Assembly (NCBI GenBank): GCA_023301245.1
Contig: JALZUV010000044.1
Coordinates: forward strand, 1-61,671
Source: Rickettsiales bacterium
GTDB lineage: Bacteria > Pseudomonadota > Alphaproteobacteria > Rickettsiales > JALZUV01
Direction of reading: 5' to 3'
Length of the DNA: 61,671 nucleotides
How positions within the stretch are numbered: position 1 is the stretch's first letter; each line of letters begins with the position of its first letter. The position numbers and the translations under genes were made by a program. The notes below the pieces were generated by a model, which had not been told where the DNA came from, did not search any database, and worked only from the letters and a program-made list of their open reading frames with translations. Shown one piece after another: positions 1 through 61,671 of this stretch.

Positions 1-118
1 TGCCTACCGTCACACCCAAGGACCCGCCTAACCACAGCCCTAACATGGCACGTAAAAACAGAAACAGTGTATGGCCCAAAAAGCCACTTCCCGTACACAT
101 GAGACCGAAGGAAGAGTA

Positions 119-403
119 ATGTCAAACCCACGCGCCGCACACCGTATGACCGAGCTGGAAGCTGCACTCGCAAAGATAGCTATGCTCGGGGGAAACCTAC
201 CTGACGAACGCCTGACAAGTAGGACGGGACCGAACGATGCCGTAAGCCGCGGCCTTATGGTCACAGCCGCAAGGGAGATCGCATTGAATGCCTTATCGCA
301 CTCTAACAAAAGCCCCCTATTAAAAACAAAGGACGACCCCATGCCTGAGCGTATAGGGGAACTCATTGCACACATAAAAAGGATGCAAGATGCTAATAAC
401 TAA
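119..403 (+). CDS. hypothetical protein (ORF track 71..403; ATG 119 preferred)
   Basis: Open frame 71..403. The in-frame ATG at 119 is preceded by GAAGGAAGAG (SD-like). No recognisable motif. Confidence 0.45.
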   Translation: MSNPRAAHRMTELEAALAKIAMLGGNLPDERLTSRTGPNDAVSRGLMVTAAREIALNALSHSNKSPLLKTKDDPMPERIGELIAHIKRMQDANN

Positions 404-998
404 CTGGACGCAGTACGTATATGACTGCTCTATTCAACGGTGTATCAGCGGGTACAAACAAGAGGTATCTCATTGGAGCGGCCAACAGTGGTTTAATGCA
501 ACGGGCGGAGAGATTGGGGAACTATCCAACGTCGTTAAGAAAATGAACCGACACGTTAACAATTACGCAGGCAACGACAAGACCGCTACCTTAGCTGACT
601 ATCGCTTGTACCTTATAGACGAAGTGGCCGATGTCTACCTATACCTTGTCTTATGCCAAGCCTCCCTAGCCGAGTACAACGCCAACTTCCTAGACCTATC
701 CAACATAAGCATGACAGCCGCGTTAGATGCGTTCCCCGAGAGCTACGGCCAAGGACGAAAGAATTTACTAAACATGGAATTCCAAGTATCGGAGCTTATG
801 ATTGTGAACGGGAAATGCTTAGAGATTATTCTGGTAGGGGAAGAGCAAATGAAAGCCGATATAATGCGTGAGCACATGAAGCACATAACGGAAGCTTTAG
901 TTAAGCTATCGCGTATGGCGCAGTTCGACATAAAGGAAGCTGTAAAGGACAAATTCAATAAAACGTCCGTTAAGATAAACAGCAAAGTACGCATATAG
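390..998 (+). CDS. mazG: MazG-like nucleoside-triphosphate pyrophosphohydrolase
   Basis: GEIGELSNVVKK ... LIDEVADVYLYLV resembles the EXXE...EXXD metal-binding helices of all-alpha MazG-type NTP-PPases. Confidence 0.55.
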   Translation: MLITNWTQYVYDCSIQRCISGYKQEVSHWSGQQWFNATGGEIGELSNVVKKMNRHVNNYAGNDKTATLADYRLYLIDEVADVYLYLVLCQASLAEYNANFLDLSNISMTAALDAFPESYGQGRKNLLNMEFQVSELMIVNGKCLEIILVGEEQMKADIMREHMKHITEALVKLSRMAQFDIKEAVKDKFNKTSVKINSKVRI

Positions 999-999
999 C

Positions 1000-1028
1000 T
1001 TGCCGTCTTCGCAAACGTTTGCTATATT
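1000..1028 (+). promoter_or_regulatory. sigma70-like promoter TTGCCG-17-TATATT with the palindrome in the spacer
   Basis: -35 at 1000-1005 and -10 at 1023-1028. TGCTATATT also reads as an extended -10. Confidence 0.45.
1011..1022. repeat. GCAAACGTTTGC palindrome copy 1 (intergenic, in promoter spacer)
   Basis: Exact 12/12 match; flanks tc/ta. Confidence 0.95.
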
Positions 1029-1080
1029 AACTTACGAACCGCGAAACGGCAAACCTGCTTAATACGCTAAAGGATAAAGC

Positions 1081-1419
1081 ATGACTTTCGACAATTTTCC
1101 TATTACCCAGAACGACACTAATCGGATTACGCCCCCTGTCAAACTCGTGCACAACATATACCAGCATTGGCGCAATAAAAAATACTACATCATTGACGAC
1201 TTCGCTTGGAACGGCGACGACGATACGTGGATGGTGGTTCACCGCGAGGTAGAGAACTTCGAAGGTACGGGAGCCATGGTAACGGGCAAGCGCATCTTCG
1301 TGAGATCAGTTCCGAACTTCTTCGGGGACGTAGCGGGACGCGGGGACAAGGCGGGGACCTTAATCAAGCGCAACGAATTACGTCTAGACGCCAACGGACA
1401 GAAACCGACCACAGCGTGA
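1081..1419 (+). CDS. hypothetical protein
   Basis: 112-aa ORF with AAAGGATAAAGC upstream of the ATG. No motif recognised. Confidence 0.5.
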   Translation: MTFDNFPITQNDTNRITPPVKLVHNIYQHWRNKKYYIIDDFAWNGDDDTWMVVHREVENFEGTGAMVTGKRIFVRSVPNFFGDVAGRGDKAGTLIKRNELRLDANGQKPTTA

Positions 1420-1423
1420 AACT

Positions 1424-1903
1424 ATGTCAAATATAAACAACCACATTCTCGTACCTGTGATAGACGCGGAAAACGTAGGCCCTATAACCAGCTTTGAATT
1501 TAACAAAACCGTAAAGGCACATGATGCGGTCATGCTACCCGCGTATCAGGTCAAAGGCTTCGGACGGTCTTTAAAGTGGGGTCGGGCATCTCTTATACTA
1601 CACGGAGATAGCGATTTCCTAGGTCGGGTATTATCAACCACAGCGCGCGTACGAGACCAAGGGCAAATACCTTACGGTTATGTTATGTGCGAACATTCTT
1701 TACGGTCCCTTAGGCGTGACGCTTGGGGAGCTGTAACCTACGGACCCAACGCAGACCAAGTTAACCTCATGGGGTTGCCCGTCGAGACTATACGCAACAT
1801 GCGCTTCCCACAGATCGTTGTCTTACACAGCAACAGACCAAAAGACCTTAACCGCGATAACGTGGAAGCGGAGAGAAGGATAATACAAGATGTACGTCGA
1901 TGA
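1424..1903 (+). CDS. hypothetical protein
   Basis: 159-aa ORF, tightly packed after the previous gene. Confidence 0.5.
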   Translation: MSNINNHILVPVIDAENVGPITSFEFNKTVKAHDAVMLPAYQVKGFGRSLKWGRASLILHGDSDFLGRVLSTTARVRDQGQIPYGYVMCEHSLRSLRRDAWGAVTYGPNADQVNLMGLPVETIRNMRFPQIVVLHSNRPKDLNRDNVEAERRIIQDVRR

Positions 1904-2225
1904 ACTAGCCGCCCTACGCTATGTACGAAACGATGTAAGCGCGGGGAGGTGGACCCAAAACGCATTTGCCCGAACCCGTACGGGACGGAAAGTAAAAACC
2001 TTCGACAGGTTAGCCATTAAGTGGTGCCTATCCTCCCTCATATACCTGCACACCAAAAATGACTTACCGTCCCGCAGGTGGCTAGTACACGCGGTGACCA
2101 ACGAAATACAGAGAGTTCACAAGGGAAGATACACCTCTATACAAGAGTTCAACGATAGCGTAGAAACGACCTTGCAGGATTTACAGAATATCCTAGCAAA
2201 CGTTTGCAAAGCTATGGAGCCTTAA
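1890..2225 (+). CDS. hypothetical protein
   Basis: 111-aa ORF overlapping the previous stop by 14 nt. Carries a palindrome copy 18 nt before its stop. Confidence 0.5.
   Translation: MYVDELAALRYVRNDVSAGRWTQNAFARTRTGRKVKTFDRLAIKWCLSSLIYLHTKNDLPSRRWLVHAVTNEIQRVHKGRYTSIQEFNDSVETTLQDLQNILANVCKAMEP
2196..2207. repeat. palindrome copy 2 (in CDS, 18 nt before stop; read as ANVC)
   Basis: Exact match. Confidence 0.95.
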
Positions 2226-2226
2226 C

Positions 2227-2844
2227 ATGTATGAACTAAACTTTCCCGTCCAACCCCACTTCGCAGAGGGCCTAGGCGGTTTCGCATCAGGTACTTATTG
2301 GAAGCACCCGCAATGGGGCATCTGGGTATCAGCCCTTCACGTCTACGTACAGCAAGAACGAAAGCTGCCTCCTTTCATTAGGCGCAACGCCGAGGTAGCC
2401 GAGGGTATTATCGACACGGTGCTTTATGGAGGCATCTCCCCAGCGGCAGACAAACCACGGGAGCCTATTATAGGAGAACGTTGCTATGTCTTCGGAGCAC
2501 CAGAGCAATCGGTTGCCATCCAGCGTCGTGTTGCTACTGTTTACCATAAGCGGAACCAGACGGCACCAGACGCGGACTTCACGGTCCCGACGTGGATTGC
2601 AGAGATTGACGAACTCCCCACACCCATCCCTACCTTCAATAGCGAGGCGGGATTGCAGTACCAGCCCGTAACGCAAGGCATGTCTGGCGGGCCTGTCGTC
2701 GCGGAAGACGGAACACTACTCGGCGTACTCGTGGGGCAAGGTAGCCCGTTCGATAGAGACCAAGACGGGGATATGGACCAGTTCTTTGAATTTCATTCTA
2801 CAGCTCAAATATTCGAGGTCTTCGGACCCGACCTGATCGCCTAG
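2227..2844 (+). CDS. trypsin-like (S1 family) serine protease
   Basis: GMSGGPVVAEDGTLLGVLVG matches the GDSGGP-type active-site serine block followed by the G-x-L-x-G-V strand of chymotrypsin-fold proteases. Confidence 0.5.
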   Translation: MYELNFPVQPHFAEGLGGFASGTYWKHPQWGIWVSALHVYVQQERKLPPFIRRNAEVAEGIIDTVLYGGISPAADKPREPIIGERCYVFGAPEQSVAIQRRVATVYHKRNQTAPDADFTVPTWIAEIDELPTPIPTFNSEAGLQYQPVTQGMSGGPVVAEDGTLLGVLVGQGSPFDRDQDGDMDQFFEFHSTAQIFEVFGPDLIA

Positions 2845-2845
2845 C

Positions 2846-3454
2846 ATGGCCATTCGTAAGCGTAGACTACTTCGCAAGAAGCCTTTAAAGCGCGTCATAG
2901 AGGACATAGATATTCAAAGGGTACTAAGACCCCCTATCTATCGCAAGACGACAATACGCAGTGCACAATTCAGCGAGTGCTACAGATACCGTTATGGCTT
3001 GCTTGTCCAATGGGACGACTATAAGCCCATAATGGTATGGTGCATGCTGAACCCATCCACGGCAGACGAGGACAAGAACGACCCAACGATTGAGCGTTGC
3101 GAACGTCGTGCAAGGAAAGCGGGATACGGGGGGATATACATACTGAATATATTCGCCTTCCGTGCCACGGACCCGAAGGACATGAAGGTAGCCTCAGACC
3201 CCCAAGGGTACTATAACGACCTAACCATTGTCAGTGTTATACAAACCTACTGCGACCTAAACACCACGAAGCAAAACATAAACGTGCATTGTGGCTGGGG
3301 AACCCACGGGTCTTATCGCGGACGAGGAAAAGAAGTCTTGGGTATAATAAAGCAAATGGGGGCTATCCCCGTATGTCTTACACAAAATGCTAACGGGTCC
3401 CCTAAACATCCGCTATACTGCTCTTACGAATTAAACTTTAAACCCATGGAATAA
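2846..3454 (+). CDS. DUF1643 family protein
   Basis: RYRYGLLVQWDD...IMVWCMLNPSTADEDKNDPTIERCERRARKAGYGGIYILNIFAFRATDP is the characteristic DUF1643 (PF07799) core. The N-terminus MAIRKRRLLRKKPLKR is polybasic. Confidence 0.8.
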   Translation: MAIRKRRLLRKKPLKRVIEDIDIQRVLRPPIYRKTTIRSAQFSECYRYRYGLLVQWDDYKPIMVWCMLNPSTADEDKNDPTIERCERRARKAGYGGIYILNIFAFRATDPKDMKVASDPQGYYNDLTIVSVIQTYCDLNTTKQNINVHCGWGTHGSYRGRGKEVLGIIKQMGAIPVCLTQNANGSPKHPLYCSYELNFKPME

Positions 3455-3457
3455 CTT

Positions 3458-3733
3458 ATGACTGATACCTTATACGTCCCTGCTAGCGCTGTCTTCTACA
3501 AGGCAGAGGTAAACCCCCATATGTGGGAGAGCCTAGAGCTATCGGACTTTCTAAAATGGCGAGGGAAAGACGCCGAACTATATGTAGACGGTTCCAGCCA
3601 AGCTAAGTGCGCGTCGGGAGATACCCTATATATATTAACGGTCAGCTTACACAAACAAGTCCCCCCAACAATGTTTTACAGCCATGACTTATCTCTACTA
3701 AATGACGCTGTAAAAACGCTGGAAAAAGGCTAA
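3458..3733 (+). CDS. hypothetical protein
   Basis: 91-aa ORF, tightly packed. Confidence 0.5.
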   Translation: MTDTLYVPASAVFYKAEVNPHMWESLELSDFLKWRGKDAELYVDGSSQAKCASGDTLYILTVSLHKQVPPTMFYSHDLSLLNDAVKTLEKG

Positions 3734-3773
3734 CGACACGGGGGGTTTACACGCCGTCTTCTTTACCCTAATA

Positions 3774-3818
3774 AGGCCACATAGTAATTGACTAATAAGC
3801 CTCGGTAGTATGTGGCCT
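3774..3818 (+). promoter_or_regulatory. 10-bp inverted repeat AGGCCACATA-N25-TATGTGGCCT enclosing ATG 3810
   Basis: Arms at 3774-3783 and 3809-3818. Confidence 0.5.
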
Positions 3819-4226
3819 GTAATAACCTCACATGTAAAACTACTGGAAATTCTGATGTTTGATACACAATTTATTGGCGCAGCCGCCGTTGTCCTCTTCG
3901 CTTGGTTAGGTATGGAGATGCACATACCCGACAGCTTCCCGCTAGTGGCGGCGGCGACACTAGGCTCTTTATCCTCCGCTACGATACGAATACAAGAAGG
4001 TTATATAAAAGGGTTCTGGCCTACCCTACTAGCCTTCATTACTGGGCTAGCTTTTGGGTGGTTCGTGGGGAAGAACATAGGACCTCTAGTAGGATTTGAC
4101 GGAACTGCATTGGCACTGCCCATCTTCATAACAGCTACCTTTGGCGCAAAAGCAGTACATTACTTATCCACTAAATTTGACATAGCATCGGTTATAGATG
4201 GTATAGCTATCAGGCTTAAAAAATAG
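3810..4226 (+). CDS. multi-pass membrane protein (possible holin; start may be 3855)
   Basis: 3-4 hydrophobic helices (FIGAAAVVLFAWLGM, FPLVAAATLGSLS, FWPTLLAFITGLAFGWFVG, ALALPIFITATFGA). ATG 3810 is buried in a 10-bp inverted repeat. Confidence 0.5.
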   Translation: MWPVITSHVKLLEILMFDTQFIGAAAVVLFAWLGMEMHIPDSFPLVAAATLGSLSSATIRIQEGYIKGFWPTLLAFITGLAFGWFVGKNIGPLVGFDGTALALPIFITATFGAKAVHYLSTKFDIASVIDGIAIRLKK

Positions 4227-4237
4227 CAAACGTTTGC
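4226..4237. repeat. palindrome copy 3 (starts on last base of stop codon)
   Basis: Exact match. Confidence 0.95.
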
Positions 4238-4256
4238 TTAGTAACTTTTAAACTAC

Positions 4257-4285
4257 TTGCATAACTAAATCACATACGGTATCTT
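4257..4285 (+). promoter_or_regulatory. sigma70-like promoter TTGCAT-17-TATCTT upstream of the XRE gene
   Basis: Hexamers read directly from the sequence. 23 nt upstream of ATG 4309. Confidence 0.4.
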
Positions 4286-4308
4286 AGCTTATAAACTAAG
4301 GAACGAAT

Positions 4309-4551
4309 ATGTCACGTATGTCACAACTCAACGAAGCCGATAAACTCCTTGGAGCACGGGTCCGTAAACAACGTGAAATCGCGGGCATGACTATGCAAGC
4401 TCTCGCAGACACCATAGGCAAAACGCAGCCTTACATCTCTCGCCTAGAGGCGGGAAAATATAAACTCAAACTAACGATGGCGGCAAAGATCGCTAAAGCA
4501 TTAGGTGTAACTCTCGACGAACTAGCAGAACCGATAATGGAGCTAACATGA
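4309..4551 (+). CDS. XRE-family helix-turn-helix transcriptional regulator
   Basis: LGARVRKQREIAGMTMQALADTIGKTQPYISRLEAGKYKLKLTMAAKIAKALGV is a canonical HTH_3 (Cro/C1-type) domain. Confidence 0.9.
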   Translation: MSRMSQLNEADKLLGARVRKQREIAGMTMQALADTIGKTQPYISRLEAGKYKLKLTMAAKIAKALGVTLDELAEPIMELT

Positions 4552-4856
4552 GCAAGTACCGTATTAAGACATTCTCAAACAAACGTGACCAACACGAACG
4601 GGAGTACCGATACGTACCCTGTACGGAACTTCACACGATGGCGATAGTCCGCGCTTACCTTGGTATAGCCGACCTAACCTTCGAGATAGAAGATGTAACG
4701 GTTAAAAACCCCTCCTACATACTCGTTGTACCTGACACGCCCGAAACGATATCACTTGGAGCTGTGCTATCACTCGTCAAAAACTGGCCGCTGCAATTGC
4801 AATTAGGCAAGGAACAAAGCCACGTTCTCGTGGAGCTGACGCAAATTCCTGACTAA
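4548..4856 (+). CDS. hypothetical protein, translationally coupled to the XRE gene
   Basis: ATGA start/stop overlap with the XRE gene. 102 aa, no motif. Confidence 0.5.
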   Translation: MSKYRIKTFSNKRDQHEREYRYVPCTELHTMAIVRAYLGIADLTFEIEDVTVKNPSYILVVPDTPETISLGAVLSLVKNWPLQLQLGKEQSHVLVELTQIPD

Positions 4857-4931
4857 AAGCCCATTGCGCCCACGGGGCAAATATGCGACTATAACAAATC
4901 ATTACCAGTAACGGCTATTCGGAGACATAAT

Positions 4932-5321
4932 ATGGCCCTCAAGAAACTTAAGAAAAAAGGCCTCAAGAAAAAAGGCGGAAAAAAATCCAAAAAGGCAGCA
5001 CCTGATGCTACCTTCGCAAAAAAACGCGGCAAGTCCGCAAAATCAGACAAGTCACCAGCCCAGACGGAAAAGTCTAAAAAGTTCCACGAACTTATGACGG
5101 GAAAACCAGATAGCCCTAACGATACAGGACGCATGGGAAAGATGCTCGACAGAATGAAGCTCATTCGCAATCTGTCCAACTCAACCAATTATGACTTTAC
5201 GCCAGACGAAGCCGCACAAGTCGTAGCCGCCGTACGGGAACAAGCCGACTTACTCGAAGCTGACTTCGACCCAGATCAAAAGACCACTGTAATCGAGACC
5301 ACCACGTTCGCTTTCGACTAA
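4932..5321 (+). CDS. Lys-rich (histone H1-tail-like N-terminus) protein
   Basis: MALKKLKKKGLKKKGGKKSKKAAPDATFAKKRGKSAKSDKSPAQTEKSKK, followed by an acidic C-terminal half. Confidence 0.55.
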   Translation: MALKKLKKKGLKKKGGKKSKKAAPDATFAKKRGKSAKSDKSPAQTEKSKKFHELMTGKPDSPNDTGRMGKMLDRMKLIRNLSNSTNYDFTPDEAAQVVAAVREQADLLEADFDPDQKTTVIETTTFAFD

Positions 5322-5333
5322 GCAAACGTTTGC
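5322..5333. repeat. palindrome copy 4 (intergenic, starts immediately after the stop codon, 12 nt before next ATG)
   Basis: Exact match; 20-bp palindrome CTAAGCAAACGTTTGCTAAG-like flanks. Confidence 0.95.
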
Positions 5334-5345
5334 TAAGGAACCCCC

Positions 5346-5723
5346 ATGGATAACCCAACTAAAGCAGAAGACACCTTATTCAACAGTATAGCTTTCTGGC
5401 TTTGCTTAATAGCTGGTCATAGTTTAGCGTTCTTCATGGGGGTTCAGTACGAAAGCACGACCAAGGCGATTGCCGACGAGCCTGCCGAAATAGAGAAAAC
5501 ACTCACACTACCCGCAGTGCAATACTACTACCTTAGCGAAGGGTCTGTATTAAGCGCGGTACGCAGCGAGGGTATGACTGTAGGGGAATGCCTCGGTAAC
5601 TCTATACACCTCACCCAAGGGCCAAGAGAGATCAACATAACCTTTGATGATAGTGTGGCTTATGACGCTGACTTCACTGGACCCCTCGCTTTCGTTAGCT
5701 GCCACGTCAAGCAAGACAAATGA
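5346..5723 (+). CDS. membrane-anchored protein
   Basis: N-terminal TM helix FNSIAFWLCLIAGHSLAFFMGV. SD TAAGGAA upstream. Confidence 0.5.
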   Translation: MDNPTKAEDTLFNSIAFWLCLIAGHSLAFFMGVQYESTTKAIADEPAEIEKTLTLPAVQYYYLSEGSVLSAVRSEGMTVGECLGNSIHLTQGPREINITFDDSVAYDADFTGPLAFVSCHVKQDK

Positions 5724-6103
5724 CACCTTCGGAAGTCCTAAACGCATCTAACGTATTCGTGGGAGAGGACCCCAAACGGGAAAAACTCACGGCTATCTAC
5801 CCTATCATGGAGTACGGCCTAGCAGATAAAAAGATATCTAGCGGTATGGGAGCCTTGTTCTCCCTTTGCGAACACGTAGAGCTAAATTACGACCAACTGA
5901 TATCCCTACATCAAACATTCTCGGAAGGGGACGCGGGCCTTACCTACGCAGTCTTACGCGCATATGATATAGGATACTCACCATTGTCTACGCTAAAGAC
6001 AATGGTCGAAACGAAAGACTACTCTTCAATAGACCAAGAAAAACTATGGAGCTTTATAAATGCTGTACTCCCATCCATCGGACGAGACCTCGCCGTACAC
6101 TAA
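5720..6103 (+). CDS. hypothetical protein
   Basis: 127-aa ORF with a 4-nt overlap on the previous gene. Confidence 0.5.
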   Translation: MTPSEVLNASNVFVGEDPKREKLTAIYPIMEYGLADKKISSGMGALFSLCEHVELNYDQLISLHQTFSEGDAGLTYAVLRAYDIGYSPLSTLKTMVETKDYSSIDQEKLWSFINAVLPSIGRDLAVH

Positions 6104-6167
6104 GCCAGCCTTATTCTTTATGACTACGCCTATACTTTCATTCAACACAGTGTACGAGGGGACTACT

Positions 6168-6848
6168 ATGTCAGACAACAAGCCGGAGGGCGATATACTC
6201 TTGTTCAATACTGGTGGGGTAATGCACACAGACCAAGACCCTCGGGCCATAGTAAAGCTAACGCCGTCACATAGCGGACGCTTCGCACAGAACCCAGAAT
6301 ATATTATAGCGCACTATACCGCAGGCGGGACCATAACAGGCACGGTACGACGGTTCCTAAACCAGCAGAAGCCAAGGGCGTCAGCACACTTCGTCATAGG
6401 GCGTAAAGGCGAAATAGTTCAAATGCTTTCTCTAGATCACATAGGCTGGCATGCAGGTCGGTCTACTCACAGGGACAAAGACACGGGAGACCTACTGCAC
6501 GGGATGAACAAGTATTCCATCGGTATTGAGTTCGGAAACTGGGGTTACCTGCACAAGCAACCTGACGGGACTTTCCGCACGGACGTAGGTAGCAAATATT
6601 ACGGCACAGACGTTCACGAGCAGTACCAGCACGGACGACACTTTTGGGAGCCTTACACCAACGCGCAGATAGAGGCGGGCCTACGCGTCACGCGGTCTAT
6701 CGACTACTACTTCAACGGGCGGATTAAAGACGTGCTACATCACAGCGACATAGCCCCTAACCGAAAGTCCGATGCGGGACCCGCGTTCCCTATTGAGCGG
6801 TTTAAGGGTACGGTAGACGACCGAGCGTCCATGTATGGTATCGTTTAA
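6168..6848 (+). CDS. N-acetylmuramoyl-L-alanine amidase (Amidase_2/PGRP-type endolysin)
   Basis: IIAHYTAGG...ASAHFVIGRKGEIVQM...IGWHAG...YSIGIEFGNWG...HHSDIAPNRKSDAGPAFP matches T7-lysozyme/PGRP amidase blocks. ATG 6168 has a GAGGGG SD; the ORF is also open from 6060 and 6120. Confidence 0.8.
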   Translation: MSDNKPEGDILLFNTGGVMHTDQDPRAIVKLTPSHSGRFAQNPEYIIAHYTAGGTITGTVRRFLNQQKPRASAHFVIGRKGEIVQMLSLDHIGWHAGRSTHRDKDTGDLLHGMNKYSIGIEFGNWGYLHKQPDGTFRTDVGSKYYGTDVHEQYQHGRHFWEPYTNAQIEAGLRVTRSIDYYFNGRIKDVLHHSDIAPNRKSDAGPAFPIERFKGTVDDRASMYGIV

Positions 6849-6854
6849 TAACTA

Positions 6855-6866
6855 GCAAACGTTTGC
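6855..6866. repeat. palindrome copy 5 (intergenic after amidase)
   Basis: Exact match. Confidence 0.95.
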
Positions 6867-6904
6867 AAAATCGGGTAATCTCCACGAAACAGCGGAGCTA
6901 CCCC

Positions 6905-7552
6905 ATGCCTATCAAAAAGCGCAAAGCGCAAGATCAAACTCTCATACACCCCATGCTTAGGCAGGGACGGAAAACAGCAATACTCTACAGGTATATCGCA
7001 GCCACAGGGGAAAAGGGCACCACGTCTTGGCACCTAAAGCAACAGCCTGTCTTTCACCCGCAGTTACTAGCCGACCTCATAAATGAGGGCCTTGTATCCA
7101 AGCACGACCAGCCACCTAGCGTAAGTCCGTACAAACTATATACCGCCAACAAACATGCTGAGAGCTTAACACAGCGTGTAGAGATACAGATACAGGTTGA
7201 GGTCTACGAAAACGAGAACGGAATGATAGGAGTACGCTGCTCACCTATGGACACCCTAACGAACATAGTAAGCGACGGCGCGCTGCATATTCACTCAAAA
7301 ACACTTAAGTTCAAATTGCCTCGCAGATGCGAGAGTGCAGGGACAAAAGTCTTCGGAAAAGTTAAGCTTGACGACGAGGCCGAATTGTTAGATGGTATAG
7401 TAATTATCAAATCATCTGGCGACTTTAAAGCGCCACAAGTTATCGAAGGCGTTGCGTCTAGGAAGGTAAAAAGTGAAGCTTTCAGTGTTCGGCATACGAA
7501 ACTTGAGGGGCCAGCCATACGGGGACTACTCACATACAGTCCAAGTAATTAA
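6905..7552 (+). CDS. hypothetical protein, possible winged-helix DNA-binding N-terminus
   Basis: Starts MPIKKRKAQ with a GGAG SD. RQGRKTAILYRYIAATGEKGTTSWHL...LINEGLV looks wHTH-like (weak). Confidence 0.45.
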   Translation: MPIKKRKAQDQTLIHPMLRQGRKTAILYRYIAATGEKGTTSWHLKQQPVFHPQLLADLINEGLVSKHDQPPSVSPYKLYTANKHAESLTQRVEIQIQVEVYENENGMIGVRCSPMDTLTNIVSDGALHIHSKTLKFKLPRRCESAGTKVFGKVKLDDEAELLDGIVIIKSSGDFKAPQVIEGVASRKVKSEAFSVRHTKLEGPAIRGLLTYSPSN

Positions 7553-7832
7553 GGATTATGCCTTCGCTAGCAGCATTGTATGTGGCGGGGGCATAGGGGT
7601 AGAAGAGTTAGCAGCTCGATACGCAAACGAGTTCAAAGTACCCTTAGAGGTAAAGCCTCCAAACATTCAGAGGTACGGAAACCCTAAGAGGGCCTTCCAC
7701 GTTCGCAACGAAAACATCATAGATATGTCTGACGCCGTGCTCATAATCACGGACAGCGTAAAGCCCATATACGTCGAAGTAATAAACCACGCCTTGAAGA
7801 AAGGCATCCCTGTATTTATACGGACCATCTAA
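7473..7832 (+). CDS. DUF2493 (SLOG superfamily) protein
   Basis: MKLSVFG...IVCGGGIGVEELAARYANEFKVPLEVKPPNIQRYGNPKRAFHVRNENIIDMSDAVLIITDS...ALKKGIPVFI follows the DUF2493 pattern. GTG start with AGGAAGG SD; overlaps the upstream gene by 80 nt. Confidence 0.55.
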   Translation: MKLSVFGIRNLRGQPYGDYSHTVQVIKDYAFASSIVCGGGIGVEELAARYANEFKVPLEVKPPNIQRYGNPKRAFHVRNENIIDMSDAVLIITDSVKPIYVEVINHALKKGIPVFIRTI

Positions 7833-7859
7833 ACCTGTAATTTGCCACTTGGAGTAACC

Positions 7860-9446
7860 ATGGCTCGTAAGAAAAAAGACCCGAAGAAGCTAACGCGGGG
7901 CGAAGTATACCGACCTAGACTACGTATAGTTATAGACCCGATATACGTACAGATCGCGAACCTTTCATCCAGTTCGACCTACCACAAATACGTTACGTTA
8001 GTACGAGAGCTAGCGGCGCGCGGGCATTTCATTTATTGGTCAGTACCCGATGCGGAATACGTACCCAATGAAGTAGAGAGTTTGCCGAACGTAGGTATTG
8101 TGCGGACTAGCAGCATTCAAGACCAGTTCGTAATCGACGGCGTACAAACCGACCAGTTCTTTAACCTATTCAACCGTACAGGGGGCAAGTTCCACGCGGA
8201 TGTCGTATGTACTTCTCGTAACAGTCTCGCCCTTACCTATAAGCGTCAACTTGACCCGCCGCGCTTCCATGACAACAAAGGCGAATACACCGACAAGTCC
8301 TATGGCATGCCCTTGGTACTTATCGAAGAGTTCCCGCAAACACCTGAGCGTCAACACACGGGGGAAGCCTATTGGTTATCCCAAGTCCTAGGATACTACG
8401 CAGCGGACAAGACCGTTTTCCTATCCGACCATAACCGTAGCGAAGTCGTCAAAGCCATGATGCCCTTCGTCACAAACAGCGTAGTACGGGACTTTACGGA
8501 ACGTGCCAAGGTCATACCCGCAGGTATAGAACGTGAAGAACTTGATAAGATATACAAGCCTAACCGCTGGAAGGTAGAAGACGGCTTCAACGTGCTATGC
8601 GTCGGGCGCATATTCGGGCCTTCCTACATTGAGTACCTAGAATGGTTTAACCACTTCTTTAAGATAGGTAATGAGGCCACACTGACGGTTTCCCTGTCTG
8701 GTAAGTTCTCTGGGCCAATGAAGAAAAAGCTGCGTAAGATAGGTTTCGATTACGACAACAACATCGGTAGGCAGTTCAAAATCATTGAGAACAATAACCG
8801 TAAGAACTTCCTAAAGATGCTGCAAAAGTATCAGGCCTTCGTATGCCCACTATCTCACTTGGACCACCCCACGGGGTTATTCGAGTGCATTTACCTTGGA
8901 CTTCCGGGAGTTATACCCGTTTCAGACTATCAACAAACGTTCTTCTCCGATTGGCCATGGGTTATAGACCCTCGCGATAAGGTCGGCCTCATAGCCATGC
9001 TTAAGGACATACAGGCGGACCCCCAAGCTGCTCGCGATAAAGTCCTCCCATGGCGGGAACGGATTGCGGACCTATACGACGCACCGACTAACATCAAAGT
9101 CCTAGCGGACGTTATCGAGAACGTAGCAAGAAAAAAATCAGACTATTTCCGCACGTCTCGCGGCGTCATCGACATCTGCAAAGAGATGAAGGGCAAAGAG
9201 TACGGCTGGGCGGACGCATTCGCCTATACCAAGACAGCTGGTACAATGGGCGTCAGCGTCGGGGACATGTCTATGCGGACAACCTTCACCTACGGGAGAG
9301 GGACCCTAAACCACGCCATGCACTGCGCGGGTTATGTAGACGACTGTAAAGGACCCATGGAAAACTTCGTTAGGGCAGATGTATTCGATGCCCGTCACGG
9401 CGGTAAGAAACGTCGCAAACGTTTGCGTAAGAGGAAATCAAAATGA
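7860..9446 (+). CDS. GT-B fold glycosyltransferase-like protein with polybasic termini
   Basis: N-terminal Rossmann-like half (VIDPIYVQIANLSSSS...LARGHFIYW). C-terminal half VLCVGRIFG...GLFECIYLGLPGVIP resembles the GT1/GT4 E-x7-E region. Ends HGGKKRRKRLRKRKSK. Confidence 0.45.
   Translation: MARKKKDPKKLTRGEVYRPRLRIVIDPIYVQIANLSSSSTYHKYVTLVRELAARGHFIYWSVPDAEYVPNEVESLPNVGIVRTSSIQDQFVIDGVQTDQFFNLFNRTGGKFHADVVCTSRNSLALTYKRQLDPPRFHDNKGEYTDKSYGMPLVLIEEFPQTPERQHTGEAYWLSQVLGYYAADKTVFLSDHNRSEVVKAMMPFVTNSVVRDFTERAKVIPAGIEREELDKIYKPNRWKVEDGFNVLCVGRIFGPSYIEYLEWFNHFFKIGNEATLTVSLSGKFSGPMKKKLRKIGFDYDNNIGRQFKIIENNNRKNFLKMLQKYQAFVCPLSHLDHPTGLFECIYLGLPGVIPVSDYQQTFFSDWPWVIDPRDKVGLIAMLKDIQADPQAARDKVLPWRERIADLYDAPTNIKVLADVIENVARKKSDYFRTSRGVIDICKEMKGKEYGWADAFAYTKTAGTMGVSVGDMSMRTTFTYGRGTLNHAMHCAGYVDDCKGPMENFVRADVFDARHGGKKRRKRLRKRKSK
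9415..9426. repeat. palindrome copy 6 (in CDS, 20 nt before stop; RKRL)
   Basis: Exact match. Confidence 0.95.
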
Positions 9447-10342
9447 AAAATAAAACAAGAAAACGCTTAGTCGGCGTAGGCAGCTCAGTAACCGAGGGCC
9501 TTACACGGTCTGAGAAAGTCGTGGTATTCTCTGTACCGATTAACTTGCTTGTTGCGCATAAGGCCAACCCCAACGAACAGAACGAGGCGACCTTCGACCA
9601 GCTCGTGCAGAAGATCGCAGAGGACGGACAAGACGAGCCTATCAACGTATTCCCCGAGATTTTAAAAGGGTCTCATACGGGCAAGTTTGTAATCTACTCA
9701 GGTCATCACCGTTTGAAAGCGTGTAAAGCCAACGGCTTCGAAACCGTCGAGTGTATTATCCGCGAAGGCTGGGACGACGATAAAGTAGCTATTGAGTTGG
9801 TAGCCCGTAACCAATTGCGAGGCGCACCTAACCCAGAGAAGTTCACAAAAATCTACAACGACCTTAAGAAGCGTCACGACCCTGAATTCCTTAAAGCTCA
9901 AATGGGCTTCAATAAGCGAGGGGATATAGACAAGCTCATTAAGAATGCAGGTGAGCATATGTCTGCTAAGGGTAAGGCCCGCCTAGCGGAAGCTAAGGAA
10001 GAGGTCACATCCGTAGAGGACTTGGGCAACATCATTAACCAAATCTTCCGAGAAGAGGGAGCCAAACTAGACCACGGACTTATCGTGTTCAGCTTCGGTA
10101 CAAAGAAGCATCTGTATATCAAATCCACAAAGGCATTGAAAACTGTCATGGATAGGCTTATGGATGACGCGGAAACTCACGGCGTAACAATGGAGGGTGC
10201 TCTACTGTCCGCTATACAACAGACACCTATCTCAGAGGCCGAGAAGGCTGGTAACTACACAAACGGAACTTCGAAAAATGGCAAAACGAAAAAGAAAGCT
10301 AAAGCTAAGACCAAAAAGAAAATCCGTAAGCGTATCACCTAG
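9443..10342 (+). CDS. ParB-like nuclease/partition-domain protein
   Basis: NPNEQNEATFDQLVQKIAEDGQDEPINVF...FVIYSGHHRLKACKANGFETVECII is the ParB/Srx N-terminal domain (GxxR box as GHHR). C-terminus KKKAKAKTKKKIRKRIT. Confidence 0.8.
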   Translation: MKNKTRKRLVGVGSSVTEGLTRSEKVVVFSVPINLLVAHKANPNEQNEATFDQLVQKIAEDGQDEPINVFPEILKGSHTGKFVIYSGHHRLKACKANGFETVECIIREGWDDDKVAIELVARNQLRGAPNPEKFTKIYNDLKKRHDPEFLKAQMGFNKRGDIDKLIKNAGEHMSAKGKARLAEAKEEVTSVEDLGNIINQIFREEGAKLDHGLIVFSFGTKKHLYIKSTKALKTVMDRLMDDAETHGVTMEGALLSAIQQTPISEAEKAGNYTNGTSKNGKTKKKAKAKTKKKIRKRIT

Positions 10343-10982
10343 TGCACCTACGAGAAACTTGTCAGCGTCTACGGACGCGGTGGAGGAAAGCCAAAGCCGA
10401 TTAGTCTCTAACCACCCACAGTTCCAGCTTATCCTGCAATCCATGAGAGAGGGCGTATCCAATGCAGAGATCGCTAGCTACTTGGCGACAGAGGGTCTTA
10501 TAACGCAGAGAGAGAAAACCTTTGCGTCCTACCTAGGTGCGTACAAGCGTAAGAACTTCTCATTCGTAACACAGGGCGTTAGTCGCGCGGATGCTTTGGC
10601 GAATAGGAACTTTGACGGCATCATAGGTAACAACGGACCCGAACTTGACGTAGAGCGGGAGCTAGAGAAGGTTGCCAAGTTCCAAAAGCGTCGCCTTGCT
10701 ATCGGGCATATCATAGAAGAGAGCACAGGTTTCGTTAACCAATCCCTACACAGAGACGTTAAAGAGATGCGGGAAACACTTACAGAGCTGGACAAAGTAC
10801 GCGGGGGCCAACGCGGTTCTGGGCGCAAGAAGTCTCAGCTAGAGGTAACAGCGGAAGCCTCTGAAAGCCTACGCGCTGTTGCGAAGTCAGAGACCACACA
10901 AGATAAGCTAACAAACCTAGCGGGGCAGCTACAGAGAAGCATAGGCAAGCGGGAACAAGAGGCACACGACGATGGCGCTTAA
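10278..10982 (+). CDS. terS: putative terminase small subunit (start uncertain)
   Basis: Lies immediately upstream of TerL and overlaps it. HTH-like MREGVSNAEIASYLATEGLITQREKTFASYL. Starts MAKRKRKLKLRPKRK. The ORF track begins at GTG 10197. Confidence 0.45.
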   Translation: MAKRKRKLKLRPKRKSVSVSPSAPTRNLSASTDAVEESQSRLVSNHPQFQLILQSMREGVSNAEIASYLATEGLITQREKTFASYLGAYKRKNFSFVTQGVSRADALANRNFDGIIGNNGPELDVERELEKVAKFQKRRLAIGHIIEESTGFVNQSLHRDVKEMRETLTELDKVRGGQRGSGRKKSQLEVTAEASESLRAVAKSETTQDKLTNLAGQLQRSIGKREQEAHDDGA

Positions 10983-13083
10983 ACTCGTAAAGAACAATCG
11001 GCCTGCCTTAGTAGCGACACCTCGCAAACGTTTGCTAAAGCCTAAACGCCGCAAGCTCATACGACCTACACCTAGGTTCGAACCTCGCGAAGACTTATCC
11101 GTAGACGAGCAAATCCACATACTGCTAGAGACAATCGTTGCCGAGGTATCGGAAATCGACGACCCAGAGCACGCGACTATGTGGTTGGATGCGTTAGAGA
11201 ACTTCCAGCGTTCGGGCGACGTAGAGGACCTTATGAAGGTCACCGAGTGGAAGCGTCCCGTCGTACCCCTCGAAGAGTTTATGTTCTCGTCTGCCTACCT
11301 TGGGCTACAGCAAAGCCAGATATACCCCTCCGTCGTAGAGACTGCTCACCACCTAGACGACGGCGACTATCGGGAAGCTGTATTCAAGGGGGCCTTGGGT
11401 ACGGGTAAGACCACGCTCGGCAACATTATGATGGCGCGGGACGTATACAAAATATCGTGTATGAGATCGCCGCAAACATCCTTTGGTATCCAAGCCAAAT
11501 CATCTATCGTATTCACCATCCAGTCCGTCCGCCTAGGTACAGCGAAAAAAGCCGTCTTTGACGAGCTGGGACACTATATGCGAAGTTCTCCGTACTTTAT
11601 GCAGAAGTATCCATATAACCCTAACGTCACGTCAGAGATGCGCTTCGAAAGCCAGAACGTCCGTATCATCCCTGTGTCATCATCCAATACAGCGGTTATC
11701 TCTATGAACGTCATCGGCGGACAACTGGACGAAATGAACTTCATGCAGAAGACGACAAACTCAAAGCATCAAAACGCAGATGACGCGGGTAAGTTCGACC
11801 AAGCCAAGGCCTTATACAACACACTGTCCCGTCGTAAGAAATCTCGTTTCGCGAATAAGGGTAAGTTGCCGGGAACCTTGTACTTGATTTCATCTTCTCG
11901 CTTCCCAGATGACTTTACCGAGCTTAAAGCCGCAGAGAGCACAATGATGGGCGGAGACGACCCAAGCATATACGTGTACTCACATAGCCAATGGTCTGCT
12001 AAGGGCCGAGATGCCTTTATGGACGAAGACTTTCAAATGCAGGTCGGTAACGACAGGTATCGTTCACGCGCTCTAGACGAAGACGAAGAGCCAGACATAG
12101 GGTGCGAAACCATACCCGTGCCTATGGACTTCCATTCGGAATTCGTAAAAGACCCAGACGGCTCGCTACGTGACTTCGCGGGCCTCACAACACTGTCTAC
12201 AAATCCCTTCTTTAACCAGCGCCACTTCATTGACCAATCCATGCGGGAAGCACAGAAGCACGGATACGAAAACCCATTCGCCATGGAGCAAGTGGATTTA
12301 ACTATCGGTCTGCCTACGCCTGACGCAACCAAGCTACGGACGGACGTACCAAGTGAGCGCCATTGCCATATTGACTTGGGGCTATCTCGCGATGCTTGTG
12401 GATTTGCCGTAGGGCATTTGGCAGGGCATAAAATCATACAGACGGTAGACCCTGTAACCAAGCAACGACGCTATGACATCAAACCTATAATCGCGTACGA
12501 TGTCATCATGCGTATCCTGCCGCCCCCTAACGGTGAGATACAGATATCCGATGTACGAAAGCTGCTAACAAATCTTAACGACTTGTACGGCCTCAACATA
12601 ACGTCGGTAACAACCGATGGCTTCCAATCAACAGACACGCGCCAGATACTAAAACGTCGCGGGTTCAAGACGGGCTACCAATCAGTAGAGAAAGTCGAGC
12701 CTTGGCGCTCATTCAGGGAGGCCCTATATGATGGCCGCATCCTCATGTCCCCTAACCAGCATGCGAAGAAAGAGCTGGTCGAGCTTGAGACCTCAATAAA
12801 GAACAACAAAGAAAAGGTAGATCACAGCCCGAACGGTACGAAAGACGTTGCCGACGCTATTGTAGGTGTAGCCAATCATATCTTAAGACAAAAGGTTTCA
12901 TGGAACCCTTCGGTTATTGACGGAGGAACTTCTGGTACATTCTTGCTAGGTACTCTATCCGAAGAGGAACTATCGGAAATGAAAGAGAACGAAACCGACG
13001 ATGGTAACCGACGTATTAACCGACGCCCACGGCCAAAAAGAAAGCGGGCTATCCGACGTAAGCGGGTATCAAGGAAAGCTTAA
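10972..13083 (+). CDS. terL: terminase large subunit
   Basis: Walker A FKGALGTGKTTLG, Walker B IGGQLDEMNF, and a C-terminal RNase-H-like nuclease region (HIDLGLSRDACGFAVGH...TTDGFQS...DHSPNGTKDVADA). Polybasic N- and C-terminal extensions. Confidence 0.85.
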   Translation: MALKLVKNNRPALVATPRKRLLKPKRRKLIRPTPRFEPREDLSVDEQIHILLETIVAEVSEIDDPEHATMWLDALENFQRSGDVEDLMKVTEWKRPVVPLEEFMFSSAYLGLQQSQIYPSVVETAHHLDDGDYREAVFKGALGTGKTTLGNIMMARDVYKISCMRSPQTSFGIQAKSSIVFTIQSVRLGTAKKAVFDELGHYMRSSPYFMQKYPYNPNVTSEMRFESQNVRIIPVSSSNTAVISMNVIGGQLDEMNFMQKTTNSKHQNADDAGKFDQAKALYNTLSRRKKSRFANKGKLPGTLYLISSSRFPDDFTELKAAESTMMGGDDPSIYVYSHSQWSAKGRDAFMDEDFQMQVGNDRYRSRALDEDEEPDIGCETIPVPMDFHSEFVKDPDGSLRDFAGLTTLSTNPFFNQRHFIDQSMREAQKHGYENPFAMEQVDLTIGLPTPDATKLRTDVPSERHCHIDLGLSRDACGFAVGHLAGHKIIQTVDPVTKQRRYDIKPIIAYDVIMRILPPPNGEIQISDVRKLLTNLNDLYGLNITSVTTDGFQSTDTRQILKRRGFKTGYQSVEKVEPWRSFREALYDGRILMSPNQHAKKELVELETSIKNNKEKVDHSPNGTKDVADAIVGVANHILRQKVSWNPSVIDGGTSGTFLLGTLSEEELSEMKENETDDGNRRINRRPRPKRKRAIRRKRVSRKA
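11024..11035. repeat. palindrome copy 7 (TerL codons ~18-22; RKRL)
   Basis: Exact match. Confidence 0.95.
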
Positions 13084-13091
13084 AACGTGTT

Positions 13092-13103
13092 GCAAAACGT
13101 TGC
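13092..13103. repeat. degenerate palindrome variant GCAAAACGTTGC overlapping a -35 box
   Basis: One-base shift relative to the consensus. Same placement relative to TTGCTT as copy 21. Confidence 0.6.
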
Positions 13104-13128
13104 TTAGCGGGGGGTTACGTGCTATACT
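13100..13128 (+). promoter_or_regulatory. sigma70-like promoter TTGCTT-17-TATACT after TerL
   Basis: -35 at 13100-13105 and -10 at 13123-13128. Overlaps the degenerate palindrome. Confidence 0.55.
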
Positions 13129-13146
13129 ATGCGTATAGGAGCCAAC

Positions 13147-13785
13147 ATGCCAATACGTAAAAGACTAGCGCCCGATATAGACTATAATGCTCGTTATGGG
13201 GACGAAGATACGCCACCTTTTCGGTGGTTGGACACAGCACACACTACGCGCAAGCGTAGTGAGCTGAAAGCGGAATTCAAAGCGGGAAAAGAGTACAGCC
13301 CGTTCCCTACGCCGTTTGGGTCTGAATGGACGCGGGCCTTACCCAACACGATTTACCTAGACAAGCGGCTATCGCAAGATGACTACTTCGGCATTCTTGG
13401 ACGCGCCATCATATGGAATGGACGCCAAGAGGACGGGAATTATAACGACACGCGACAGTGGCGGGGATGGGTTGAGCGGCGGGACGACCATACGTTACTT
13501 AGCAAGAAAGCCAATTATATATTCCTAGGAACCTTTGCAACGCGTGAGGACGTGTCCAGCGCAGCCAAAGACCACTTCGCGTTTATGGGAAAAAAGACAA
13601 GACCTCGTAAATTCAAATTCATTGCGGGCAAGTCCGACATAGGGTCCACGGACCTAGCCAATATTAATTTTAACACATGCAGCCAGATAACCTTTCTAAC
13701 CAAGGAAGAGGAAGTCAAAGGCTATCAAGGAAAGGGTAAACTAAAAGCGAAGCCAAAACTTCGCAAACGTTTGCGTAAGTCATAA
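13147..13785 (+). CDS. hypothetical protein with possible AP2-like DNA-binding segment
   Basis: Starts MPIRKRL with an AGGAG SD. WRGWVERRDDHTLLSKKANYIFLGTFATREDVSSAAKDHF resembles AP2-type W..R...LG.F.t.eeA (weak). ATG 13129 abuts the -10 box and is unlikely to be used. Confidence 0.5.
   Translation: MPIRKRLAPDIDYNARYGDEDTPPFRWLDTAHTTRKRSELKAEFKAGKEYSPFPTPFGSEWTRALPNTIYLDKRLSQDDYFGILGRAIIWNGRQEDGNYNDTRQWRGWVERRDDHTLLSKKANYIFLGTFATREDVSSAAKDHFAFMGKKTRPRKFKFIAGKSDIGSTDLANINFNTCSQITFLTKEEEVKGYQGKGKLKAKPKLRKRLRKS
13763..13774. repeat. palindrome copy 8 (in CDS, 11 nt before stop; RKRL)
   Basis: Exact match. Confidence 0.95.
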
Positions 13786-14291
13786 TGGGCAATAAATTAC
13801 TAGACAACGCTACGACGGTTGACGAGATTGTAAACCTAATGAGCAACGGGGAACGGTACACGGGCAGACTGACAACAAACGCGGAAGAATACTTGAACAA
13901 ACAAGCGGACCTCGTACATGCAGAATACGAAGGAGACGGCTGGGCGGACGTCATAGACGATCAATTCAGAACCCACGTTATAGGGCATATATACGCAGGG
14001 TGCGACCCCAAGAAAGTTCCGAACGAGCACTTGCAGCATGCTGTCAGATTTCCGACCAGTGTGGACTTCCACCACAACGCGTCCCTTAACAGGGTCAAGA
14101 ATGTAAACACGGGCATACGCGCCTTCTGTATACGATGCCAAGGCGGGGATACGGTAAGTGTAAGAAACTGCCCGTCTGCTATCTGCCCCCTATTCCCTTT
14201 CCGTATGGGAAAGAACCCATTTTACGGAAAATTCTCGGAAGACGCCACAAGCGCATCCGACCTAGCTAAGGAACTATCCGATGCCGATTAA
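13785..14291 (+). CDS. Cys4 (zinc-ribbon-like) protein, paralogue A
   Basis: C-terminal GIRAFCIRCQGGDTVSVRNCPSAICPLFPFRMGKNPF. The tail EDATSASDLAKELS is shared with the scaffold gene. Confidence 0.6.
   Translation: MGNKLLDNATTVDEIVNLMSNGERYTGRLTTNAEEYLNKQADLVHAEYEGDGWADVIDDQFRTHVIGHIYAGCDPKKVPNEHLQHAVRFPTSVDFHHNASLNRVKNVNTGIRAFCIRCQGGDTVSVRNCPSAICPLFPFRMGKNPFYGKFSEDATSASDLAKELSDAD
14238..14281 (+). repeat. 44-nt segment, 43/44 identical to 17630-17673
   Basis: GAAGACGCCACAAGCGCATCCGACCTA[G/A]CTAAGGAACTATCCGA. Confidence 0.9.
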
Positions 14292-14697
14292 GAAACGCCA
14301 TACGTCCACAGGTGACTACAAACTAGAGGACCCTCGGATATCACCACCGCTAGGAAAGATGGATATGTACGCGGGGTCCACGTACGACCAGATGGGTATA
14401 GTCCCAGACAAAGCGGTCCCGTCTGCCATGCACCTATCGTCCATGGCGGCGAATGCAGGCAATTCCCCTCTACCTCACGAGCAGTTCACACAAGACTTGC
14501 TTGCACAGCTTCGACTATCCCATAACAAAAGCGACCTCGAAGACCGCTACAGAGCGCGTATAAGGTCTCCGTTGACGGGCGTCCGTGCCTTCTGCGTTAC
14601 CCAATGCCAATGCGGCGGCGTCAAAGCCGTCACTGAGTGCGGCGCGGTATCCTGCCCGCTGTGGGCGCTGCGTATGGGCCAAAACGGCTATCGCTAA
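14281..14697 (+). CDS. Cys4 (zinc-ribbon-like) protein, paralogue B
   Basis: C-terminal GVRAFCVTQCQCGGVKAVTECGAVSCPLWALRMGQNGY aligns with the preceding gene. Starts MPIKKRH. Confidence 0.6.
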   Translation: MPIKKRHTSTGDYKLEDPRISPPLGKMDMYAGSTYDQMGIVPDKAVPSAMHLSSMAANAGNSPLPHEQFTQDLLAQLRLSHNKSDLEDRYRARIRSPLTGVRAFCVTQCQCGGVKAVTECGAVSCPLWALRMGQNGYR

Positions 14698-14705
14698 CTA
14701 AGTTG

Positions 14706-14733
14706 TTGCATTTTAAATAGTCCACGGTATACT
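14706..14733 (+). promoter_or_regulatory. sigma70-like promoter TTGCAT-16-TATACT upstream of portal
   Basis: -35 at 14706-14711 and -10 at 14728-14733. Confidence 0.5.
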
Positions 14734-14765
14734 CGCCGCACAATAACTGTGTTGGCGAGATACCC

Positions 14766-16493
14766 ATGGCTAAGAAATTAAAAAAAACCCTACGAAAGAC
14801 AACGCCGACTAGAACGGCTAAACCCCAACGAAGGGCGCGTAAAATAACCAGTAAACGACAGGGCTATGCAGCCCCGTTTATGGCGACTGTTACTAAGAAC
14901 GGGAACAGCAAACAACTCGTAGACCCCTTTGAAAGTAACTACGGCCTCACGCGTGGTCATAAGAAAATCCTCACACCGATGTATACGCCTCAGACACTTG
15001 TAAAAGTGGCTTTGGGGTCCAGTGTTTTAAAGCAATGTATTGAAGCTTATCGCGTCAACATTGAGAGCTACGGACACACACTGGAATACATCGGGGAAGA
15101 CGGACAAGAGGACCGACCTGAGGTCAAGAAAGAGAAGCGTAACCTTGAGAGCTTCCTACGGTTCCCCTCCAACGACACATCCACCCTGCAAGAGATACGC
15201 GAGAAGAGCCGTGTAGATAAAGAGATCACAGGTGCACGGTACTTTGAGATATCCCGTAACCAGCGGGGCGAGATAGTTCTATTCACAGACGCCGCCAGCG
15301 CAACTATGCGTATGACCGTAAAGGACGCGGAGCCTACTGACTTCACAATCAAGGTGCCAGACACGGATGGCGACGGCTGGATGGATAAGGACGTATGTAA
15401 ATCATTTAGGCGCTTCGTACAGATAGGCAAGTCAAACAAGAAAGTATTCTTTAAGGAATTCGGCGACCCGCGCCCTATCGACCCTAAGGACGGACGGGTA
15501 AATGACAGCCTCGATATTGAGGACCAAGCTACTGAAATCTACATGGACGCAATCTATATGCCAGCAAGCCCGTACGGCGTACCTCGCTGGATTGGCGCAC
15601 TAGCAGCTATCCTAGGCGCACGGGAAAGTGAACTTGTAAACCTAAACTTCTTTAGAGAGAACGCCATCCCAGCCATGGCCGTGCTCATATCGGGGGGCAT
15701 GCTCACAGAAGACAGCTTCGATAAAATATCAGATTACATAACTGCGTCCAAAGGACAGGACAGCATGAACCGCGTAATCGTGCTAGAAGCAAGTTCCGAC
15801 GATACGCAAGGGACCATCGACCAGCACCCGCCCGCACCCCAGATCAAAATGGAACCTATGTCGGATAAGCGCCAGTCCGAGGGCATGTTCGGCGTATATG
15901 AGGAAAGCGGGACTAAAAAGGTTCGCTCTACCATGCGCCTGCCCCCTATTCATATAGGCCTAGCGGAGGAATACACGAAAGCAACAGCCGCTGCCTCTCA
16001 GCGCGTAGCGGAGCTACAGGTATTCCACCCCGAACGCACAAGCTTCGATAACTTTATAAATAACAAGGTTATAAGCACCTACGAGCCTCAGTATTACCGC
16101 TTCAAGACCTTGGGGCCACAAATCAACGACCCAGACAGCTTGTCCCGTATGCTCGACACGTTCCACAGGACGGGGGGCCTAACACCTAACATAGTTATCA
16201 AGCTGGCTAATGCTATGCTAGACGTGCACATAGAAAAGGTTAAGGATGAATGGGGCGACCTACCTATCCAGTTCACTAGCCAAGCCCTTATGAACGGCGC
16301 GGACGTTAAAGGATTAGAGGACTTCACAAACCCCTTGAAAGATTTAGAGGACGATGATAGTGAGGACGATGATAACCCTGTAAATGACAATGTTGCCGCC
16401 ATGGTTAGGCGTGTAATCCGTAAAGAACTCCACACCATTGCGACGGAACTAGACGACCTCCGTTCGCAAACGTTTGCAAATTCTGACGGATAG
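14766..16493 (+). CDS. portal protein
   Basis: 575 aa, located between the terminase and the protease/scaffold/capsid genes. Acidic C-terminal region; polybasic N-terminus MAKKLKKTLRK...RRARK. Confidence 0.75.
   Translation: MAKKLKKTLRKTTPTRTAKPQRRARKITSKRQGYAAPFMATVTKNGNSKQLVDPFESNYGLTRGHKKILTPMYTPQTLVKVALGSSVLKQCIEAYRVNIESYGHTLEYIGEDGQEDRPEVKKEKRNLESFLRFPSNDTSTLQEIREKSRVDKEITGARYFEISRNQRGEIVLFTDAASATMRMTVKDAEPTDFTIKVPDTDGDGWMDKDVCKSFRRFVQIGKSNKKVFFKEFGDPRPIDPKDGRVNDSLDIEDQATEIYMDAIYMPASPYGVPRWIGALAAILGARESELVNLNFFRENAIPAMAVLISGGMLTEDSFDKISDYITASKGQDSMNRVIVLEASSDDTQGTIDQHPPAPQIKMEPMSDKRQSEGMFGVYEESGTKKVRSTMRLPPIHIGLAEEYTKATAAASQRVAELQVFHPERTSFDNFINNKVISTYEPQYYRFKTLGPQINDPDSLSRMLDTFHRTGGLTPNIVIKLANAMLDVHIEKVKDEWGDLPIQFTSQALMNGADVKGLEDFTNPLKDLEDDDSEDDDNPVNDNVAAMVRRVIRKELHTIATELDDLRSQTFANSDG
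16466..16477. repeat. palindrome copy 9 (portal, 16 nt before stop; SQTFA)
   Basis: Exact match. Confidence 0.95.
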
Positions 16494-16497
16494 ACAC

Positions 16498-17109
16498 ATG
16501 AAACTGCCTCCGCATATAAAACTGTTCACTACCAAAACGGTATCCTTTACGGTGTCTAAGGTGCTGGACGCCAAGGAACAAATCGTAGAGGGCGAAGTAT
16601 ACGCCCCTTACGTCATCGACACTCACGGAGATATGATGCTCCCTGAGGACGTGAAGCGCATGTGTCACCTATGGTCATCTCTGCGACAGTCCAATAAAAT
16701 CGACCTCATGCACGATAACTGCCTTGTGGATGCCCATACCGTAGAAAGCTATATCGCCAAGTCACACGACCCAGACTATAGGGAGGGGGCTTGGGTTATG
16801 GCTACTAAAATCAATTGCAGCACCGTATGGGGCCTAATTGAGGCGGGTGTATACAGCGGATATTCCTTTGAAGCCAAGGTTTTCATAGAAGACGCTGAGA
16901 TAGAATACGACCTGATTAAACACCATTTTGGCTTTGTTACAAAAAATGATGGACACGACCATACTTATTTTGTAGAAGTAGATGATATGGGCAAAGTGAT
17001 CGGCGGACGCACGAGTGTAGACGACGACCATTGGCACCCTATCATTGCTGGGACTGCTACGGCCATTGTGGACAAACATTCCCATCGCTTTTTCCTTACA
17101 GACACGTAG
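16498..17109 (+). CDS. XkdF-like prohead serine protease
   Basis: VEGEVYAPYVIDTHGDMMLPEDVKRMCHLW...IDLMHDNCLVDAHTVESYIA follows the XkdF (PF14550) pattern. Position between portal and scaffold fits. Confidence 0.65.
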   Translation: MKLPPHIKLFTTKTVSFTVSKVLDAKEQIVEGEVYAPYVIDTHGDMMLPEDVKRMCHLWSSLRQSNKIDLMHDNCLVDAHTVESYIAKSHDPDYREGAWVMATKINCSTVWGLIEAGVYSGYSFEAKVFIEDAEIEYDLIKHHFGFVTKNDGHDHTYFVEVDDMGKVIGGRTSVDDDHWHPIIAGTATAIVDKHSHRFFLTDT

Positions 17110-17121
17110 GGTGGGTAGATT

Positions 17122-18609
17122 ATGAAACTGAAACCTAAAACAGTAACAGCAAACGTAAGGCTTATGCGCAGTCCTGTGCCGTCTCACGTATCTCTTGTAA
17201 ATCATGGAGCCAACCAGCAAGGGTTTAGTGTAATCAAGCACAACGACCTACCTGCGCGGCACAAATCGTCAAAAGTCACGGAGACCAAAATGACAACGAA
17301 TAAAAACATCAAAGGTGGTAACCGTAAGGCCCGCCGTAAGTCGAAGGCTGTGTCTCGCAAGAAAGCAGCCCCAGCGGCGCAGGATACGGCAACGGTCCAA
17401 AAGCTCACATTCAGCAAGAAGCACTTCCCTAAGAAAGCGGACGTGCAAAAGTTCTTGGATGAAAACGAGTACGACCCAGATACGTACACAATCAAGTCCC
17501 AGTCCACGGAATACATTGTTAGTTCCACGGAAGACGAAGCCATCAATGCTACTGACGTTCGCGAAACACCGTCCGACATGAACAAGGGCGTAACAGCGTT
17601 CATCGGCAAAGCGGCGCAAGTAGACGACGAAGACGCCACAAGCGCATCCGACCTAACTAAGGAACTATCCGAAGACGAAGAGGGGGAGGACGAAGAGGAG
17701 GGCGAAGCCGAAGAGGACGAAGCCGAAGACGAAGCCGAAGAGGACGAAGAGGAGGAGGACGAAGAGGACGAAGAGGACGAAGAGGAAGAGGAGGACGAAG
17801 AGGACGAAGAGGACGAAGAGGAAGAGGAGGACGAAGCCGAAGAGGACGACGACGCTGTGAAATCCTCTTGGCCAACCCTGACTAAGTTCATGGACCAAAA
17901 CATTGTCCATAAGGTAGATTGGTACGACACCTACTTCTCTAACGGCAAGTCCATATCTGACGCCATTGAAGACGGCACCCGTTGGGACAGCGCCCCTATG
18001 GGCTACGACATCGTTCTGGCGGGCCTTCAAGCCGCTACGAAAAACGTTCTCGAAGACGAAGACCTCGACATGGCAGCAAAGACTAGTCTTGTTGCGTCTA
18101 TCGGCATGGAATACGCAGACTTCACGACGAAGCTCTACGCAGTCATGTCTGAGATAGTTGCGGACAAAGACGTGCAGAAAGCCGTTGGCCGCAAGATGAC
18201 AAAAGCTGCGAAATCTATCGTAGCTGGTTTCGATGACGACCACTCGCAAACGTTTGCGAAGTCAGACTATAAGAAGCCTAAGAAATCCAAGAAGCCTAAG
18301 GATACAACTAAGGCATCTAAGGAAGACGGTTCACCTTTATCCCTCGACGATATCGTCAAGGCTATCGGTGCAGCCGTTGCACCACTGGCGAAGGACATTT
18401 CTGATTTGCGGAATACGCAAAAGTCCTCCGCCCGTTCTATGTCGAAACGACTATCCATCATGGAGAACCGTTCGCCAAAACGTAAATCGGTAGGAATTGA
18501 AGACGACGACGATCAGTCAGATGTCGAAGATGATGCCGCAGTCGCTAGCGCCAAAAAGGCAGCGGAAGATAATTTCCGATCCTCTATGGGTGTACGTAAG
18601 CGGCATTAA
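17122..18609 (+). CDS. scaffolding-like protein with ~60-residue Glu/Asp tract
   Basis: Position immediately upstream of the capsid gene. Basic N-part, an EEGEDEEEGEAEEDEAEDEAEEDEEEEDEEDEE... tract, and a helical C-part. Confidence 0.55.
   Translation: MKLKPKTVTANVRLMRSPVPSHVSLVNHGANQQGFSVIKHNDLPARHKSSKVTETKMTTNKNIKGGNRKARRKSKAVSRKKAAPAAQDTATVQKLTFSKKHFPKKADVQKFLDENEYDPDTYTIKSQSTEYIVSSTEDEAINATDVRETPSDMNKGVTAFIGKAAQVDDEDATSASDLTKELSEDEEGEDEEEGEAEEDEAEDEAEEDEEEEDEEDEEDEEEEEDEEDEEDEEEEEDEAEEDDDAVKSSWPTLTKFMDQNIVHKVDWYDTYFSNGKSISDAIEDGTRWDSAPMGYDIVLAGLQAATKNVLEDEDLDMAAKTSLVASIGMEYADFTTKLYAVMSEIVADKDVQKAVGRKMTKAAKSIVAGFDDDHSQTFAKSDYKKPKKSKKPKDTTKASKEDGSPLSLDDIVKAIGAAVAPLAKDISDLRNTQKSSARSMSKRLSIMENRSPKRKSVGIEDDDDQSDVEDDAAVASAKKAAEDNFRSSMGVRKRH
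17630..17673 (+). repeat. 44-nt segment, 43/44 identical to 14238-14281
   Basis: Encodes EDATSASDLTKELS immediately before the poly-acidic tract. Confidence 0.9.
17676..17860 (+). repeat. GAR/GAC low-complexity tract encoding poly-Glu/Asp
   Basis: Includes a 36-nt unit GAGGAGGACGAAGAGGACGAAGAGGACGAAGAGGAA present twice. Confidence 0.85.
18246..18257. repeat. palindrome copy 10 (scaffold; SQTFA)
   Basis: Exact match. Confidence 0.95.
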
Positions 18610-18693
18610 GCAACCGACTAACAACTGTAATCTCTCTGCCCTCGGGCCTGTAATTCAATCAAACAAATTCTTCTGATTTAAAGGAACAATCCA

Positions 18694-19698
18694 ATGAAGA
18701 AAAAAATCAACACATCCGACATGTCCCCTGACGAGCTTTTGCAGAAAGCGGACATGACAATCAACGAGCTGCTAGATACTGGCGGCATGATGGAACCTGA
18801 GATTGCTAACCGCTTCCGTAAGCGCGTTATGGACGAACCTACAATGTTGCAGGAAGTACGCCAATTCTCTATGTCACGTAACGAAGTACGATTGCCGCAC
18901 ATCGCGTCAACAGGCCGTATCCTACGTGCAGCCCGTAACCAGTATTCCTCAGACGATGACACCATCGGACAGGATGAAGGCTTCGGTACTCCAAATCGTG
19001 CGCTTTCGAAGGCTGAGCGGTACACTGTCGAAACTGGTCTGGTCACAGTCCGGTCAAAGGAAGTCATCGCGCAAATCAACCTTACGTACGAAATGCTAGA
19101 AGATGTTATACAAGGTGGGTCTATAGACAGCACACAGTTCGAGAACATCATCCTCGACCTTATGGCTGAGCAATCGGCTCTCGACCTTGAAGAAAAGCTT
19201 ATCCTCGGTGATACGGCGTCTGGTGATGACTTCCTCGCGTTGGAAGACGGCTTGATTAAGCTGTCGACACAGAACGCGGTTAACCACGGCGGTAACGCTG
19301 TGAACCTAACGTTGTTCGGTAACATGCTTAACGGCTTGCCTACCAAGTATCAGCGTAACATCGCTAAGATGAAGTTCTACGTCCATCCTACGGTTGAGCG
19401 TAACTATCGCATGCAGGTTGCAGCACGTCAGACGGGTCTTGGTGATGCCATGACTACAGGCAACGCGCCTGTAACGGTCCTAGGTGTGCCATTGGTCGCA
19501 GCGGCAGCAATGCCAAACGACAAGGCCATCCTGACAGACCCACGTAACATACTTATGGGTGTGCAGCGTGACTTCATGCTGGAGACTGTTCGAGACCCTG
19601 AAAACCGCCTAATCAAGCTGATCTTGACTATGCGTACAGGACAGAACGTCGAAGAGGCGGACCTCATGGTCAAAGCGACAAACATCGCTACTAACTAA
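18694..19698 (+). CDS. major capsid protein (HK97-fold type)
   Basis: 334 aa, position after protease/scaffold, followed by a hairpin. Sequence style is typical of Phage_capsid family proteins. Confidence 0.75.
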   Translation: MKKKINTSDMSPDELLQKADMTINELLDTGGMMEPEIANRFRKRVMDEPTMLQEVRQFSMSRNEVRLPHIASTGRILRAARNQYSSDDDTIGQDEGFGTPNRALSKAERYTVETGLVTVRSKEVIAQINLTYEMLEDVIQGGSIDSTQFENIILDLMAEQSALDLEEKLILGDTASGDDFLALEDGLIKLSTQNAVNHGGNAVNLTLFGNMLNGLPTKYQRNIAKMKFYVHPTVERNYRMQVAARQTGLGDAMTTGNAPVTVLGVPLVAAAAMPNDKAILTDPRNILMGVQRDFMLETVRDPENRLIKLILTMRTGQNVEEADLMVKATNIATN

Positions 19699-19705
19699 AA
19701 CCTAC

Positions 19706-19740
19706 GGGTGCTGGCTTAACGGCTGGCACCCTACATCTTT
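19706..19740 (+). terminator. hairpin after the capsid gene (weak U tract)
   Basis: GGGTGCTGGC / GCTGGCACCC forms a 10-bp stem (2 G-U pairs) with a 6-nt loop, followed by TACATCTTT. Confidence 0.4.
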
Positions 19741-19778
19741 GTAATCAAGCAACCCCTGTAAAAACTGGAGACACGTTA

Positions 19779-20162
19779 ATGTCCACATCAGATACCGTCA
19801 TCACCGCAACACTCATTCGCGGAAAGACATACCAATACTCACAACTCGCCAAAGTCGGTGAAGAGCAAGAGACCTTCAAGTTCCTTCGCGCTGTGCCGCA
19901 AGAGGTGACAGAAGATATTGCGGAAGCCCTAGAAGATTTGGTCGATATCGTCACCTCTCGGGATGGACGAGAGCGTATTGAGATTGAGCGACAAATCTTT
20001 CGCATCAACTACGAGGCGGACACTTCTGAGCTTAATGTTGGTAAAGCCCGTGAGAGGGCCAAATCTCGCAAACGTTTGCGACTTGTATCAGCCGACGACG
20101 CGGACAGTATTCGCGCGAAGAAAAACAAGCCGTCATCTTCCCGTATTAAGAAGCGGCGGTAA
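19779..20162 (+). CDS. hypothetical head-associated protein with polybasic C-terminus
   Basis: 127 aa, ends KSRKRLRLVSADDADSIRAKKNKPSSSRIKKRR, followed by a strong terminator. Confidence 0.5.
   Translation: MSTSDTVITATLIRGKTYQYSQLAKVGEEQETFKFLRAVPQEVTEDIAEALEDLVDIVTSRDGRERIEIERQIFRINYEADTSELNVGKARERAKSRKRLRLVSADDADSIRAKKNKPSSSRIKKRR
20068..20079. repeat. palindrome copy 11 (in CDS; RKRL)
   Basis: Exact match. Confidence 0.95.
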
Positions 20163-20189
20163 GCACAACTTACATATACGACGTATATC

Positions 20190-20217
20190 GGGTGGGGTTC
20201 GCGCCTCACCCTTTTTT
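20190..20217 (+). terminator. intrinsic terminator
   Basis: GGGTGGGG-TTCGCG-CCTCACCC followed by TTTTTT. Confidence 0.75.
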
Positions 20218-20232
20218 GTTTAAGGGAACCCC

Positions 20233-20874
20233 ATGACCGAACATTTACAGCTCTGCACGATAGACGACATCCGAGCACTCACCCAATCGGCTAGCAGATA
20301 CGACGCGTTCTATGAGATGGCACAAATCACAGCTACGCAGATGATTAACAACTACATCCGCCGTAGCCTGTCTTATCAGGTTCACACAGAATTCGCGGGG
20401 ACTGTCACTAGCAACAACAACTCTCCATCAAACGTATGGTTAAAGGGTACGCCAATTGACCTCACACAACCTTTTACCGTCACATACTCAGGCACGGGCA
20501 ACTTCGACGGCGTAGACCCTCTAAGCCACAATAACTGGCATGTGGATGTAAATTCAGGCAAGCTAGAACTATTCATCGGGACTAGACGAGGGGGACGTAC
20601 AGTTATGGTCACCTACACCTCGGGTTATGGGGAGATAATAGACGAGGATACGAACGAAGGCACGGGCGTACTAGACGTACCTAAGTGGATACGCCTCGCA
20701 GCCATAAGCCAAGCCGTCTATATCTACGAAGCTCTTGTGGAGGGTACACTTGGGCAGAACGAAAAACTCCAAGGCGCTGAGAAAATCGCAACACACATGC
20801 TGACTATAGGCACCCTGCAACCTGCTATCAAAGCAACTATGGCTACATTGCGCAAGATAATGGTGGGTAACTAA
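20233..20874 (+). CDS. putative head-tail adaptor/connector
   Basis: Position. The N-terminus LCTIDDIRALTQ...ITATQMINNYIRRSL resembles gp6-like connector N-termini (weak). Confidence 0.4.
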   Translation: MTEHLQLCTIDDIRALTQSASRYDAFYEMAQITATQMINNYIRRSLSYQVHTEFAGTVTSNNNSPSNVWLKGTPIDLTQPFTVTYSGTGNFDGVDPLSHNNWHVDVNSGKLELFIGTRRGGRTVMVTYTSGYGEIIDEDTNEGTGVLDVPKWIRLAAISQAVYIYEALVEGTLGQNEKLQGAEKIATHMLTIGTLQPAIKATMATLRKIMVGN

Positions 20875-20875
20875 T

Positions 20876-21535
20876 ATGTCTGTAGTCTTATACGGCGTTG
20901 ACGCTAAGCAATTCAGGTCGGCTATACGTCCCAGCCTCGTTGGCAACATTGCCAAGGTTGAGCCTACGCTAACGGCACGTATAGCGGAAATCTTCGTAGA
21001 GTGGATGACGGGGGTTATAAACGATACCATGGCTTCTACCTCCGTAGACGACGCGAACAACACGATACACAACCAGTTACGCAGGGGCATCCGAGCGGTA
21101 GGTAAGCGCAGCCTACGGACCCTACGCGTAACAACGAGAGTAAAGCCATACCTATACGCAATGGAGTATGGTAAGGACAACGTTACCCCCAAGCGGTCCA
21201 AGTTCTTCACCATACCTATATTCGATGGTCTGCGCGCAGACGGCACACCTAAGTTCCGCAAAGCATCTGCATGGAAACGATATGGCAGCTTCGTCTGGGT
21301 ATCCCCGAAGACGGGTAAGAAATTCCTTGCCTATAAGAGCAAGACGGACGGCGGCTTGAAAATCATATACGCCCTCGTAGCCAAGATAGACATACCCGCC
21401 CGACTAGGCTTGCGTAAGATCGCTTTCCAAAACGAAGGTAGATTGTTTACGGAGATGATGAATACATATATCCGAGTTGCGGCTAACTCAGGCGTCATGG
21501 ACTTCTGGGGCAAGACATCTAGGAGGATAACCTAA
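20876..21535 (+). CDS. putative head-closure/tail-completion protein
   Basis: Position in the connector block. No motif. Confidence 0.35.
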   Translation: MSVVLYGVDAKQFRSAIRPSLVGNIAKVEPTLTARIAEIFVEWMTGVINDTMASTSVDDANNTIHNQLRRGIRAVGKRSLRTLRVTTRVKPYLYAMEYGKDNVTPKRSKFFTIPIFDGLRADGTPKFRKASAWKRYGSFVWVSPKTGKKFLAYKSKTDGGLKIIYALVAKIDIPARLGLRKIAFQNEGRLFTEMMNTYIRVAANSGVMDFWGKTSRRIT

Positions 21536-22041
21536 TGGTAAAATCAATAGTCCCCTTACTGGAAAAGAAAACCAAACGCCAGCGCATAGTAGAAGCTATA
21601 CATGACGCACTAAAAGCGGCGGAGCACAACCCAGACGTAACGACGGGAGACGAGGCGGCGCGGCCCTTGTTTGAGTTCACGGGGTACGGAGATGTAAACG
21701 AATTATTCGGCGAGACCCAAACCCCCTGCTGCGCAGTAGACCAAGGAACCGAGGAAAAATCGGACCTTCTATACCCTAAGATAGAAAAGGTTTTAAGGTT
21801 GTATATCGGATTTATGCTTCATGTACCAAAAGGTGTTGATAGTTACGAATTTTTCAACTACTATCTAGGACGTGTAATAGAGGTATGCGTCAAAGATCAT
21901 ACGTTGGGGGGACTAACCATCGACGTACAAGACGCTGGTAACAGCCCAGAAATAAGTGGACCCACGGACCCAACGCCGCGTGGTGAACTATTTTTGGACG
22001 TAAGATATCGCCACATTAACGGAAACCCATTCAGCGACTAG
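21535..22041 (+). CDS. putative tail terminator/connector protein
   Basis: Position. ATG overlaps the previous stop. Confidence 0.35.
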   Translation: MVKSIVPLLEKKTKRQRIVEAIHDALKAAEHNPDVTTGDEAARPLFEFTGYGDVNELFGETQTPCCAVDQGTEEKSDLLYPKIEKVLRLYIGFMLHVPKGVDSYEFFNYYLGRVIEVCVKDHTLGGLTIDVQDAGNSPEISGPTDPTPRGELFLDVRYRHINGNPFSD

Positions 22042-22052
22042 GAGACAATGAC

Positions 22053-22268
22053 ATGACTGATAAGACCAAAACCAAAATTCGTAAGCGGGGCGGCATAAGT
22101 GATACTGCCGAGACCGTAACTAAGCCAGCAAATATCGACACATCTGGCACGAAGACCACAGTCGATAAAACAAGTAAGCCTACAGAAGCACCAAAACCCA
22201 AGCCCGTACCTAGGGGCGTCGGGGGCAGCTACGTAATCAACTCAAACGGTGATCGGGTTAAGGCCTAA
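22053..22268 (+). CDS. small hypothetical protein
   Basis: 71 aa with a GGAGAC SD. Confidence 0.45.
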   Translation: MTDKTKTKIRKRGGISDTAETVTKPANIDTSGTKTTVDKTSKPTEAPKPKPVPRGVGGSYVINSNGDRVKA

Positions 22269-22295
22269 TACCACAACAACAAAGGAAACACGATT

Positions 22296-23804
22296 ATGTC
22301 TATCTTGACAGAACGTACGGTGCTTTTTGGTAAAATCGAAAGCACATTCAACGAAGACCCGCAACCGTCAGCGGCCCTCGACGCATTCTTAGCGTCAGAG
22401 GTTGCAGTCACTATGGACGCCAACGTCCTAGAGCGGAACAACTACACGCCGTCACTATCTAACGACGCTATTAAGATTGGTCGTAAACTGGTAGGGTTGT
22501 CGTTCACGCATGAGGTTAAAGCATCTGGTAACATCGCAGTCGCCCCGCGCCTTGGCCGTCTATTCCGCGCTTGCGGTATGAGCCAGACATGGGTTGCCGC
22601 AGGCTCCGACACACAGATCGGAAGTGCTACGCGTAACCCAGCGAATACAAGCTCTGCAACCTTGTCTTTGGCTAAGGACACAGCACCCACAGGCAATTAC
22701 TACCCGTATGTTCTTGAGTATGTGTCGGCCACGGAAGCGGTAGTCACGACCACAGGTAACGATACGACAGTCTTGCGTAACTTAGTTCATGCAGTATCTG
22801 TTACGTCAGCCTCTGGTACAGCCTCCGTAGCTGTAACGGCAGGTGAGCCTACTTATACTCTAGTCGGGCCTTTCGTAGCTGACGACGCAGTATTCGTTAC
22901 TGTGGGTGGTATCCTATTTCAGGTAAATGTGACGGAGGGCAATACAACGCCAACGGCTATAGCTACGGCTATCGCAGACAAGCTAAGTGCTGACGCGCGC
23001 CTTACCGCAAACTCTACCGCAGGTGTTATAGCTGTAACGTTATCCGCAGCGGCTGGCGCACAGACTATAGACACAAACCAAATCACCTTAGGTGCCTCTG
23101 GCGCGCAAGTGACTGTGACGGAAACAGGTTCGCCTGACGTAGCAGACCGATTTGAGGTCGACGTGCTTCGTACTGGCTGGCATTACGACCCTGTGTCCGA
23201 TGGTTTTGAGAGCATGACGTTCTACGTATTCTACGATGGGCTTATGCACAAAATCACAGGGTGCCGTGGTACGTTCTCCGTCAGCGCGGAAAGCGGTAAC
23301 TTTGCTACAGCGTCATTTACCTTCACAGGACAATACTACGACCCAATCGACAAGGCCTTGCCATCGGCAGAACTCGTGCTTGAAGCGTCAGAGCCACAAC
23401 AGGTAGAACTAGCGCAATTCGCTCTAGGCAATTACTCTGCGTGTGCTCAGTCCTTTTCCTTTGATATATCCAACACGGTCACACCGCGTACATGTATCAA
23501 TGCGAAGGATGGTTTCGAAGGCGTCCGTATTACGTCCCGTGCACCTACGGGTGGCGTTAACCCTGAGGCGGTTCTACCGTCCGAGTTCGCTGTATGGCGT
23601 AGCGCGTCCGAAGGGCGTAGCTTGTACTTCGAAGCTCGTGTAGGTACGCAAGCGGGCAACATCATCCAGTTTGAGGCACCAGCCGCGCAGATCAGTGCAG
23701 CGCCTTATGGTGACCGAGACGGTGACCGTACGTACGAACTTAGCCTACGTTTGGCAGGTGCATCGCCCGCAGGTAACGATGAACTACGTATCGTAGCTGC
23801 ATAA
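22296..23804 (+). CDS. major tail (tube) protein with large insertion domain
   Basis: Position before the chaperones and tape measure. N- and C-terminal segments look tube-like (FTFTGQYYDP...RITSRAPTGGVNPE...YELSLRLAG), split by a ~190-aa Ala/Thr/Val-rich insert. Confidence 0.6.
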   Translation: MSILTERTVLFGKIESTFNEDPQPSAALDAFLASEVAVTMDANVLERNNYTPSLSNDAIKIGRKLVGLSFTHEVKASGNIAVAPRLGRLFRACGMSQTWVAAGSDTQIGSATRNPANTSSATLSLAKDTAPTGNYYPYVLEYVSATEAVVTTTGNDTTVLRNLVHAVSVTSASGTASVAVTAGEPTYTLVGPFVADDAVFVTVGGILFQVNVTEGNTTPTAIATAIADKLSADARLTANSTAGVIAVTLSAAAGAQTIDTNQITLGASGAQVTVTETGSPDVADRFEVDVLRTGWHYDPVSDGFESMTFYVFYDGLMHKITGCRGTFSVSAESGNFATASFTFTGQYYDPIDKALPSAELVLEASEPQQVELAQFALGNYSACAQSFSFDISNTVTPRTCINAKDGFEGVRITSRAPTGGVNPEAVLPSEFAVWRSASEGRSLYFEARVGTQAGNIIQFEAPAAQISAAPYGDRDGDRTYELSLRLAGASPAGNDELRIVAA

Positions 23805-23830
23805 GTCTCCGCAGGGGGGAGGGGGTCCAT

Positions 23831-24040
23831 ATGGTAATTCACGTTCCTAATGGACCCCCAAAACGCACACAAAAACGTAAAGTTTACCTCGTGGTTTTGC
23901 CCACGGGGTTTTCTAATGAAAGTGGGGAAGAGACAGTCGTTATCGTAGGCGTAAAATTAACTAGACGCGCAGCCGATAAACTTGTAGAAGACGACCCAGC
24001 GTTACGGGTAGACCCGTGGCAAGCAACCAAGGAAACCTAA
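23831..24040 (+). CDS. small hypothetical protein
   Basis: 69-aa ORF. Confidence 0.4.
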   Translation: MVIHVPNGPPKRTQKRKVYLVVLPTGFSNESGEETVVIVGVKLTRRAADKLVEDDPALRVDPWQATKET

Positions 24041-24043
24041 CTC

Positions 24044-24055
24044 GCAAACGTTTGC
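24044..24055. repeat. palindrome copy 12 (intergenic before chaperone gene)
   Basis: Exact match. Confidence 0.95.
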
Positions 24056-24089
24056 GAAGCACATAGCAGAAGCTTAAGGAGCATCAGCA

Positions 24090-24689
24090 ATGGCATTAAC
24101 AGCCCTAAACATGGCAGCTACATTCGAGCTAGCCTCCAAGTCCGACCCAGCATACGACGAAGACATTGCCATCGCCAAAGAGAAAGGCGCGACAATCTTC
24201 ACATGCGGCTACCTACCTAAGGAAGTCTGCGCAGAGCTTTCAGACGACAGCCAATCCGCAACACAACGCATGAACAATGGTATTGAAACCACGTACCATG
24301 CCAAGAATTCTCGTAAAGCATGGAAGGCATTTAGACGTGGCCTTCGCAACGTTCAAAACTTCCCTGACGAAAACGACGTGGAGCAAGTCTTTCAATCAGA
24401 GAACATTGTCATGGGCATTGGCAAAGCGACAAAGGTCGCAGCGATTGCTTACGTTGACAAGTTCCCTATGTCGGTAATCAATGAGATCGGTTCCGAAATC
24501 TTAAAACGCAGCTCACTAACGGATGACGAAAGAAAAAAGTCCGATGGTCTGTTTACGCTGCTCACAGGCACAGAGACATCCAATGCAGCAAGTGCAATGA
24601 CCAGCAAAAATCAGTCAGGGGATGCAGTAAGCCAGCCATCGGATACGACGGACGAGACGCCGACGGAAAACCAAAAGGATACTGGGTAG
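24090..24689 (+). CDS. tail assembly chaperone (lambda G-like)
   Basis: Position directly upstream of the tape measure. Acidic C-terminus. A start-less -1 frame extension follows. Confidence 0.6.
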   Translation: MALTALNMAATFELASKSDPAYDEDIAIAKEKGATIFTCGYLPKEVCAELSDDSQSATQRMNNGIETTYHAKNSRKAWKAFRRGLRNVQNFPDENDVEQVFQSENIVMGIGKATKVAAIAYVDKFPMSVINEIGSEILKRSSLTDDERKKSDGLFTLLTGTETSNAASAMTSKNQSGDAVSQPSDTTDETPTENQKDTG

Positions 24690-24964
24690 ACCCATTAACG
24701 AAAGAGCCACAAAACCGCTGCCCTCGTCGTTTCATCCATGAGGACCCCTTCGAGGTAGCGGTTATATGGGAGCTAAAACAAACCTATGAGGATGGATACC
24801 TCCCTAGTGAGGGGGGCCTCTACCAGCAAAACAATAGGTACGTAGAGTTGCTAGACCTAGTAAAGGCCGTAACCGCTTTATCTGACCAAGAACTGGATGA
24901 AGAGCGTAAACGTAAAAAGGCCAACCCCAATAAGGGACAAACGAATTTACTAAAAAGGCGATAA
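24090..24964 (+). CDS. tail assembly chaperone GT-like fusion (programmed -1 frameshift product)
   Basis: The -1 frame is open from about 24600 to the TAA at 24962-24964 with no start codon of its own. It ends 4 nt before the tape-measure ATG. Candidate slip site CCAAAAG at 24671-24677. Confidence 0.5.
24671..24677 (+). promoter_or_regulatory. candidate -1 ribosomal slippery heptamer C_CAA_AAG
   Basis: The A-site Lys AAG can re-pair on AAA in the -1 frame. It lies 10 nt before the G stop. Non-canonical first triplet. Confidence 0.3.
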
Positions 24965-24968
24965 TATT

Positions 24969-27900
24969 ATGTCATCAGGTTCAGGCGGCGCGGCAGGCCC
25001 ACAATTCGCAGCCATACGAAATGACCTACGGGGCATCGGCTTAGAGTTCGCAGGCATCCATCAAGCGGTGCAGCAAATCAAAGGGACAGTAAACGTATTC
25101 CGTTTGCTAGAGCAACAGCTCGTACTGACCAACTCTGTAGCGGGCGGCACCGTAGAGCAATTCCTACAAATGGAGAAAGTGGCGCGCAGCTTTGCTCTTG
25201 CGTCTACCTTTTCAGCCGCAGAGGCCGCTAACTCATTCTACTTCCTAGCGTCAGCAGGTTTCAGCGTAGAGGAGAGTTTGGCCTCCGCTAACGGCGTGTT
25301 GCTACTAGCACAGGCGACCCTATCCAATATCGGGGAGACCTCAGATATCGTGGCGTCCAACATCCGAGCCTTCGGACTAGAAGCACAAGACGCCTCACGT
25401 ATCTCAAATACACTGGCCGCAACCATCACAAAGTCACAAGCGACCATACAGAAGCTAGGCTTCGCGTTCCGTCAAGTAGGTCCCATTGCCAGCCAAGCGG
25501 GGTTGACCTTTGAGCAAACATCCGCCGCGTTAGGTACGCTATTCGATATCGGTCTACGTGGTGAGCAAGCGGGTACAGCCCTTCGTAACGTCATAGTACG
25601 ATTGCAGGCCCCAACTGGACAAGCTGCGGAACTCATAGAAGCCTTAGGTATTGAGGTCACCGACGCTACGGGTAAGTTCAATGGACTATTCGATATACTA
25701 GAACAACTCGGTAGCAAAAACATATCAGACCAAGACCTATCCTTGTTATTCGGTACAGAGGCCTTATCGGGCGCTAACGCGCTCATAGCGGCCACGGAAG
25801 AGCTAGCGGCGGGGGGTAACAAGCTAAACAACCTAACAGATGCCGTAACAGGCACCGCGACGGCCTACTTGTTAGCACAAAAGCAACTCTCGACCCTCGA
25901 CGGCACAATAAAAATCGCTACATCCAGTTTTAACGATTTACGAATAGGGATGGGCGGATTACTAGCCCCCGTCGTTACGGAAGCCTTGGAGTTATTCATA
26001 GACATATCTCAGGCGTTCCAAGGCAGCTCTGATAGCTCTAAGATTATGACAGCTCAGGTAGCGTTAGCCGTTGGCGGTCTCGTACTAATGACGAAGACCC
26101 TTACAAGCATGGTCCCTTGGCTAACCAACGTAAGTGCGGGCTTCGCTTCCGTATCCGCAGGTGCGACGAGTGTGTCACTAGCAACCAATAATACACGTAA
26201 CCTAGGACGCTCTGCATTAGTAGCTTCACGCGGCATAGGTACACTAGCTGCGGGCATGGGTACGTTGGCCTCTTCTATGTTAGGCCCCGTTGGCGTCGTG
26301 GTAGCGTTGGGTCTTGTAGGTAAAGCCTTGCTCGACTTGCGCAGGTCCTCACAGGATGCTCAGCTAGAAAACATAATAGGGGACTTAGGTTTCGACGAAG
26401 TAAACGCCGACGATGTGTCACGTAGGTTCAAACAGCTTGCGCAACAAACGACCATCGACGAAGAGACAGGCGTAGGCGCTACCAACTCTATCCGCCTTTA
26501 CCAAGAAGAGATTAAGTTACAGAAAGCGGCCCTCCAAGATACTAAGGCAGAGCTGGAAGACCTTCGAGTATCCGCAGACAGTGCCGTAACAGCAGCCGAG
26601 GCGTACACAGAGACCCTAACAAATGAATTGCTTAATGCGTTCGAGCAATTCAACGTAGGTAGTGATAACGGCTTCACAAACTTGCAGAGAGACGAGGGTG
26701 TTAATGCTGCGTTAGACCAATTCCTATTAGAGTTCGGTAACAGTAGCGTAGACTCGATGGAGGGGACGATTAACAGGAACCTAGCCATAACCTTACAAGC
26801 CATCGAAAACAGCACCGTCCCTGACGGGTACAAGAAACAAATGCAGGAAGCTATACAGGCGTCGTTAACGGGCCTATTAGATATCACCGATGAAAACCTT
26901 TTGAATGACTTACGCCGCCAAGCTCGTACAGCCGAGGGCGGAAAAGGGTTCCAAGAGATCATCAAAAGCATAACTACTCTGGACAACGGAGAAGAGCTAT
27001 TCAAACGAAACGCCGAAGACGTTAACCAGCGTATCAGTGATGTAACGGCTGTAATTGAGCGTGAAGAGGCGCGGGTAAAAACTATGACCAACCTCTTCGT
27101 ACAGGAGGTTCGTACATATATAGAAGCCAACGCACAGAATAGCGATGCCGTACTCGAAAGCTATGACGTCATTGTGCGCCTAAATGCAAATTATGAAGAC
27201 GAGCTTAGCAAACGTTTGCTAACGGAGGACGTAACCGCTGCAAGTGAGGCGGGGCGTGTATTCGATATACTACTAAACAATTCTAGTTTCGGTATAACAG
27301 CGGACGACCTACCCGACATAGAGGAAAAGGCTAAATTCAATACACCCCTTATTGACGGCTTCCTAAGTACGTTCGACAAAGCCTTGCGTAAGCAACAGCT
27401 AGAACTCGTACAGGCCATGGCGGACGTATCCACAAACCCTGACGATATACTCGCCGCAGACATAGCCATCCTTAGGCAAGCCCTCGTAAACGATAAAGAG
27501 AACTTCTCCGCCGATGTAGTGAAAGCTTTCGAAGCCTCCCGACTACTTGACGGTAACACAGACATAAGCAAAACAATCGTAGACGCCTTTAAAACGGGAA
27601 CGATTGCCACACAATCAGGTAACGTAGAGTTAGCCAACGGTGCCACAGCCTTTAAGCAAGCCATACTAGACCAGCTATCCGCTGCCATGTTTGCTGACGG
27701 GGGTACGGGGGGAGAGGGTAACATAGCTGCCGCGTCACAACTGATAGACCGTTATACAGACGGCCTAAACGTCATTGGTGCTAGGTTCACACAAGAGGTA
27801 AACGAGACACAGCTAGTGGCGGCAAGAAAAGCCAAACAGGCAACCTTCGCCCTGCGCTTCCCGTTCGAGACACAACTCGCTCTAAACCTAGAGAAGCTAC

Positions 27901-29462
27901 AAGCAGAAGGGGCCGACGCGCTAGCTAACGCAGTGGGTACTCTAGGGGTTGGTGCCGACCAGACAGCGGCTATTAGCGAGGCGGAGTTCGCCCTACGTTC
28001 TCGCAATGAAGCTTTGCGCACGCAATACGAGGGCCTATTCGTAACGCATGTCGTACAGGGAACGGACGAAAGCATAAACGAGGCTTTACGCGCTGCGTTC
28101 TCTGGACGGGACCTAGACGGACTTAGCCTAGGGGACTTGGTAGACAATAAGGATATCTATATATCAAAGGCGCTAGCACTACTCACGGCTACGTTGCCTG
28201 ATGATACGCCTGACTACCAGCAACGCATTGAGCAAGCGCGGCAACTATTGGACAACCTTGCGACACAAGCACAAGCCGAAGGTCAAAAGACAAACAACGT
28301 AATAATGGCCTTATCTCAGGAGCGCCGTAAAGCGATTTCAGACTTCGAAGCCGAGATACGCTTAAACACTGACGAAGCAGTAGCCAGTAAGGCGGCGTTG
28401 CAGGCGTCTATTGCGGAGCTTACGGGGCAGGGGAACCTAACAGACCTAATAATCAATGAGCGACAAACGTCTATCATAGCCGATACCTCTAATGAGATCA
28501 CCTCCATTACTGCCGCGTATGACGAACTCTTACTTCGCGCCTCAGGAGACGTGGATACAACGGCCCTTCTCATAGAGCAAAAGGAATACTTGCTAGAGCT
28601 TACGTTGCAACAAGAGGAAGCTGAGCTACGGTACTACGATAGTGCTGAGGGTAGGTCAGCTGCCTCGCTACAAGCGCAGCAAGCACAAGTAGATTTATTT
28701 ATAAGCCAGAATAGGAATACGGGAACTATCGTGGATGGTATGGCCGCTGCTGCACGACAATTGTCGATAGACTTACCTACTCGTTTTACATTAGGTATGC
28801 AACTCATGCAAACTGGCGTGACAGAATTCTCTTCTATCATGTCTAATACGTTGCTAGGTATGGAGGATGACTTCGCAGGTGCCATGGCTGGTATGCTTCG
28901 TGGGTTTGCACAGATGATACTACAGAACATAATACAGGCACTTGTATTAAAGGCTATCATGTCATTTATACCGGGATTGAATGTGGTATCAGGTATATCG
29001 GGCGCTGGCGCACAGGCAGCTAGTGGGGTAGCACAAGCTACTGGTATACTAGGCTCCCTAGGCGCTACAGGGTCGCCCACACCTAGTGCTAAAGGTAATA
29101 TGTTCGACCCCAACGGACAAATTATAAAAGACTACACGGAATTCAATATGGGATACGGCGGACGGGGTTCGGCAGCGGAGGTAGCACAGGAAGCCATCAT
29201 GCCTATGGGGCGGGATAGCCAAGGACGTCTTGGCGTCATACTTGCCGACGACCACAGAACCGCGACTAACCAAGGGATGGTAGTAAATCACGGCGCTATT
29301 GTGGTGAATGTAGAAAGTAGTGGTGGAAACGAAGAGCAAGATAACGAGCAGGGTAAAGTAATCGCCAAGCAAGTAAGCGAGATGATGAAAGCCCGTGAAC
29401 AAGCATCCATGCAGAAGTCCGCTAAGCGGGGCGATGCAGCAACGAGTAGGATTAGGAACTAG
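24969..29462 (+). CDS. tail tape measure protein
   Basis: 1497 aa, Ala/Leu/Gln-rich helical protein with Gly-rich hydrophobic stretches. Sits between the chaperones and the gpM-like gene. Confidence 0.9.
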   Translation: MSSGSGGAAGPQFAAIRNDLRGIGLEFAGIHQAVQQIKGTVNVFRLLEQQLVLTNSVAGGTVEQFLQMEKVARSFALASTFSAAEAANSFYFLASAGFSVEESLASANGVLLLAQATLSNIGETSDIVASNIRAFGLEAQDASRISNTLAATITKSQATIQKLGFAFRQVGPIASQAGLTFEQTSAALGTLFDIGLRGEQAGTALRNVIVRLQAPTGQAAELIEALGIEVTDATGKFNGLFDILEQLGSKNISDQDLSLLFGTEALSGANALIAATEELAAGGNKLNNLTDAVTGTATAYLLAQKQLSTLDGTIKIATSSFNDLRIGMGGLLAPVVTEALELFIDISQAFQGSSDSSKIMTAQVALAVGGLVLMTKTLTSMVPWLTNVSAGFASVSAGATSVSLATNNTRNLGRSALVASRGIGTLAAGMGTLASSMLGPVGVVVALGLVGKALLDLRRSSQDAQLENIIGDLGFDEVNADDVSRRFKQLAQQTTIDEETGVGATNSIRLYQEEIKLQKAALQDTKAELEDLRVSADSAVTAAEAYTETLTNELLNAFEQFNVGSDNGFTNLQRDEGVNAALDQFLLEFGNSSVDSMEGTINRNLAITLQAIENSTVPDGYKKQMQEAIQASLTGLLDITDENLLNDLRRQARTAEGGKGFQEIIKSITTLDNGEELFKRNAEDVNQRISDVTAVIEREEARVKTMTNLFVQEVRTYIEANAQNSDAVLESYDVIVRLNANYEDELSKRLLTEDVTAASEAGRVFDILLNNSSFGITADDLPDIEEKAKFNTPLIDGFLSTFDKALRKQQLELVQAMADVSTNPDDILAADIAILRQALVNDKENFSADVVKAFEASRLLDGNTDISKTIVDAFKTGTIATQSGNVELANGATAFKQAILDQLSAAMFADGGTGGEGNIAAASQLIDRYTDGLNVIGARFTQEVNETQLVAARKAKQATFALRFPFETQLALNLEKLQAEGADALANAVGTLGVGADQTAAISEAEFALRSRNEALRTQYEGLFVTHVVQGTDESINEALRAAFSGRDLDGLSLGDLVDNKDIYISKALALLTATLPDDTPDYQQRIEQARQLLDNLATQAQAEGQKTNNVIMALSQERRKAISDFEAEIRLNTDEAVASKAALQASIAELTGQGNLTDLIINERQTSIIADTSNEITSITAAYDELLLRASGDVDTTALLIEQKEYLLELTLQQEEAELRYYDSAEGRSAASLQAQQAQVDLFISQNRNTGTIVDGMAAAARQLSIDLPTRFTLGMQLMQTGVTEFSSIMSNTLLGMEDDFAGAMAGMLRGFAQMILQNIIQALVLKAIMSFIPGLNVVSGISGAGAQAASGVAQATGILGSLGATGSPTPSAKGNMFDPNGQIIKDYTEFNMGYGGRGSAAEVAQEAIMPMGRDSQGRLGVILADDHRTATNQGMVVNHGAIVVNVESSGGNEEQDNEQGKVIAKQVSEMMKAREQASMQKSAKRGDAATSRIRN
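27208..27219. repeat. palindrome copy 13 (tape measure; SKRLL)
   Basis: Exact match; TTAGCAAACGTTTGCTAA 18-bp palindrome. Confidence 0.95.
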
Positions 29463-29464
29463 AC

Positions 29465-29824
29465 ATGCCTGAGTTACCCATCACATTATCACCTGCTATT
29501 AAGCCTGACGAAAACTATACAGTAGCTAATAAGCCAAGGGTTCTCGTCAACAAGTTTAATGACGGCTATGCGTCCCATACGGGGGATGGTATCAACAACG
29601 ACTTGGAAACCTTCACGTTGTCTTGGAAAAACCTAACGTACACCACAGAAGGCGAACCTATCTTGAACGTTTTGGTAGAACGTGCGGGATACAAGCCAGT
29701 GCTCTATACGCGGGACGGACAAAGTACGCAGCGGCGATACATAATACCCTCGTGGAGCCACAAGCGGCATGACGGGGTATTCGTTGACATAACGGCTAAG
29801 TTTGAGGAAATCGCTAATGGCTAA
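29465..29824 (+). CDS. minor tail protein (lambda M-like)
   Basis: 119 aa, first gene after the tape measure, in conserved M-L-K-I-J order. Confidence 0.65.
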   Translation: MPELPITLSPAIKPDENYTVANKPRVLVNKFNDGYASHTGDGINNDLETFTLSWKNLTYTTEGEPILNVLVERAGYKPVLYTRDGQSTQRRYIIPSWSHKRHDGVFVDITAKFEEIANG

Positions 29825-30533
29825 CGAATTTGAAAGAGACGTACAGTCACTACACAGTGGCGTGCGTGTAGAGCTATATGCGCTAGACTTAACCTACATA
29901 GGCTTTAACGAGGTTTTGTACTTCACACCGTCCAACTTTGGGAGCGCAGCCGTATCATTCAAGGGGCAGGTCTACACAAACGCATCCTTGAAAGCGTCTG
30001 GGTTTAAGAAAACCAAGGGCGAAGACTTTGCGGAACCCACACTCAGTGTCGGTAACGTCGGGGGACTTGCAGCTGGTCTACTATCAGCTTACGAAGGCCT
30101 CATAGGCGCACAGCTTACACGGACTATAACGCTAGCAAAGTACCTAGACGGAGGAGCCAACGCAGCTACACCCGCAAGTCACTTGCCTGAGATATACTGG
30201 GTAGAGCAAAAGCTAAACCACAATAAGCTCGTAGTGGAGTTCAAGCTATCCGCGTTCTTAGACCTTAGCGAAACCAAGCTGCCCCGCCGTCGTGTATTCA
30301 AAAACATATGTGAGCGTGAGTATAGGTTCTGGAACGCGGAAGCTGGCGTATTCTTATACACGGCGGCAGAATGCCCATACGCGGGGGCGAACTACTTTAA
30401 ACGAGATGGTACACCTACCGCCAACCCAGCCGAAGACGCATGCGGCAAAGACTTTTCATCTTGTAGATTGCGCTTCCCTAAGGAAACGTTACCAACATGG
30501 GCATGTCCCGGCGTAAGGAATAGGAGAATATAA
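29817..30533 (+). CDS. minor tail protein (lambda L-like)
   Basis: VRVELYALDLTYIGFNEVLYFTP is an L-family N-terminus. C-terminal Cys cluster CPYAGANYF...ACGKDFSSCRLRF. ATG 29817 has a GAGGAA SD. Confidence 0.75.
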   Translation: MANEFERDVQSLHSGVRVELYALDLTYIGFNEVLYFTPSNFGSAAVSFKGQVYTNASLKASGFKKTKGEDFAEPTLSVGNVGGLAAGLLSAYEGLIGAQLTRTITLAKYLDGGANAATPASHLPEIYWVEQKLNHNKLVVEFKLSAFLDLSETKLPRRRVFKNICEREYRFWNAEAGVFLYTAAECPYAGANYFKRDGTPTANPAEDACGKDFSSCRLRFPKETLPTWACPGVRNRRI

Positions 30534-31309
30534 TGGAGATCAAAGGTAAACTATATCTCGATATACTCGATCACTACCAAGAGAACGAGAACCGAGAAGT
30601 CTGTGGCGTAATCTACGAGGGTGAGTACATTCGCATTGCAAACGTTTGCGAAACTGAAATCCTTAGAGACGACGACGGAAATCCAATACTTGACGAGAGC
30701 GGGAACGAGCAACCCAAGTCCCTAGACAACTTCGAATTCTCAGAAGCCGATGCTGCGGAGTGGGTATACTCTAAGAAAGCGGAAGCCCTCGTACATACGC
30801 ATGTAAACGGCAAGCTATATCCCAGCTTAAGAGATCAGCAGAACCAAGTAGCTACGGGCATACCTTGGGTAATCATGGGGCGTACAGCCAATGGAACCAT
30901 AGATCACTTCGTATGGGGCGAGAAAACCGCGTTAGAGCTACCTTTATACGGGCGTCCGTTCCGACATGCGGTCACCGATTGCTATGAAGCGATACGCGCT
31001 TATTACTGGCAGGTCCTACACATTTATTTGGAGCCTGCACCACGCCATAACGATTGGTGGGACCTACCCGATGACCTCTATATGGAGAACTATAAAAAGT
31101 GGGGTTTCCGCGAAGTTGACTTAAATACGGAAACCCCATTGAAAGATGACGTGTTTATGGTAAAGCTAGGGACGACCAAATATAACCATGCAGGTGTTCT
31201 ACTTCACGATAACAGGGGTTACCACCATAGGGCGGGACGACTTTCTGGCGATACGGGAATAGGCCACTACCGTAATGCAGGCCTCAAATTCTATAGGTAC
31301 ATAAAATGA
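30533..31309 (+). CDS. tail tip protein (lambda K-like; JAB/MPN + NlpC/P60)
   Basis: EVCGVIYEG...ALVHTHVNG is a JAB/MPN-type signature. DCYEAIRAYY ... HAGVLL is an NlpC/P60-like Cys/His pair. Confidence 0.75.
   Translation: MEIKGKLYLDILDHYQENENREVCGVIYEGEYIRIANVCETEILRDDDGNPILDESGNEQPKSLDNFEFSEADAAEWVYSKKAEALVHTHVNGKLYPSLRDQQNQVATGIPWVIMGRTANGTIDHFVWGEKTALELPLYGRPFRHAVTDCYEAIRAYYWQVLHIYLEPAPRHNDWWDLPDDLYMENYKKWGFREVDLNTETPLKDDVFMVKLGTTKYNHAGVLLHDNRGYHHRAGRLSGDTGIGHYRNAGLKFYRYIK
30638..30649. repeat. palindrome copy 14 (K-like gene; ANVC)
   Basis: Exact match. Confidence 0.95.
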
Positions 31310-32118
31310 ATACGATACATCTACACGGCTACCTGTCACAATTCGGCACAGGCTTTGAGCTATCCATAAACAGCGTGGGCGAAGCCGTCCGCGCTATCGG
31401 CGTTCAAATATCTGGCTTCCTAGACGCGTTAAAGGACGGGGAATACCGCGTCATACTCGGGTCTTTAGAGACTGATATAAACGACAGCAACCACCTTACG
31501 GAAGACGAACTAGGCATGGCCTTTAATGGGCAGGATATCCACATAGTACCTCACGTTGCGGGAAGTGGCAATGCGGGCCTAAACAAGCTGCTTGTCGGTC
31601 TGGTTATCGTCGGCGCATCCTTCCTAATTCCGGGAGTAGGCTCAGGCCTAGCGGCGGCGTGGGCATCTGGCGCAGGTATCGCAGGTATCGGGGCCATCGG
31701 TGTAACCTATGGTACAATTGGTCTTATTGGCGTAGGCCTAGCTTTGGGCGGTCTTGCCATGTTGATCGCCCCGACACCACAGGCCCCCGACCCCAACGAT
31801 AGCGAGAGTACCCCATCTAACTTCACGTTCACTGGTCCTGTTAATCTGTCAGAGCAAGGCCACGTAATCCCACCCGTTTACGGCAAATTCCGTATGGGGA
31901 CTATTACAGTATCCGCAGAGATGGAAACACAATCCATACAGGCGGGGTACTGGCAATACAGAAATACAGGCGGTGTATTTGGTGGGGGGTTGGATAGGTT
32001 GCTGGGACCTACGTGGGTTGCTTACGACGACAACACCGCATACTCAAACGGGTATGACGCTTACGCACTACAGAGTGCCCAGTTCCCTAACTGGCCTAGC
32101 ACTGCACAACTTATTTAA
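31306..32118 (+). CDS. tail assembly protein (lambda I-like)
   Basis: MNTIHLHGYLSQFGTGFELSINSVGEAVRAIGVQISGF matches the lambda I N-terminus, followed by a Gly/Ala-rich hydrophobic segment. Confidence 0.75.
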   Translation: MNTIHLHGYLSQFGTGFELSINSVGEAVRAIGVQISGFLDALKDGEYRVILGSLETDINDSNHLTEDELGMAFNGQDIHIVPHVAGSGNAGLNKLLVGLVIVGASFLIPGVGSGLAAAWASGAGIAGIGAIGVTYGTIGLIGVGLALGGLAMLIAPTPQAPDPNDSESTPSNFTFTGPVNLSEQGHVIPPVYGKFRMGTITVSAEMETQSIQAGYWQYRNTGGVFGGGLDRLLGPTWVAYDDNTAYSNGYDAYALQSAQFPNWPSTAQLI

Positions 32119-32130
32119 GAGACTATTGAT

Positions 32131-35100
32131 ATGGCTAAACGTATAGACGAGAATGGCTCATTTATAGCTAGCGGTGCAGGCGGCGGCAAGTCGGGGGGTT
32201 CCAGTTCTCCTACAGAAGCACCTAACAGCCTCAAAGCCAAAAGTGTTGCTCGTATATTAGAGATAATCGCCGAGGGACCTATTAAAGGCCTCGTAGATGG
32301 GGACAAATCCCTATTCTTCAACAAAGTGCCTTATGCTAACGCAGATGGTGGATTAAACTTTGACGGCATATCCTACGCGTTCCTCAATGGTTCCCCTGAC
32401 CAAGAGGCCTTAGAGGGCTTCACAGATATAACCACGACCATATCCGTATCTACAGAGGTGGATAGAAGCACATCTGTCATACGTCGTATAACAAACCCAG
32501 ACGTAGATACGACAGTTGTCACGGTATCCGTACCTAACCTCACAAAGCTTGATAGTAAAACAGGTGACCTTAACGGGTCTCGTGTAGACGTTGCTGTATA
32601 CGTAAAATCAGACGCAGATGCTTCTGGTAGTGTGTACGTCCGTAAAGTTAGGGACATTATACAGGGTAAGACGACATCCACATATGAGCGTGCCTACAGA
32701 ATTCCGTTGGAGGGGGAAGGGCCTTGGGATATCAAGATGGAGCGTATTACAGCTGACAGTTCGTCTAGTACCTTGCAGAATTCTACATTCTTTACTCGTT
32801 ATTCTGAAATCATATCGCATAAGATTGCCTACCAAGATAGTGTAATCCTCGCGACAGAAGTAGACGCCGAACTATTCGGGTCATCCCCGCCATCACGGGC
32901 TGTTGAAATATACGGTCTTCTTGTAAATTACCCGTCCAACTACGACCCAGACACCCGAACCTACACAGGGCTATGGGATGGTACATTTACCTTCGGTTAC
33001 TGTAACAACCCTGCGTGGGTCCTATGGGATATGCTAACCAGTAGGAAGCATGGTGCGAGGCTACCCGCTGCCTACATAGACAAATGGGGTTTCTACGAGG
33101 TTGCTCAATACTCAGACGAGCTTGTAAGCGATGGACTAGGCGGCACAGAGCCACGCTTCACCTTTAACGGCACAGTACAGACGCGGGAAGATGCTTACAA
33201 AGTCATCCAATCCATCGCGTCTATGATGCGTTCCGCGGCCTACTTCTCGACAGGTCTTATACGCCTATCACAAGACAAGCCAGCGGCTCCCGAAAAACTA
33301 TTCAACCAGACCAATGTCATAGGAGACTTCAACTACTCAGGCACCGCCCGTGCAGCACGCCACACCGTAGCGCAAGTACAATGGGTAAACCCTGAGATAG
33401 ACTACGAGAGCGACATAGAAGTGGTCGAGAACCGAGCAGCTATCTTGAAATACGGATACCGTGCGCTAGACCTTACAGCCTTCGGTACAACGTCACGAGG
33501 GCAAGCCCACAGACAGGGCCGTTACGTCTTGGCGACAGAAGAGCTTGAAAGCGAGATCGTACAATTCAAGGTCGGACAAGATAGCGCAGACCTATTGCCC
33601 GGAGATGTCATTCTCGTAAGTGACCCAAGCCAATCAACTGCCGAGGTCGGGGGCCGAAACATTGGCGCAACCCTAACCACACTATCGCTAGATAGACATA
33701 TCGTCGTAGCCCCTACGAAGAATTGCTTCATCACATTCCATCTAGCCGATGGGACGCCTCACGTATCCGCTATCACGAGTGACAACGAGAGTACGAACAT
33801 AGTCACCTTGGTAACGCCAATACCAGACGCGGACTTACTGCCCGACGCACTAAGCTCTATATGGGTTATGTATAACGACGACATAGAGCCTAAGCCGTTC
33901 CGTATTATGGACATAGAAGAAGAGGAACCTAACGAGTATAAAATCGTAGCCTCTCAGTACGCGGAAGAGAAGTTCAATATAGTTGACAACTTCCTTGACA
34001 TTGAAGCGGGGGATAACAGCTATTCCAGCCTCGCCAACCCTACGGCCATTGGCGCAGTAACAGGACTAGACCTATCTTTCCGCTCTCGCTTGCAAGACGG
34101 CAGAGTGCGTATGTACGCCGAGCTTGATTGGGTTCAACCAGACGCCGAGCAAGTGCGCGGCTACGTTGTCTCCTACCAGTACGAAAACAACAACTGGATA
34201 CAATTGCCAGAGGTGCAAACTACAAATATTGAATTGACGGACATCATCGCGGGCGAGTATCGCTTCGTTGTACGTGCCGTTAACATGTTCGGTATCATGT
34301 CCCCTCGTACGGCCATTGACGGGAACTTCGGTAATGCAGACGCGTCTACGCAGGCCCCTATCAGCAACCTATTATCGGAGCTTGGTAACACATTATTCGA
34401 AGGAGCTGATTGCACCGTATCGTGGAATTCCGAGAGTATCGTATCCGATGCGACAGACGTTACGGATGGTAAAGACCCATTCTTTAAACACTTCCTCATA
34501 GACGTTTACAATGCTGAGGGGACAAAGCTTCTACGCAGTGAGACAACCAAGGACACACACTTCAACTACACCTACGCTATGAACGAAGCGGATAACGGCA
34601 GTGCCGTACGGTCTTTCCAAATTCGCGTAGCCTTCGTTGATGTGAACGACAACACTTCCACCTACCTTTCGCAAACGTTTGCGAACCCACAAGCAAATAA
34701 CCCTACGGTTACCGCAGAGGGTCAGAACGGACGAGTGACACTGACTTATCCTAGGCCACTGCACCCTGACTTCTCTGGTCTTAGAGTTCACGCATCCACG
34801 TCACAAGACTTCACGGTTAACGAAGGTAGCATAGTCTATGAGGGGTCGGGAGACCCAAGCTGGCCAGCACCTAGCGGAACCCCCGTCTATTACCGCTACG
34901 CAGCATACGATAGTTTCGGTAAGGACGGCCTTGTATACAGTGCAGAGGGCGTAGTAACCACAACGGCAGTGTCCCTTGACGACATGCCCGTAGAATTCTC
35001 GATCATCGAAGGAGAAATAGCGGCAGCGCAAGCCCAGCTAGACGACCTAGAAGAGGCCTATGGTGACAGCCAAAGTGCAGCCGCATCCACAGCAGCAGCC

Positions 35101-38100
35101 GAAGCCGCGAGAGACGCCAGTGAGACGGCTAGGGATAACTCGCAACTGGCCCAGACTATTACGGAAGCCGCACGAGACCAAGCATCTGATATACTGGATG
35201 ACGTAGAAATAGCCGAGGGTGCAACCTACACAGCTCGTGATGCAGCACAACTTAGTGAGGCGGCAACGGCGGCGGCGGAGGTCGCAGCGGTAGCAGCTAA
35301 GAACCAAGCGGATACCATACTAGGTAACGTACAGGCACTAGAGACTTCCGCTGCCGCAGCCGAGGCCGCAGCCGAGGCGTTCTCTAACAGCTCGTCAACG
35401 AGTGCGGGTGCATCGGAGACTTCTCGTATAGCCGCAGATGCGGTACAAACAGATTTAGAAGCTTCTGACAAATACACAGAGCTTCACAGGGTAACGTCTA
35501 GTACAGATCGTTGGGTCCCACCCGCAGACGGTACACACACGCACCAAATCATAGGCGATGTAATACAATTCACATCCACTTTGGGTACTACGCAAAGCAA
35601 TTCCGCTGCGGGTAATACAGGCGGGGTCTACTATGAACTGCCTACAGATATAGAAACAGAGATAACGGGCGAGGATATACAGATTGTATTCTCTTTTGAA
35701 GCACCTAGCAGCAATGCGTCAACTAATGTAGGTGTAGCCTATTCTACGCATTCCGTAGGCAATACCGCATGGCGGGTACATCCTATATCCGCAACAGGGA
35801 TAACGGAGATTGCGCTTGATTACGCCGTTGGCTCTACTAATACAATATTAGGGGACTTTATAGGTATAATCGGCGACGCCGACGGGCTAGGCAATTCTGT
35901 AAATCTACATAGCGTCAAGTTATACGTAAAAGGAAGCTACTTGGATGTGGGCGCTCGACTAGCAGCCACCGCCGCCGCCACAGCAGAAGAGGGTACATTC
36001 GCTGCCGCGTCCGCAGATGAAAGCGAACAATTCTCTATAGCAGCGACTACGGCTAAGTTAGCAGCGGAAACAGCACAAGCCGCCGCTACCGTATCCGAAA
36101 CTAATGCAACACAGAGTGAGACAAACGCAGAAGGCTCCGCAGCTACGTCAGCGTCAGAAGCTACGAATTCTGCAAATAGTGCTACGAACGCAGGACAATC
36201 CGCAACAGCCGCAGCTAGCTCCGCATCCACAGCAGCATCCGAGGCTACTGACGCATCACAGAGCGCGACAGCCGCTGATACTGCAAAACTAGAGGCCGAG
36301 ACAGCACAGGCAGCGGCAGCTATATCTGCTACCAACGCGGCAGGTTCCGAGACAAACGCAGAAGGCTCCGCAGCTACGTCAGCGTCAGAAGCTACGAATT
36401 CTGCAAATAGTGCTACGAATTCTGGCAATTCAGCAAGCGCGTCTGCGACGAGTGCGTCTATAGCGGCGACAGAAGCTACTGACGCATCACAGAGCGCGAC
36501 AGCCGCTGATACCGCAAAACTAGAGGCCGAGACAGCACAGGCAGCGGCAGTAGTAGCTCGTGACGACGCCGCCGTAAGTGAGACAAACGCCGCAGGGTCT
36601 GCATCATCTGCCTTAGTAAGTGAGGGAATATCCGTTACAGCAGCCTTGGATAGCCTATACGAAGCTATACAGCTATTCCCTTCTACTTTTGAAAACGGTG
36701 ACAACTACTGGACAAATACGCTGTCTGGACTTGCAGGAACCCAAGCAGGGGTAAGCGACACAGATGATATGTCTTTAATACCAGACCTTGACAAAGGGAC
36801 TGTCTTAGAGATAGGGGCCACAAATAGTAATAAACATGTAGCGCCTAAAGGTAGACTTCGCCCATACGTCGGGCAAGTATTCCGCCTAGAGTGGGATGCT
36901 AAATATGTGGGGACAGATCAACCCGCATCACCTAGGGTGTTCTCTACGCAAGTGCGTACGGTGGACGCCGATGGGTCGTCCTTTGGTAGTAACACAGTTG
37001 GACCCACTAAAGAGTTCACGGCTGTTAACACATGGGAAACATTTTATGCGGATATCGCTATATCTAGCAGTACGGCCTCCGCACCTTTCGTATTTCCTTT
37101 TATATTCACTAACTCCAACCATAAGGAGACGGGAGATACCATTCTCGTATCTAGGTTCACTATTAGCGACGTTACGTCCGAAGTGGCAGCAAGCACAGGA
37201 GCGGCAGCGGCAGCTATATCCGCTACCAACGCGGCAGCAAGTGCTACCGCTGCGGGCCAGTCGGCAAGCTCTTCGCAAACGTTTGCGAACAACGCCAGCA
37301 CAAGTGCGGGCCAAGCCACCACAAGCGCGGGACAAGCGGCAGCAAGTGAAACCAACGCAGACAGCGCACAAGCCGCAGCGGCTACCAGTGCAACAAACGC
37401 CGCGACTAGCGAAAACAACGCAGGACAATCCGCAACAGCCGCAGCTAGCTCCGCATCCACAGCAGCCTCCGAGGCTACTGACGCAGCACAGAGCGCAAGC
37501 GCATCGGAGACCTCCCAGTTAGCAGCGGGGACCTCACAGGCAGCGGCCAATATATCACAAGGCGCAGCCGCAACGAGTGAGACAAACGCCGCAGGGTCTG
37601 CGACCTCCGCCGCGCTAGACGCCAGCTTAGCCGTATCTGCGAAGAACGACGCTGCAACAAACTCCGCGTTAAATTCGGGTGACATGTCTTTAGGCGGTGT
37701 ATACACACGTCACATACTACACGGGACTACGTACTCTTTCGCAACGATAGCAGCGGATAACAAAGTATATGTAAACGACGTACTTAACACTACGTTACAG
37801 CCGTCTACTACAACGAATATTGAATTGAGTTCTGGGGACGTTATAGAGACTGATAGTCCGTGCGCTATAGTATCCACAAGTGGTGAGGTCGCGCCATCTT
37901 CCGTACACGCAGGAACCAAGTTTGTATCGTACTCTAACAGGTCCAACCATGATCGTCGTATTACCGTAAAGGCATTATCTGACTGTGCCGTAGATTTCTT
38001 CCACTACAACCTAACAGATAGCTCAGGTCAGCAAGACGTATCAGGCGCACCAAGCTTCTCCATAGCGTTAGTAGCAGGGCAGATATACGATAGTGTTGTT

Positions 38101-41100
38101 GACTTCTCTGATGGAAACGACGACCTAGTGTCTCGTATAAAATCATCTGGCCCTATTATCGTGCGCGTGTCCTCTAATGGTAATGGGTCAGATAGGGAAT
38201 TATTACTACCAGCTAAACCAAGGGCTATACTTGCTCGGGGTGGTTCAGCAAATACATACGCATTTGATTACAACGACACCATAGAGCTGTACGCATCGGA
38301 CGGGGCTGGTAACTTAACAAGCACCACTTATGCGCCTTCTGGTGTTTATAATGCCGCCATTGGTGACGGAGACGGGTTAGGGATGAATAACTCTCTACCA
38401 CTAGACGCATTAGGTGATACCTATGTTCTGCCACACAATATGTCCGATTACCGTATTGTAACAACAGAACCCGATAACACTATCATAGTGTCTAATAGTA
38501 CGGGTATATTGTTTGAGCACACTAGCCCAAGTACAACAAGTTTTGAGACGCCATTCGCCGTAGAGTACGGACCTCAAGCAGGCACTCAAACAGGGCAGGA
38601 AACTGGTCCTATTACAGTCATAGGAGACAAACCATTCTTCCTGCGAACTAACCATTCAACTACCCAAGGAGAGTATTCTGTTATCGGGTGGAGACAAGCA
38701 TCCGCAAACGCATCATCCGCGACGGGTAGTATACAGGCCGCACTAGAGGCTACGGCGGCGGCTAGTTCTGCAACTACAGCAATAGCAGAGGCTACAGACG
38801 CAGCAAGCCAAGCGGCAATCGCAACAACAGAGCGCATAGCGGCGGAGAGTGCGCGAGATAATGCTGCGGGTTCCGCAAGCGCAGCGTCTACGTCAGCGTC
38901 TAGTGCAGCAACCCAAGCGGCCAATGCGGGTAACAGCGCAACGGCAGCGTCTACCAGTGCAAACACAGCGTCCACATCTGCTGGAAACGCGTCGGTTAGT
39001 GAAGGTAACGCAGCAACTAGCGAGACAAACGCAGCTGGCTCAGCTACGTCCGCAGCGGCTAGCCAAGCATTAACGGCCAACCTATACGGAGATACAATTG
39101 ATGCAGTAAACACGATAACGTGGTCTGATTACCCTAATGTTGAAACATGGAGCGCTAACTCGACAGGGTTACCAGAGGATAAAAATGACCTATCAGTAGC
39201 GCTAGATAATGATGGCGGCTATAGTGTGGTTGGTTCTAGTCATGCCGTAGGTCCGAAACATATTTTCGACGCTAAACGTATTTACGAGGTAACGGTAGAC
39301 GTGGATATTACTGCCGACCCGAACGGCACTGTATGCAGGATACAAATAGCCGTTTACGCGTTAGACGCATCTGGCGTAGCCGTAGACTCAAATCCGTGGA
39401 TGATACTACAGGACGGTGCCAACAGAGGGACGGGGAGACGGACGTATACCCAACGCGTAACAGCGCTAAGCTCAGCACCTTCTGGTGTGTTCATACATAA
39501 TGATAGTGCGTTAGCGGAGAAAATATCAATACGCGGTGGTTGGAGATCAGGCGACAGCGCAACAGAGGGTACAATACATTCCTTAAAAATAAGAGACGTG
39601 ACACAAGAGGTTTATGCCGAGGTAGAAGCAACAGCGGCAGCTACGTCCGCAAGTGCAGCCGCTGTAAGTGCCATGTCTTCGCAAACGTTTGCAAACACGT
39701 CGTCTACCCAAGCAAACAACGCTAGTACCAGTGCAGGACAAGCGAGTGTAAGCGCCACGCAATCGGCCACAGCTGCTACCAACGCTGCCGATAGTGAGAG
39801 CGCGGCAGCAGCAAGTGAAACGGCTGCGTCTGGGTTCTCGTCTGCCGCGTCAACGCAAGCAACAAACGCCAGCACAAGCGCGAGCCAAGCGGGCGTAAGT
39901 GCTACACAGAGTGCCGCGTCTGCTACCAACGCGGCGGGGTCTGCTACACAAGCCTCCGCTTCCGCACTAGAGGCTATTAACGCATCTGTGGGTAGGAACC
40001 TTCTCGAAGACGCCCGTATACTAGAGAATACGTGGAGTGCGGGACCCTTCGTAACGCCGACAGCCACGGCGGCTTACTATGAGTGGTCAAGCAACAGCGT
40101 CAATAACTGGGCTGTTGAGGGCTTTAGAACCTACGCTATACAGCAATTAAATACCGATAGCGTAGGTTCTAATGACGCGGTATCTAAAAGGGTTGCCGTT
40201 GAGGCTGGTAATTACTACGAAGGTTCCATAGATAGCGGTGCACATCGTTGTGACGCGGAAATAAGAATGCAGTGGCTAGACATAGACGGTAATTCCTTAG
40301 GTTATGTACGTCCTGCAAGTGACGCACAAAGCCGAAACAAGTCGGAGGCTGGCGGCGGCTTACAGCTGGAAGATTGGAAACGTATATGGGTATCAGCCCA
40401 AGCGCCCGCTAGTGCGGCATTCTGTAGACTGCATCTACGTAAGTTTGCTACAAACGCAGGACAAGTAAACAGTTACCTATTCCTATCTCGCCCGATGATA
40501 GCTGTGTCTAAGGCGGGGCAAACGGAAGCAGGGGAATGGACTGACGGTAGTAACTCTGCGACCATTGAAAACCTATATAGCGTTACGGCCACAAACACGG
40601 CCAGTGCAGCTAGTTTGCAACAACAGGTAACGACTAACCTTGCCTCTGCCGCCATAACACAGACAGCGGTCACTAACTTAGAGAATAAGATAGACGCGGC
40701 AGTAATCACCGTGTCTGCTAGCGCGGGGGATGCTAATACGGCTAGCATGACAATAGGTGCAACTAAGGCAGATGGCTCCTTATTCAACTACGTCTTGTTC
40801 GAAACAGACCAGCTAGGGTTTAAAGCTGCGAACGGACAAGGCTTCACGGCTACAGGGATGGGTATCTATAAAGATATACCAACTATTGATGTCAGCTCCG
40901 ACGGCAACTGGATGCTCGTACAAGGCGTAAACTTCGGTAGCGGTAGTGATCTACTTTATTGGTACGGACCTAATGTAGGCTCCCCCGATAACTGTACGCG
41001 ACAGAACGGTAACCAAGTTAACACAGCTGACGGTGAGATTTGGCAATTTGGGGCAAAGCTCGGAGGGACTGCCGTTAATACCAACAAGTCCATATCAAGC

Positions 41101-41538
41101 CAAGGCACAGTCACTGATACAGGTATAGGGTCTAATGGTAATATTAAAACAATCACAGCTACGACTACTGCTACCGCTGGACGATCGTATTACATATATG
41201 GGGCGGGTAATGCGACCTCAGGAACTACTACGTACAGTTCCGGGTCGGCTACCGTTGATGGGGAGTATCGTATAGCTGGAGGTACTTGGTCTGATGTAGA
41301 CAACATAGGGCCTGCAACAATATCTGGCATCGTTACGTCCGTTATTCACGAATTCGACCATGAATTTGACGCGTACTTTGTTTCCGAGACTTGGACTGCA
41401 TCTATATCAGAAAGCCAAAGTATATTAACTAACGCAGTTAATAATTATGAAGCTAAGGCTACGGGGTCCCGTACTAAACCATCTGGGTTCGGCAATGACA
41501 ATATATCAGTACGCATAGTTACAACAGAGCCGGGGTAG
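32131..41538 (+). CDS. host-specificity/central tail fibre protein (lambda J-like core plus ~2170-aa modular extension)
   Basis: N-terminus GGGKSGGSSSPTEAPNSLKAKSVARILEIIAEGPIKGLVDG and an FN3-like segment are typical of J. From about aa 960, alternating Ala/Ser/Thr-rich helical linkers and globular modules. Confidence 0.85.
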   Translation: MAKRIDENGSFIASGAGGGKSGGSSSPTEAPNSLKAKSVARILEIIAEGPIKGLVDGDKSLFFNKVPYANADGGLNFDGISYAFLNGSPDQEALEGFTDITTTISVSTEVDRSTSVIRRITNPDVDTTVVTVSVPNLTKLDSKTGDLNGSRVDVAVYVKSDADASGSVYVRKVRDIIQGKTTSTYERAYRIPLEGEGPWDIKMERITADSSSSTLQNSTFFTRYSEIISHKIAYQDSVILATEVDAELFGSSPPSRAVEIYGLLVNYPSNYDPDTRTYTGLWDGTFTFGYCNNPAWVLWDMLTSRKHGARLPAAYIDKWGFYEVAQYSDELVSDGLGGTEPRFTFNGTVQTREDAYKVIQSIASMMRSAAYFSTGLIRLSQDKPAAPEKLFNQTNVIGDFNYSGTARAARHTVAQVQWVNPEIDYESDIEVVENRAAILKYGYRALDLTAFGTTSRGQAHRQGRYVLATEELESEIVQFKVGQDSADLLPGDVILVSDPSQSTAEVGGRNIGATLTTLSLDRHIVVAPTKNCFITFHLADGTPHVSAITSDNESTNIVTLVTPIPDADLLPDALSSIWVMYNDDIEPKPFRIMDIEEEEPNEYKIVASQYAEEKFNIVDNFLDIEAGDNSYSSLANPTAIGAVTGLDLSFRSRLQDGRVRMYAELDWVQPDAEQVRGYVVSYQYENNNWIQLPEVQTTNIELTDIIAGEYRFVVRAVNMFGIMSPRTAIDGNFGNADASTQAPISNLLSELGNTLFEGADCTVSWNSESIVSDATDVTDGKDPFFKHFLIDVYNAEGTKLLRSETTKDTHFNYTYAMNEADNGSAVRSFQIRVAFVDVNDNTSTYLSQTFANPQANNPTVTAEGQNGRVTLTYPRPLHPDFSGLRVHASTSQDFTVNEGSIVYEGSGDPSWPAPSGTPVYYRYAAYDSFGKDGLVYSAEGVVTTTAVSLDDMPVEFSIIEGEIAAAQAQLDDLEEAYGDSQSAAASTAAAEAARDASETARDNSQLAQTITEAARDQASDILDDVEIAEGATYTARDAAQLSEAATAAAEVAAVAAKNQADTILGNVQALETSAAAAEAAAEAFSNSSSTSAGASETSRIAADAVQTDLEASDKYTELHRVTSSTDRWVPPADGTHTHQIIGDVIQFTSTLGTTQSNSAAGNTGGVYYELPTDIETEITGEDIQIVFSFEAPSSNASTNVGVAYSTHSVGNTAWRVHPISATGITEIALDYAVGSTNTILGDFIGIIGDADGLGNSVNLHSVKLYVKGSYLDVGARLAATAAATAEEGTFAAASADESEQFSIAATTAKLAAETAQAAATVSETNATQSETNAEGSAATSASEATNSANSATNAGQSATAAASSASTAASEATDASQSATAADTAKLEAETAQAAAAISATNAAGSETNAEGSAATSASEATNSANSATNSGNSASASATSASIAATEATDASQSATAADTAKLEAETAQAAAVVARDDAAVSETNAAGSASSALVSEGISVTAALDSLYEAIQLFPSTFENGDNYWTNTLSGLAGTQAGVSDTDDMSLIPDLDKGTVLEIGATNSNKHVAPKGRLRPYVGQVFRLEWDAKYVGTDQPASPRVFSTQVRTVDADGSSFGSNTVGPTKEFTAVNTWETFYADIAISSSTASAPFVFPFIFTNSNHKETGDTILVSRFTISDVTSEVAASTGAAAAAISATNAAASATAAGQSASSSQTFANNASTSAGQATTSAGQAAASETNADSAQAAAATSATNAATSENNAGQSATAAASSASTAASEATDAAQSASASETSQLAAGTSQAAANISQGAAATSETNAAGSATSAALDASLAVSAKNDAATNSALNSGDMSLGGVYTRHILHGTTYSFATIAADNKVYVNDVLNTTLQPSTTTNIELSSGDVIETDSPCAIVSTSGEVAPSSVHAGTKFVSYSNRSNHDRRITVKALSDCAVDFFHYNLTDSSGQQDVSGAPSFSIALVAGQIYDSVVDFSDGNDDLVSRIKSSGPIIVRVSSNGNGSDRELLLPAKPRAILARGGSANTYAFDYNDTIELYASDGAGNLTSTTYAPSGVYNAAIGDGDGLGMNNSLPLDALGDTYVLPHNMSDYRIVTTEPDNTIIVSNSTGILFEHTSPSTTSFETPFAVEYGPQAGTQTGQETGPITVIGDKPFFLRTNHSTTQGEYSVIGWRQASANASSATGSIQAALEATAAASSATTAIAEATDAASQAAIATTERIAAESARDNAAGSASAASTSASSAATQAANAGNSATAASTSANTASTSAGNASVSEGNAATSETNAAGSATSAAASQALTANLYGDTIDAVNTITWSDYPNVETWSANSTGLPEDKNDLSVALDNDGGYSVVGSSHAVGPKHIFDAKRIYEVTVDVDITADPNGTVCRIQIAVYALDASGVAVDSNPWMILQDGANRGTGRRTYTQRVTALSSAPSGVFIHNDSALAEKISIRGGWRSGDSATEGTIHSLKIRDVTQEVYAEVEATAAATSASAAAVSAMSSQTFANTSSTQANNASTSAGQASVSATQSATAATNAADSESAAAASETAASGFSSAASTQATNASTSASQAGVSATQSAASATNAAGSATQASASALEAINASVGRNLLEDARILENTWSAGPFVTPTATAAYYEWSSNSVNNWAVEGFRTYAIQQLNTDSVGSNDAVSKRVAVEAGNYYEGSIDSGAHRCDAEIRMQWLDIDGNSLGYVRPASDAQSRNKSEAGGGLQLEDWKRIWVSAQAPASAAFCRLHLRKFATNAGQVNSYLFLSRPMIAVSKAGQTEAGEWTDGSNSATIENLYSVTATNTASAASLQQQVTTNLASAAITQTAVTNLENKIDAAVITVSASAGDANTASMTIGATKADGSLFNYVLFETDQLGFKAANGQGFTATGMGIYKDIPTIDVSSDGNWMLVQGVNFGSGSDLLYWYGPNVGSPDNCTRQNGNQVNTADGEIWQFGAKLGGTAVNTNKSISSQGTVTDTGIGSNGNIKTITATTTATAGRSYYIYGAGNATSGTTTYSSGSATVDGEYRIAGGTWSDVDNIGPATISGIVTSVIHEFDHEFDAYFVSETWTASISESQSILTNAVNNYEAKATGSRTKPSGFGNDNISVRIVTTEPG
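34671..34682. repeat. palindrome copy 15 (J-like gene; SQTFA)
   Basis: Exact match; TTCGCAAACGTTTGCGAA 18-bp palindrome. Confidence 0.95.
36067..36528 (+). repeat. 231-bp (77-aa) in-frame tandem duplication inside the J-like gene
   Basis: Copy 1 at 36067-36297 and copy 2 at 36298-36528, with long identical runs (e.g. ACAAACGCAGAAGGCTCCGCAGCTACGTCAGCG at 36121 and 36352). Confidence 0.9.
37275..37286. repeat. palindrome copy 16 (J-like gene; SQTFA)
   Basis: Exact match; 18-bp palindrome. Confidence 0.95.
37420..37496 (+). repeat. dispersed third copy (75/77 nt) of part of the 231-bp unit (matches 36190-36266)
   Basis: GCAGGACAATCCGCAACAGCCGCAGCTAGCTCCGCATCCACAGCAGC... with 2 mismatches. Confidence 0.85.
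39681..39692. repeat. palindrome copy 17 (J-like gene; SQTFA)
   Basis: Exact match. Confidence 0.95.
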
Positions 41539-41552
41539 TAGATATGAATTAA

Positions 41553-41579
41553 CACCACACACACCACACACACCACACA
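41553..41579 (+). repeat. 9-bp tandem repeat CACCACACA x3
   Basis: Read directly from the sequence, 15 nt after the stop of the J-like gene. Confidence 0.9.
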
Positions 41580-41614
41580 TACCCTAAAACACAATTTACA
41601 TGTGTTTTAGGGTA
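41580..41614 (+). terminator. perfect 14-bp hairpin after the J-like gene (no U tract)
   Basis: TACCCTAAAACACA-ATTTACA-TGTGTTTTAGGGTA. Confidence 0.35.
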
Positions 41615-41656
41615 TGCTAAAGATAGCCACGCCAACACAAACAATAGGAGTTCATA

Positions 41657-42067
41657 ATGAACGAAGCAGAAATTGAAGAAGAACAAAATATCATAGATAT
41701 CGAGGCCGCAATACAAGCGGGTTTTGAAGCTGTGCACATATCCATCGACGGTGAAAAACTTACGCTCGTCGAAGGTCTTAAAGCTCTCAGAAAAGCGCTA
41801 GGCGTCGATGACGATGCACGGGCCAATAAAACAACGGTTGTGGGTAACACAATCACAGTGCTTACGCATTTCGAAAAAATCGTATTCCGTACGACAGAGC
41901 AACGCGAGTCTGACAAAGCAGCCGTGGCTCAACGAGCGGAACAAGAGGAAGAGGACGAGAAGGTTGACGCCTACCGTGCTCAGCTTCGCAAAGACAAAGC
42001 GAAGAAAAAGGGACAGGTAGGGAATAAGCAATCCTCTGCGGCACCGTCCTCTTCCAAAAAAGCGTAA
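41657..42067 (+). CDS. hypothetical charged protein
   Basis: 136 aa with an AGGAG SD. Lys-rich C-terminus. Confidence 0.5.
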   Translation: MNEAEIEEEQNIIDIEAAIQAGFEAVHISIDGEKLTLVEGLKALRKALGVDDDARANKTTVVGNTITVLTHFEKIVFRTTEQRESDKAAVAQRAEQEEEDEKVDAYRAQLRKDKAKKKGQVGNKQSSAAPSSSKKA

Positions 42068-42108
42068 TAGACTAGCTTAACTCGTTTTACTTTAACAAGG
42101 AACAGACT

Positions 42109-42276
42109 ATGGAAAATGCAGCACCTTATATAATCCTAGCCGTGGTATTATTAGCCGCAGCGGGGTTAGTCATTCGCCTTCGCGCCAAGAGCAAGGACTA
42201 CTCGTCAACCACGGGTACTGGCGCGGCTGGCGGCGTTCGCAGTGACGGCGGCGGTAGCCAAACTCAACAGCGTTAA
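42109..42276 (+). CDS. small single-pass membrane protein (not in ORF track, 55 aa)
   Basis: ATG 42109 after AAGGAAC. MENAAPYIILAVVLLAAAGLVIRLRAKSK... TM helix followed by a Gly/Ser tail. Stop TAA at 42274-42276. Confidence 0.45.
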   Translation: MENAAPYIILAVVLLAAAGLVIRLRAKSKDYSSTTGTGAAGGVRSDGGGSQTQQR

Positions 42277-42319
42277 TTCACACAACTTAGGTCCGCCTCA
42301 CGGCGGGCCACAACACTTA

Positions 42320-42331
42320 GCAAACGTTTGC
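42320..42331. repeat. palindrome copy 18 (intergenic)
   Basis: Exact match. Confidence 0.95.
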
Positions 42332-42338
42332 GAACACC

Positions 42339-42569
42339 ATGACCAACAAAATACACCAAGAATTATTACAGCTAGCAGTCGGCACGGATATGCTAGCCGT
42401 TAAGGCCCAAGCCCTTGTGGCGCGTATGCCGCCTAAATCCCCAGCCAGAATAGAACTCAATAAGCGTATAGACGACTTCCTACGCTTCTCAGTAAAGGCC
42501 AAAGCCGAAGCGAAACAGCTACGTATGAAAGAAGCCGAGGATAAAGCCAAAAATGCCCCCGACGAATAA
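42339..42569 (+). CDS. hypothetical protein
   Basis: 76-aa ORF. A palindrome copy ends 7 nt before the ATG. No clear SD. Confidence 0.4.
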   Translation: MTNKIHQELLQLAVGTDMLAVKAQALVARMPPKSPARIELNKRIDDFLRFSVKAKAEAKQLRMKEAEDKAKNAPDE

Positions 42570-42981
42570 GAACGGCCTCGTCTACGTAGACGATGATCTC
42601 ATACGGTCCCTGACGGGGCTAAGCGATACCGTCAACCAGAACACTGCACTAGACACAAGATGCGGGGCGTACTACACGTCCGATGAATTCTGGGAGCATT
42701 ATATGGGGGAAACCAATCCCCATAAGATGCAAGCAGTAGAAAAGCGTCATCACTTCATAAGCCTTGGCATACCTCCCATTTGCGTACAAGTCGCCACGTA
42801 TAAGCGCACCTATGGTCACGAAGGTAGAAAAGAGCGCGTAGGGTTGGTTGTAAATGCAATATCAGGCCGATTGTTTTTCTCTGATGATGTAGCCGAGCCT
42901 GCCCATCATAACCATATAGGCGGCAATAGCTTCACGGCGATAGCAGACCCCCTATCCCAACGCTGGCAGGTCTTAAAATAA
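42553..42981 (+). CDS. hypothetical protein
   Basis: 142-aa ORF. Confidence 0.45.
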   Translation: MPPTNKNGLVYVDDDLIRSLTGLSDTVNQNTALDTRCGAYYTSDEFWEHYMGETNPHKMQAVEKRHHFISLGIPPICVQVATYKRTYGHEGRKERVGLVVNAISGRLFFSDDVAEPAHHNHIGGNSFTAIADPLSQRWQVLK

Positions 42982-42988
42982 TACTTGC

Positions 42989-43000
42989 GCAAACGTTTGC
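42989..43000. repeat. palindrome copy 19 (intergenic)
   Basis: Exact match. Confidence 0.95.
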
Positions 43001-43052
43001 AACTGCTACATATACACGTCTTAAAGCCTTTCACTAAACTATGGAGACCACC

Positions 43053-43577
43053 ATGAAATTCAATACACACGGCGCTGTACTTATGGCAGCGCTTACTTGC
43101 TTCGGACGCATCACAGGCGACGAAGAGCTGATTTCAGTATCTGCCGACGCACGAGACTTATTCAACGGGGACACAGACGAAACGCTTGGGCAATGCCAAT
43201 CCCTCGTAGCTCGCTTCGATGCTATTGAGCCTGCCGAGGCCCCTGAGGAAACCGAAGAGGCCATCGCCCCGAACGACGACGGTGACGACGAACCCGATGG
43301 CTCGGTATCCGAAGAGGACAAAGAGGAGATGCCAGACCTACTAGGGTCCGACGTACAGCCTGCGTCTTGGGATATGCCACCGTCTGACGTAGGCGGAGCA
43401 ATCACCGTCGTCACACTCGGCGAAGTCGTTAATGACGCATTCTCCCGCTCTGGCCTTACCGCAGAGGGATGGAATGACCTAACGCAACAGGAACGCGAAG
43501 ACGCAATTTCTATCGTAGCTGCCGAAGTCGAACTAGCTGTGGCTGACAGAGGCGACAAGGACGACGAAGAGGAGTAG
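43053..43577 (+). CDS. strongly acidic hypothetical protein
   Basis: ATG 43053 has a GGAG 5 nt upstream (track start is 43041). Asp/Glu-rich throughout. Confidence 0.5.
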   Translation: MKFNTHGAVLMAALTCFGRITGDEELISVSADARDLFNGDTDETLGQCQSLVARFDAIEPAEAPEETEEAIAPNDDGDDEPDGSVSEEDKEEMPDLLGSDVQPASWDMPPSDVGGAITVVTLGEVVNDAFSRSGLTAEGWNDLTQQEREDAISIVAAEVELAVADRGDKDDEEE

Positions 43578-43586
43578 CCTATCTTC

Positions 43587-43598
43587 GCAAACGTTTGC
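43587..43598. repeat. palindrome copy 20 (intergenic, 3 nt before a terminator hairpin)
   Basis: Exact match. Confidence 0.95.
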
Positions 43599-43601
43599 AA
43601 A

Positions 43602-43633
43602 GGGTCGGGGGTTTACGCCTCTGGCCCTTTTTT
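43602..43633 (+). terminator. intrinsic terminator
   Basis: 10-bp GC-rich stem (3 G-U pairs), 43602-43611 paired with 43618-43627, followed by TTTTTT. Confidence 0.6.
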
Positions 43634-43684
43634 AATGCGTGTATATGTGCTAGAGCGCACGGGTACACAGTAAGGACCCCCGAC

Positions 43685-44125
43685 ATGATTACACGATTAC
43701 TAGGATTTGCAGGGACAGCCAAAGGATTAGCATCCATAGGAACCGCAACGTTTATAATAGGCTTAGGCGCGGGCGGATGGGTTATAAACAAACACCACCA
43801 AGGCAAAGAGAAGCGGGTAGTAAGCCAAGCTTTCGACAGGCTGGCCGAACAAACCGACCTCACCCAACGTATGAACAAGGTTTTGCTAGCCTCTAACTCA
43901 CAAGCCCAGCGAGACATAACAGAGCTTGCCAAACAACAACGCGGGACCGCCCTAAGTGGCACCGTCTTACGCAAACAACTAGGAGACGCCTTAAATGACA
44001 TTATCGACCCGACACCTTGTGCTTGTACTGACACTATCCTTCTTGACGGGGTGCAGCAGTCTATTTCCAAAGCATATACCGAACCCCTCGTTAATCTTAC
44101 CACCAGACCCGCCACAAATAGATAG
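43685..44125 (+). CDS. i-spanin (Rz-like)
   Basis: N-terminal TM LASIGTATFIIGLGAGGWVI followed by a charged coiled-coil-like periplasmic domain. Contains the start of a lipoprotein gene in another frame. AAGGA SD. Confidence 0.55.
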   Translation: MITRLLGFAGTAKGLASIGTATFIIGLGAGGWVINKHHQGKEKRVVSQAFDRLAEQTDLTQRMNKVLLASNSQAQRDITELAKQQRGTALSGTVLRKQLGDALNDIIDPTPCACTDTILLDGVQQSISKAYTEPLVNLTTRPATNR

Positions 44126-44423
44126 CAGTCTTAAAGAGGTTCCGCCAAAACTCGTAGACCCAACTGACAGGCCCGACGCCCTAACAGCAACAGCAGTTGA
44201 AACACTGGCGGGGGCGGACCTTTCTACCAAGGAAGGCCAAGAGGTAGCCACATTCACTGTACGCCTCTTAGCAAAGGAACATACTGATCTAGTCGTGCTA
44301 TACCGCGTCCTGCGTAAGCAATTAGACAACCTTGTAAAAGCTACAGAGAGACAGGAGCAATGGTATAAGGACCTCGTTGTAATTCTAGAAAAATACGAGA
44401 AAGAGGTAAACGCCATAAAGTAA
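43995..44423 (+). CDS. o-spanin (Rz1-like lipoprotein), overlapped architecture
   Basis: Signal peptide plus lipobox LVLVLTLSFLTG|C, then a Pro-rich segment. AGGAG SD. Starts inside the i-spanin gene and extends beyond it. Confidence 0.55.
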   Translation: MTLSTRHLVLVLTLSFLTGCSSLFPKHIPNPSLILPPDPPQIDSSLKEVPPKLVDPTDRPDALTATAVETLAGADLSTKEGQEVATFTVRLLAKEHTDLVVLYRVLRKQLDNLVKATERQEQWYKDLVVILEKYEKEVNAIK

Positions 44424-44451
44424 TTGCAATTCCCTATAGATAATATATAGT
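44424..44451 (+). promoter_or_regulatory. possible promoter TTGCAA-16-TATAGT
   Basis: AT-rich intergenic region upstream of 44513. Confidence 0.35.
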
Positions 44452-44512
44452 TACTCACATATTCGGGTGTACCCCGTTATGACCGCTGTATACTATCAAT
44501 AGGAGCCACAGC

Positions 44513-45262
44513 ATGAAACTATCTCTATCAAAAACCGCAAAAGGCATGGACTACGCCGTCTTACTCGCAACCGTCGCAGCTATGGCGCAGACATCCATGC
44601 GTACTGCATTGGGTGAAATCACTATTACCCCGCTCACTGACAGCTCAGGTGGTACGCCCGCCGCTACCGTCGTCGCAGTCCCGCGTTTCGAACCGTTCAC
44701 ACACGCTGCTGGCGCTTCGGACCTACCACCTACGGCTGACTTCAATACTGCCATCGGCAAGACCGACGACGCTATTGCAGTCCTCGCGACGTATCTTAAC
44801 GTCAATGTGTTCACGCCGTTGGGTATCGACGCACTGACAGTTAACGCTACGGGTACAGTAGACACCGCTGGGACCGTAGCTGCACAGGACCTGACACTTA
44901 CAGGAACAGATGCGGCAACCGCCCTCGCTGCAAGTCGTACGGAAGTAAATGCTGCACTAGCTGTAACCAGCAATAACATGGCAACGCTCATGCGTGGCAT
45001 CAACATTATCGCCAACGCTATCGGCGTCGCTACGTTGATGGATAACACGGGCGGCAAAGCTGACGAAGGTCTCATAATGGTAGACCAGCCAACTGTTGCT
45101 ACGTCGGTTACGAACACGGGTGATGCGCCAAGCAACATCAATGTAACGACAGCCTTGACTAATCTGGCCAACAACCTCGCAACAATCGCGACATGGCTAA
45201 ACGACACAGCGCTGGACAGCACAGTCCTAGGCGCACGTAACCTTATCCAAGTTACGCCATAA
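44513..45262 (+). CDS. Ala/Thr-rich hypothetical protein (stand-alone transcription unit)
   Basis: AGGAG SD, with a promoter-like region upstream and an intrinsic terminator downstream. Confidence 0.55.
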   Translation: MKLSLSKTAKGMDYAVLLATVAAMAQTSMRTALGEITITPLTDSSGGTPAATVVAVPRFEPFTHAAGASDLPPTADFNTAIGKTDDAIAVLATYLNVNVFTPLGIDALTVNATGTVDTAGTVAAQDLTLTGTDAATALAASRTEVNAALAVTSNNMATLMRGINIIANAIGVATLMDNTGGKADEGLIMVDQPTVATSVTNTGDAPSNINVTTALTNLANNLATIATWLNDTALDSTVLGARNLIQVTP

Positions 45263-45289
45263 CGCATCGACTTTCCCCGATGTTCAACT

Positions 45290-45322
45290 TACCCCGTCTG
45301 TAATAGGATGGGGTATTTTTTT
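45290..45322 (+). terminator. intrinsic terminator
   Basis: TACCCCGTC-N8-GATGGGGTA followed by TTTTTTT. Confidence 0.7.
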
Positions 45323-45327
45323 GCCTA

Positions 45328-45339
45328 GCAAACGTTTGC
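45328..45339. repeat. palindrome copy 21 (intergenic, overlaps -35 box)
   Basis: Exact match. Confidence 0.95.
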
Positions 45340-45364
45340 TTAGCCGTGGAATATGCGCTATATA
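45336..45364 (+). promoter_or_regulatory. sigma70-like promoter TTGCTT-17-TATATA(AT) upstream of the AAA+ gene
   Basis: The -35 box is formed by the 3' end of palindrome copy 21. Confidence 0.55.
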
Positions 45365-45399
45365 ATAGCTATCCACACCGCTAACAAACAGGAGCCATC

Positions 45400-47118
45400 A
45401 TGGCGCAACAAAATTCAGCCGCCGCTTTAATGCAAAAACTAAGTTTGCTAAACGCAACGTCTATCGCAGGTATCGTCGTACGTACCCGAGAGGCGGATAG
45501 AGCGAGAGAGATCGTCCAAGAATGGGCAAACGACACGCACCTACAGTACCACACATGGGATTGCGTTCGGGGCGTCTGTACGTACCCTGACTTGCCCGTA
45601 ACGGACGGTGAAGAGATCATCGACTTATCCGAAGATACGGATTACCTCACACCGAAAGGGTCCATCAAGAATACAGCCTCGTTCGACAAAGGCTTCGATT
45701 ACTTCTTCGATAAGACTGCCAGCGACGGACAAGCGCAACGGTCCAAGGTTATCGTATTCGAGTTCGGGCATATCCCCTTAAAGGCACCGCCTGCCCAACA
45801 ACGTTTACGGACGTTCGTAGAGGCCATGCGACACGACGCTCATAGAGCCGTCTTTATCCTGCCACCTCACGCCGATATCCCCGATGACATTTCCGACTAC
45901 GTTGAAATCATCGACCTTAAGACGCCGAACCACGACGAGCTGTTAGAGGCGTATACCGACATACTGGAAACCAACCTAACGGAAGGTAACATTATCCCTA
46001 AGTTCTCGCCCGAAGAGAACAAAGCCATCGTGTCTAACGGCGCGGGGATGACAGCCAACGAATTCGATATAGCTATCAGTACCGCGTGTTCCAACATTAT
46101 CGACATGGCGGATGCGGACGACAAGTTCAAAGCTAAGAATATCACTACCAAGATGTTTTACGACGAAATCATGGAGCGTAAGATTGCCGTCGTTAAGTCT
46201 ACGCATTTGCTAGAGCTTATGCCCGAGGGTAACATGGACGACATAGGGGGATTGGACGTGCTCAAAGAGTACCTAATCGACACCTCAGAGACGTTTATGA
46301 ACCCCGACGCGGCCAAGTTCGGTATAGACAAGCCTAAGGGCTTTCTATGCGTAGGACCTCCCGGAACTGGTAAGTCAGCCGTCGCTAAAGCAACCGCAGC
46401 AGCCGTCCAAGTACCGCTTATCAAATTCGATATAGGTAAGGCATTCGGTAAATACGTCGGGCAGTCAGAGGGCAATATGCGCGGCGCACTAGCTATGGTC
46501 GAAGACATGGCACCCTGCGTCCTCTTTATCGACGAGATTGATAAATCTATGGGAGCTAGTGGCGGTACGTCGGATGGCGGAACATCGGGCCGTGTATTCG
46601 GTAGCCTACTCACATGGATGCAAGAGAACGACGCGGATGTATTGATCGTTGCCACGGCTAACAACCCCCAGCTATTGCCGCCTGAGCTTGTGCGTAAAGG
46701 ACGCTTTGACGTAATCTGGGCGGTAGACCTGCCTAACTTCACAGAACGCCAAGCCATCCTTGCTATCCATTCCAAGAAGCGAGGGCATAAGCTTAAGCCA
46801 TCCTTCATAGACGCCATTGCGAAGACGACGCAAGGCTTCTCGGGGGCCGAGCTAGAAGATATCATCAAGTCCTCACTCAAGGTTGACTTTAAAGCGGGTA
46901 ACCCTACTATAACACTGGGTACATTAAAGCACACGGTGCATAGGTCCCAGCCGCTTTCGCTGACCTACCCAGATAGGGTTGCGGCACAATCAGAGTGGGC
47001 CAAAAGCCATGCGGTTTCTGCCAGTACGCCCGAGGGGGAAACTGTCGATAAGCCAAAAGTAAAAACGGCGGGACGGAAGCGTAGGTTGTCACCTAAGCGC
47101 AACACGTCAAGTAACTAG
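45400..47118 (+). CDS. classical AAA+ ATPase (Ycf46/CDC48-like AAA domain in C-terminal half)
   Basis: Walker A GPPGTGKS, Walker B VLFIDEIDK, second region of homology ATNNPQLLPPELVRKGRFD. Confidence 0.9.
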   Translation: MAQQNSAAALMQKLSLLNATSIAGIVVRTREADRAREIVQEWANDTHLQYHTWDCVRGVCTYPDLPVTDGEEIIDLSEDTDYLTPKGSIKNTASFDKGFDYFFDKTASDGQAQRSKVIVFEFGHIPLKAPPAQQRLRTFVEAMRHDAHRAVFILPPHADIPDDISDYVEIIDLKTPNHDELLEAYTDILETNLTEGNIIPKFSPEENKAIVSNGAGMTANEFDIAISTACSNIIDMADADDKFKAKNITTKMFYDEIMERKIAVVKSTHLLELMPEGNMDDIGGLDVLKEYLIDTSETFMNPDAAKFGIDKPKGFLCVGPPGTGKSAVAKATAAAVQVPLIKFDIGKAFGKYVGQSEGNMRGALAMVEDMAPCVLFIDEIDKSMGASGGTSDGGTSGRVFGSLLTWMQENDADVLIVATANNPQLLPPELVRKGRFDVIWAVDLPNFTERQAILAIHSKKRGHKLKPSFIDAIAKTTQGFSGAELEDIIKSSLKVDFKAGNPTITLGTLKHTVHRSQPLSLTYPDRVAAQSEWAKSHAVSASTPEGETVDKPKVKTAGRKRRLSPKRNTSSN

Positions 47119-47127
47119 GAGCTAGAC

Positions 47128-47766
47128 ATGCACATAAACTTACTATTCGGTAGGGCCACACTTAAAGAGGGCAGCATGTCACTGTTTGCCTTCTACAGGG
47201 AAAGCCTAGGGGCCAAGGTCGAGATGCCTATTAAGAACGCTGCTATGCAGGGTGATATGGGTATTGGGGAGGCATTTGGCTTTAAGAACACCGCCGCGTC
47301 CCGCGTAGGCTCGGACAAACTGGGCTTCTGGGCTACTTGCACCTACGACGTTAAGGAGAATTGCCTCATACGCTTAAACTGCCAGAGGCACATAAAACCC
47401 CTTGCACAAACAAGTGGACTAAGTTTGCCTAAGCGACACCAAATCTTCCTAAGGCCTAGACGCCTTGCCGCGCTCGTAGAGCTGAAATTCGAACTTGTCC
47501 CGTCAGATGCAGCCAATATACAATACGGTCAAATAACAGGTAACTTCGATATCCTCCGACCAGAGGACTTCGACGAGCTTGGTATTAAGGACTTGTCCCG
47601 CCATAATAGGCAGATTGACGACTTCGACTTAGACGAGCTGAAAGAGTTCGTTACGATTACCGTAAAGGAGAAAGCCGCTGCGCCGCCGCAGAAGCTTAAG
47701 GTCTCTAAAACTTTCGGCGGCAAAACCATTGTAAAGCGCCGTGGGCGCAGAACAATTCGCAAATAG
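47128..47766 (+). CDS. hypothetical protein
   Basis: 212 aa with a TAGGAG SD. Basic C-terminus KRRGRRTIRK. Confidence 0.5.
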   Translation: MHINLLFGRATLKEGSMSLFAFYRESLGAKVEMPIKNAAMQGDMGIGEAFGFKNTAASRVGSDKLGFWATCTYDVKENCLIRLNCQRHIKPLAQTSGLSLPKRHQIFLRPRRLAALVELKFELVPSDAANIQYGQITGNFDILRPEDFDELGIKDLSRHNRQIDDFDLDELKEFVTITVKEKAAAPPQKLKVSKTFGGKTIVKRRGRRTIRK

Positions 47767-47782
47767 CTTTAGGAGCAATAGC

Positions 47783-48253
47783 ATGTCACACAACGTAACA
47801 GTCAAGGGCGCGGTATTCGACAATATCGAACTCATGGAAGACGCCGTAGCGTCATTGGCATCGGAGGGGGTTAACGTATCCTTCGTTACTGAGAACGCTA
47901 CAATTCGCGGATGGAGGGGTCAAAAGTCCACCGTTGACGCGGCAATTCTGCTAGCGGACAGCAAGTATGATATCGGGTTCAAACAAAACTCGGAAGGCCT
48001 ATATGAAGCGTTCGGAGAGGATTACCTCACGAAGGGTCACGGCGCTCACCTATCCCCTATCGGCCAGCATACCCCGTATGTTAACCAAGAGGGGGAGGAA
48101 GTCGTACCCGACACCGCAACCCGACTGCTAGGCAAGTTCGCGATGCACTACAACGTTTGCAAGGCCGAGCGCCAAATGGAAGCCGAAGGGCTATCCTGCC
48201 AGCGTGAGACGCAGGACGACGGCACAATCCAACTGATTGCCACTCAGTATTAA
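47783..48253 (+). CDS. DUF1257 (Ycf35-like) protein
   Basis: MSHNVTVKGAVFDNIELMEDAV...IRGWRGQKSTVDAAILLADSKYDIGF follows the DUF1257 pattern (MSH start, RGY.GQ, YDIGF). AGGAG SD at ATG 47783. Confidence 0.6.
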   Translation: MSHNVTVKGAVFDNIELMEDAVASLASEGVNVSFVTENATIRGWRGQKSTVDAAILLADSKYDIGFKQNSEGLYEAFGEDYLTKGHGAHLSPIGQHTPYVNQEGEEVVPDTATRLLGKFAMHYNVCKAERQMEAEGLSCQRETQDDGTIQLIATQY

Positions 48254-48259
48254 ACCCTC

Positions 48260-48271
48260 GCAAACGTTTGC
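48260..48271. repeat. palindrome copy 22 (intergenic)
   Basis: Exact match. Confidence 0.95.
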
Positions 48272-48293
48272 GAACACAGTATAGGAGGCCATC

Positions 48294-48494
48294 ATGGCTA
48301 AACAGATTATTATGAGCTTCGACGTAGGCGGTGCAATGCACGTTGACGTGGACGGCGTAAAAGGCGAAGAGTGTAAAACACTCACACAGGGAATTCTTGC
48401 GGAGTTCTCTACGTCGGAGACAACGGACAGCAACGATAAGCCCGACCTGCATGAGGCAGAGGCCGAAATGGAAACAGCCGACAGAGGCTGGTAA
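48294..48494 (+). CDS. DUF2997-like small protein
   Basis: IIMSFDVGGAMHVDVDGVKGEECKTLTQGILAEF resembles the DUF2997 G..G..C..lT core. Directly follows the DUF1257 gene. Confidence 0.5.
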   Translation: MAKQIIMSFDVGGAMHVDVDGVKGEECKTLTQGILAEFSTSETTDSNDKPDLHEAEAEMETADRGW

Positions 48495-48500
48495 GTGGGG

Positions 48501-48526
48501 GAACCTTAGCGAACCTTAGCGAACCC
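48501..48526 (+). repeat. direct repeat GAACCTTAGC x2 + GAACCC
   Basis: Lies in the 157-nt intergenic region, enclosed by GTGGG...CCCAC. Confidence 0.8.
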
Positions 48527-48651
48527 ACAAAGGGGCCAGTGTAGCGGTGTGGATAACCTGTTGCGCTGGCCCCTAACGCATAAAGGGCATAGACATGGAC
48601 CAACCTTACGACTTCCCCTACTATGCACTACACCACGGAGAGTAACCAAGC

Positions 48652-48843
48652 ATGGAAAAAATTAAATTAGATAAACTGATACTTTTACTTCAAAAGGAAC
48701 GAGACGAGCGTGGTAATCTTTGCGTAGCTACAGAAGACGGCTTTTTACTAGGTGTTAAAACTAGCTACGTAGACGACGACGGATGCGAAGTTCATGTAAA
48801 TCAGGCCACAACGCTATTTTTAGACATACGCTGCGATGTCTAA
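48652..48843 (+). CDS. small hypothetical protein
   Basis: 63 aa with a GGAGAG SD. Confidence 0.45.
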   Translation: MEKIKLDKLILLLQKERDERGNLCVATEDGFLLGVKTSYVDDDGCEVHVNQATTLFLDIRCDV

Positions 48844-49339
48844 AAAGATAAAGAAAACTTTCCCCCCGTACTGGACGTACCCCGAACGGTACTACCTGTT
48901 TACAGACGGAAGTTGCTGGCCTAACCCAGATGGGCCGGGAGGCTGGGCGTGGGTTCTCGTCTATAACTGCGAAGTGCTAGAAAGCGGAAGCGGACCCCTT
49001 CTAGAAACAACGACATCACGAGCCGAATTAAAGGCCGTACAATGGGCAATGCGTCGCACCCTTACCCTACCTAACGCTACTATCGTTACAGACAGCGCGT
49101 ACTGCTACAATGGCTATAATAAGCACTTCAAAGCGGCGTCTAAGCGGGGTTTTCGCAAAGCCGACGGCGCACCCCTCGCTAACCTAGATATCATCAAACC
49201 AACCATGGCAATGTTCCGTCCCAATATCGTAACGGTGGATAAGATCAAGGGCCATAACAAAAACGAATTCAATGAACTTGCCGATAAGCTTTGCGGCGAA
49301 GAGAGGAAACGCATAGCCGCACTGTATGGTTTATATTAG
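48836..49339 (+). CDS. rnhA: ribonuclease HI
   Basis: LFTDGSCWPNPDGPGGWAWVL...TTSRAELKAVQWAM...IVTDSAY...GHNKNEFNELADKL contains the RNase H D-E-D-D blocks. Confidence 0.85.
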   Translation: MSKKIKKTFPPYWTYPERYYLFTDGSCWPNPDGPGGWAWVLVYNCEVLESGSGPLLETTTSRAELKAVQWAMRRTLTLPNATIVTDSAYCYNGYNKHFKAASKRGFRKADGAPLANLDIIKPTMAMFRPNIVTVDKIKGHNKNEFNELADKLCGEERKRIAALYGLY

Positions 49340-49353
49340 CCAGCTATTTTCGG

Positions 49354-49382
49354 TTGACCAATAGTGACTAATTGCGTATATA
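49354..49382 (+). promoter_or_regulatory. near-consensus promoter TTGACC-17-TATATA
   Basis: -35 at 49354-49359 and -10 at 49377-49382, in the 233-nt gap after rnhA. Confidence 0.55.
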
Positions 49383-49389
49383 ACTTAAG

Positions 49390-49489
49390 CGGAATGCTTA
49401 CTGTGTATCCTGCCCACCATGACCTTCCTATGCGTCAGTGGCTTGAAGCCCTCGTCTACCTCGCTCGGTGGGCGGGGGCTTCTTTATGT
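49390..49489 (+). ncRNA. candidate ~100-nt small RNA or regulatory leader (promoter to hairpin)
   Basis: Bounded by the 49354 promoter and the 49444 hairpin. No convincing ORF, since the only ORF here starts with GTG inside the promoter. Confidence 0.3.
49444..49489 (+). terminator. 16-bp hairpin + UUUAU (terminator or attenuator in leader)
   Basis: GAAGCCCTCGTCTACC-TCGCTC-GGTGGGCGGGGGCTTC (3 G-U pairs) followed by TTTAT. Confidence 0.45.
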
Positions 49490-49572
49490 GCGCTCATAAC
49501 CCCCTTGCCTTATCCTGCAAATTACCCCTATTATGCAACGGAGCGAATACACACCGCATAGGAGCAAACACA

Positions 49573-49998
49573 ATGGACCGCATGGTAATATCGGTAGGGA
49601 TAAACGGGGATGCCCAACACCTACTCAAAGATAGTTTCTTAAACCCGTTCCCCTCGTCTACACGGGAGATAGATCGGATATCAAACATAGTATTTAATGC
49701 GCCGTCGCAAACGTTTGGTATACAACTGCTAGGCAATCTAGCTAAATGGAACGACACCGACTTGGGGTACGAGCCTACACTCACACAAGATAATATGAAG
49801 GCTTGCCTCTGCGACATGCACGAAAGCGGTATAGGCAGTTATCTATCTTGCATGAAAAAATTCTATGAGCTGGAAGGTGAGCATAACGAAGAGGCTATTT
49901 GGTACATGAGATTTTCTTCTTATGAAAACGCCGTAGCTATAGAGGTTGAATTTATAAACAACCTTAGACTTTGCGGCTACAAGTTTAGGGCGATATAA
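49573..49998 (+). CDS. hypothetical protein
   Basis: ATG 49573 has an AGGAG SD. The upstream part of track ORF 49468.. lies in a promoter/hairpin leader. Confidence 0.5.
   Translation: MDRMVISVGINGDAQHLLKDSFLNPFPSSTREIDRISNIVFNAPSQTFGIQLLGNLAKWNDTDLGYEPTLTQDNMKACLCDMHESGIGSYLSCMKKFYELEGEHNEEAIWYMRFSSYENAVAIEVEFINNLRLCGYKFRAI
49707..49718. repeat. degenerate palindrome variant GCAAACGTTTGG (in CDS; SQTFG)
   Basis: 11/12 match. Confidence 0.6.
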
Positions 49999-50000
49999 AC

Positions 50001-50156
50001 ATGAGAGTAGAGATACACGGCTTTAAGTGGTTACCCCCCATTAAAACGTCATATGAAGCAACGGACTGCGATGTTACCAAAGAGCGTTTAGCGGAATGGC
50101 TATGCTTTAGGCTTATATGGGTTGTTTACATTCGCCCAAGAGCAATAGACGAATAA
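50001..50156 (+). CDS. small hypothetical protein (51 aa, not in ORF track)
   Basis: Fills the gap exactly: ATG is 3 nt after the previous stop, and its TAA ends 1 nt before the next ATG. Confidence 0.4.
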   Translation: MRVEIHGFKWLPPIKTSYEATDCDVTKERLAEWLCFRLIWVVYIRPRAIDE

Positions 50157-50157
50157 G

Positions 50158-50532
50158 ATGCACGAACCTAAGAAAGACGGACCATCCGTCGCGTTTCGTC
50201 ATATCATGCGAGAGTACGCCCAATATCTTACAGGTAATGAACTTGCCGTTTTACTATTCGTGGTAGATCGCACATTCTCCTATGGTAAACACGCAGAGGT
50301 AATACCCCAAAGACACTTCTTAGAGGGCGTGTGGTCGGGCGATACCTGCCTACATGGGCCACTCAAAATGGGCGTCCGCACGTTAGAGAACAGCATTAAA
50401 TCACTAAGGGAGCGGGGGTATTTAGTCACACAACGTAAGGGTAACCAGCCTACCGCATACATGGTAGAGCTGGGATTGCGACCTAGTAACGTCGTACGAC
50501 TGCCACCCAGACGGAATAGGAGGCGTATATGA
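50158..50532 (+). CDS. replication initiator, phage O-like N-terminal winged-helix type
   Basis: LTGNELAVLLFVVDRTFSYGKHAEVIPQRHF...RTLENSIKSLRERGYL resembles the phage replication protein O N-terminal domain. Iterons start at its stop codon. Confidence 0.5.
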   Translation: MHEPKKDGPSVAFRHIMREYAQYLTGNELAVLLFVVDRTFSYGKHAEVIPQRHFLEGVWSGDTCLHGPLKMGVRTLENSIKSLRERGYLVTQRKGNQPTAYMVELGLRPSNVVRLPPRRNRRRI

Positions 50533-50533
50533 C

Positions 50534-50593
50534 CCCGCAAATTCTGCGGGTACGAACCCGCAAATTCTGCGCCTTGAACCCGCAAATTCTGCG
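50534..50593 (+). repeat. three iterons CCCGCAAATTCTGCG (period 22-23 bp): putative replication origin
   Basis: Exact 15-mers at 50534, 50557 and 50579. Copies 2 and 3 share 20 nt, GAACCCGCAAATTCTGCGCC. Confidence 0.85.
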
Positions 50594-50603
50594 CCCCCTA
50601 ACG

Positions 50604-50624
50604 TAACTAGAGAATAACTAGAGA
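50604..50624 (+). repeat. direct repeat TAACTAGAGA x2 (period 11) next to the iterons
   Basis: Read directly from the sequence. Followed by the A/T-rich TTAAAA. Confidence 0.7.
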
Positions 50625-50658
50625 TTAAAACGCCATTCGGCGGTATACAGGACATTAT

Positions 50659-51282
50659 ATGACTGACCCTATGACATCAGCACAAGCCAAGTTAGACCTT
50701 GCTACTGAGAACTTTAAGAAGTCTCGTACTAAGAAAAAGAAAAAGGTAAACGCGTCAGCACTCGAAGCCATCTATCGTGATGCCATGTCTATTGCCTACA
50801 CTGAGCAGCCCGCGCCAGCGTGGCGAGTTAAGGACCTTGCCTCTGTTAAGCGCGCATTTGACCGCGTAACGACCAATTCAGAATGGCTTCCCTTCATGGA
50901 ATTTATAGTATATGAATGGGACAGGATAATTAAATCCTATCTCGGATGGATTAAGGACAAACCAAAATCCCCACGGCTGGCCCTTATCATTTCCCAGATA
51001 GATAGATTTTATGAAGCCTACATTGACGACATAAATCCTAACAGAGAATTCAAGGCCGCACTGCGGAAGGGCGGGGACACGAAGCGAGACGAAAGAGAAG
51101 CGGCGCTTGTGGCTGAGACCCAAGCATTAAAAAGCGAGATAACCAAAACTCGTAAGAAATTAGTAACGGCGGAGCGAGGCCTACAGAATGAAAAGCGTAA
51201 AACGAGAAAACTCAAACTCAAAAAGCAGAAAAACAAAACCCGTAAAGCGGAAGACTACGACCTTAAAGGCTGGGACGATTAA
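50659..51282 (+). CDS. hypothetical protein with Lys-rich segments
   Basis: 207 aa. KKSRTKKKKK near the N-terminus and KRKTRKLKLKKQKNKTRK near the C-terminus. Confidence 0.5.
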   Translation: MTDPMTSAQAKLDLATENFKKSRTKKKKKVNASALEAIYRDAMSIAYTEQPAPAWRVKDLASVKRAFDRVTTNSEWLPFMEFIVYEWDRIIKSYLGWIKDKPKSPRLALIISQIDRFYEAYIDDINPNREFKAALRKGGDTKRDEREAALVAETQALKSEITKTRKKLVTAERGLQNEKRKTRKLKLKKQKNKTRKAEDYDLKGWDD

Positions 51283-51328
51283 GCCTAGACCAAAGCCCAA
51301 GCCCAAGCTTACCGAGGAAGAGGCCCGC

Positions 51329-51844
51329 ATGGCCGACCTGCGTAAGAAGTGGGTTAACAGCAACATACCTATCAGGTCCCAGAGACTTACACTGCCCTCC
51401 TTCAAAGAGAATGGCCTAACTTTGCGGGAGTTCATTACGGGCGGAACCCTCGCCTCGTCAGCCTTAGAGGGTAAGGGACTTTGCTTGTGGGGCGACAGCC
51501 GAGAACGGTATGATATGTTCGGGGTCTTCGCTAAAGAACTTGTCATATTCGGCGTGTATGTTTATTACGCCACGCTGCACGATATTCACTTTGCCTTAGA
51601 GTACGGGGATAAGCTGGACACCTACCAGAACGTGCCACACCTTTGCATAGGACGCTGGGAGAAGGGATGCGAATTCCCGTACAGTAACTATCAGCGGGCA
51701 GCGATAGAGGCTTTCGTAGAACGTCGCAGTAATATGGCATTGCCTACACACTTCGATAGTATCCGCCCCCTCGGACAGAGCGAGTGGTGGTCCACAGATT
51801 TCAGCGGTCACCTCGATACGCAAACACATTCGTTTAAGGTTTAG
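51329..51844 (+). CDS. DnaC/IstB-like helicase-loader homologue with degenerate Walker motifs (alt. start 51188)
   Basis: GKGLCLWGDSRERYDMFGVFAKEL...HLCIGRWE...AIEAFVERRSNMALPTHFDS has a DnaC-like layout, but GxxGxGKT and DD are absent. Lies immediately upstream of DnaB. Confidence 0.35.
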   Translation: MADLRKKWVNSNIPIRSQRLTLPSFKENGLTLREFITGGTLASSALEGKGLCLWGDSRERYDMFGVFAKELVIFGVYVYYATLHDIHFALEYGDKLDTYQNVPHLCIGRWEKGCEFPYSNYQRAAIEAFVERRSNMALPTHFDSIRPLGQSEWWSTDFSGHLDTQTHSFKV

Positions 51845-51847
51845 ATA

Positions 51848-53170
51848 ATGGTTAAAAGAACCGACGCGGAACTATTCAGCGCACTCGTTACGCGTGGTAG
51901 TAAATCCGACGTACTCAAACTACCCGACGTACTCGTGATGGACCCTGACGCCAGAGAGATCATGCAATGGCTTAAGGCATACGTCACAGACTACCGACGT
52001 GTGCCGTCCGCTAAGATTATGAAACGACAGACGGGGTTTAAAGCCGTCGAGGTATCGGAGGGCGTCAGCTACTACCAAGACGAAGCTCGCAAACGTTTGC
52101 TATATACGGAATTCCTAGGACCGTTCGGCGACCTGCGAGATGCCATGGCGGACAAATCCCCTGAGGAAGTCGTCTTGCTAGCCCGCCAGATTATCGGGAT
52201 ATACCAAACCACAGCCGCCAGAGACGACGGGATAGCAGCCCTATACGACGTGGCCCGTGACGTTGTGGCGGATTATCATATCGCCCGACATACGGTAGGC
52301 TTACGGGGAACTTCCAGCGGTTGGACATGGATGGACGAACAAACAGACGGTTTCCAAAAGGGCGACCTCATAACATTCGTTGGTAGGCCGGGGGTAGGCA
52401 AGTCAACCTTGCTTCTATACACCGCACTGCACTCATGGTTATCAGGCAACTCGGTCCTATTCCTATCCATGGAGATGCCAGCCCTACAACTCGTGCGTCG
52501 TTTCATTGGTCTATGGACGGGTATCAACCCCCAGCTTATTAAGCGGGGTAGGCTATCTACGGACGCTAGGGACTTTATGACTAGCAGCATCGAAGGGATA
52601 CCTGACATGCCAGAGTTCCGTATCATGGCGGGTAACTTCCGTAAGTCGGTTGGGTCACTCCGCGCCGCTGCCGAAGAGATGGAACCCGACGAAATAGACG
52701 CAGACGCGTCCTACCTTATCCAGCCCGATAGCAAGGCCAACAACAAAGCGTCTCGTAGGGAAAACGCAGCGGACACCATTGAGGGTCTAAAAATGCTAGC
52801 ACTAGACTTGGACAGACCACTTAAGCAATCCGTACAGTTTAATCGCGCTGCCACTAAGCCCAAGTCATCTGGCACAGAGAACGCAAACCCCGTGGCACAT
52901 CTAGGACTAGACAAGATCGGTGAAACCGACGTCATCGGGCAATCATCGTCTATCGTAGTCGGTATCGAAACAGGCGACCCGCCGCATGCTCACTCAGAAA
53001 GATACCTCGGAATTCTCAAAGGAAGGGAAGGAGAATTCGGTTGGATGAAAATTAACTACCAATTCCAGCCTGCAAACTTTTCGCAGATTACGACAAGCGC
53101 AGAAGCTAATCGACCTGCATTAACTGGGACCCGTCCCGTAGACCTCTCACACATGGACAGCGTAGCATAA
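51848..53170 (+). CDS. dnaB: replicative DNA helicase (DnaB family)
   Basis: Walker A FVGRPGVGKSTLLLYTA, then VLFLSMEMPALQLVRRFIG, a RecA-like C-terminal domain, and an N-terminal helical domain. Confidence 0.85.
   Translation: MVKRTDAELFSALVTRGSKSDVLKLPDVLVMDPDAREIMQWLKAYVTDYRRVPSAKIMKRQTGFKAVEVSEGVSYYQDEARKRLLYTEFLGPFGDLRDAMADKSPEEVVLLARQIIGIYQTTAARDDGIAALYDVARDVVADYHIARHTVGLRGTSSGWTWMDEQTDGFQKGDLITFVGRPGVGKSTLLLYTALHSWLSGNSVLFLSMEMPALQLVRRFIGLWTGINPQLIKRGRLSTDARDFMTSSIEGIPDMPEFRIMAGNFRKSVGSLRAAAEEMEPDEIDADASYLIQPDSKANNKASRRENAADTIEGLKMLALDLDRPLKQSVQFNRAATKPKSSGTENANPVAHLGLDKIGETDVIGQSSSIVVGIETGDPPHAHSERYLGILKGREGEFGWMKINYQFQPANFSQITTSAEANRPALTGTRPVDLSHMDSVA
52089..52100. repeat. palindrome copy 23 (DnaB; RKRL)
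   Basis: Exact match. Confidence 0.95.
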
Positions 53171-55938
53171 TGACAAAACGTAAAGTAAAAAAAGATAAGC
53201 GCGGTTCCAAGAAAATGCCTGAGGGTGTTTTGTGGTTCGGGGACTTGAACGCTAATACAGTATTCGTAGTGGATACCATCGTAGGGCGGGAAGAGGACGG
53301 CGACGAAGCACCTAAGACAACCAAACCCCTCAGTAAAGCGAACTTGTCTTTCTTCTCGCGCTTCCTAAAAGAGGCCAAGATTAAAAAGTCGGACCTCGCC
53401 ATCGTGTGTTGCGCACCGCCTGTAACTGCGGACATGTGGCAACGGGGCAAAGCCATGGGGGACCATCTCAAAGCTCATAGAGCCGCATTCGTAGAAGCCA
53501 TAGAGCTAATAGACCCCAAGCTTATCGTACCCATGGGAAAGTACCCAGCCACGCAAGTCGCGGGACGTTCAGTTGCCATCACCAAAGTACGGGGACTACC
53601 AACACACAACGAAGCGTGGAACCGCGTTGTCATGCCAGCCTTCGGCGTTAACCACGTCCGACGTATCCCAGACAATGAAGCCCTATTCCGTAACGACATG
53701 TTGACCGTGGGAAATCTCGTATCGACAAACTACAGCATCGACTACGAAGAAGAGATCGAAACGGATTACAGGTATTGCACGGACATCAGCTTCTTACTGA
53801 AAAACCCACCCAAGGACCTATGCGTAGATTGCGAGTGGACGGGGGGTGAATGGTTCCAGCCCAAGTCAAAACTCCTAACGGTACAGCTCACATGGGAAGA
53901 AGGGAAAGCCGTCTCCATACCTATCAACTACCCACGCTACGAACGGGAAGTACAGAAGCTTACCAAGAAAGATAAAGCCCGTATCAAGGCACAGCTCAAA
54001 AAACTGCTAGAGAACAAAAAGGTTCGAGTGTTCGGGCATAACTACAAGGCCGATTATTTATACCTACTAGGCAAGCTAGGTATAGACACCGCCACATTCT
54101 CAGACGACACAATGCTCATGGTGCATATGCACGACGAGAACATGCTCTCCAAATCTTTGACAGATTGCATACGACGTTTCGTGCCAGCCATGTCGGGCTA
54201 CTCTGATGACTTTGACCGAGACCCTATCCATCAAGGTAAATCCCGTATGGACCTCGTGGACCCACAAGACATGATGATGTACGGCTGTGGCGATACGGAT
54301 GCGACCTTCCGACTGTGGGCGCACATGCGGGCCTTGCTTAAAAAGGACAAGAACCTCTACCGCTGCTATAAGCGTGTAAAGATGCCAGCCACCCGCTCGT
54401 TCTGTAAGATTGAACAATCAGGCTTCGACGTTAGCAAACGTTTGCTAAGTACATTCGAGACGAAAATTAGGAAGCATCAAAACGCAGAATATGCGCGTCT
54501 AGTCGCCATGGTTCCTTCTCACATACGTAAGGAATACCTAGAAGACAGCGGCAACCCCTCTATCACTCGTGGGGCCTTCCTTATCAGGTTCCTATTCGGT
54601 AAAAAGAGCACGGGGGGCCTAGGATTTAAGCCACGCGTATTCACTAAGTCTACCAAGATGCTCAAAGATAAAAACATGCGCGTGCCGTCTACATCAACTA
54701 AAGACCACTTCCCGTACTTTCTAGGGGAGCACCCTTTCATCGAAGGCATTATTGACTTCGTTAAGAACGAGAAAATGCTAGGCACGTACGTCGGCAGTGA
54801 GAGGGACAATACAGGCTTCTACAAATACATCTTTGACGATAAAATTAGACCTTCCTACCTCCTGCATCGCACAGTCACGGGCCGTACAGCGTCCGCTAAT
54901 CCGAACGGGCAGAACTTCCCTAAACGCGGCATGTTCGCAAAAGATTATCGCAAAATCTTTATTGCGCCACGCGGCTATTGTCTAGTCGAGGTCGATTACT
55001 CACAAGTAGAACTACGTATCGCGGCCATGATGGCAAACGAACCGACCATGCTGGAAATCTATGCAAGGAACGGGGACATTCATGCGGCAACCGCTGCGAA
55101 AACCATGGGCGTAACCCTCGAAGAGTTTATGAAGCTGCCGAAGAAAGAGCGGGGCTTCAAACGGTTCCAAGCCAAGGCGATTAACTTCGGCTTCCTATAC
55201 GGCATGTGGTGGAAATCATTTATTGTGTACGCCAAGACGGACTACGGTATCGACTTCACGGAAGAGGAAGCACAGAAAATCCGTAATGACTTCTTCGACC
55301 TCTATAAGAACCTAGAGCCATGGCATGCGGCGGTTAAAGACTTCGTGAACACCAATGGTTACGTTAAATCTTATGACGGCGGTATCCGTCACTTGCCTAA
55401 CATCTTCTCGCCAGAGCAAAGCATCGCTAAGATGGCCGAGCGCCAAGCGGTTAACTCGCCTGTCCAAGCCCAAGCGTCTAACCTTGGCCTAATAGCCATG
55501 GCCCGCATACAGCGCTATGTCGACCCTGAGCTTGTGGACATCAAAGGGTTCATCCATGATGCGCTTATCTGCCTCGTACCCGAGGACAGAGCCATAGAAG
55601 CTATCCTTGAGATCAAAAAGCAAATGGAGAACTTGCCCCTCAAAGAGATGTTCGGATGGCAACCAAGTATCCCACTTATGGCGGAAGCAGAAATCGGCAA
55701 GAACCTTTCCCAAATGGTCGAGGTCGAGCATAGCTGGTACAAGGACAAGAACATCAAAAGCTATCAGGACATACTCATAGCCGAGTGGAAAGCTGAGTGC
55801 GACGAAGCTAAGGCCGAGGGTAAGCGACCACCTCGTATGCCTAAGGTATTAGTGGACGGATATAAGCACCCAGAACCCGAACGGACTGTTAAGCCGAAAC
55901 AAGTAAAACGAAGGAAAAGGAAGCTCGTTCTCGCTTGA
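53170..55938 (+). CDS. polA: family A DNA polymerase with N-terminal UDG-like domain and 3'-5' exonuclease
   Basis: Exo I VDCEWTG, Exo II HNYKADYLYL, Exo III YGCGDTDATFRL. Pol motif A LVEVDYSQVELRIAA, motif B RFQAKAINFGFLYGM, motif C GFIHDALI. The first ~190 aa are family-4 UDG-like. Confidence 0.95.
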   Translation: MTKRKVKKDKRGSKKMPEGVLWFGDLNANTVFVVDTIVGREEDGDEAPKTTKPLSKANLSFFSRFLKEAKIKKSDLAIVCCAPPVTADMWQRGKAMGDHLKAHRAAFVEAIELIDPKLIVPMGKYPATQVAGRSVAITKVRGLPTHNEAWNRVVMPAFGVNHVRRIPDNEALFRNDMLTVGNLVSTNYSIDYEEEIETDYRYCTDISFLLKNPPKDLCVDCEWTGGEWFQPKSKLLTVQLTWEEGKAVSIPINYPRYEREVQKLTKKDKARIKAQLKKLLENKKVRVFGHNYKADYLYLLGKLGIDTATFSDDTMLMVHMHDENMLSKSLTDCIRRFVPAMSGYSDDFDRDPIHQGKSRMDLVDPQDMMMYGCGDTDATFRLWAHMRALLKKDKNLYRCYKRVKMPATRSFCKIEQSGFDVSKRLLSTFETKIRKHQNAEYARLVAMVPSHIRKEYLEDSGNPSITRGAFLIRFLFGKKSTGGLGFKPRVFTKSTKMLKDKNMRVPSTSTKDHFPYFLGEHPFIEGIIDFVKNEKMLGTYVGSERDNTGFYKYIFDDKIRPSYLLHRTVTGRTASANPNGQNFPKRGMFAKDYRKIFIAPRGYCLVEVDYSQVELRIAAMMANEPTMLEIYARNGDIHAATAAKTMGVTLEEFMKLPKKERGFKRFQAKAINFGFLYGMWWKSFIVYAKTDYGIDFTEEEAQKIRNDFFDLYKNLEPWHAAVKDFVNTNGYVKSYDGGIRHLPNIFSPEQSIAKMAERQAVNSPVQAQASNLGLIAMARIQRYVDPELVDIKGFIHDALICLVPEDRAIEAILEIKKQMENLPLKEMFGWQPSIPLMAEAEIGKNLSQMVEVEHSWYKDKNIKSYQDILIAEWKAECDEAKAEGKRPPRMPKVLVDGYKHPEPERTVKPKQVKRRKRKLVLA
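54434..54445. repeat. palindrome copy 24 (PolA; SKRLL)
   Basis: Exact match; 18-bp palindrome TTAGCAAACGTTTGCTAA. Confidence 0.95.
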
Positions 55939-55987
55939 CCTACCCCCTCGTAAATCGTACTATAAAACAACACTTAGGAAACCCAAC

Positions 55988-56605
55988 ATGGCTATCAAAA
56001 AGCGCAAACCTAAAAAGAAAATTCAGGGCATAGCTGCCCTAAGGGATAAGCATGCCGAGGGTACTATCCATCGCGTAGTGGTTGAACTCGACGAATTCAA
56101 ACGACTTGACGTTATCGGCAAAGAACACAGCAACGCCGCGTCCCGACAAGGCACAGCGTTAAAAAAAGCGTACAAGGCCCTCGCCAAATCCGAAGAGCTA
56201 AAACCTACGGACGAAGTTTACATCGACGGCAAGGCTTGGCGTATGGGCGTAACGGAGGGGGAAGTCATCGACGTCCACGCCCTCTACCAACTCCTGCTAG
56301 ACGAAGAGATTACGGAAGAGAAATTCCTAGCCTGCATTTCTGCTACCAAGACTGACGTTAAGCGAGAAATCGGCGCTGACTACACGATAACCCTAACCAA
56401 GGAAGTAAAAGGCAATACGGTTGACGTACGAAAACGCAACCTAACTCAGGACGAGATTGCTCAGCACGAAGACGTGACTATTGTCCGTAAACACGTCGAG
56501 AAGAAAAAAGCCAAGAAACCCAGAACGGCCAAACAATCTACCCCACACGAGAAGGCAAAGCGGCTGGCGGGCAACCGAACCCGCCACCGTTTAGTTAAAA
56601 ACTAA
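55988..56605 (+). CDS. hypothetical protein with polybasic N- and C-termini
   Basis: MAIKKRKPKKK... at the N-terminus and ...EKKKAKKPRTAKQ...NRTRHRLVKN at the C-terminus. Confidence 0.5.
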   Translation: MAIKKRKPKKKIQGIAALRDKHAEGTIHRVVVELDEFKRLDVIGKEHSNAASRQGTALKKAYKALAKSEELKPTDEVYIDGKAWRMGVTEGEVIDVHALYQLLLDEEITEEKFLACISATKTDVKREIGADYTITLTKEVKGNTVDVRKRNLTQDEIAQHEDVTIVRKHVEKKKAKKPRTAKQSTPHEKAKRLAGNRTRHRLVKN

Positions 56606-57096
56606 TGAGCGATAAACCCGACCTGTCCGTTATGTTTTCCGATGCGTTCGCTGACGACGCAGAAGTTCCCATAAATATAAACTTGCCAGCGATAGGCACA
56701 AGCCACGTCATAGGCTATCTAACCGATGACGAGATCGCAGCTTTCAAAGATATCATGGCGTCAATGGACACTATAGAAACTTTGCTGGACGAACTAGACG
56801 ATACTGAGGCCGCAATGTATAACCGTCTTGTGTCCAGCCCGCCCCCTGCGGAGATAGGCACAGCCCTGATACACCTTATGGGACGGAACCCCCAAGAGTA
56901 TGCCCGCGTCATATCTTGTAAGGACCGCGTTATCGCCGCCAAGGAGGCCGCAGCAAAGCACACCATGCTCTACTCCGTGTTTTGGTATCAGCTTCGCAAA
57001 CGTTTGCAAAACGTTAAAAACTCTAGCCTCACTATTCGGGAAGGCTACACTATCTGCGACGTCGGCCCATGGATAAAACTGTCGAAAGACTTCTAA
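56605..57096 (+). CDS. hypothetical acidic protein
   Basis: 163 aa. ATG overlaps the previous stop. Confidence 0.5.
   Translation: MSDKPDLSVMFSDAFADDAEVPININLPAIGTSHVIGYLTDDEIAAFKDIMASMDTIETLLDELDDTEAAMYNRLVSSPPPAEIGTALIHLMGRNPQEYARVISCKDRVIAAKEAAAKHTMLYSVFWYQLRKRLQNVKNSSLTIREGYTICDVGPWIKLSKDF
56996..57007. repeat. palindrome copy 25 (in CDS; RKRLQ)
   Basis: Exact match. Confidence 0.95.
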
Positions 57097-57097
57097 C

Positions 57098-58273
57098 GTG
57101 GATAAGAAAAGCGTATATAAATACCTTAGCTTACTAAACGTTGACGTACCACGGAATGCACAGGGGATACACGGCTGGGTTATGGCCCGCTGCCCCTTAG
57201 CTCCTTGGACACACGGCAAAGGCTACGATAAGCTCCCCTCGTTCGGCGTAAGCATAAACGATAAAGGGAAGTCGGGTTACAACTGTTTCGGTTGTAAACA
57301 TAAAGGAACCTTGGCGGGCCTCGCCTTTAAGATGGCCCACTACACAGACGACACCGACCTGAAAGACGTTGGACGACAAATAGAGCGAACCGAAATAATT
57401 GGTATGCCTGACCTACCAGAATGGGACGAGGACGATGACGACACAGAAGAGAACGAGACGCGCACCCGTAAAGCGCCCAAGCCTAAAGAAGGAAACGCCT
57501 TCCGAGAGTATCCGCCCTTCTACTACGACAACCGTGCCATCCAGTACCTCCGTGACATCAGGGGCCTCGGCTTCACAGACGCGTGTAAGCTTGGTCTTCG
57601 ATGGGATAGACGACAACATAGAGTCCTATTTCCTGTTTATGACCACTGGACGGGAGCCTTTGAGGGTTTTACAGGTCGAAGCATCTACAATACTAGCGAA
57701 CTCGAAGAGCTATCCGAACGGCGCGGGCGGAATATCCCGAAGATCAGAGATTACCTTGGACTTAACAAACGAGAATTGCTTCTTGGAAGTCGAAGAGGTA
57801 GAGCACTTAATGGACACGATGGATGTAAGCACGATGGGCGGTTACACACAACAGAGACCCGTTTCGCGAGAGGTACGATTATCGTTGAAGGCCTATTTGC
57901 CTTCGCAAGGGTCAAGTCCTATATTGAACTTCATAAGCGCTATGCGTGGGCAGATACATCGGATGCAAAATCATTTCCGATAGAGGTCCGTGCATTACTT
58001 GGGTCTGAGTTAACGGAAGAGAAAGCAAATATCCTCGACAGAATAGACGCCCCTATCTACTGGATGACGGACGACGACTTAGCGGGCGAAACCTGCCTAC
58101 AAGGCGTATGGAACAAAGACCTCGACCAATTCGACGGCGGGGGAGCACTTGACAAATTCTATGGCGTTCTCCCCCAATTTAGGTTACAGTACCCTAAGGG
58201 CATCGACGACCCTGACGACTTATCGTTTCGTCAGTATTCTAAGATGCTTAGGAAAGCTAAACTGCACACGTAA
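57098..58273 (+). CDS. dnaG: DnaG-type DNA primase (zinc finger + TOPRIM)
   Basis: CPLAPWTHGKGYDKLPSFGVS...YNCFGCKHKG is a CHC2-type zinc finger. TOPRIM-like IIVEGLF and WMTDDDLAGE. GTG start 1 nt after the previous stop codon. Confidence 0.7.
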   Translation: MDKKSVYKYLSLLNVDVPRNAQGIHGWVMARCPLAPWTHGKGYDKLPSFGVSINDKGKSGYNCFGCKHKGTLAGLAFKMAHYTDDTDLKDVGRQIERTEIIGMPDLPEWDEDDDDTEENETRTRKAPKPKEGNAFREYPPFYYDNRAIQYLRDIRGLGFTDACKLGLRWDRRQHRVLFPVYDHWTGAFEGFTGRSIYNTSELEELSERRGRNIPKIRDYLGLNKRELLLGSRRGRALNGHDGCKHDGRLHTTETRFARGTIIVEGLFAFARVKSYIELHKRYAWADTSDAKSFPIEVRALLGSELTEEKANILDRIDAPIYWMTDDDLAGETCLQGVWNKDLDQFDGGGALDKFYGVLPQFRLQYPKGIDDPDDLSFRQYSKMLRKAKLHT

Positions 58274-58291
58274 AACATATAGGAAACCGTA

Positions 58292-59188
58292 ATGGCCATT
58301 AAGAAACGCCCATCGTCTAAAGCCGCTCTAAAGAGCAAATCGTCCAAGCGAAAAAAGCCTAAGGTCGAAGAAGAGGACGTAAAGTCCAAAAAGAAAAAGC
58401 CCAAAAAGTCCAAGGACAAATCAGCGAAGTCCCGCAAGGACAGTAAATCCCCAAAGCGTTCGCGCGGCTCCAAAGACAGCCCATTCGGCGGCGCTCGTAA
58501 AGAGAAAGCCCGCAGAGATAAAGAGCGAGAAACACGCAACAACAAACCGTTCGACTTCTACATAAAGGACGGAGAAAAAGCCAAGTATTACATCCTCGAC
58601 GATGGCGAGCCTTACACAGGGTACGAACATAGTCGGTATAATCCGAACCTACGCAAAGGTGCACGTCAGCAAGACCCAGTACCTTGTATCAAGGAGCGGG
58701 ATATCTGCCCCGCTTGTGAAGCGGACGGTAAAGAGGGTTACTGGTTCATGGCGGTTACTGTCGTTGTCGTATCTGCCACGGGCATGGATAGTAAATACAA
58801 ATACCGCAAAAAGCTTATGAAGATTAAGTCCGGCTCGGCCCCCAAGTTCGAACGCTTGTATGCCAAGAAAGGAAGCTTCCGTGGTATGATGCTAGAGGTC
58901 GCGCGTGACGGTGATAAGTCACCGAGTATCGGCAACGACATCGACTTCGTGGAATTCCTCTCCGAAGCTAAGATGAAAAAGCTTGCAGCCAAATACAACG
59001 TTAAGGACAAAAAGGGCAACGTTGTATCGGACATCACAAAAGCTACTGATTACAAGAAAGCTTTCCCTAAGCTTTCCCGTAAGGAACTTGAAAAACTTTA
59101 TGGCCGTACAAGCGGCGGAGCTTTGGGTGAAGAGGACTTCGGCGACGACGAAGACGACGACGATTACGCCCTCGACCTTGACGATTAA
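58292..59188 (+). CDS. putative ssDNA-binding protein (gp32-like layout) with ~85-aa polybasic N-terminal extension and acidic C-tail
   Basis: FYIKDGEKAKYYIL...YEHSRY...PCIKERDICPACEADGKEGYWFMAVTVVVV resembles the T4 gp32 His/Cys3 Zn region. The tail EEDFGDDEDDDDYALDLDD is typical of phage SSBs. Confidence 0.45.
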   Translation: MAIKKRPSSKAALKSKSSKRKKPKVEEEDVKSKKKKPKKSKDKSAKSRKDSKSPKRSRGSKDSPFGGARKEKARRDKERETRNNKPFDFYIKDGEKAKYYILDDGEPYTGYEHSRYNPNLRKGARQQDPVPCIKERDICPACEADGKEGYWFMAVTVVVVSATGMDSKYKYRKKLMKIKSGSAPKFERLYAKKGSFRGMMLEVARDGDKSPSIGNDIDFVEFLSEAKMKKLAAKYNVKDKKGNVVSDITKATDYKKAFPKLSRKELEKLYGRTSGGALGEEDFGDDEDDDDYALDLDD

Positions 59189-59194
59189 CGTGCA

Positions 59195-60829
59195 GTGAAG
59201 CCGTCAATACAATACCACCCGACGAAGCGGGGCAGGTTGCCTATAGTTAGCTCTATGGTCTACCTGCCTTGTAGTCATGTCCGTAACATCCCCGAGCTTA
59301 TAAAATACCTAACGGTAGAGTATAACCCAAACGTGGACGGACAGGACGGGGAGCCTGAGTATATCCGACTGTATGACCTCCAAACACACAAAGGCTATAT
59401 AGGCTTGCCTAGAGCTTTCGCTACAGAGCAGCTTAGCAAACGTTTGCTTCATTACATGGACCACACGATTAAGCCCACAAAGAAATTCAAATACCCTGCC
59501 AAGATTACGCCACGCGATAAGCAACAGGCGGAATTCATGGAAGACCTGCAACGGGCTTGCACCGAGCATAAACTAGGTGCCGTGGACTTTAGCGCTAAAG
59601 CCAAGACGGGCGCGGGTAAAACAGTCTCACTACTCAAAACGATAGCTGACATGGGCATAGGCCCCGTTCTATTCCTCGTGCATATCAACAGCCTTAAACG
59701 ACAATGGGTTGGGGACGTTAAAAAGAAAAATGGTATCAAGTATTTTTTCGGTAAAAAGTGGACCAAGAAAAACGTAGGTATCGTACAGCAAGACATTTGT
59801 GATTATAAAGGAAAAAGCTTGGTAGTCGGTATGCTACCATCTATAGCGAGAAGAGATTATGGCGAAGATTTTTACAATAACTTTACTGCTGTGTTTTGGG
59901 ATGAATTACACAAATCCGCAGCCCCTATGCTATCTAAGACGCTATCAATGTTCCCAGCGGCAATACGCGGCGGTGTTACGGCTACACCGAGAGAGGGCGC
60001 TTTATCGCGGGTCACAAATACCCACCTAGGCTCTGTATCTATAATCTCCGAACAGGACGTAATGTCGCCTAAGGTTATCCGTGTACGCCTAAAGCCGTCA
60101 GAGCCTACGAAGCTCAACACCTTCAACAAGTATACGATAATAACATCCCTCACACGCTGGGACGCCCGACAAAAGCTACTCACCAAGATCATAAAGAAAC
60201 ATGGATACGATAATGGCCGACAGGTTCTAGCCTTATCTGATAGGACAGCCCAGCTAGCGGATATTCGACGCAGGCTTATTGCGCAGGGCGTACCACAAAG
60301 CGAGATAGGTCTATACGTGGGGTCCTATGATACGGGAAACTATATCGTCAGACGGCGGGGACCAGACAGTAGCCGTCACATAAAGGTTAAAGACGAAAGC
60401 TTCACAAGCAAGTACAAGGCCCAAAAGTATATAAAAGCACAAGACGACGATGCCGATTATATTATAGACAACGAAATACACTCTCCGAGCATTAAAGAGC
60501 TTGAACGTATATCTAAAAGATGCTCTATAGTTTTGGCCACCTATGGCATATTCGATACAGGCGTCGATATACCTAGACTGGACATGGGGGTAGAATGCAG
60601 CCCCCGTGGAAACGTAACGCAAGCGCTTGGACGGGTCCTACGCCTGCTAAAAGGAAAGGATACACCTACTTGGTGGACTATAGACGACGTTCTACATACT
60701 CTGGACGACAAAGGTGCCGTAGAGTGGTTCGAACAGTTTATACAAGCCAGTAATGCACGTACGAGGTCTTATACAGAGCAGAAAGCTGAAATCTCTCGTA
60801 CTTCGGTGAAAATAAAGAACAATGACTAA
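59195..60829 (+). CDS. superfamily 2 (DEAD/DEAH-like) helicase
   Basis: Motif I AKTGAGKT, motif II WDELH, motif III VTATP, motif V ATYGIFDTGVDIP, motif VI QALGRVLR. GTG start (uncertain). Confidence 0.8.
   Translation: MKPSIQYHPTKRGRLPIVSSMVYLPCSHVRNIPELIKYLTVEYNPNVDGQDGEPEYIRLYDLQTHKGYIGLPRAFATEQLSKRLLHYMDHTIKPTKKFKYPAKITPRDKQQAEFMEDLQRACTEHKLGAVDFSAKAKTGAGKTVSLLKTIADMGIGPVLFLVHINSLKRQWVGDVKKKNGIKYFFGKKWTKKNVGIVQQDICDYKGKSLVVGMLPSIARRDYGEDFYNNFTAVFWDELHKSAAPMLSKTLSMFPAAIRGGVTATPREGALSRVTNTHLGSVSIISEQDVMSPKVIRVRLKPSEPTKLNTFNKYTIITSLTRWDARQKLLTKIIKKHGYDNGRQVLALSDRTAQLADIRRRLIAQGVPQSEIGLYVGSYDTGNYIVRRRGPDSSRHIKVKDESFTSKYKAQKYIKAQDDDADYIIDNEIHSPSIKELERISKRCSIVLATYGIFDTGVDIPRLDMGVECSPRGNVTQALGRVLRLLKGKDTPTWWTIDDVLHTLDDKGAVEWFEQFIQASNARTRSYTEQKAEISRTSVKIKNND
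59436..59447. repeat. palindrome copy 26 (SF2 helicase; SKRLL)
   Basis: Exact match. Confidence 0.95.
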
Positions 60830-61247
60830 ACGGAAACTTAAACTTCGCAAACGTTTGCAAAGCACTGAGAAGCGGCCTAAGCAACGTAAATCACTTTCTA
60901 TCGACCCCCTGTCTAACAAGCACCGTATAAAGGACATCGCAGTCTCACGGCTCGTAACCCTGCCCAGCGGCAAGGAACGCAATCTACTGACGTTTAGTAA
61001 GAACGAACTCGCGGAACTCATGGACACGTCCTATATGAGTATAGATCGCTGGGTTGCTAAGGGCCAAATACCTGCCCCCGTTCTAGTTTGCGGAAAGAAG
61101 ACTTATTGGTGTATAAACGAAGCCCTAGCCATTCTCGAACCTGTCGGGAAGCACTTGCGCACCTCCTCCTATTATACTACAAACGATATAAGCGTTCGGG
61201 ACAGTATATCTCGGCGCGTATCAACAGTAAGAGCCACTACTCATTAG
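60822..61247 (+). CDS. putative DNA-binding protein (AlpA/excisionase-type HTH)
   Basis: ELMDTSYMSIDRWVAKGQIPAPVLVCGKKTYWCINEALAIL resembles MerR/AlpA-type HTH_17. N-terminus MTKRKLKLRKRLQSTEKRPKQRK. Confidence 0.45.
   Translation: MTKRKLKLRKRLQSTEKRPKQRKSLSIDPLSNKHRIKDIAVSRLVTLPSGKERNLLTFSKNELAELMDTSYMSIDRWVAKGQIPAPVLVCGKKTYWCINEALAILEPVGKHLRTSSYYTTNDISVRDSISRRVSTVRATTH
60847..60858. repeat. palindrome copy 27 (25 nt into HTH gene; RKRLQ)
   Basis: Exact match. Confidence 0.95.
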
Positions 61248-61258
61248 GAGACTACCAC

Positions 61259-61671
61259 ATGGCACGTAAACCCGCCAAGACTACTGCTGCGTCTAAAAAG
61301 ACTAGCAAAGTAAAAGCCGCAGAAACCCAAATTACGGTTTTCGAAAGCACAGGTTCCCGTAGCGAAACTATCGAAATCCATCAGTTCGCTACCGAGCCTG
61401 CCAAAGTCCATCTTTACAACAGCCTGACCAAATCTGACGGCGCGTATCAAGGCGGCAAGTACGGGGTATCGGTAACCATCCCTTGCTACGTCGAGGAGAT
61501 GGACCAAGCCATGGAAGATGCCCATGCGCTAATGGACCGCTATATGGCCAACGCTGGCGAAGCCTTTAATGCCCTCGCCTCCACGGAACTCGCTGACACC
61601 ATCGGTGACGAAGTCGAAGAGGACGAAGCCGAAGAGGACGAAGCCGAAGAGGACGAAGCCGAAGAGGACGA
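61259..61671 (+). CDS. hypothetical protein with acidic repeat tail, truncated by window end
   Basis: AGGAG SD and ATG at 61259. Open to the last base. Ends in (EEDEA)n encoded by a 15-bp tandem repeat. Confidence 0.5.
   Translation, partial: MARKPAKTTAASKKTSKVKAAETQITVFESTGSRSETIEIHQFATEPAKVHLYNSLTKSDGAYQGGKYGVSVTIPCYVEEMDQAMEDAHALMDRYMANAGEAFNALASTELADTIGDEVEEDEAEEDEAEEDEAEED
61616..61671 (+). repeat. 15-bp tandem repeat GAAGAGGACGAAGCC x3.7, cut by window end
   Basis: Units at 61616, 61631 and 61646, plus a partial unit at 61661. The same 15-mer occurs at 17710-17724. Confidence 0.9.

Follow-up and report, generated by a model that had tools for sequence, protein, structure and literature searches.

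Organization of the locus

Four tightly spaced genes, all on the + strand, occupy positions 45400-48494 of the Rickettsiales contig JALZUV010000044.1 (the window, i.e. the whole stretch of 61,671 nucleotides that was analysed). The DNA is that of a tailed phage. The genes and the elements around them are:

45290..45322, + strand: intrinsic terminator with a 10-bp stem, a 6-nt loop and a run of seven T (terminator scan and sequence)
45328..45339, no strand: 12-bp palindrome GCAAACGTTTGC, overlapping the putative -35 box
45336..45366, + strand: putative sigma-70-like promoter, read from the sequence
45400..47118, + strand: predicted classical AAA ATPase, 572 aa (PF00004, phrog_8638)
47128..47766, + strand: basic protein of 212 aa (pI 9.8), from a family without a name (ORF and family search)
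47783..48253, + strand: DUF1257 (Ycf35-like) protein, 156 aa, acidic (pI 4.75), N-terminus MSH (PF06868, alignments A2/A8)
48260..48271, no strand: second local copy of the palindrome, within the 40 nt that separate the DUF1257 gene from the DUF2997 gene
48294..48494, + strand: DUF2997 protein, 66 aa, acidic (pI 4.2) (sub-threshold PF11211 match and homologues)
48531..48573, + strand: strong RNA hairpin of about 17 bp, 37 nt past the last stop codon (folding of the strand)

The four open reading frames described in an earlier note on this DNA were all recovered at these positions and on this strand. They are separated by gaps of 9, 16 and 40 nt, and each is preceded by a Shine-Dalgarno sequence. 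The true start of the DUF1257 gene is the ATG at 47783, which follows AGGAG and gives the N-terminus MSHNV, and not the GTG at 47741.

The terminator hairpin itself (45290-45315) lies 5' of the module, is followed by its T-run and closes the preceding (late-operon) transcription unit. The earlier note placed all four genes under a single promoter whose -35 box overlaps a copy of the palindrome. The overlap can indeed be read in the sequence, where a putative -35 box TTGCTT (45336-45341) stands 17 nt from a TATATA and 19 nt from a perfect -10 box TATAAT (45361-45366). Nevertheless, this -35 box is weak (3/6 consensus positions) and a consensus promoter scanner made no call at 45336..45366, so the promoter itself stays putative. 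The window contains the palindrome 27 times in exact form, where 0.1 copies would be expected. A role as a general promoter element was considered for it and rejected, as its copies have no fixed -10 box downstream and many of them lie within ORFs, long ones included. At the other end of the module, the hairpin past the DUF2997 gene belongs to a region of 166 nt with a minimum free energy of -56.4 kcal/mol (z-score = -2.15). It has no T-run 3' of it and is likely to be the 3' boundary or a stabiliser of the transcript. Neither Rfam families nor tRNA genes were found in the window, and none of 50,697 phage records matched the region at the DNA level.

The genes upstream of the module include a spanin-like pair (43595-44125 and 43995-44423, the second with a lipobox LTGC). 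Those found directly 3' of it, in the window as well as in its relatives, encode an RNase H, a RepO-like protein, DnaB and Pol A. The module is thus located between lysis and replication blocks, as had been proposed.

The AAA ATPase

By its motifs, the 572-aa protein belongs to the classical AAA ATPases. The PF00004 match spans residues 316-443 (E = 3.8e-32, 111.9 bits for a cutoff of 21.2), in agreement with the previous assignment of the ATPase domain to the C-terminal half, and the match to phrog_8638 covers the full length of the protein (E = 2e-121). The domain carries a Walker A (GPPGTGKS), a Walker B (FIDEID), a pore loop (KYVG) and the second region of homology, or SRH (LPPELVRKGRFD). 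The Walker motifs, the sensor-1 asparagine (N421) and the SRH arginines R432 and R435 are invariant among the phage homologues (alignment A6). The pore-loop glycine is also invariant in this alignment, the position before being Y, W, F or L, and in about 124 of 146 relatives the loop consists of a hydrophobic or aromatic residue followed by [VIL]-G. C-terminal to the AAA domain are a conserved helix (EWA..A..AS) and a tail that is basic (pI 11). Residues 1-270 make up a non-catalytic N-terminal domain, possibly a degenerate AAA-like module. Profile searches with this domain gave only weak RFC-like matches (E = 0.2-0.5) and none significant to the Cdc48 N or D1 domains; a match to a de novo helix bundle was discarded as spurious.

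The solved structures nearest to the protein are the D2 domains of Cdc48/VAT/p97 (E = 3e-64). The Walker motifs, the SRH arginine fingers and a K-Y-V-G-x-S-E pore loop are shared with the D2 domains of these proteins and with PAN, FtsH and Vps4, and the long N-terminal region ahead of one active AAA domain recalls the Cdc48/VAT-type motors. Motors of the Cdc48/PAN/FtsH/Vps4 class work with small dedicated cofactors. Yet, unlike Cdc48, the phage protein has a single recognisable ATPase domain, it reaches 125 bits against the NCBIfam CDC48 model whose cutoff is 803, and the other proteins of the module are unrelated to UBX, Ufd1-Npl4 or proteasome subunits. A proteasome activator of the PAN/Mpa type was also considered and rejected: the C-terminus (...SPKRNTSSN) has no HbYX-type docking motif, no peptidase family was found among the neighbours and the NCBIfam PAN score is 123 bits for a cutoff of 500. 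The AAA core is similar to that of IetA/IteA from the IetAS defence system (PADLOC IetA, E = 3.6e-27; NCBIfam IteA, E = 2.9e-25), but the IteA match (89 bits, cutoff 510) concerns the ATPase core alone and no IetS-like protease partner is present. In addition, the gene is phage-encoded, whereas IetAS is a host defence locus. Membership in IetAS was therefore rejected.

In its architecture the protein may also be of the Ycf46 type, as proposed earlier; AAA proteins of this type measure about 500 aa and have their ATPase domain in the C-terminal half. One relative of about 500 aa encoded on a bacterial chromosome shares 38% identity with the AAA protein of the window over 388 aa, an alignment that takes in part of the N-terminal domain and the C-terminal WA..PA helix. 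Compared to such cellular relatives, the phage proteins have an additional basic C-terminal tail.

The three small proteins

The 212-aa protein has no Pfam, PHROG, NCBIfam or credible PADLOC match. Word-indexed protein searches found just two, later five, relatives, and an exhaustive HMM search was needed to retrieve the family, which comprises 494 cluster representatives at E <= 1e-3, all of about 200 aa. When 123 of its members were compared to Pfam, none gave a significant match and two had isolated sub-threshold ones; the family profile also found nothing among PDB sequences. The protein is mostly made of beta-strands, with an Arg-rich C-terminal tail that ends in KRRGRRTIRK. Its AF2 model (pLDDT = 90, pTM = 0.84) shows a structural match to the positional homologue in Pseudomonas phage SM1, but has no analogue in the PDB (best E = 0.1, TM about 0.2). 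A first AF2 model built from five sequences was poor (pLDDT = 60), and its Ig-like Foldseek matches were meaningless. These proteins (about 500 clusters) constitute a new family, whose confidently predicted fold has no solved analogue.

The earlier assignment of the next protein to DUF1257 holds: PF06868 is matched above its cutoff (29.9 bits against 22.2), albeit over profile positions 9-58 of 103 only, and the syntenic homologues score 24.6-36.8 bits and span most of the profile. The DUF1257 profile found nothing among PDB sequences, and the family shows no sequence similarity to any peptidase or solved structure. M1-S2-H3 is nearly invariant in the phage proteins (34 relatives, alignment A8), and a Met-Ser-His N-terminus is the hallmark of essentially all Ycf35 proteins (PMC13060386). 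Nevertheless, the phage proteins are longer than those of the Ycf35 type, with an insert around residues 75-115 and a partial match to the Pfam profile.

The DUF2997 protein of the window falls short of the PF11211 cutoff when scored alone (18.4 against 24.1 bits). Its assignment, also made previously, was confirmed through its homologues: those at the same position in five phages exceed the cutoff (24.5-38.9 bits), an HMM built from them retrieves the window protein (E = 8e-15), and BLASTP relates it to its Aeromonas HJ05 counterpart (E = 4e-7). The core of the protein is a beta-hairpin and a helix, in which G13, G24, C27 and T31 are invariant (alignment A3); a linker then leads to a KPD motif and to a Trp at the C-terminus. 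This Trp was conserved in six sequences but not in an alignment of 37, and it was dropped as a feature of the family. The DUF2997 profile found nothing among PDB sequences. Finally, hhalign comparisons among the 212-aa family, DUF1257, DUF2997, DUF3150 and the neighbour families c1, c2 and c5 revealed no remote relationships.

Distribution and conservation of the module

The lack of conserved synteny in other genomes had been named beforehand as the observation that would speak against the module; conserved synteny was found. The phages Agrobacterium JP1, Aeromonas HJ05, Rhizobium L338C, Rhodobacter RcTiptonus and Pseudomonas SM1 all have the genes in the order AAA, ~200-aa protein, DUF1257, DUF2997, with pairwise identities of only 20-37%. 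Among 87 viral loci anchored on this AAA family, 33 contain both DUF1257 and DUF2997, always on the AAA strand, and 16 contain all four genes. The DUFs are downstream of the AAA gene in 29 of these 33 loci and DUF1257 precedes DUF2997 in 30 of them. In locus L082, a single ORF (6541-7122) fuses DUF1257 (residues 1-113) to DUF2997 (residues 138-184). The adjacency of the two DUF genes to each other and to this AAA family, stated in the earlier note, is thus borne out in many divergent phages. The AAA/DUF1257/DUF2997 trio also occurs on short contigs from bins assigned to Myxococcota, Bacteroidota, Planctomycetota and Asgard archaea. In locus L149, one of these, the order is altered to DUF1257-DUF2997-AAA, both DUFs being strong Pfam matches.

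The rest of the module is more variable. Between the AAA gene and the DUF pair there may be no gene, a member of the 212-aa family, DUF3150, or a member of the 212-aa family together with a 319-aa protein. Neither DUF is detectable in 44 of the 87 viral loci, and in other lineages the AAA gene has different neighbours, i.e. DUF3150, or phrog_11021 and phrog_11784 in the cluster O mycobacteriophages, so that the DUFs are not obligatory for the motor. A gene for a protein of about 200 aa with Fer4_12/radical-SAM similarity lies close to the module in about 10 of 167 loci, 4 of them viral and 6 from genomes. A genome scan anchored on the AAA-specific motif LPPE[LF]xRKGR showed that the cellular AAA relatives of about 500 aa encoded on Mb-scale contigs stand alone, with no DUF1257 or DUF2997 neighbour.

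Phages share with cyanobacteria and plastids the same two Pfam families, encoded by adjacent genes in both cases (PMC4284462). The third partner differs, being an AAA ATPase in phages and, in the cyanobacterial duf2997-ycf35-fed7 cluster, the 4Fe-4S ferredoxin Fed7 (PMC4284462). The earlier note had placed AAA genes next to the pair in cyanobacteria as well, but the one paper found to describe this cluster gives the ferredoxin gene instead. As had been stated before, no function is given for DUF1257, DUF2997 or ycf35 in the literature examined; the literature on DUF3150 and on the slr0373-0376 operon provided nothing useful. The composition of the four-gene module is itself undescribed in the literature that was searched.

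Possible function of the module

The gene content, motifs, conserved linkage and operon boundaries are best accounted for by a phage AAA protein remodeller with dedicated cofactors, expressed alongside the replication genes. More precisely, the four genes would form one transcription unit for an ATP-driven protein-remodelling machine specific to tailed phages, a reading to which we assign a probability of roughly one half. By analogy with the D2 domains of Cdc48/VAT and with Vps4, the ATPase would form a hexamer with the KYVG loop lining its central pore, through which a polypeptide would be threaded or pulled, an unfoldase activity that we infer from the AAA motifs. Its N-terminal 270 residues may offer a platform for a cofactor or a substrate. 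The acidic DUF1257 and DUF2997 proteins probably work as a pair, since their genes are adjacent in a nearly obligate manner and a fixed order, and are fused in one natural case. The basic, beta-rich 212-aa protein would be a lineage-specific third partner. These small proteins could associate with the ATPase as dedicated cofactors that select, present or regulate its substrate, and the machine might come into play as the replication phase begins, its target being a protein complex of either the host or the phage. Host takeover and DNA/protein remodelling, the alternatives suggested earlier, are possible roles for the module.

Several other scenarios may explain the same observations. The AAA gene and the DUF1257-DUF2997 pair could be functionally independent and head a replication module inherited by one large siphophage group. 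Since a c5 family gene (49468-49998 in the window) and the RepO-like gene are syntenic in the same phages, as are those of RNase H and DnaB, much of the synteny could reflect common descent in one broad siphophage lineage; the absence of the DUFs from half of the AAA loci, the isolation of the cellular AAA relatives and a described cyanobacterial cluster that has the DUF pair and no AAA gene (PMC4284462) are in line with this. Yet, the adjacency persists at 20-35% protein identity, despite changes in the intervening genes and the altered order of L149, and across contigs binned with very distant host phyla, and descent alone seems to us a rather unlikely explanation. Alternatively, the small proteins could target the ATPase to unfold or disassemble a host factor early in infection, be it a nucleoid protein, a complex involved in defence or part of the machinery for host replication or transcription. 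Such an anti-defence or host-shutoff role would fit a module with its own putative promoter right after the late-operon terminator, at the start of the non-structural block, and with accessory partners that differ between lineages, as is typical of host-virus conflict genes; the resemblance to IetA, over the ATPase core only, points in the same direction. Nevertheless, the proteins have no similarity to known anti-defence proteins, the PADLOC and NCBIfam matches are far below their cutoffs, and the conservation of the module in hosts ranging from Alphaproteobacteria to Pseudomonas argues for a general rather than a host-specific target. We thus hold this role to be unlikely.

Classical AAA unfoldases such as FtsH, PAN and Mpa frequently partner with compartmental peptidases, and the AAA domain of the phage protein scores well against the PAN and FtsH models. 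It could accordingly be imagined that the unfoldase feeds a new peptidase made of DUF1257, with or without DUF2997, whose nearly invariant Ser-His would be exposed as a nucleophile after removal of the Met, in analogy with HslU/HslV and PAN/20S. The dissimilarity of DUF1257 to peptidases and the missing docking motif on the ATPase speak against this, and the N-terminal Ser-His might just as well bind a metal or serve for docking. We consider a protease of this kind very improbable. Somewhat broader, and still decidedly unlikely, is the idea that AAA, DUF1257 (Ycf35) and DUF2997 form an unrecognised, widespread machine in which the Ser-His protein and its Cys-bearing partner would make up a catalytic or substrate-capturing module driven by the Cdc48-like motor, e.g. 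a new ATP-dependent protease or protein-modifying complex. The ferredoxin gene of the cyanobacterial cluster (PMC4284462), the single invariant Cys of DUF2997 and the recurrence of the radical-SAM gene near the module might instead evoke a redox or Fe-S-linked DUF1257-DUF2997 unit, with the phage AAA protein maturing or remodelling an Fe-S or radical-SAM enzyme of nucleotide metabolism. However, a single Cys in each chain does not make a cluster-binding motif, the radical-SAM gene is confined to a small minority of loci and no radical-SAM or ferredoxin gene lies near the module in the window, so that we give this scenario hardly any weight.

The remodelling machine with dedicated cofactors is a concrete hypothesis, open to genetic tests in cultured phages such as Pseudomonas SM1 and PaMx31, Rhodobacter RcTiptonus, Agrobacterium JP1 and Rhizobium L338C. 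If the module were essential for replication or host takeover, it would represent a new class of phage-encoded protein-remodelling systems. The question extends beyond phages: ycf35 and ycf46 are orphan genes conserved in cyanobacteria and in algal plastids, and DUF2997 is, like ycf35, conserved in these and in phages. In the latter, DUF1257 and DUF2997 are a linked pair, fused once, that adjoins a Cdc48-like AAA motor in a compact operon, predicted to be transcribed separately. If the AAA/Ycf35/DUF2997 machine is real, solving it in a phage would provide the first functional handle on ycf35 and possibly on ycf46. A contrast in charge also runs through the module, the tails of the AAA and 212-aa proteins having pI values of 11-12 and the two DUF proteins pI values of 4.2-4.8.

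Organization of the module

The DUF1257 and DUF2997 genes are tightly linked to each other, and the pair is recurrently linked to one AAA family through deep divergence, altered spacing and altered order; both linkages can be considered established. In this phage, judging from the sequence, the four genes of the module look like one bounded transcription unit, since the intergenic gaps are short (9, 16 and 40 nt), each gene is preceded by a Shine-Dalgarno sequence, a terminator lies before the unit and a hairpin after it:

45290-45315, +, intrinsic terminator followed by T7 (terminator scan), upstream of the AAA gene
45328-45339, copy of the palindrome GCAAACGTTTGC, between the terminator and the AAA gene
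45336-45341, +, TTGCTT, putative -35, with spacers of 17 nt to TATATA and 19 nt to TATAAT
45361-45366, +, TATAAT, perfect putative -10, read from the sequence
45400-47118, +, AAA ATPase, 572 aa; PF00004 at residues 316-443 (E 3.8e-32, 111.9 bits, cutoff 21.2)
47128-47766, +, 212-aa protein, ORF without family assignment
47783 (start ATG, preceded by AGGAG), +, DUF1257 protein, 156 aa, N-terminus MSHNV
48294-48494, +, DUF2997 protein, 66 aa; PF11211 at 18.4 bits, under the cutoff of 24.1
48531-48573, strong hairpin of ~17 bp, 37 nt past the last stop codon

The earlier note placed the genes under one promoter whose -35 box overlaps a palindrome copy. The overlap is real. Because TTGCTT matches only 3/6 consensus positions and the consensus scanner did not pick out this promoter, it is plausible but would be weak on consensus grounds. 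Promoter-like matches within the module genes correspond to chance (7 vs 5.0 +/- 2.1 expected). The 157 nt that follow the DUF2997 gene (48495-48651) contain 2.5 tandem copies of GAACCTTAGC at 48501-48525, and an Rfam search of this stretch gave no match.

The AAA domain lies in the C-terminal half of the ATPase, as previously proposed. An additional AAA_lid_3 match is sub-threshold in Pfam, and the protein matches phrog_8638 (function unknown) end to end (E 2.4e-121, PHROGs). The listed start of the DUF1257 gene, GTG 47741, was rejected in favor of the ATG behind AGGAG. Pfam upholds the DUF1257 call (PF06868, 29.9 bits, cutoff 22.2), with only profile positions 9-58 aligned. The DUF2997 protein fails its cutoff when taken alone while its homologues pass, so its family membership rests on comparative evidence. 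The 212-aa protein has no match in Pfam, PHROGs or NCBIfam, and a negligible one in PADLOC.

Distribution of the module in phages and genomes

No phage record has DNA similarity to the module region. Full-length relatives of the ATPase (27-37% identity, tblastn) are found in six phage groups, namely Agrobacterium phage JP1, Aeromonas phage HJ05, the Rhizobium phages of the L338C group, the Rhodobacter phages of the RcTiptonus group, the SM1/PaMx31-like Pseudomonas phages and the cluster O mycobacteriophages. According to the annotated neighbours, the five Gram-negative groups repeat the order of the window (AAA, then proteins of 200-250, 125-170 and 65-72 aa), with an additional 319-aa gene inserted in Pseudomonas SM1. 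Pfam recognizes DUF1257 in 3/5 of these groups and DUF2997 in 5/5 (24.5-38.9 bits), and all-against-all BLASTP connects the four families across phages; tblastn against the whole phage collection links the 212-aa protein to Rhizobium L338C gp051 (5e-7). Close relatives, with ~71-72% protein identity, are encoded on three contigs from metagenomes, of which one is 64 kb long; they keep the module order, and RNase H, DnaB and Pol A come next.

A census was made of 87 loci, comprising the window, six GenBank phage loci and 80 loci retrieved from IMG/VR with this AAA family as the anchor; ORFs were scanned with HMMs from our own alignments. DUF1257 occurs in 39/87, DUF2997 in 37/87, both in 33/87 and all four families in 16/87. 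Wherever both DUF genes are present they share the strand of the AAA gene (33/33), mostly downstream of it (29/33) and in the order DUF1257-DUF2997 (30/33; two are reversed and one is a natural fusion). The fusion is a 193-aa ORF starting with MSH (L082, 6541-7122), in which residues 1-113 are DUF1257 and residues 138-184 are DUF2997. The conserved synteny on which the earlier note had staked its module, including the linkage of the two DUF genes with each other and with an AAA gene in phages, is thus borne out in the five Gram-negative groups and in part of the viral loci.

Genomes were scanned with the family-specific motif LPPE[LF]xRKGR, which was found in >600 places; 79 of the best 80 loci encode full-length AAA relatives. 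Mb-scale chromosomes of Planctomycetota, Gemmatimonadota, Armatimonadota and Gammaproteobacteria carry a solitary ~500-aa AAA without recurrent neighbour among these best 80 loci; that of Fontivita pretiosa is 38% identical to the window protein across 388 residues. Among the same loci, the AAA-DUF1257-DUF2997 trio is confined to short contigs, which fall into bins of Myxococcota, Bacteroidota, Planctomycetota and one Asgard archaeon. The Asgard locus (L149) has the order DUF1257-DUF2997-AAA and strong Pfam matches for both DUFs (E 1.6e-22 and 4.7e-18). In six genome loci (L090, L093, L100, L103, L119, L156; from Shewanella, Photobacterium, Bacteroidia and a Methanomethylophilaceae archaeon) the AAA relative is followed by a ~1100-aa SF1-helicase-like protein (AAA_11/AAA_12), and these two genes may be a distinct system.

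The DUF pair is not the sole partner of this AAA family. DUF3150, an orphan family of ~330 aa, recurs directly 3' of the AAA gene in 13 viral loci (L032, 6519-7532; also L023, L040, L042, L064, L071-L073, L078), at times with DUF1257, whose gene comes next in several of them. In cluster O mycobacteriophages and related contigs (~18 IMG/VR loci), the DUF pair is replaced by 280-aa and 116-aa families, phrog_11021 and phrog_11784, represented in Mycobacterium phage Firecracker (L005) by gp99 (5715-6515, 266 aa) and gp97 (6774-7115, 113 aa). Firecracker gp97 weakly matches our DUF2997 HMM (E 0.008, six-sequence search). Given that such partner sets are recurrent and that no remote homology was detected between the alternative families (DUF3150, 280-aa, 116-aa) and the partners in the window, sequence comparison indicates that the motor is the constant element and that the small partners differ by lineage.

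Features of the four proteins

In the alignment of the window ATPase with its phage homologues, Walker A (GPPGTGKS), Walker B (DE), the sensor-1 Asn, R432 and R435 of the second region of homology and the pore-loop Gly are invariant. The pore loop, K-Y-V-G-Q-S-E in the window protein, resembles those of Cdc48 D2 and Vps4; in most of 146 relatives, its [VIL]-G comes after a residue that is hydrophobic or aromatic. The closest solved structures are Cdc48, VAT and p97 D2 (E 3e-64). NCBIfam scores are all far under the cutoffs of CDC48, FtsH, PAN, IteA and Mpa, which places the protein outside these families. In a profile search, the N-terminal 270 residues had no significant PDB match, only weak ones to RFC subunits (E 0.2-0.5); these matches would be compatible with a degenerate AAA-like module. 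The lid domain is followed by a conserved EWA..NA.PAS helix and then by a basic tail (pI 11), and the C-terminus lacks an HbYX-type motif.

An exhaustive HMM search (E<=1e-3) gathered 494 cluster representatives of the 212-aa family, all single-domain and ~200-215 aa long. In Pfam, 123 members gave nothing significant, only two isolated sub-threshold matches. The AF2 model built on this alignment is confident (pLDDT 90, pTM 0.84) and consists of a beta-rich core (residues 1-143), three short helices, more strands and a lower-confidence Arg-rich tail with the consensus RRxRxR; G8, G138, G198 and R208 are nearly invariant. Foldseek found no analogue in the PDB (best E 0.1, TM ~0.2) and only uncharacterized phage proteins in BFVD. 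These include the protein at the same position in Pseudomonas phage SM1, and the match (E 2e-12, TM 0.73-0.77), at 15% identity, confirms at the level of predicted structure that the two are positional homologues.

In phage DUF1257, M1-S2-H3 is nearly invariant and L25, D63, G65, G117, Y123 and G136 are conserved; 'MSH' is reported to open essentially all Ycf35 proteins (PMC13060386). The DUF2997 core is KxIxVxIxPDG..V.....G..G..C..AT..IE.ALG, with a single invariant Cys; the linker that follows the core is acidic and contains a KP[ED]-aromatic motif. Neither family has a sequence relative among solved structures.

Possible functions

The module genes are annotated as 'AAA-ATPase' and 'hypothetical protein' in published phage genomes, and among the papers listed by a full-text search on DUF1257 and DUF2997 there is no description of an AAA partner. 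Within the broader theme of AAA motors that work with cofactors, the module is an uncharacterized variant. The most economical reading is that the ATPase would be a Cdc48-like, presumably hexameric protein remodeller, with which the small proteins would physically associate as cofactors. It would be expressed with the replication genes, a timing that we infer, as we do its substrate.

This remodeller has several rivals. The synteny could reflect descent only, the nearly invariant start of DUF1257 raises the possibility of a new AAA-peptidase pair using the N-terminal Ser-His, and the genes could serve in anti-defence or host shutoff. A role in redox or Fe-S chemistry is hinted at by the ferredoxin neighbour in cyanobacteria, where the described cluster is duf2997-ycf35-fed7 (PMC4284462), and by a ~200-aa Fer4_12/radical-SAM protein encoded repeatedly at a distance of a few kb or less from the AAA, DUF1257 and DUF2997 genes (viral loci L019, L035, L039, L050; genome loci L105, L109, L120, L154, L161, L166).

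Surroundings of the module

Downstream of the module, the window encodes a protein of the unnamed c5 family (49468-49998; ~115-180 aa in the family) and an ORF (50158-50532) with an N-terminal, sub-threshold Pfam Phage_rep_O match (22.4 bits, cutoff 28.7). Since c5 recurs downstream in JP1, SM1, L338C, RcTiptonus and many IMG/VR contigs, likewise with a ~390-530-aa gene that has a similar sub-threshold Phage_rep_O match, the conserved block reaches into the replication genes.

Upstream, the ORFs 43595-44125 (hydrophobic N-terminal segment) and 43995-44423 (lipoprotein-type signal, lipobox LTGC) overlap in different frames. This i-spanin/o-spanin layout, with no confirming profile match for the putative pair, supports a lysis block just before the module, in agreement with the earlier note. 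Further upstream, the 3135-aa ORF 32131-41538 resembles the central tail fibre J family over its N-terminal 840 residues (phrog_31, E 1e-218), followed by repeated tail-fibre-like segments.

The perfect 12-bp palindrome GCAAACGTTTGC occurs in 27 exact copies across the whole window, plus one with one mismatch, vs 0.1 expected. The copies (1011, 2196, 4226 ... 45328, 48260 ... 60847) are rather evenly spread, 0.6-4 kb apart, and often widen to the 18-bp palindrome TTCGCAAACGTTTGCGAA. They are intergenic but also lie within long ORFs, three of them in the tail-fibre gene. As no conserved -10 follows the copies, a promoter element was rejected; a protein-binding, nicking, or modification/restriction-related site seems more likely. 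Every called gene of the window is on the + strand, and the AT skew is positive throughout.
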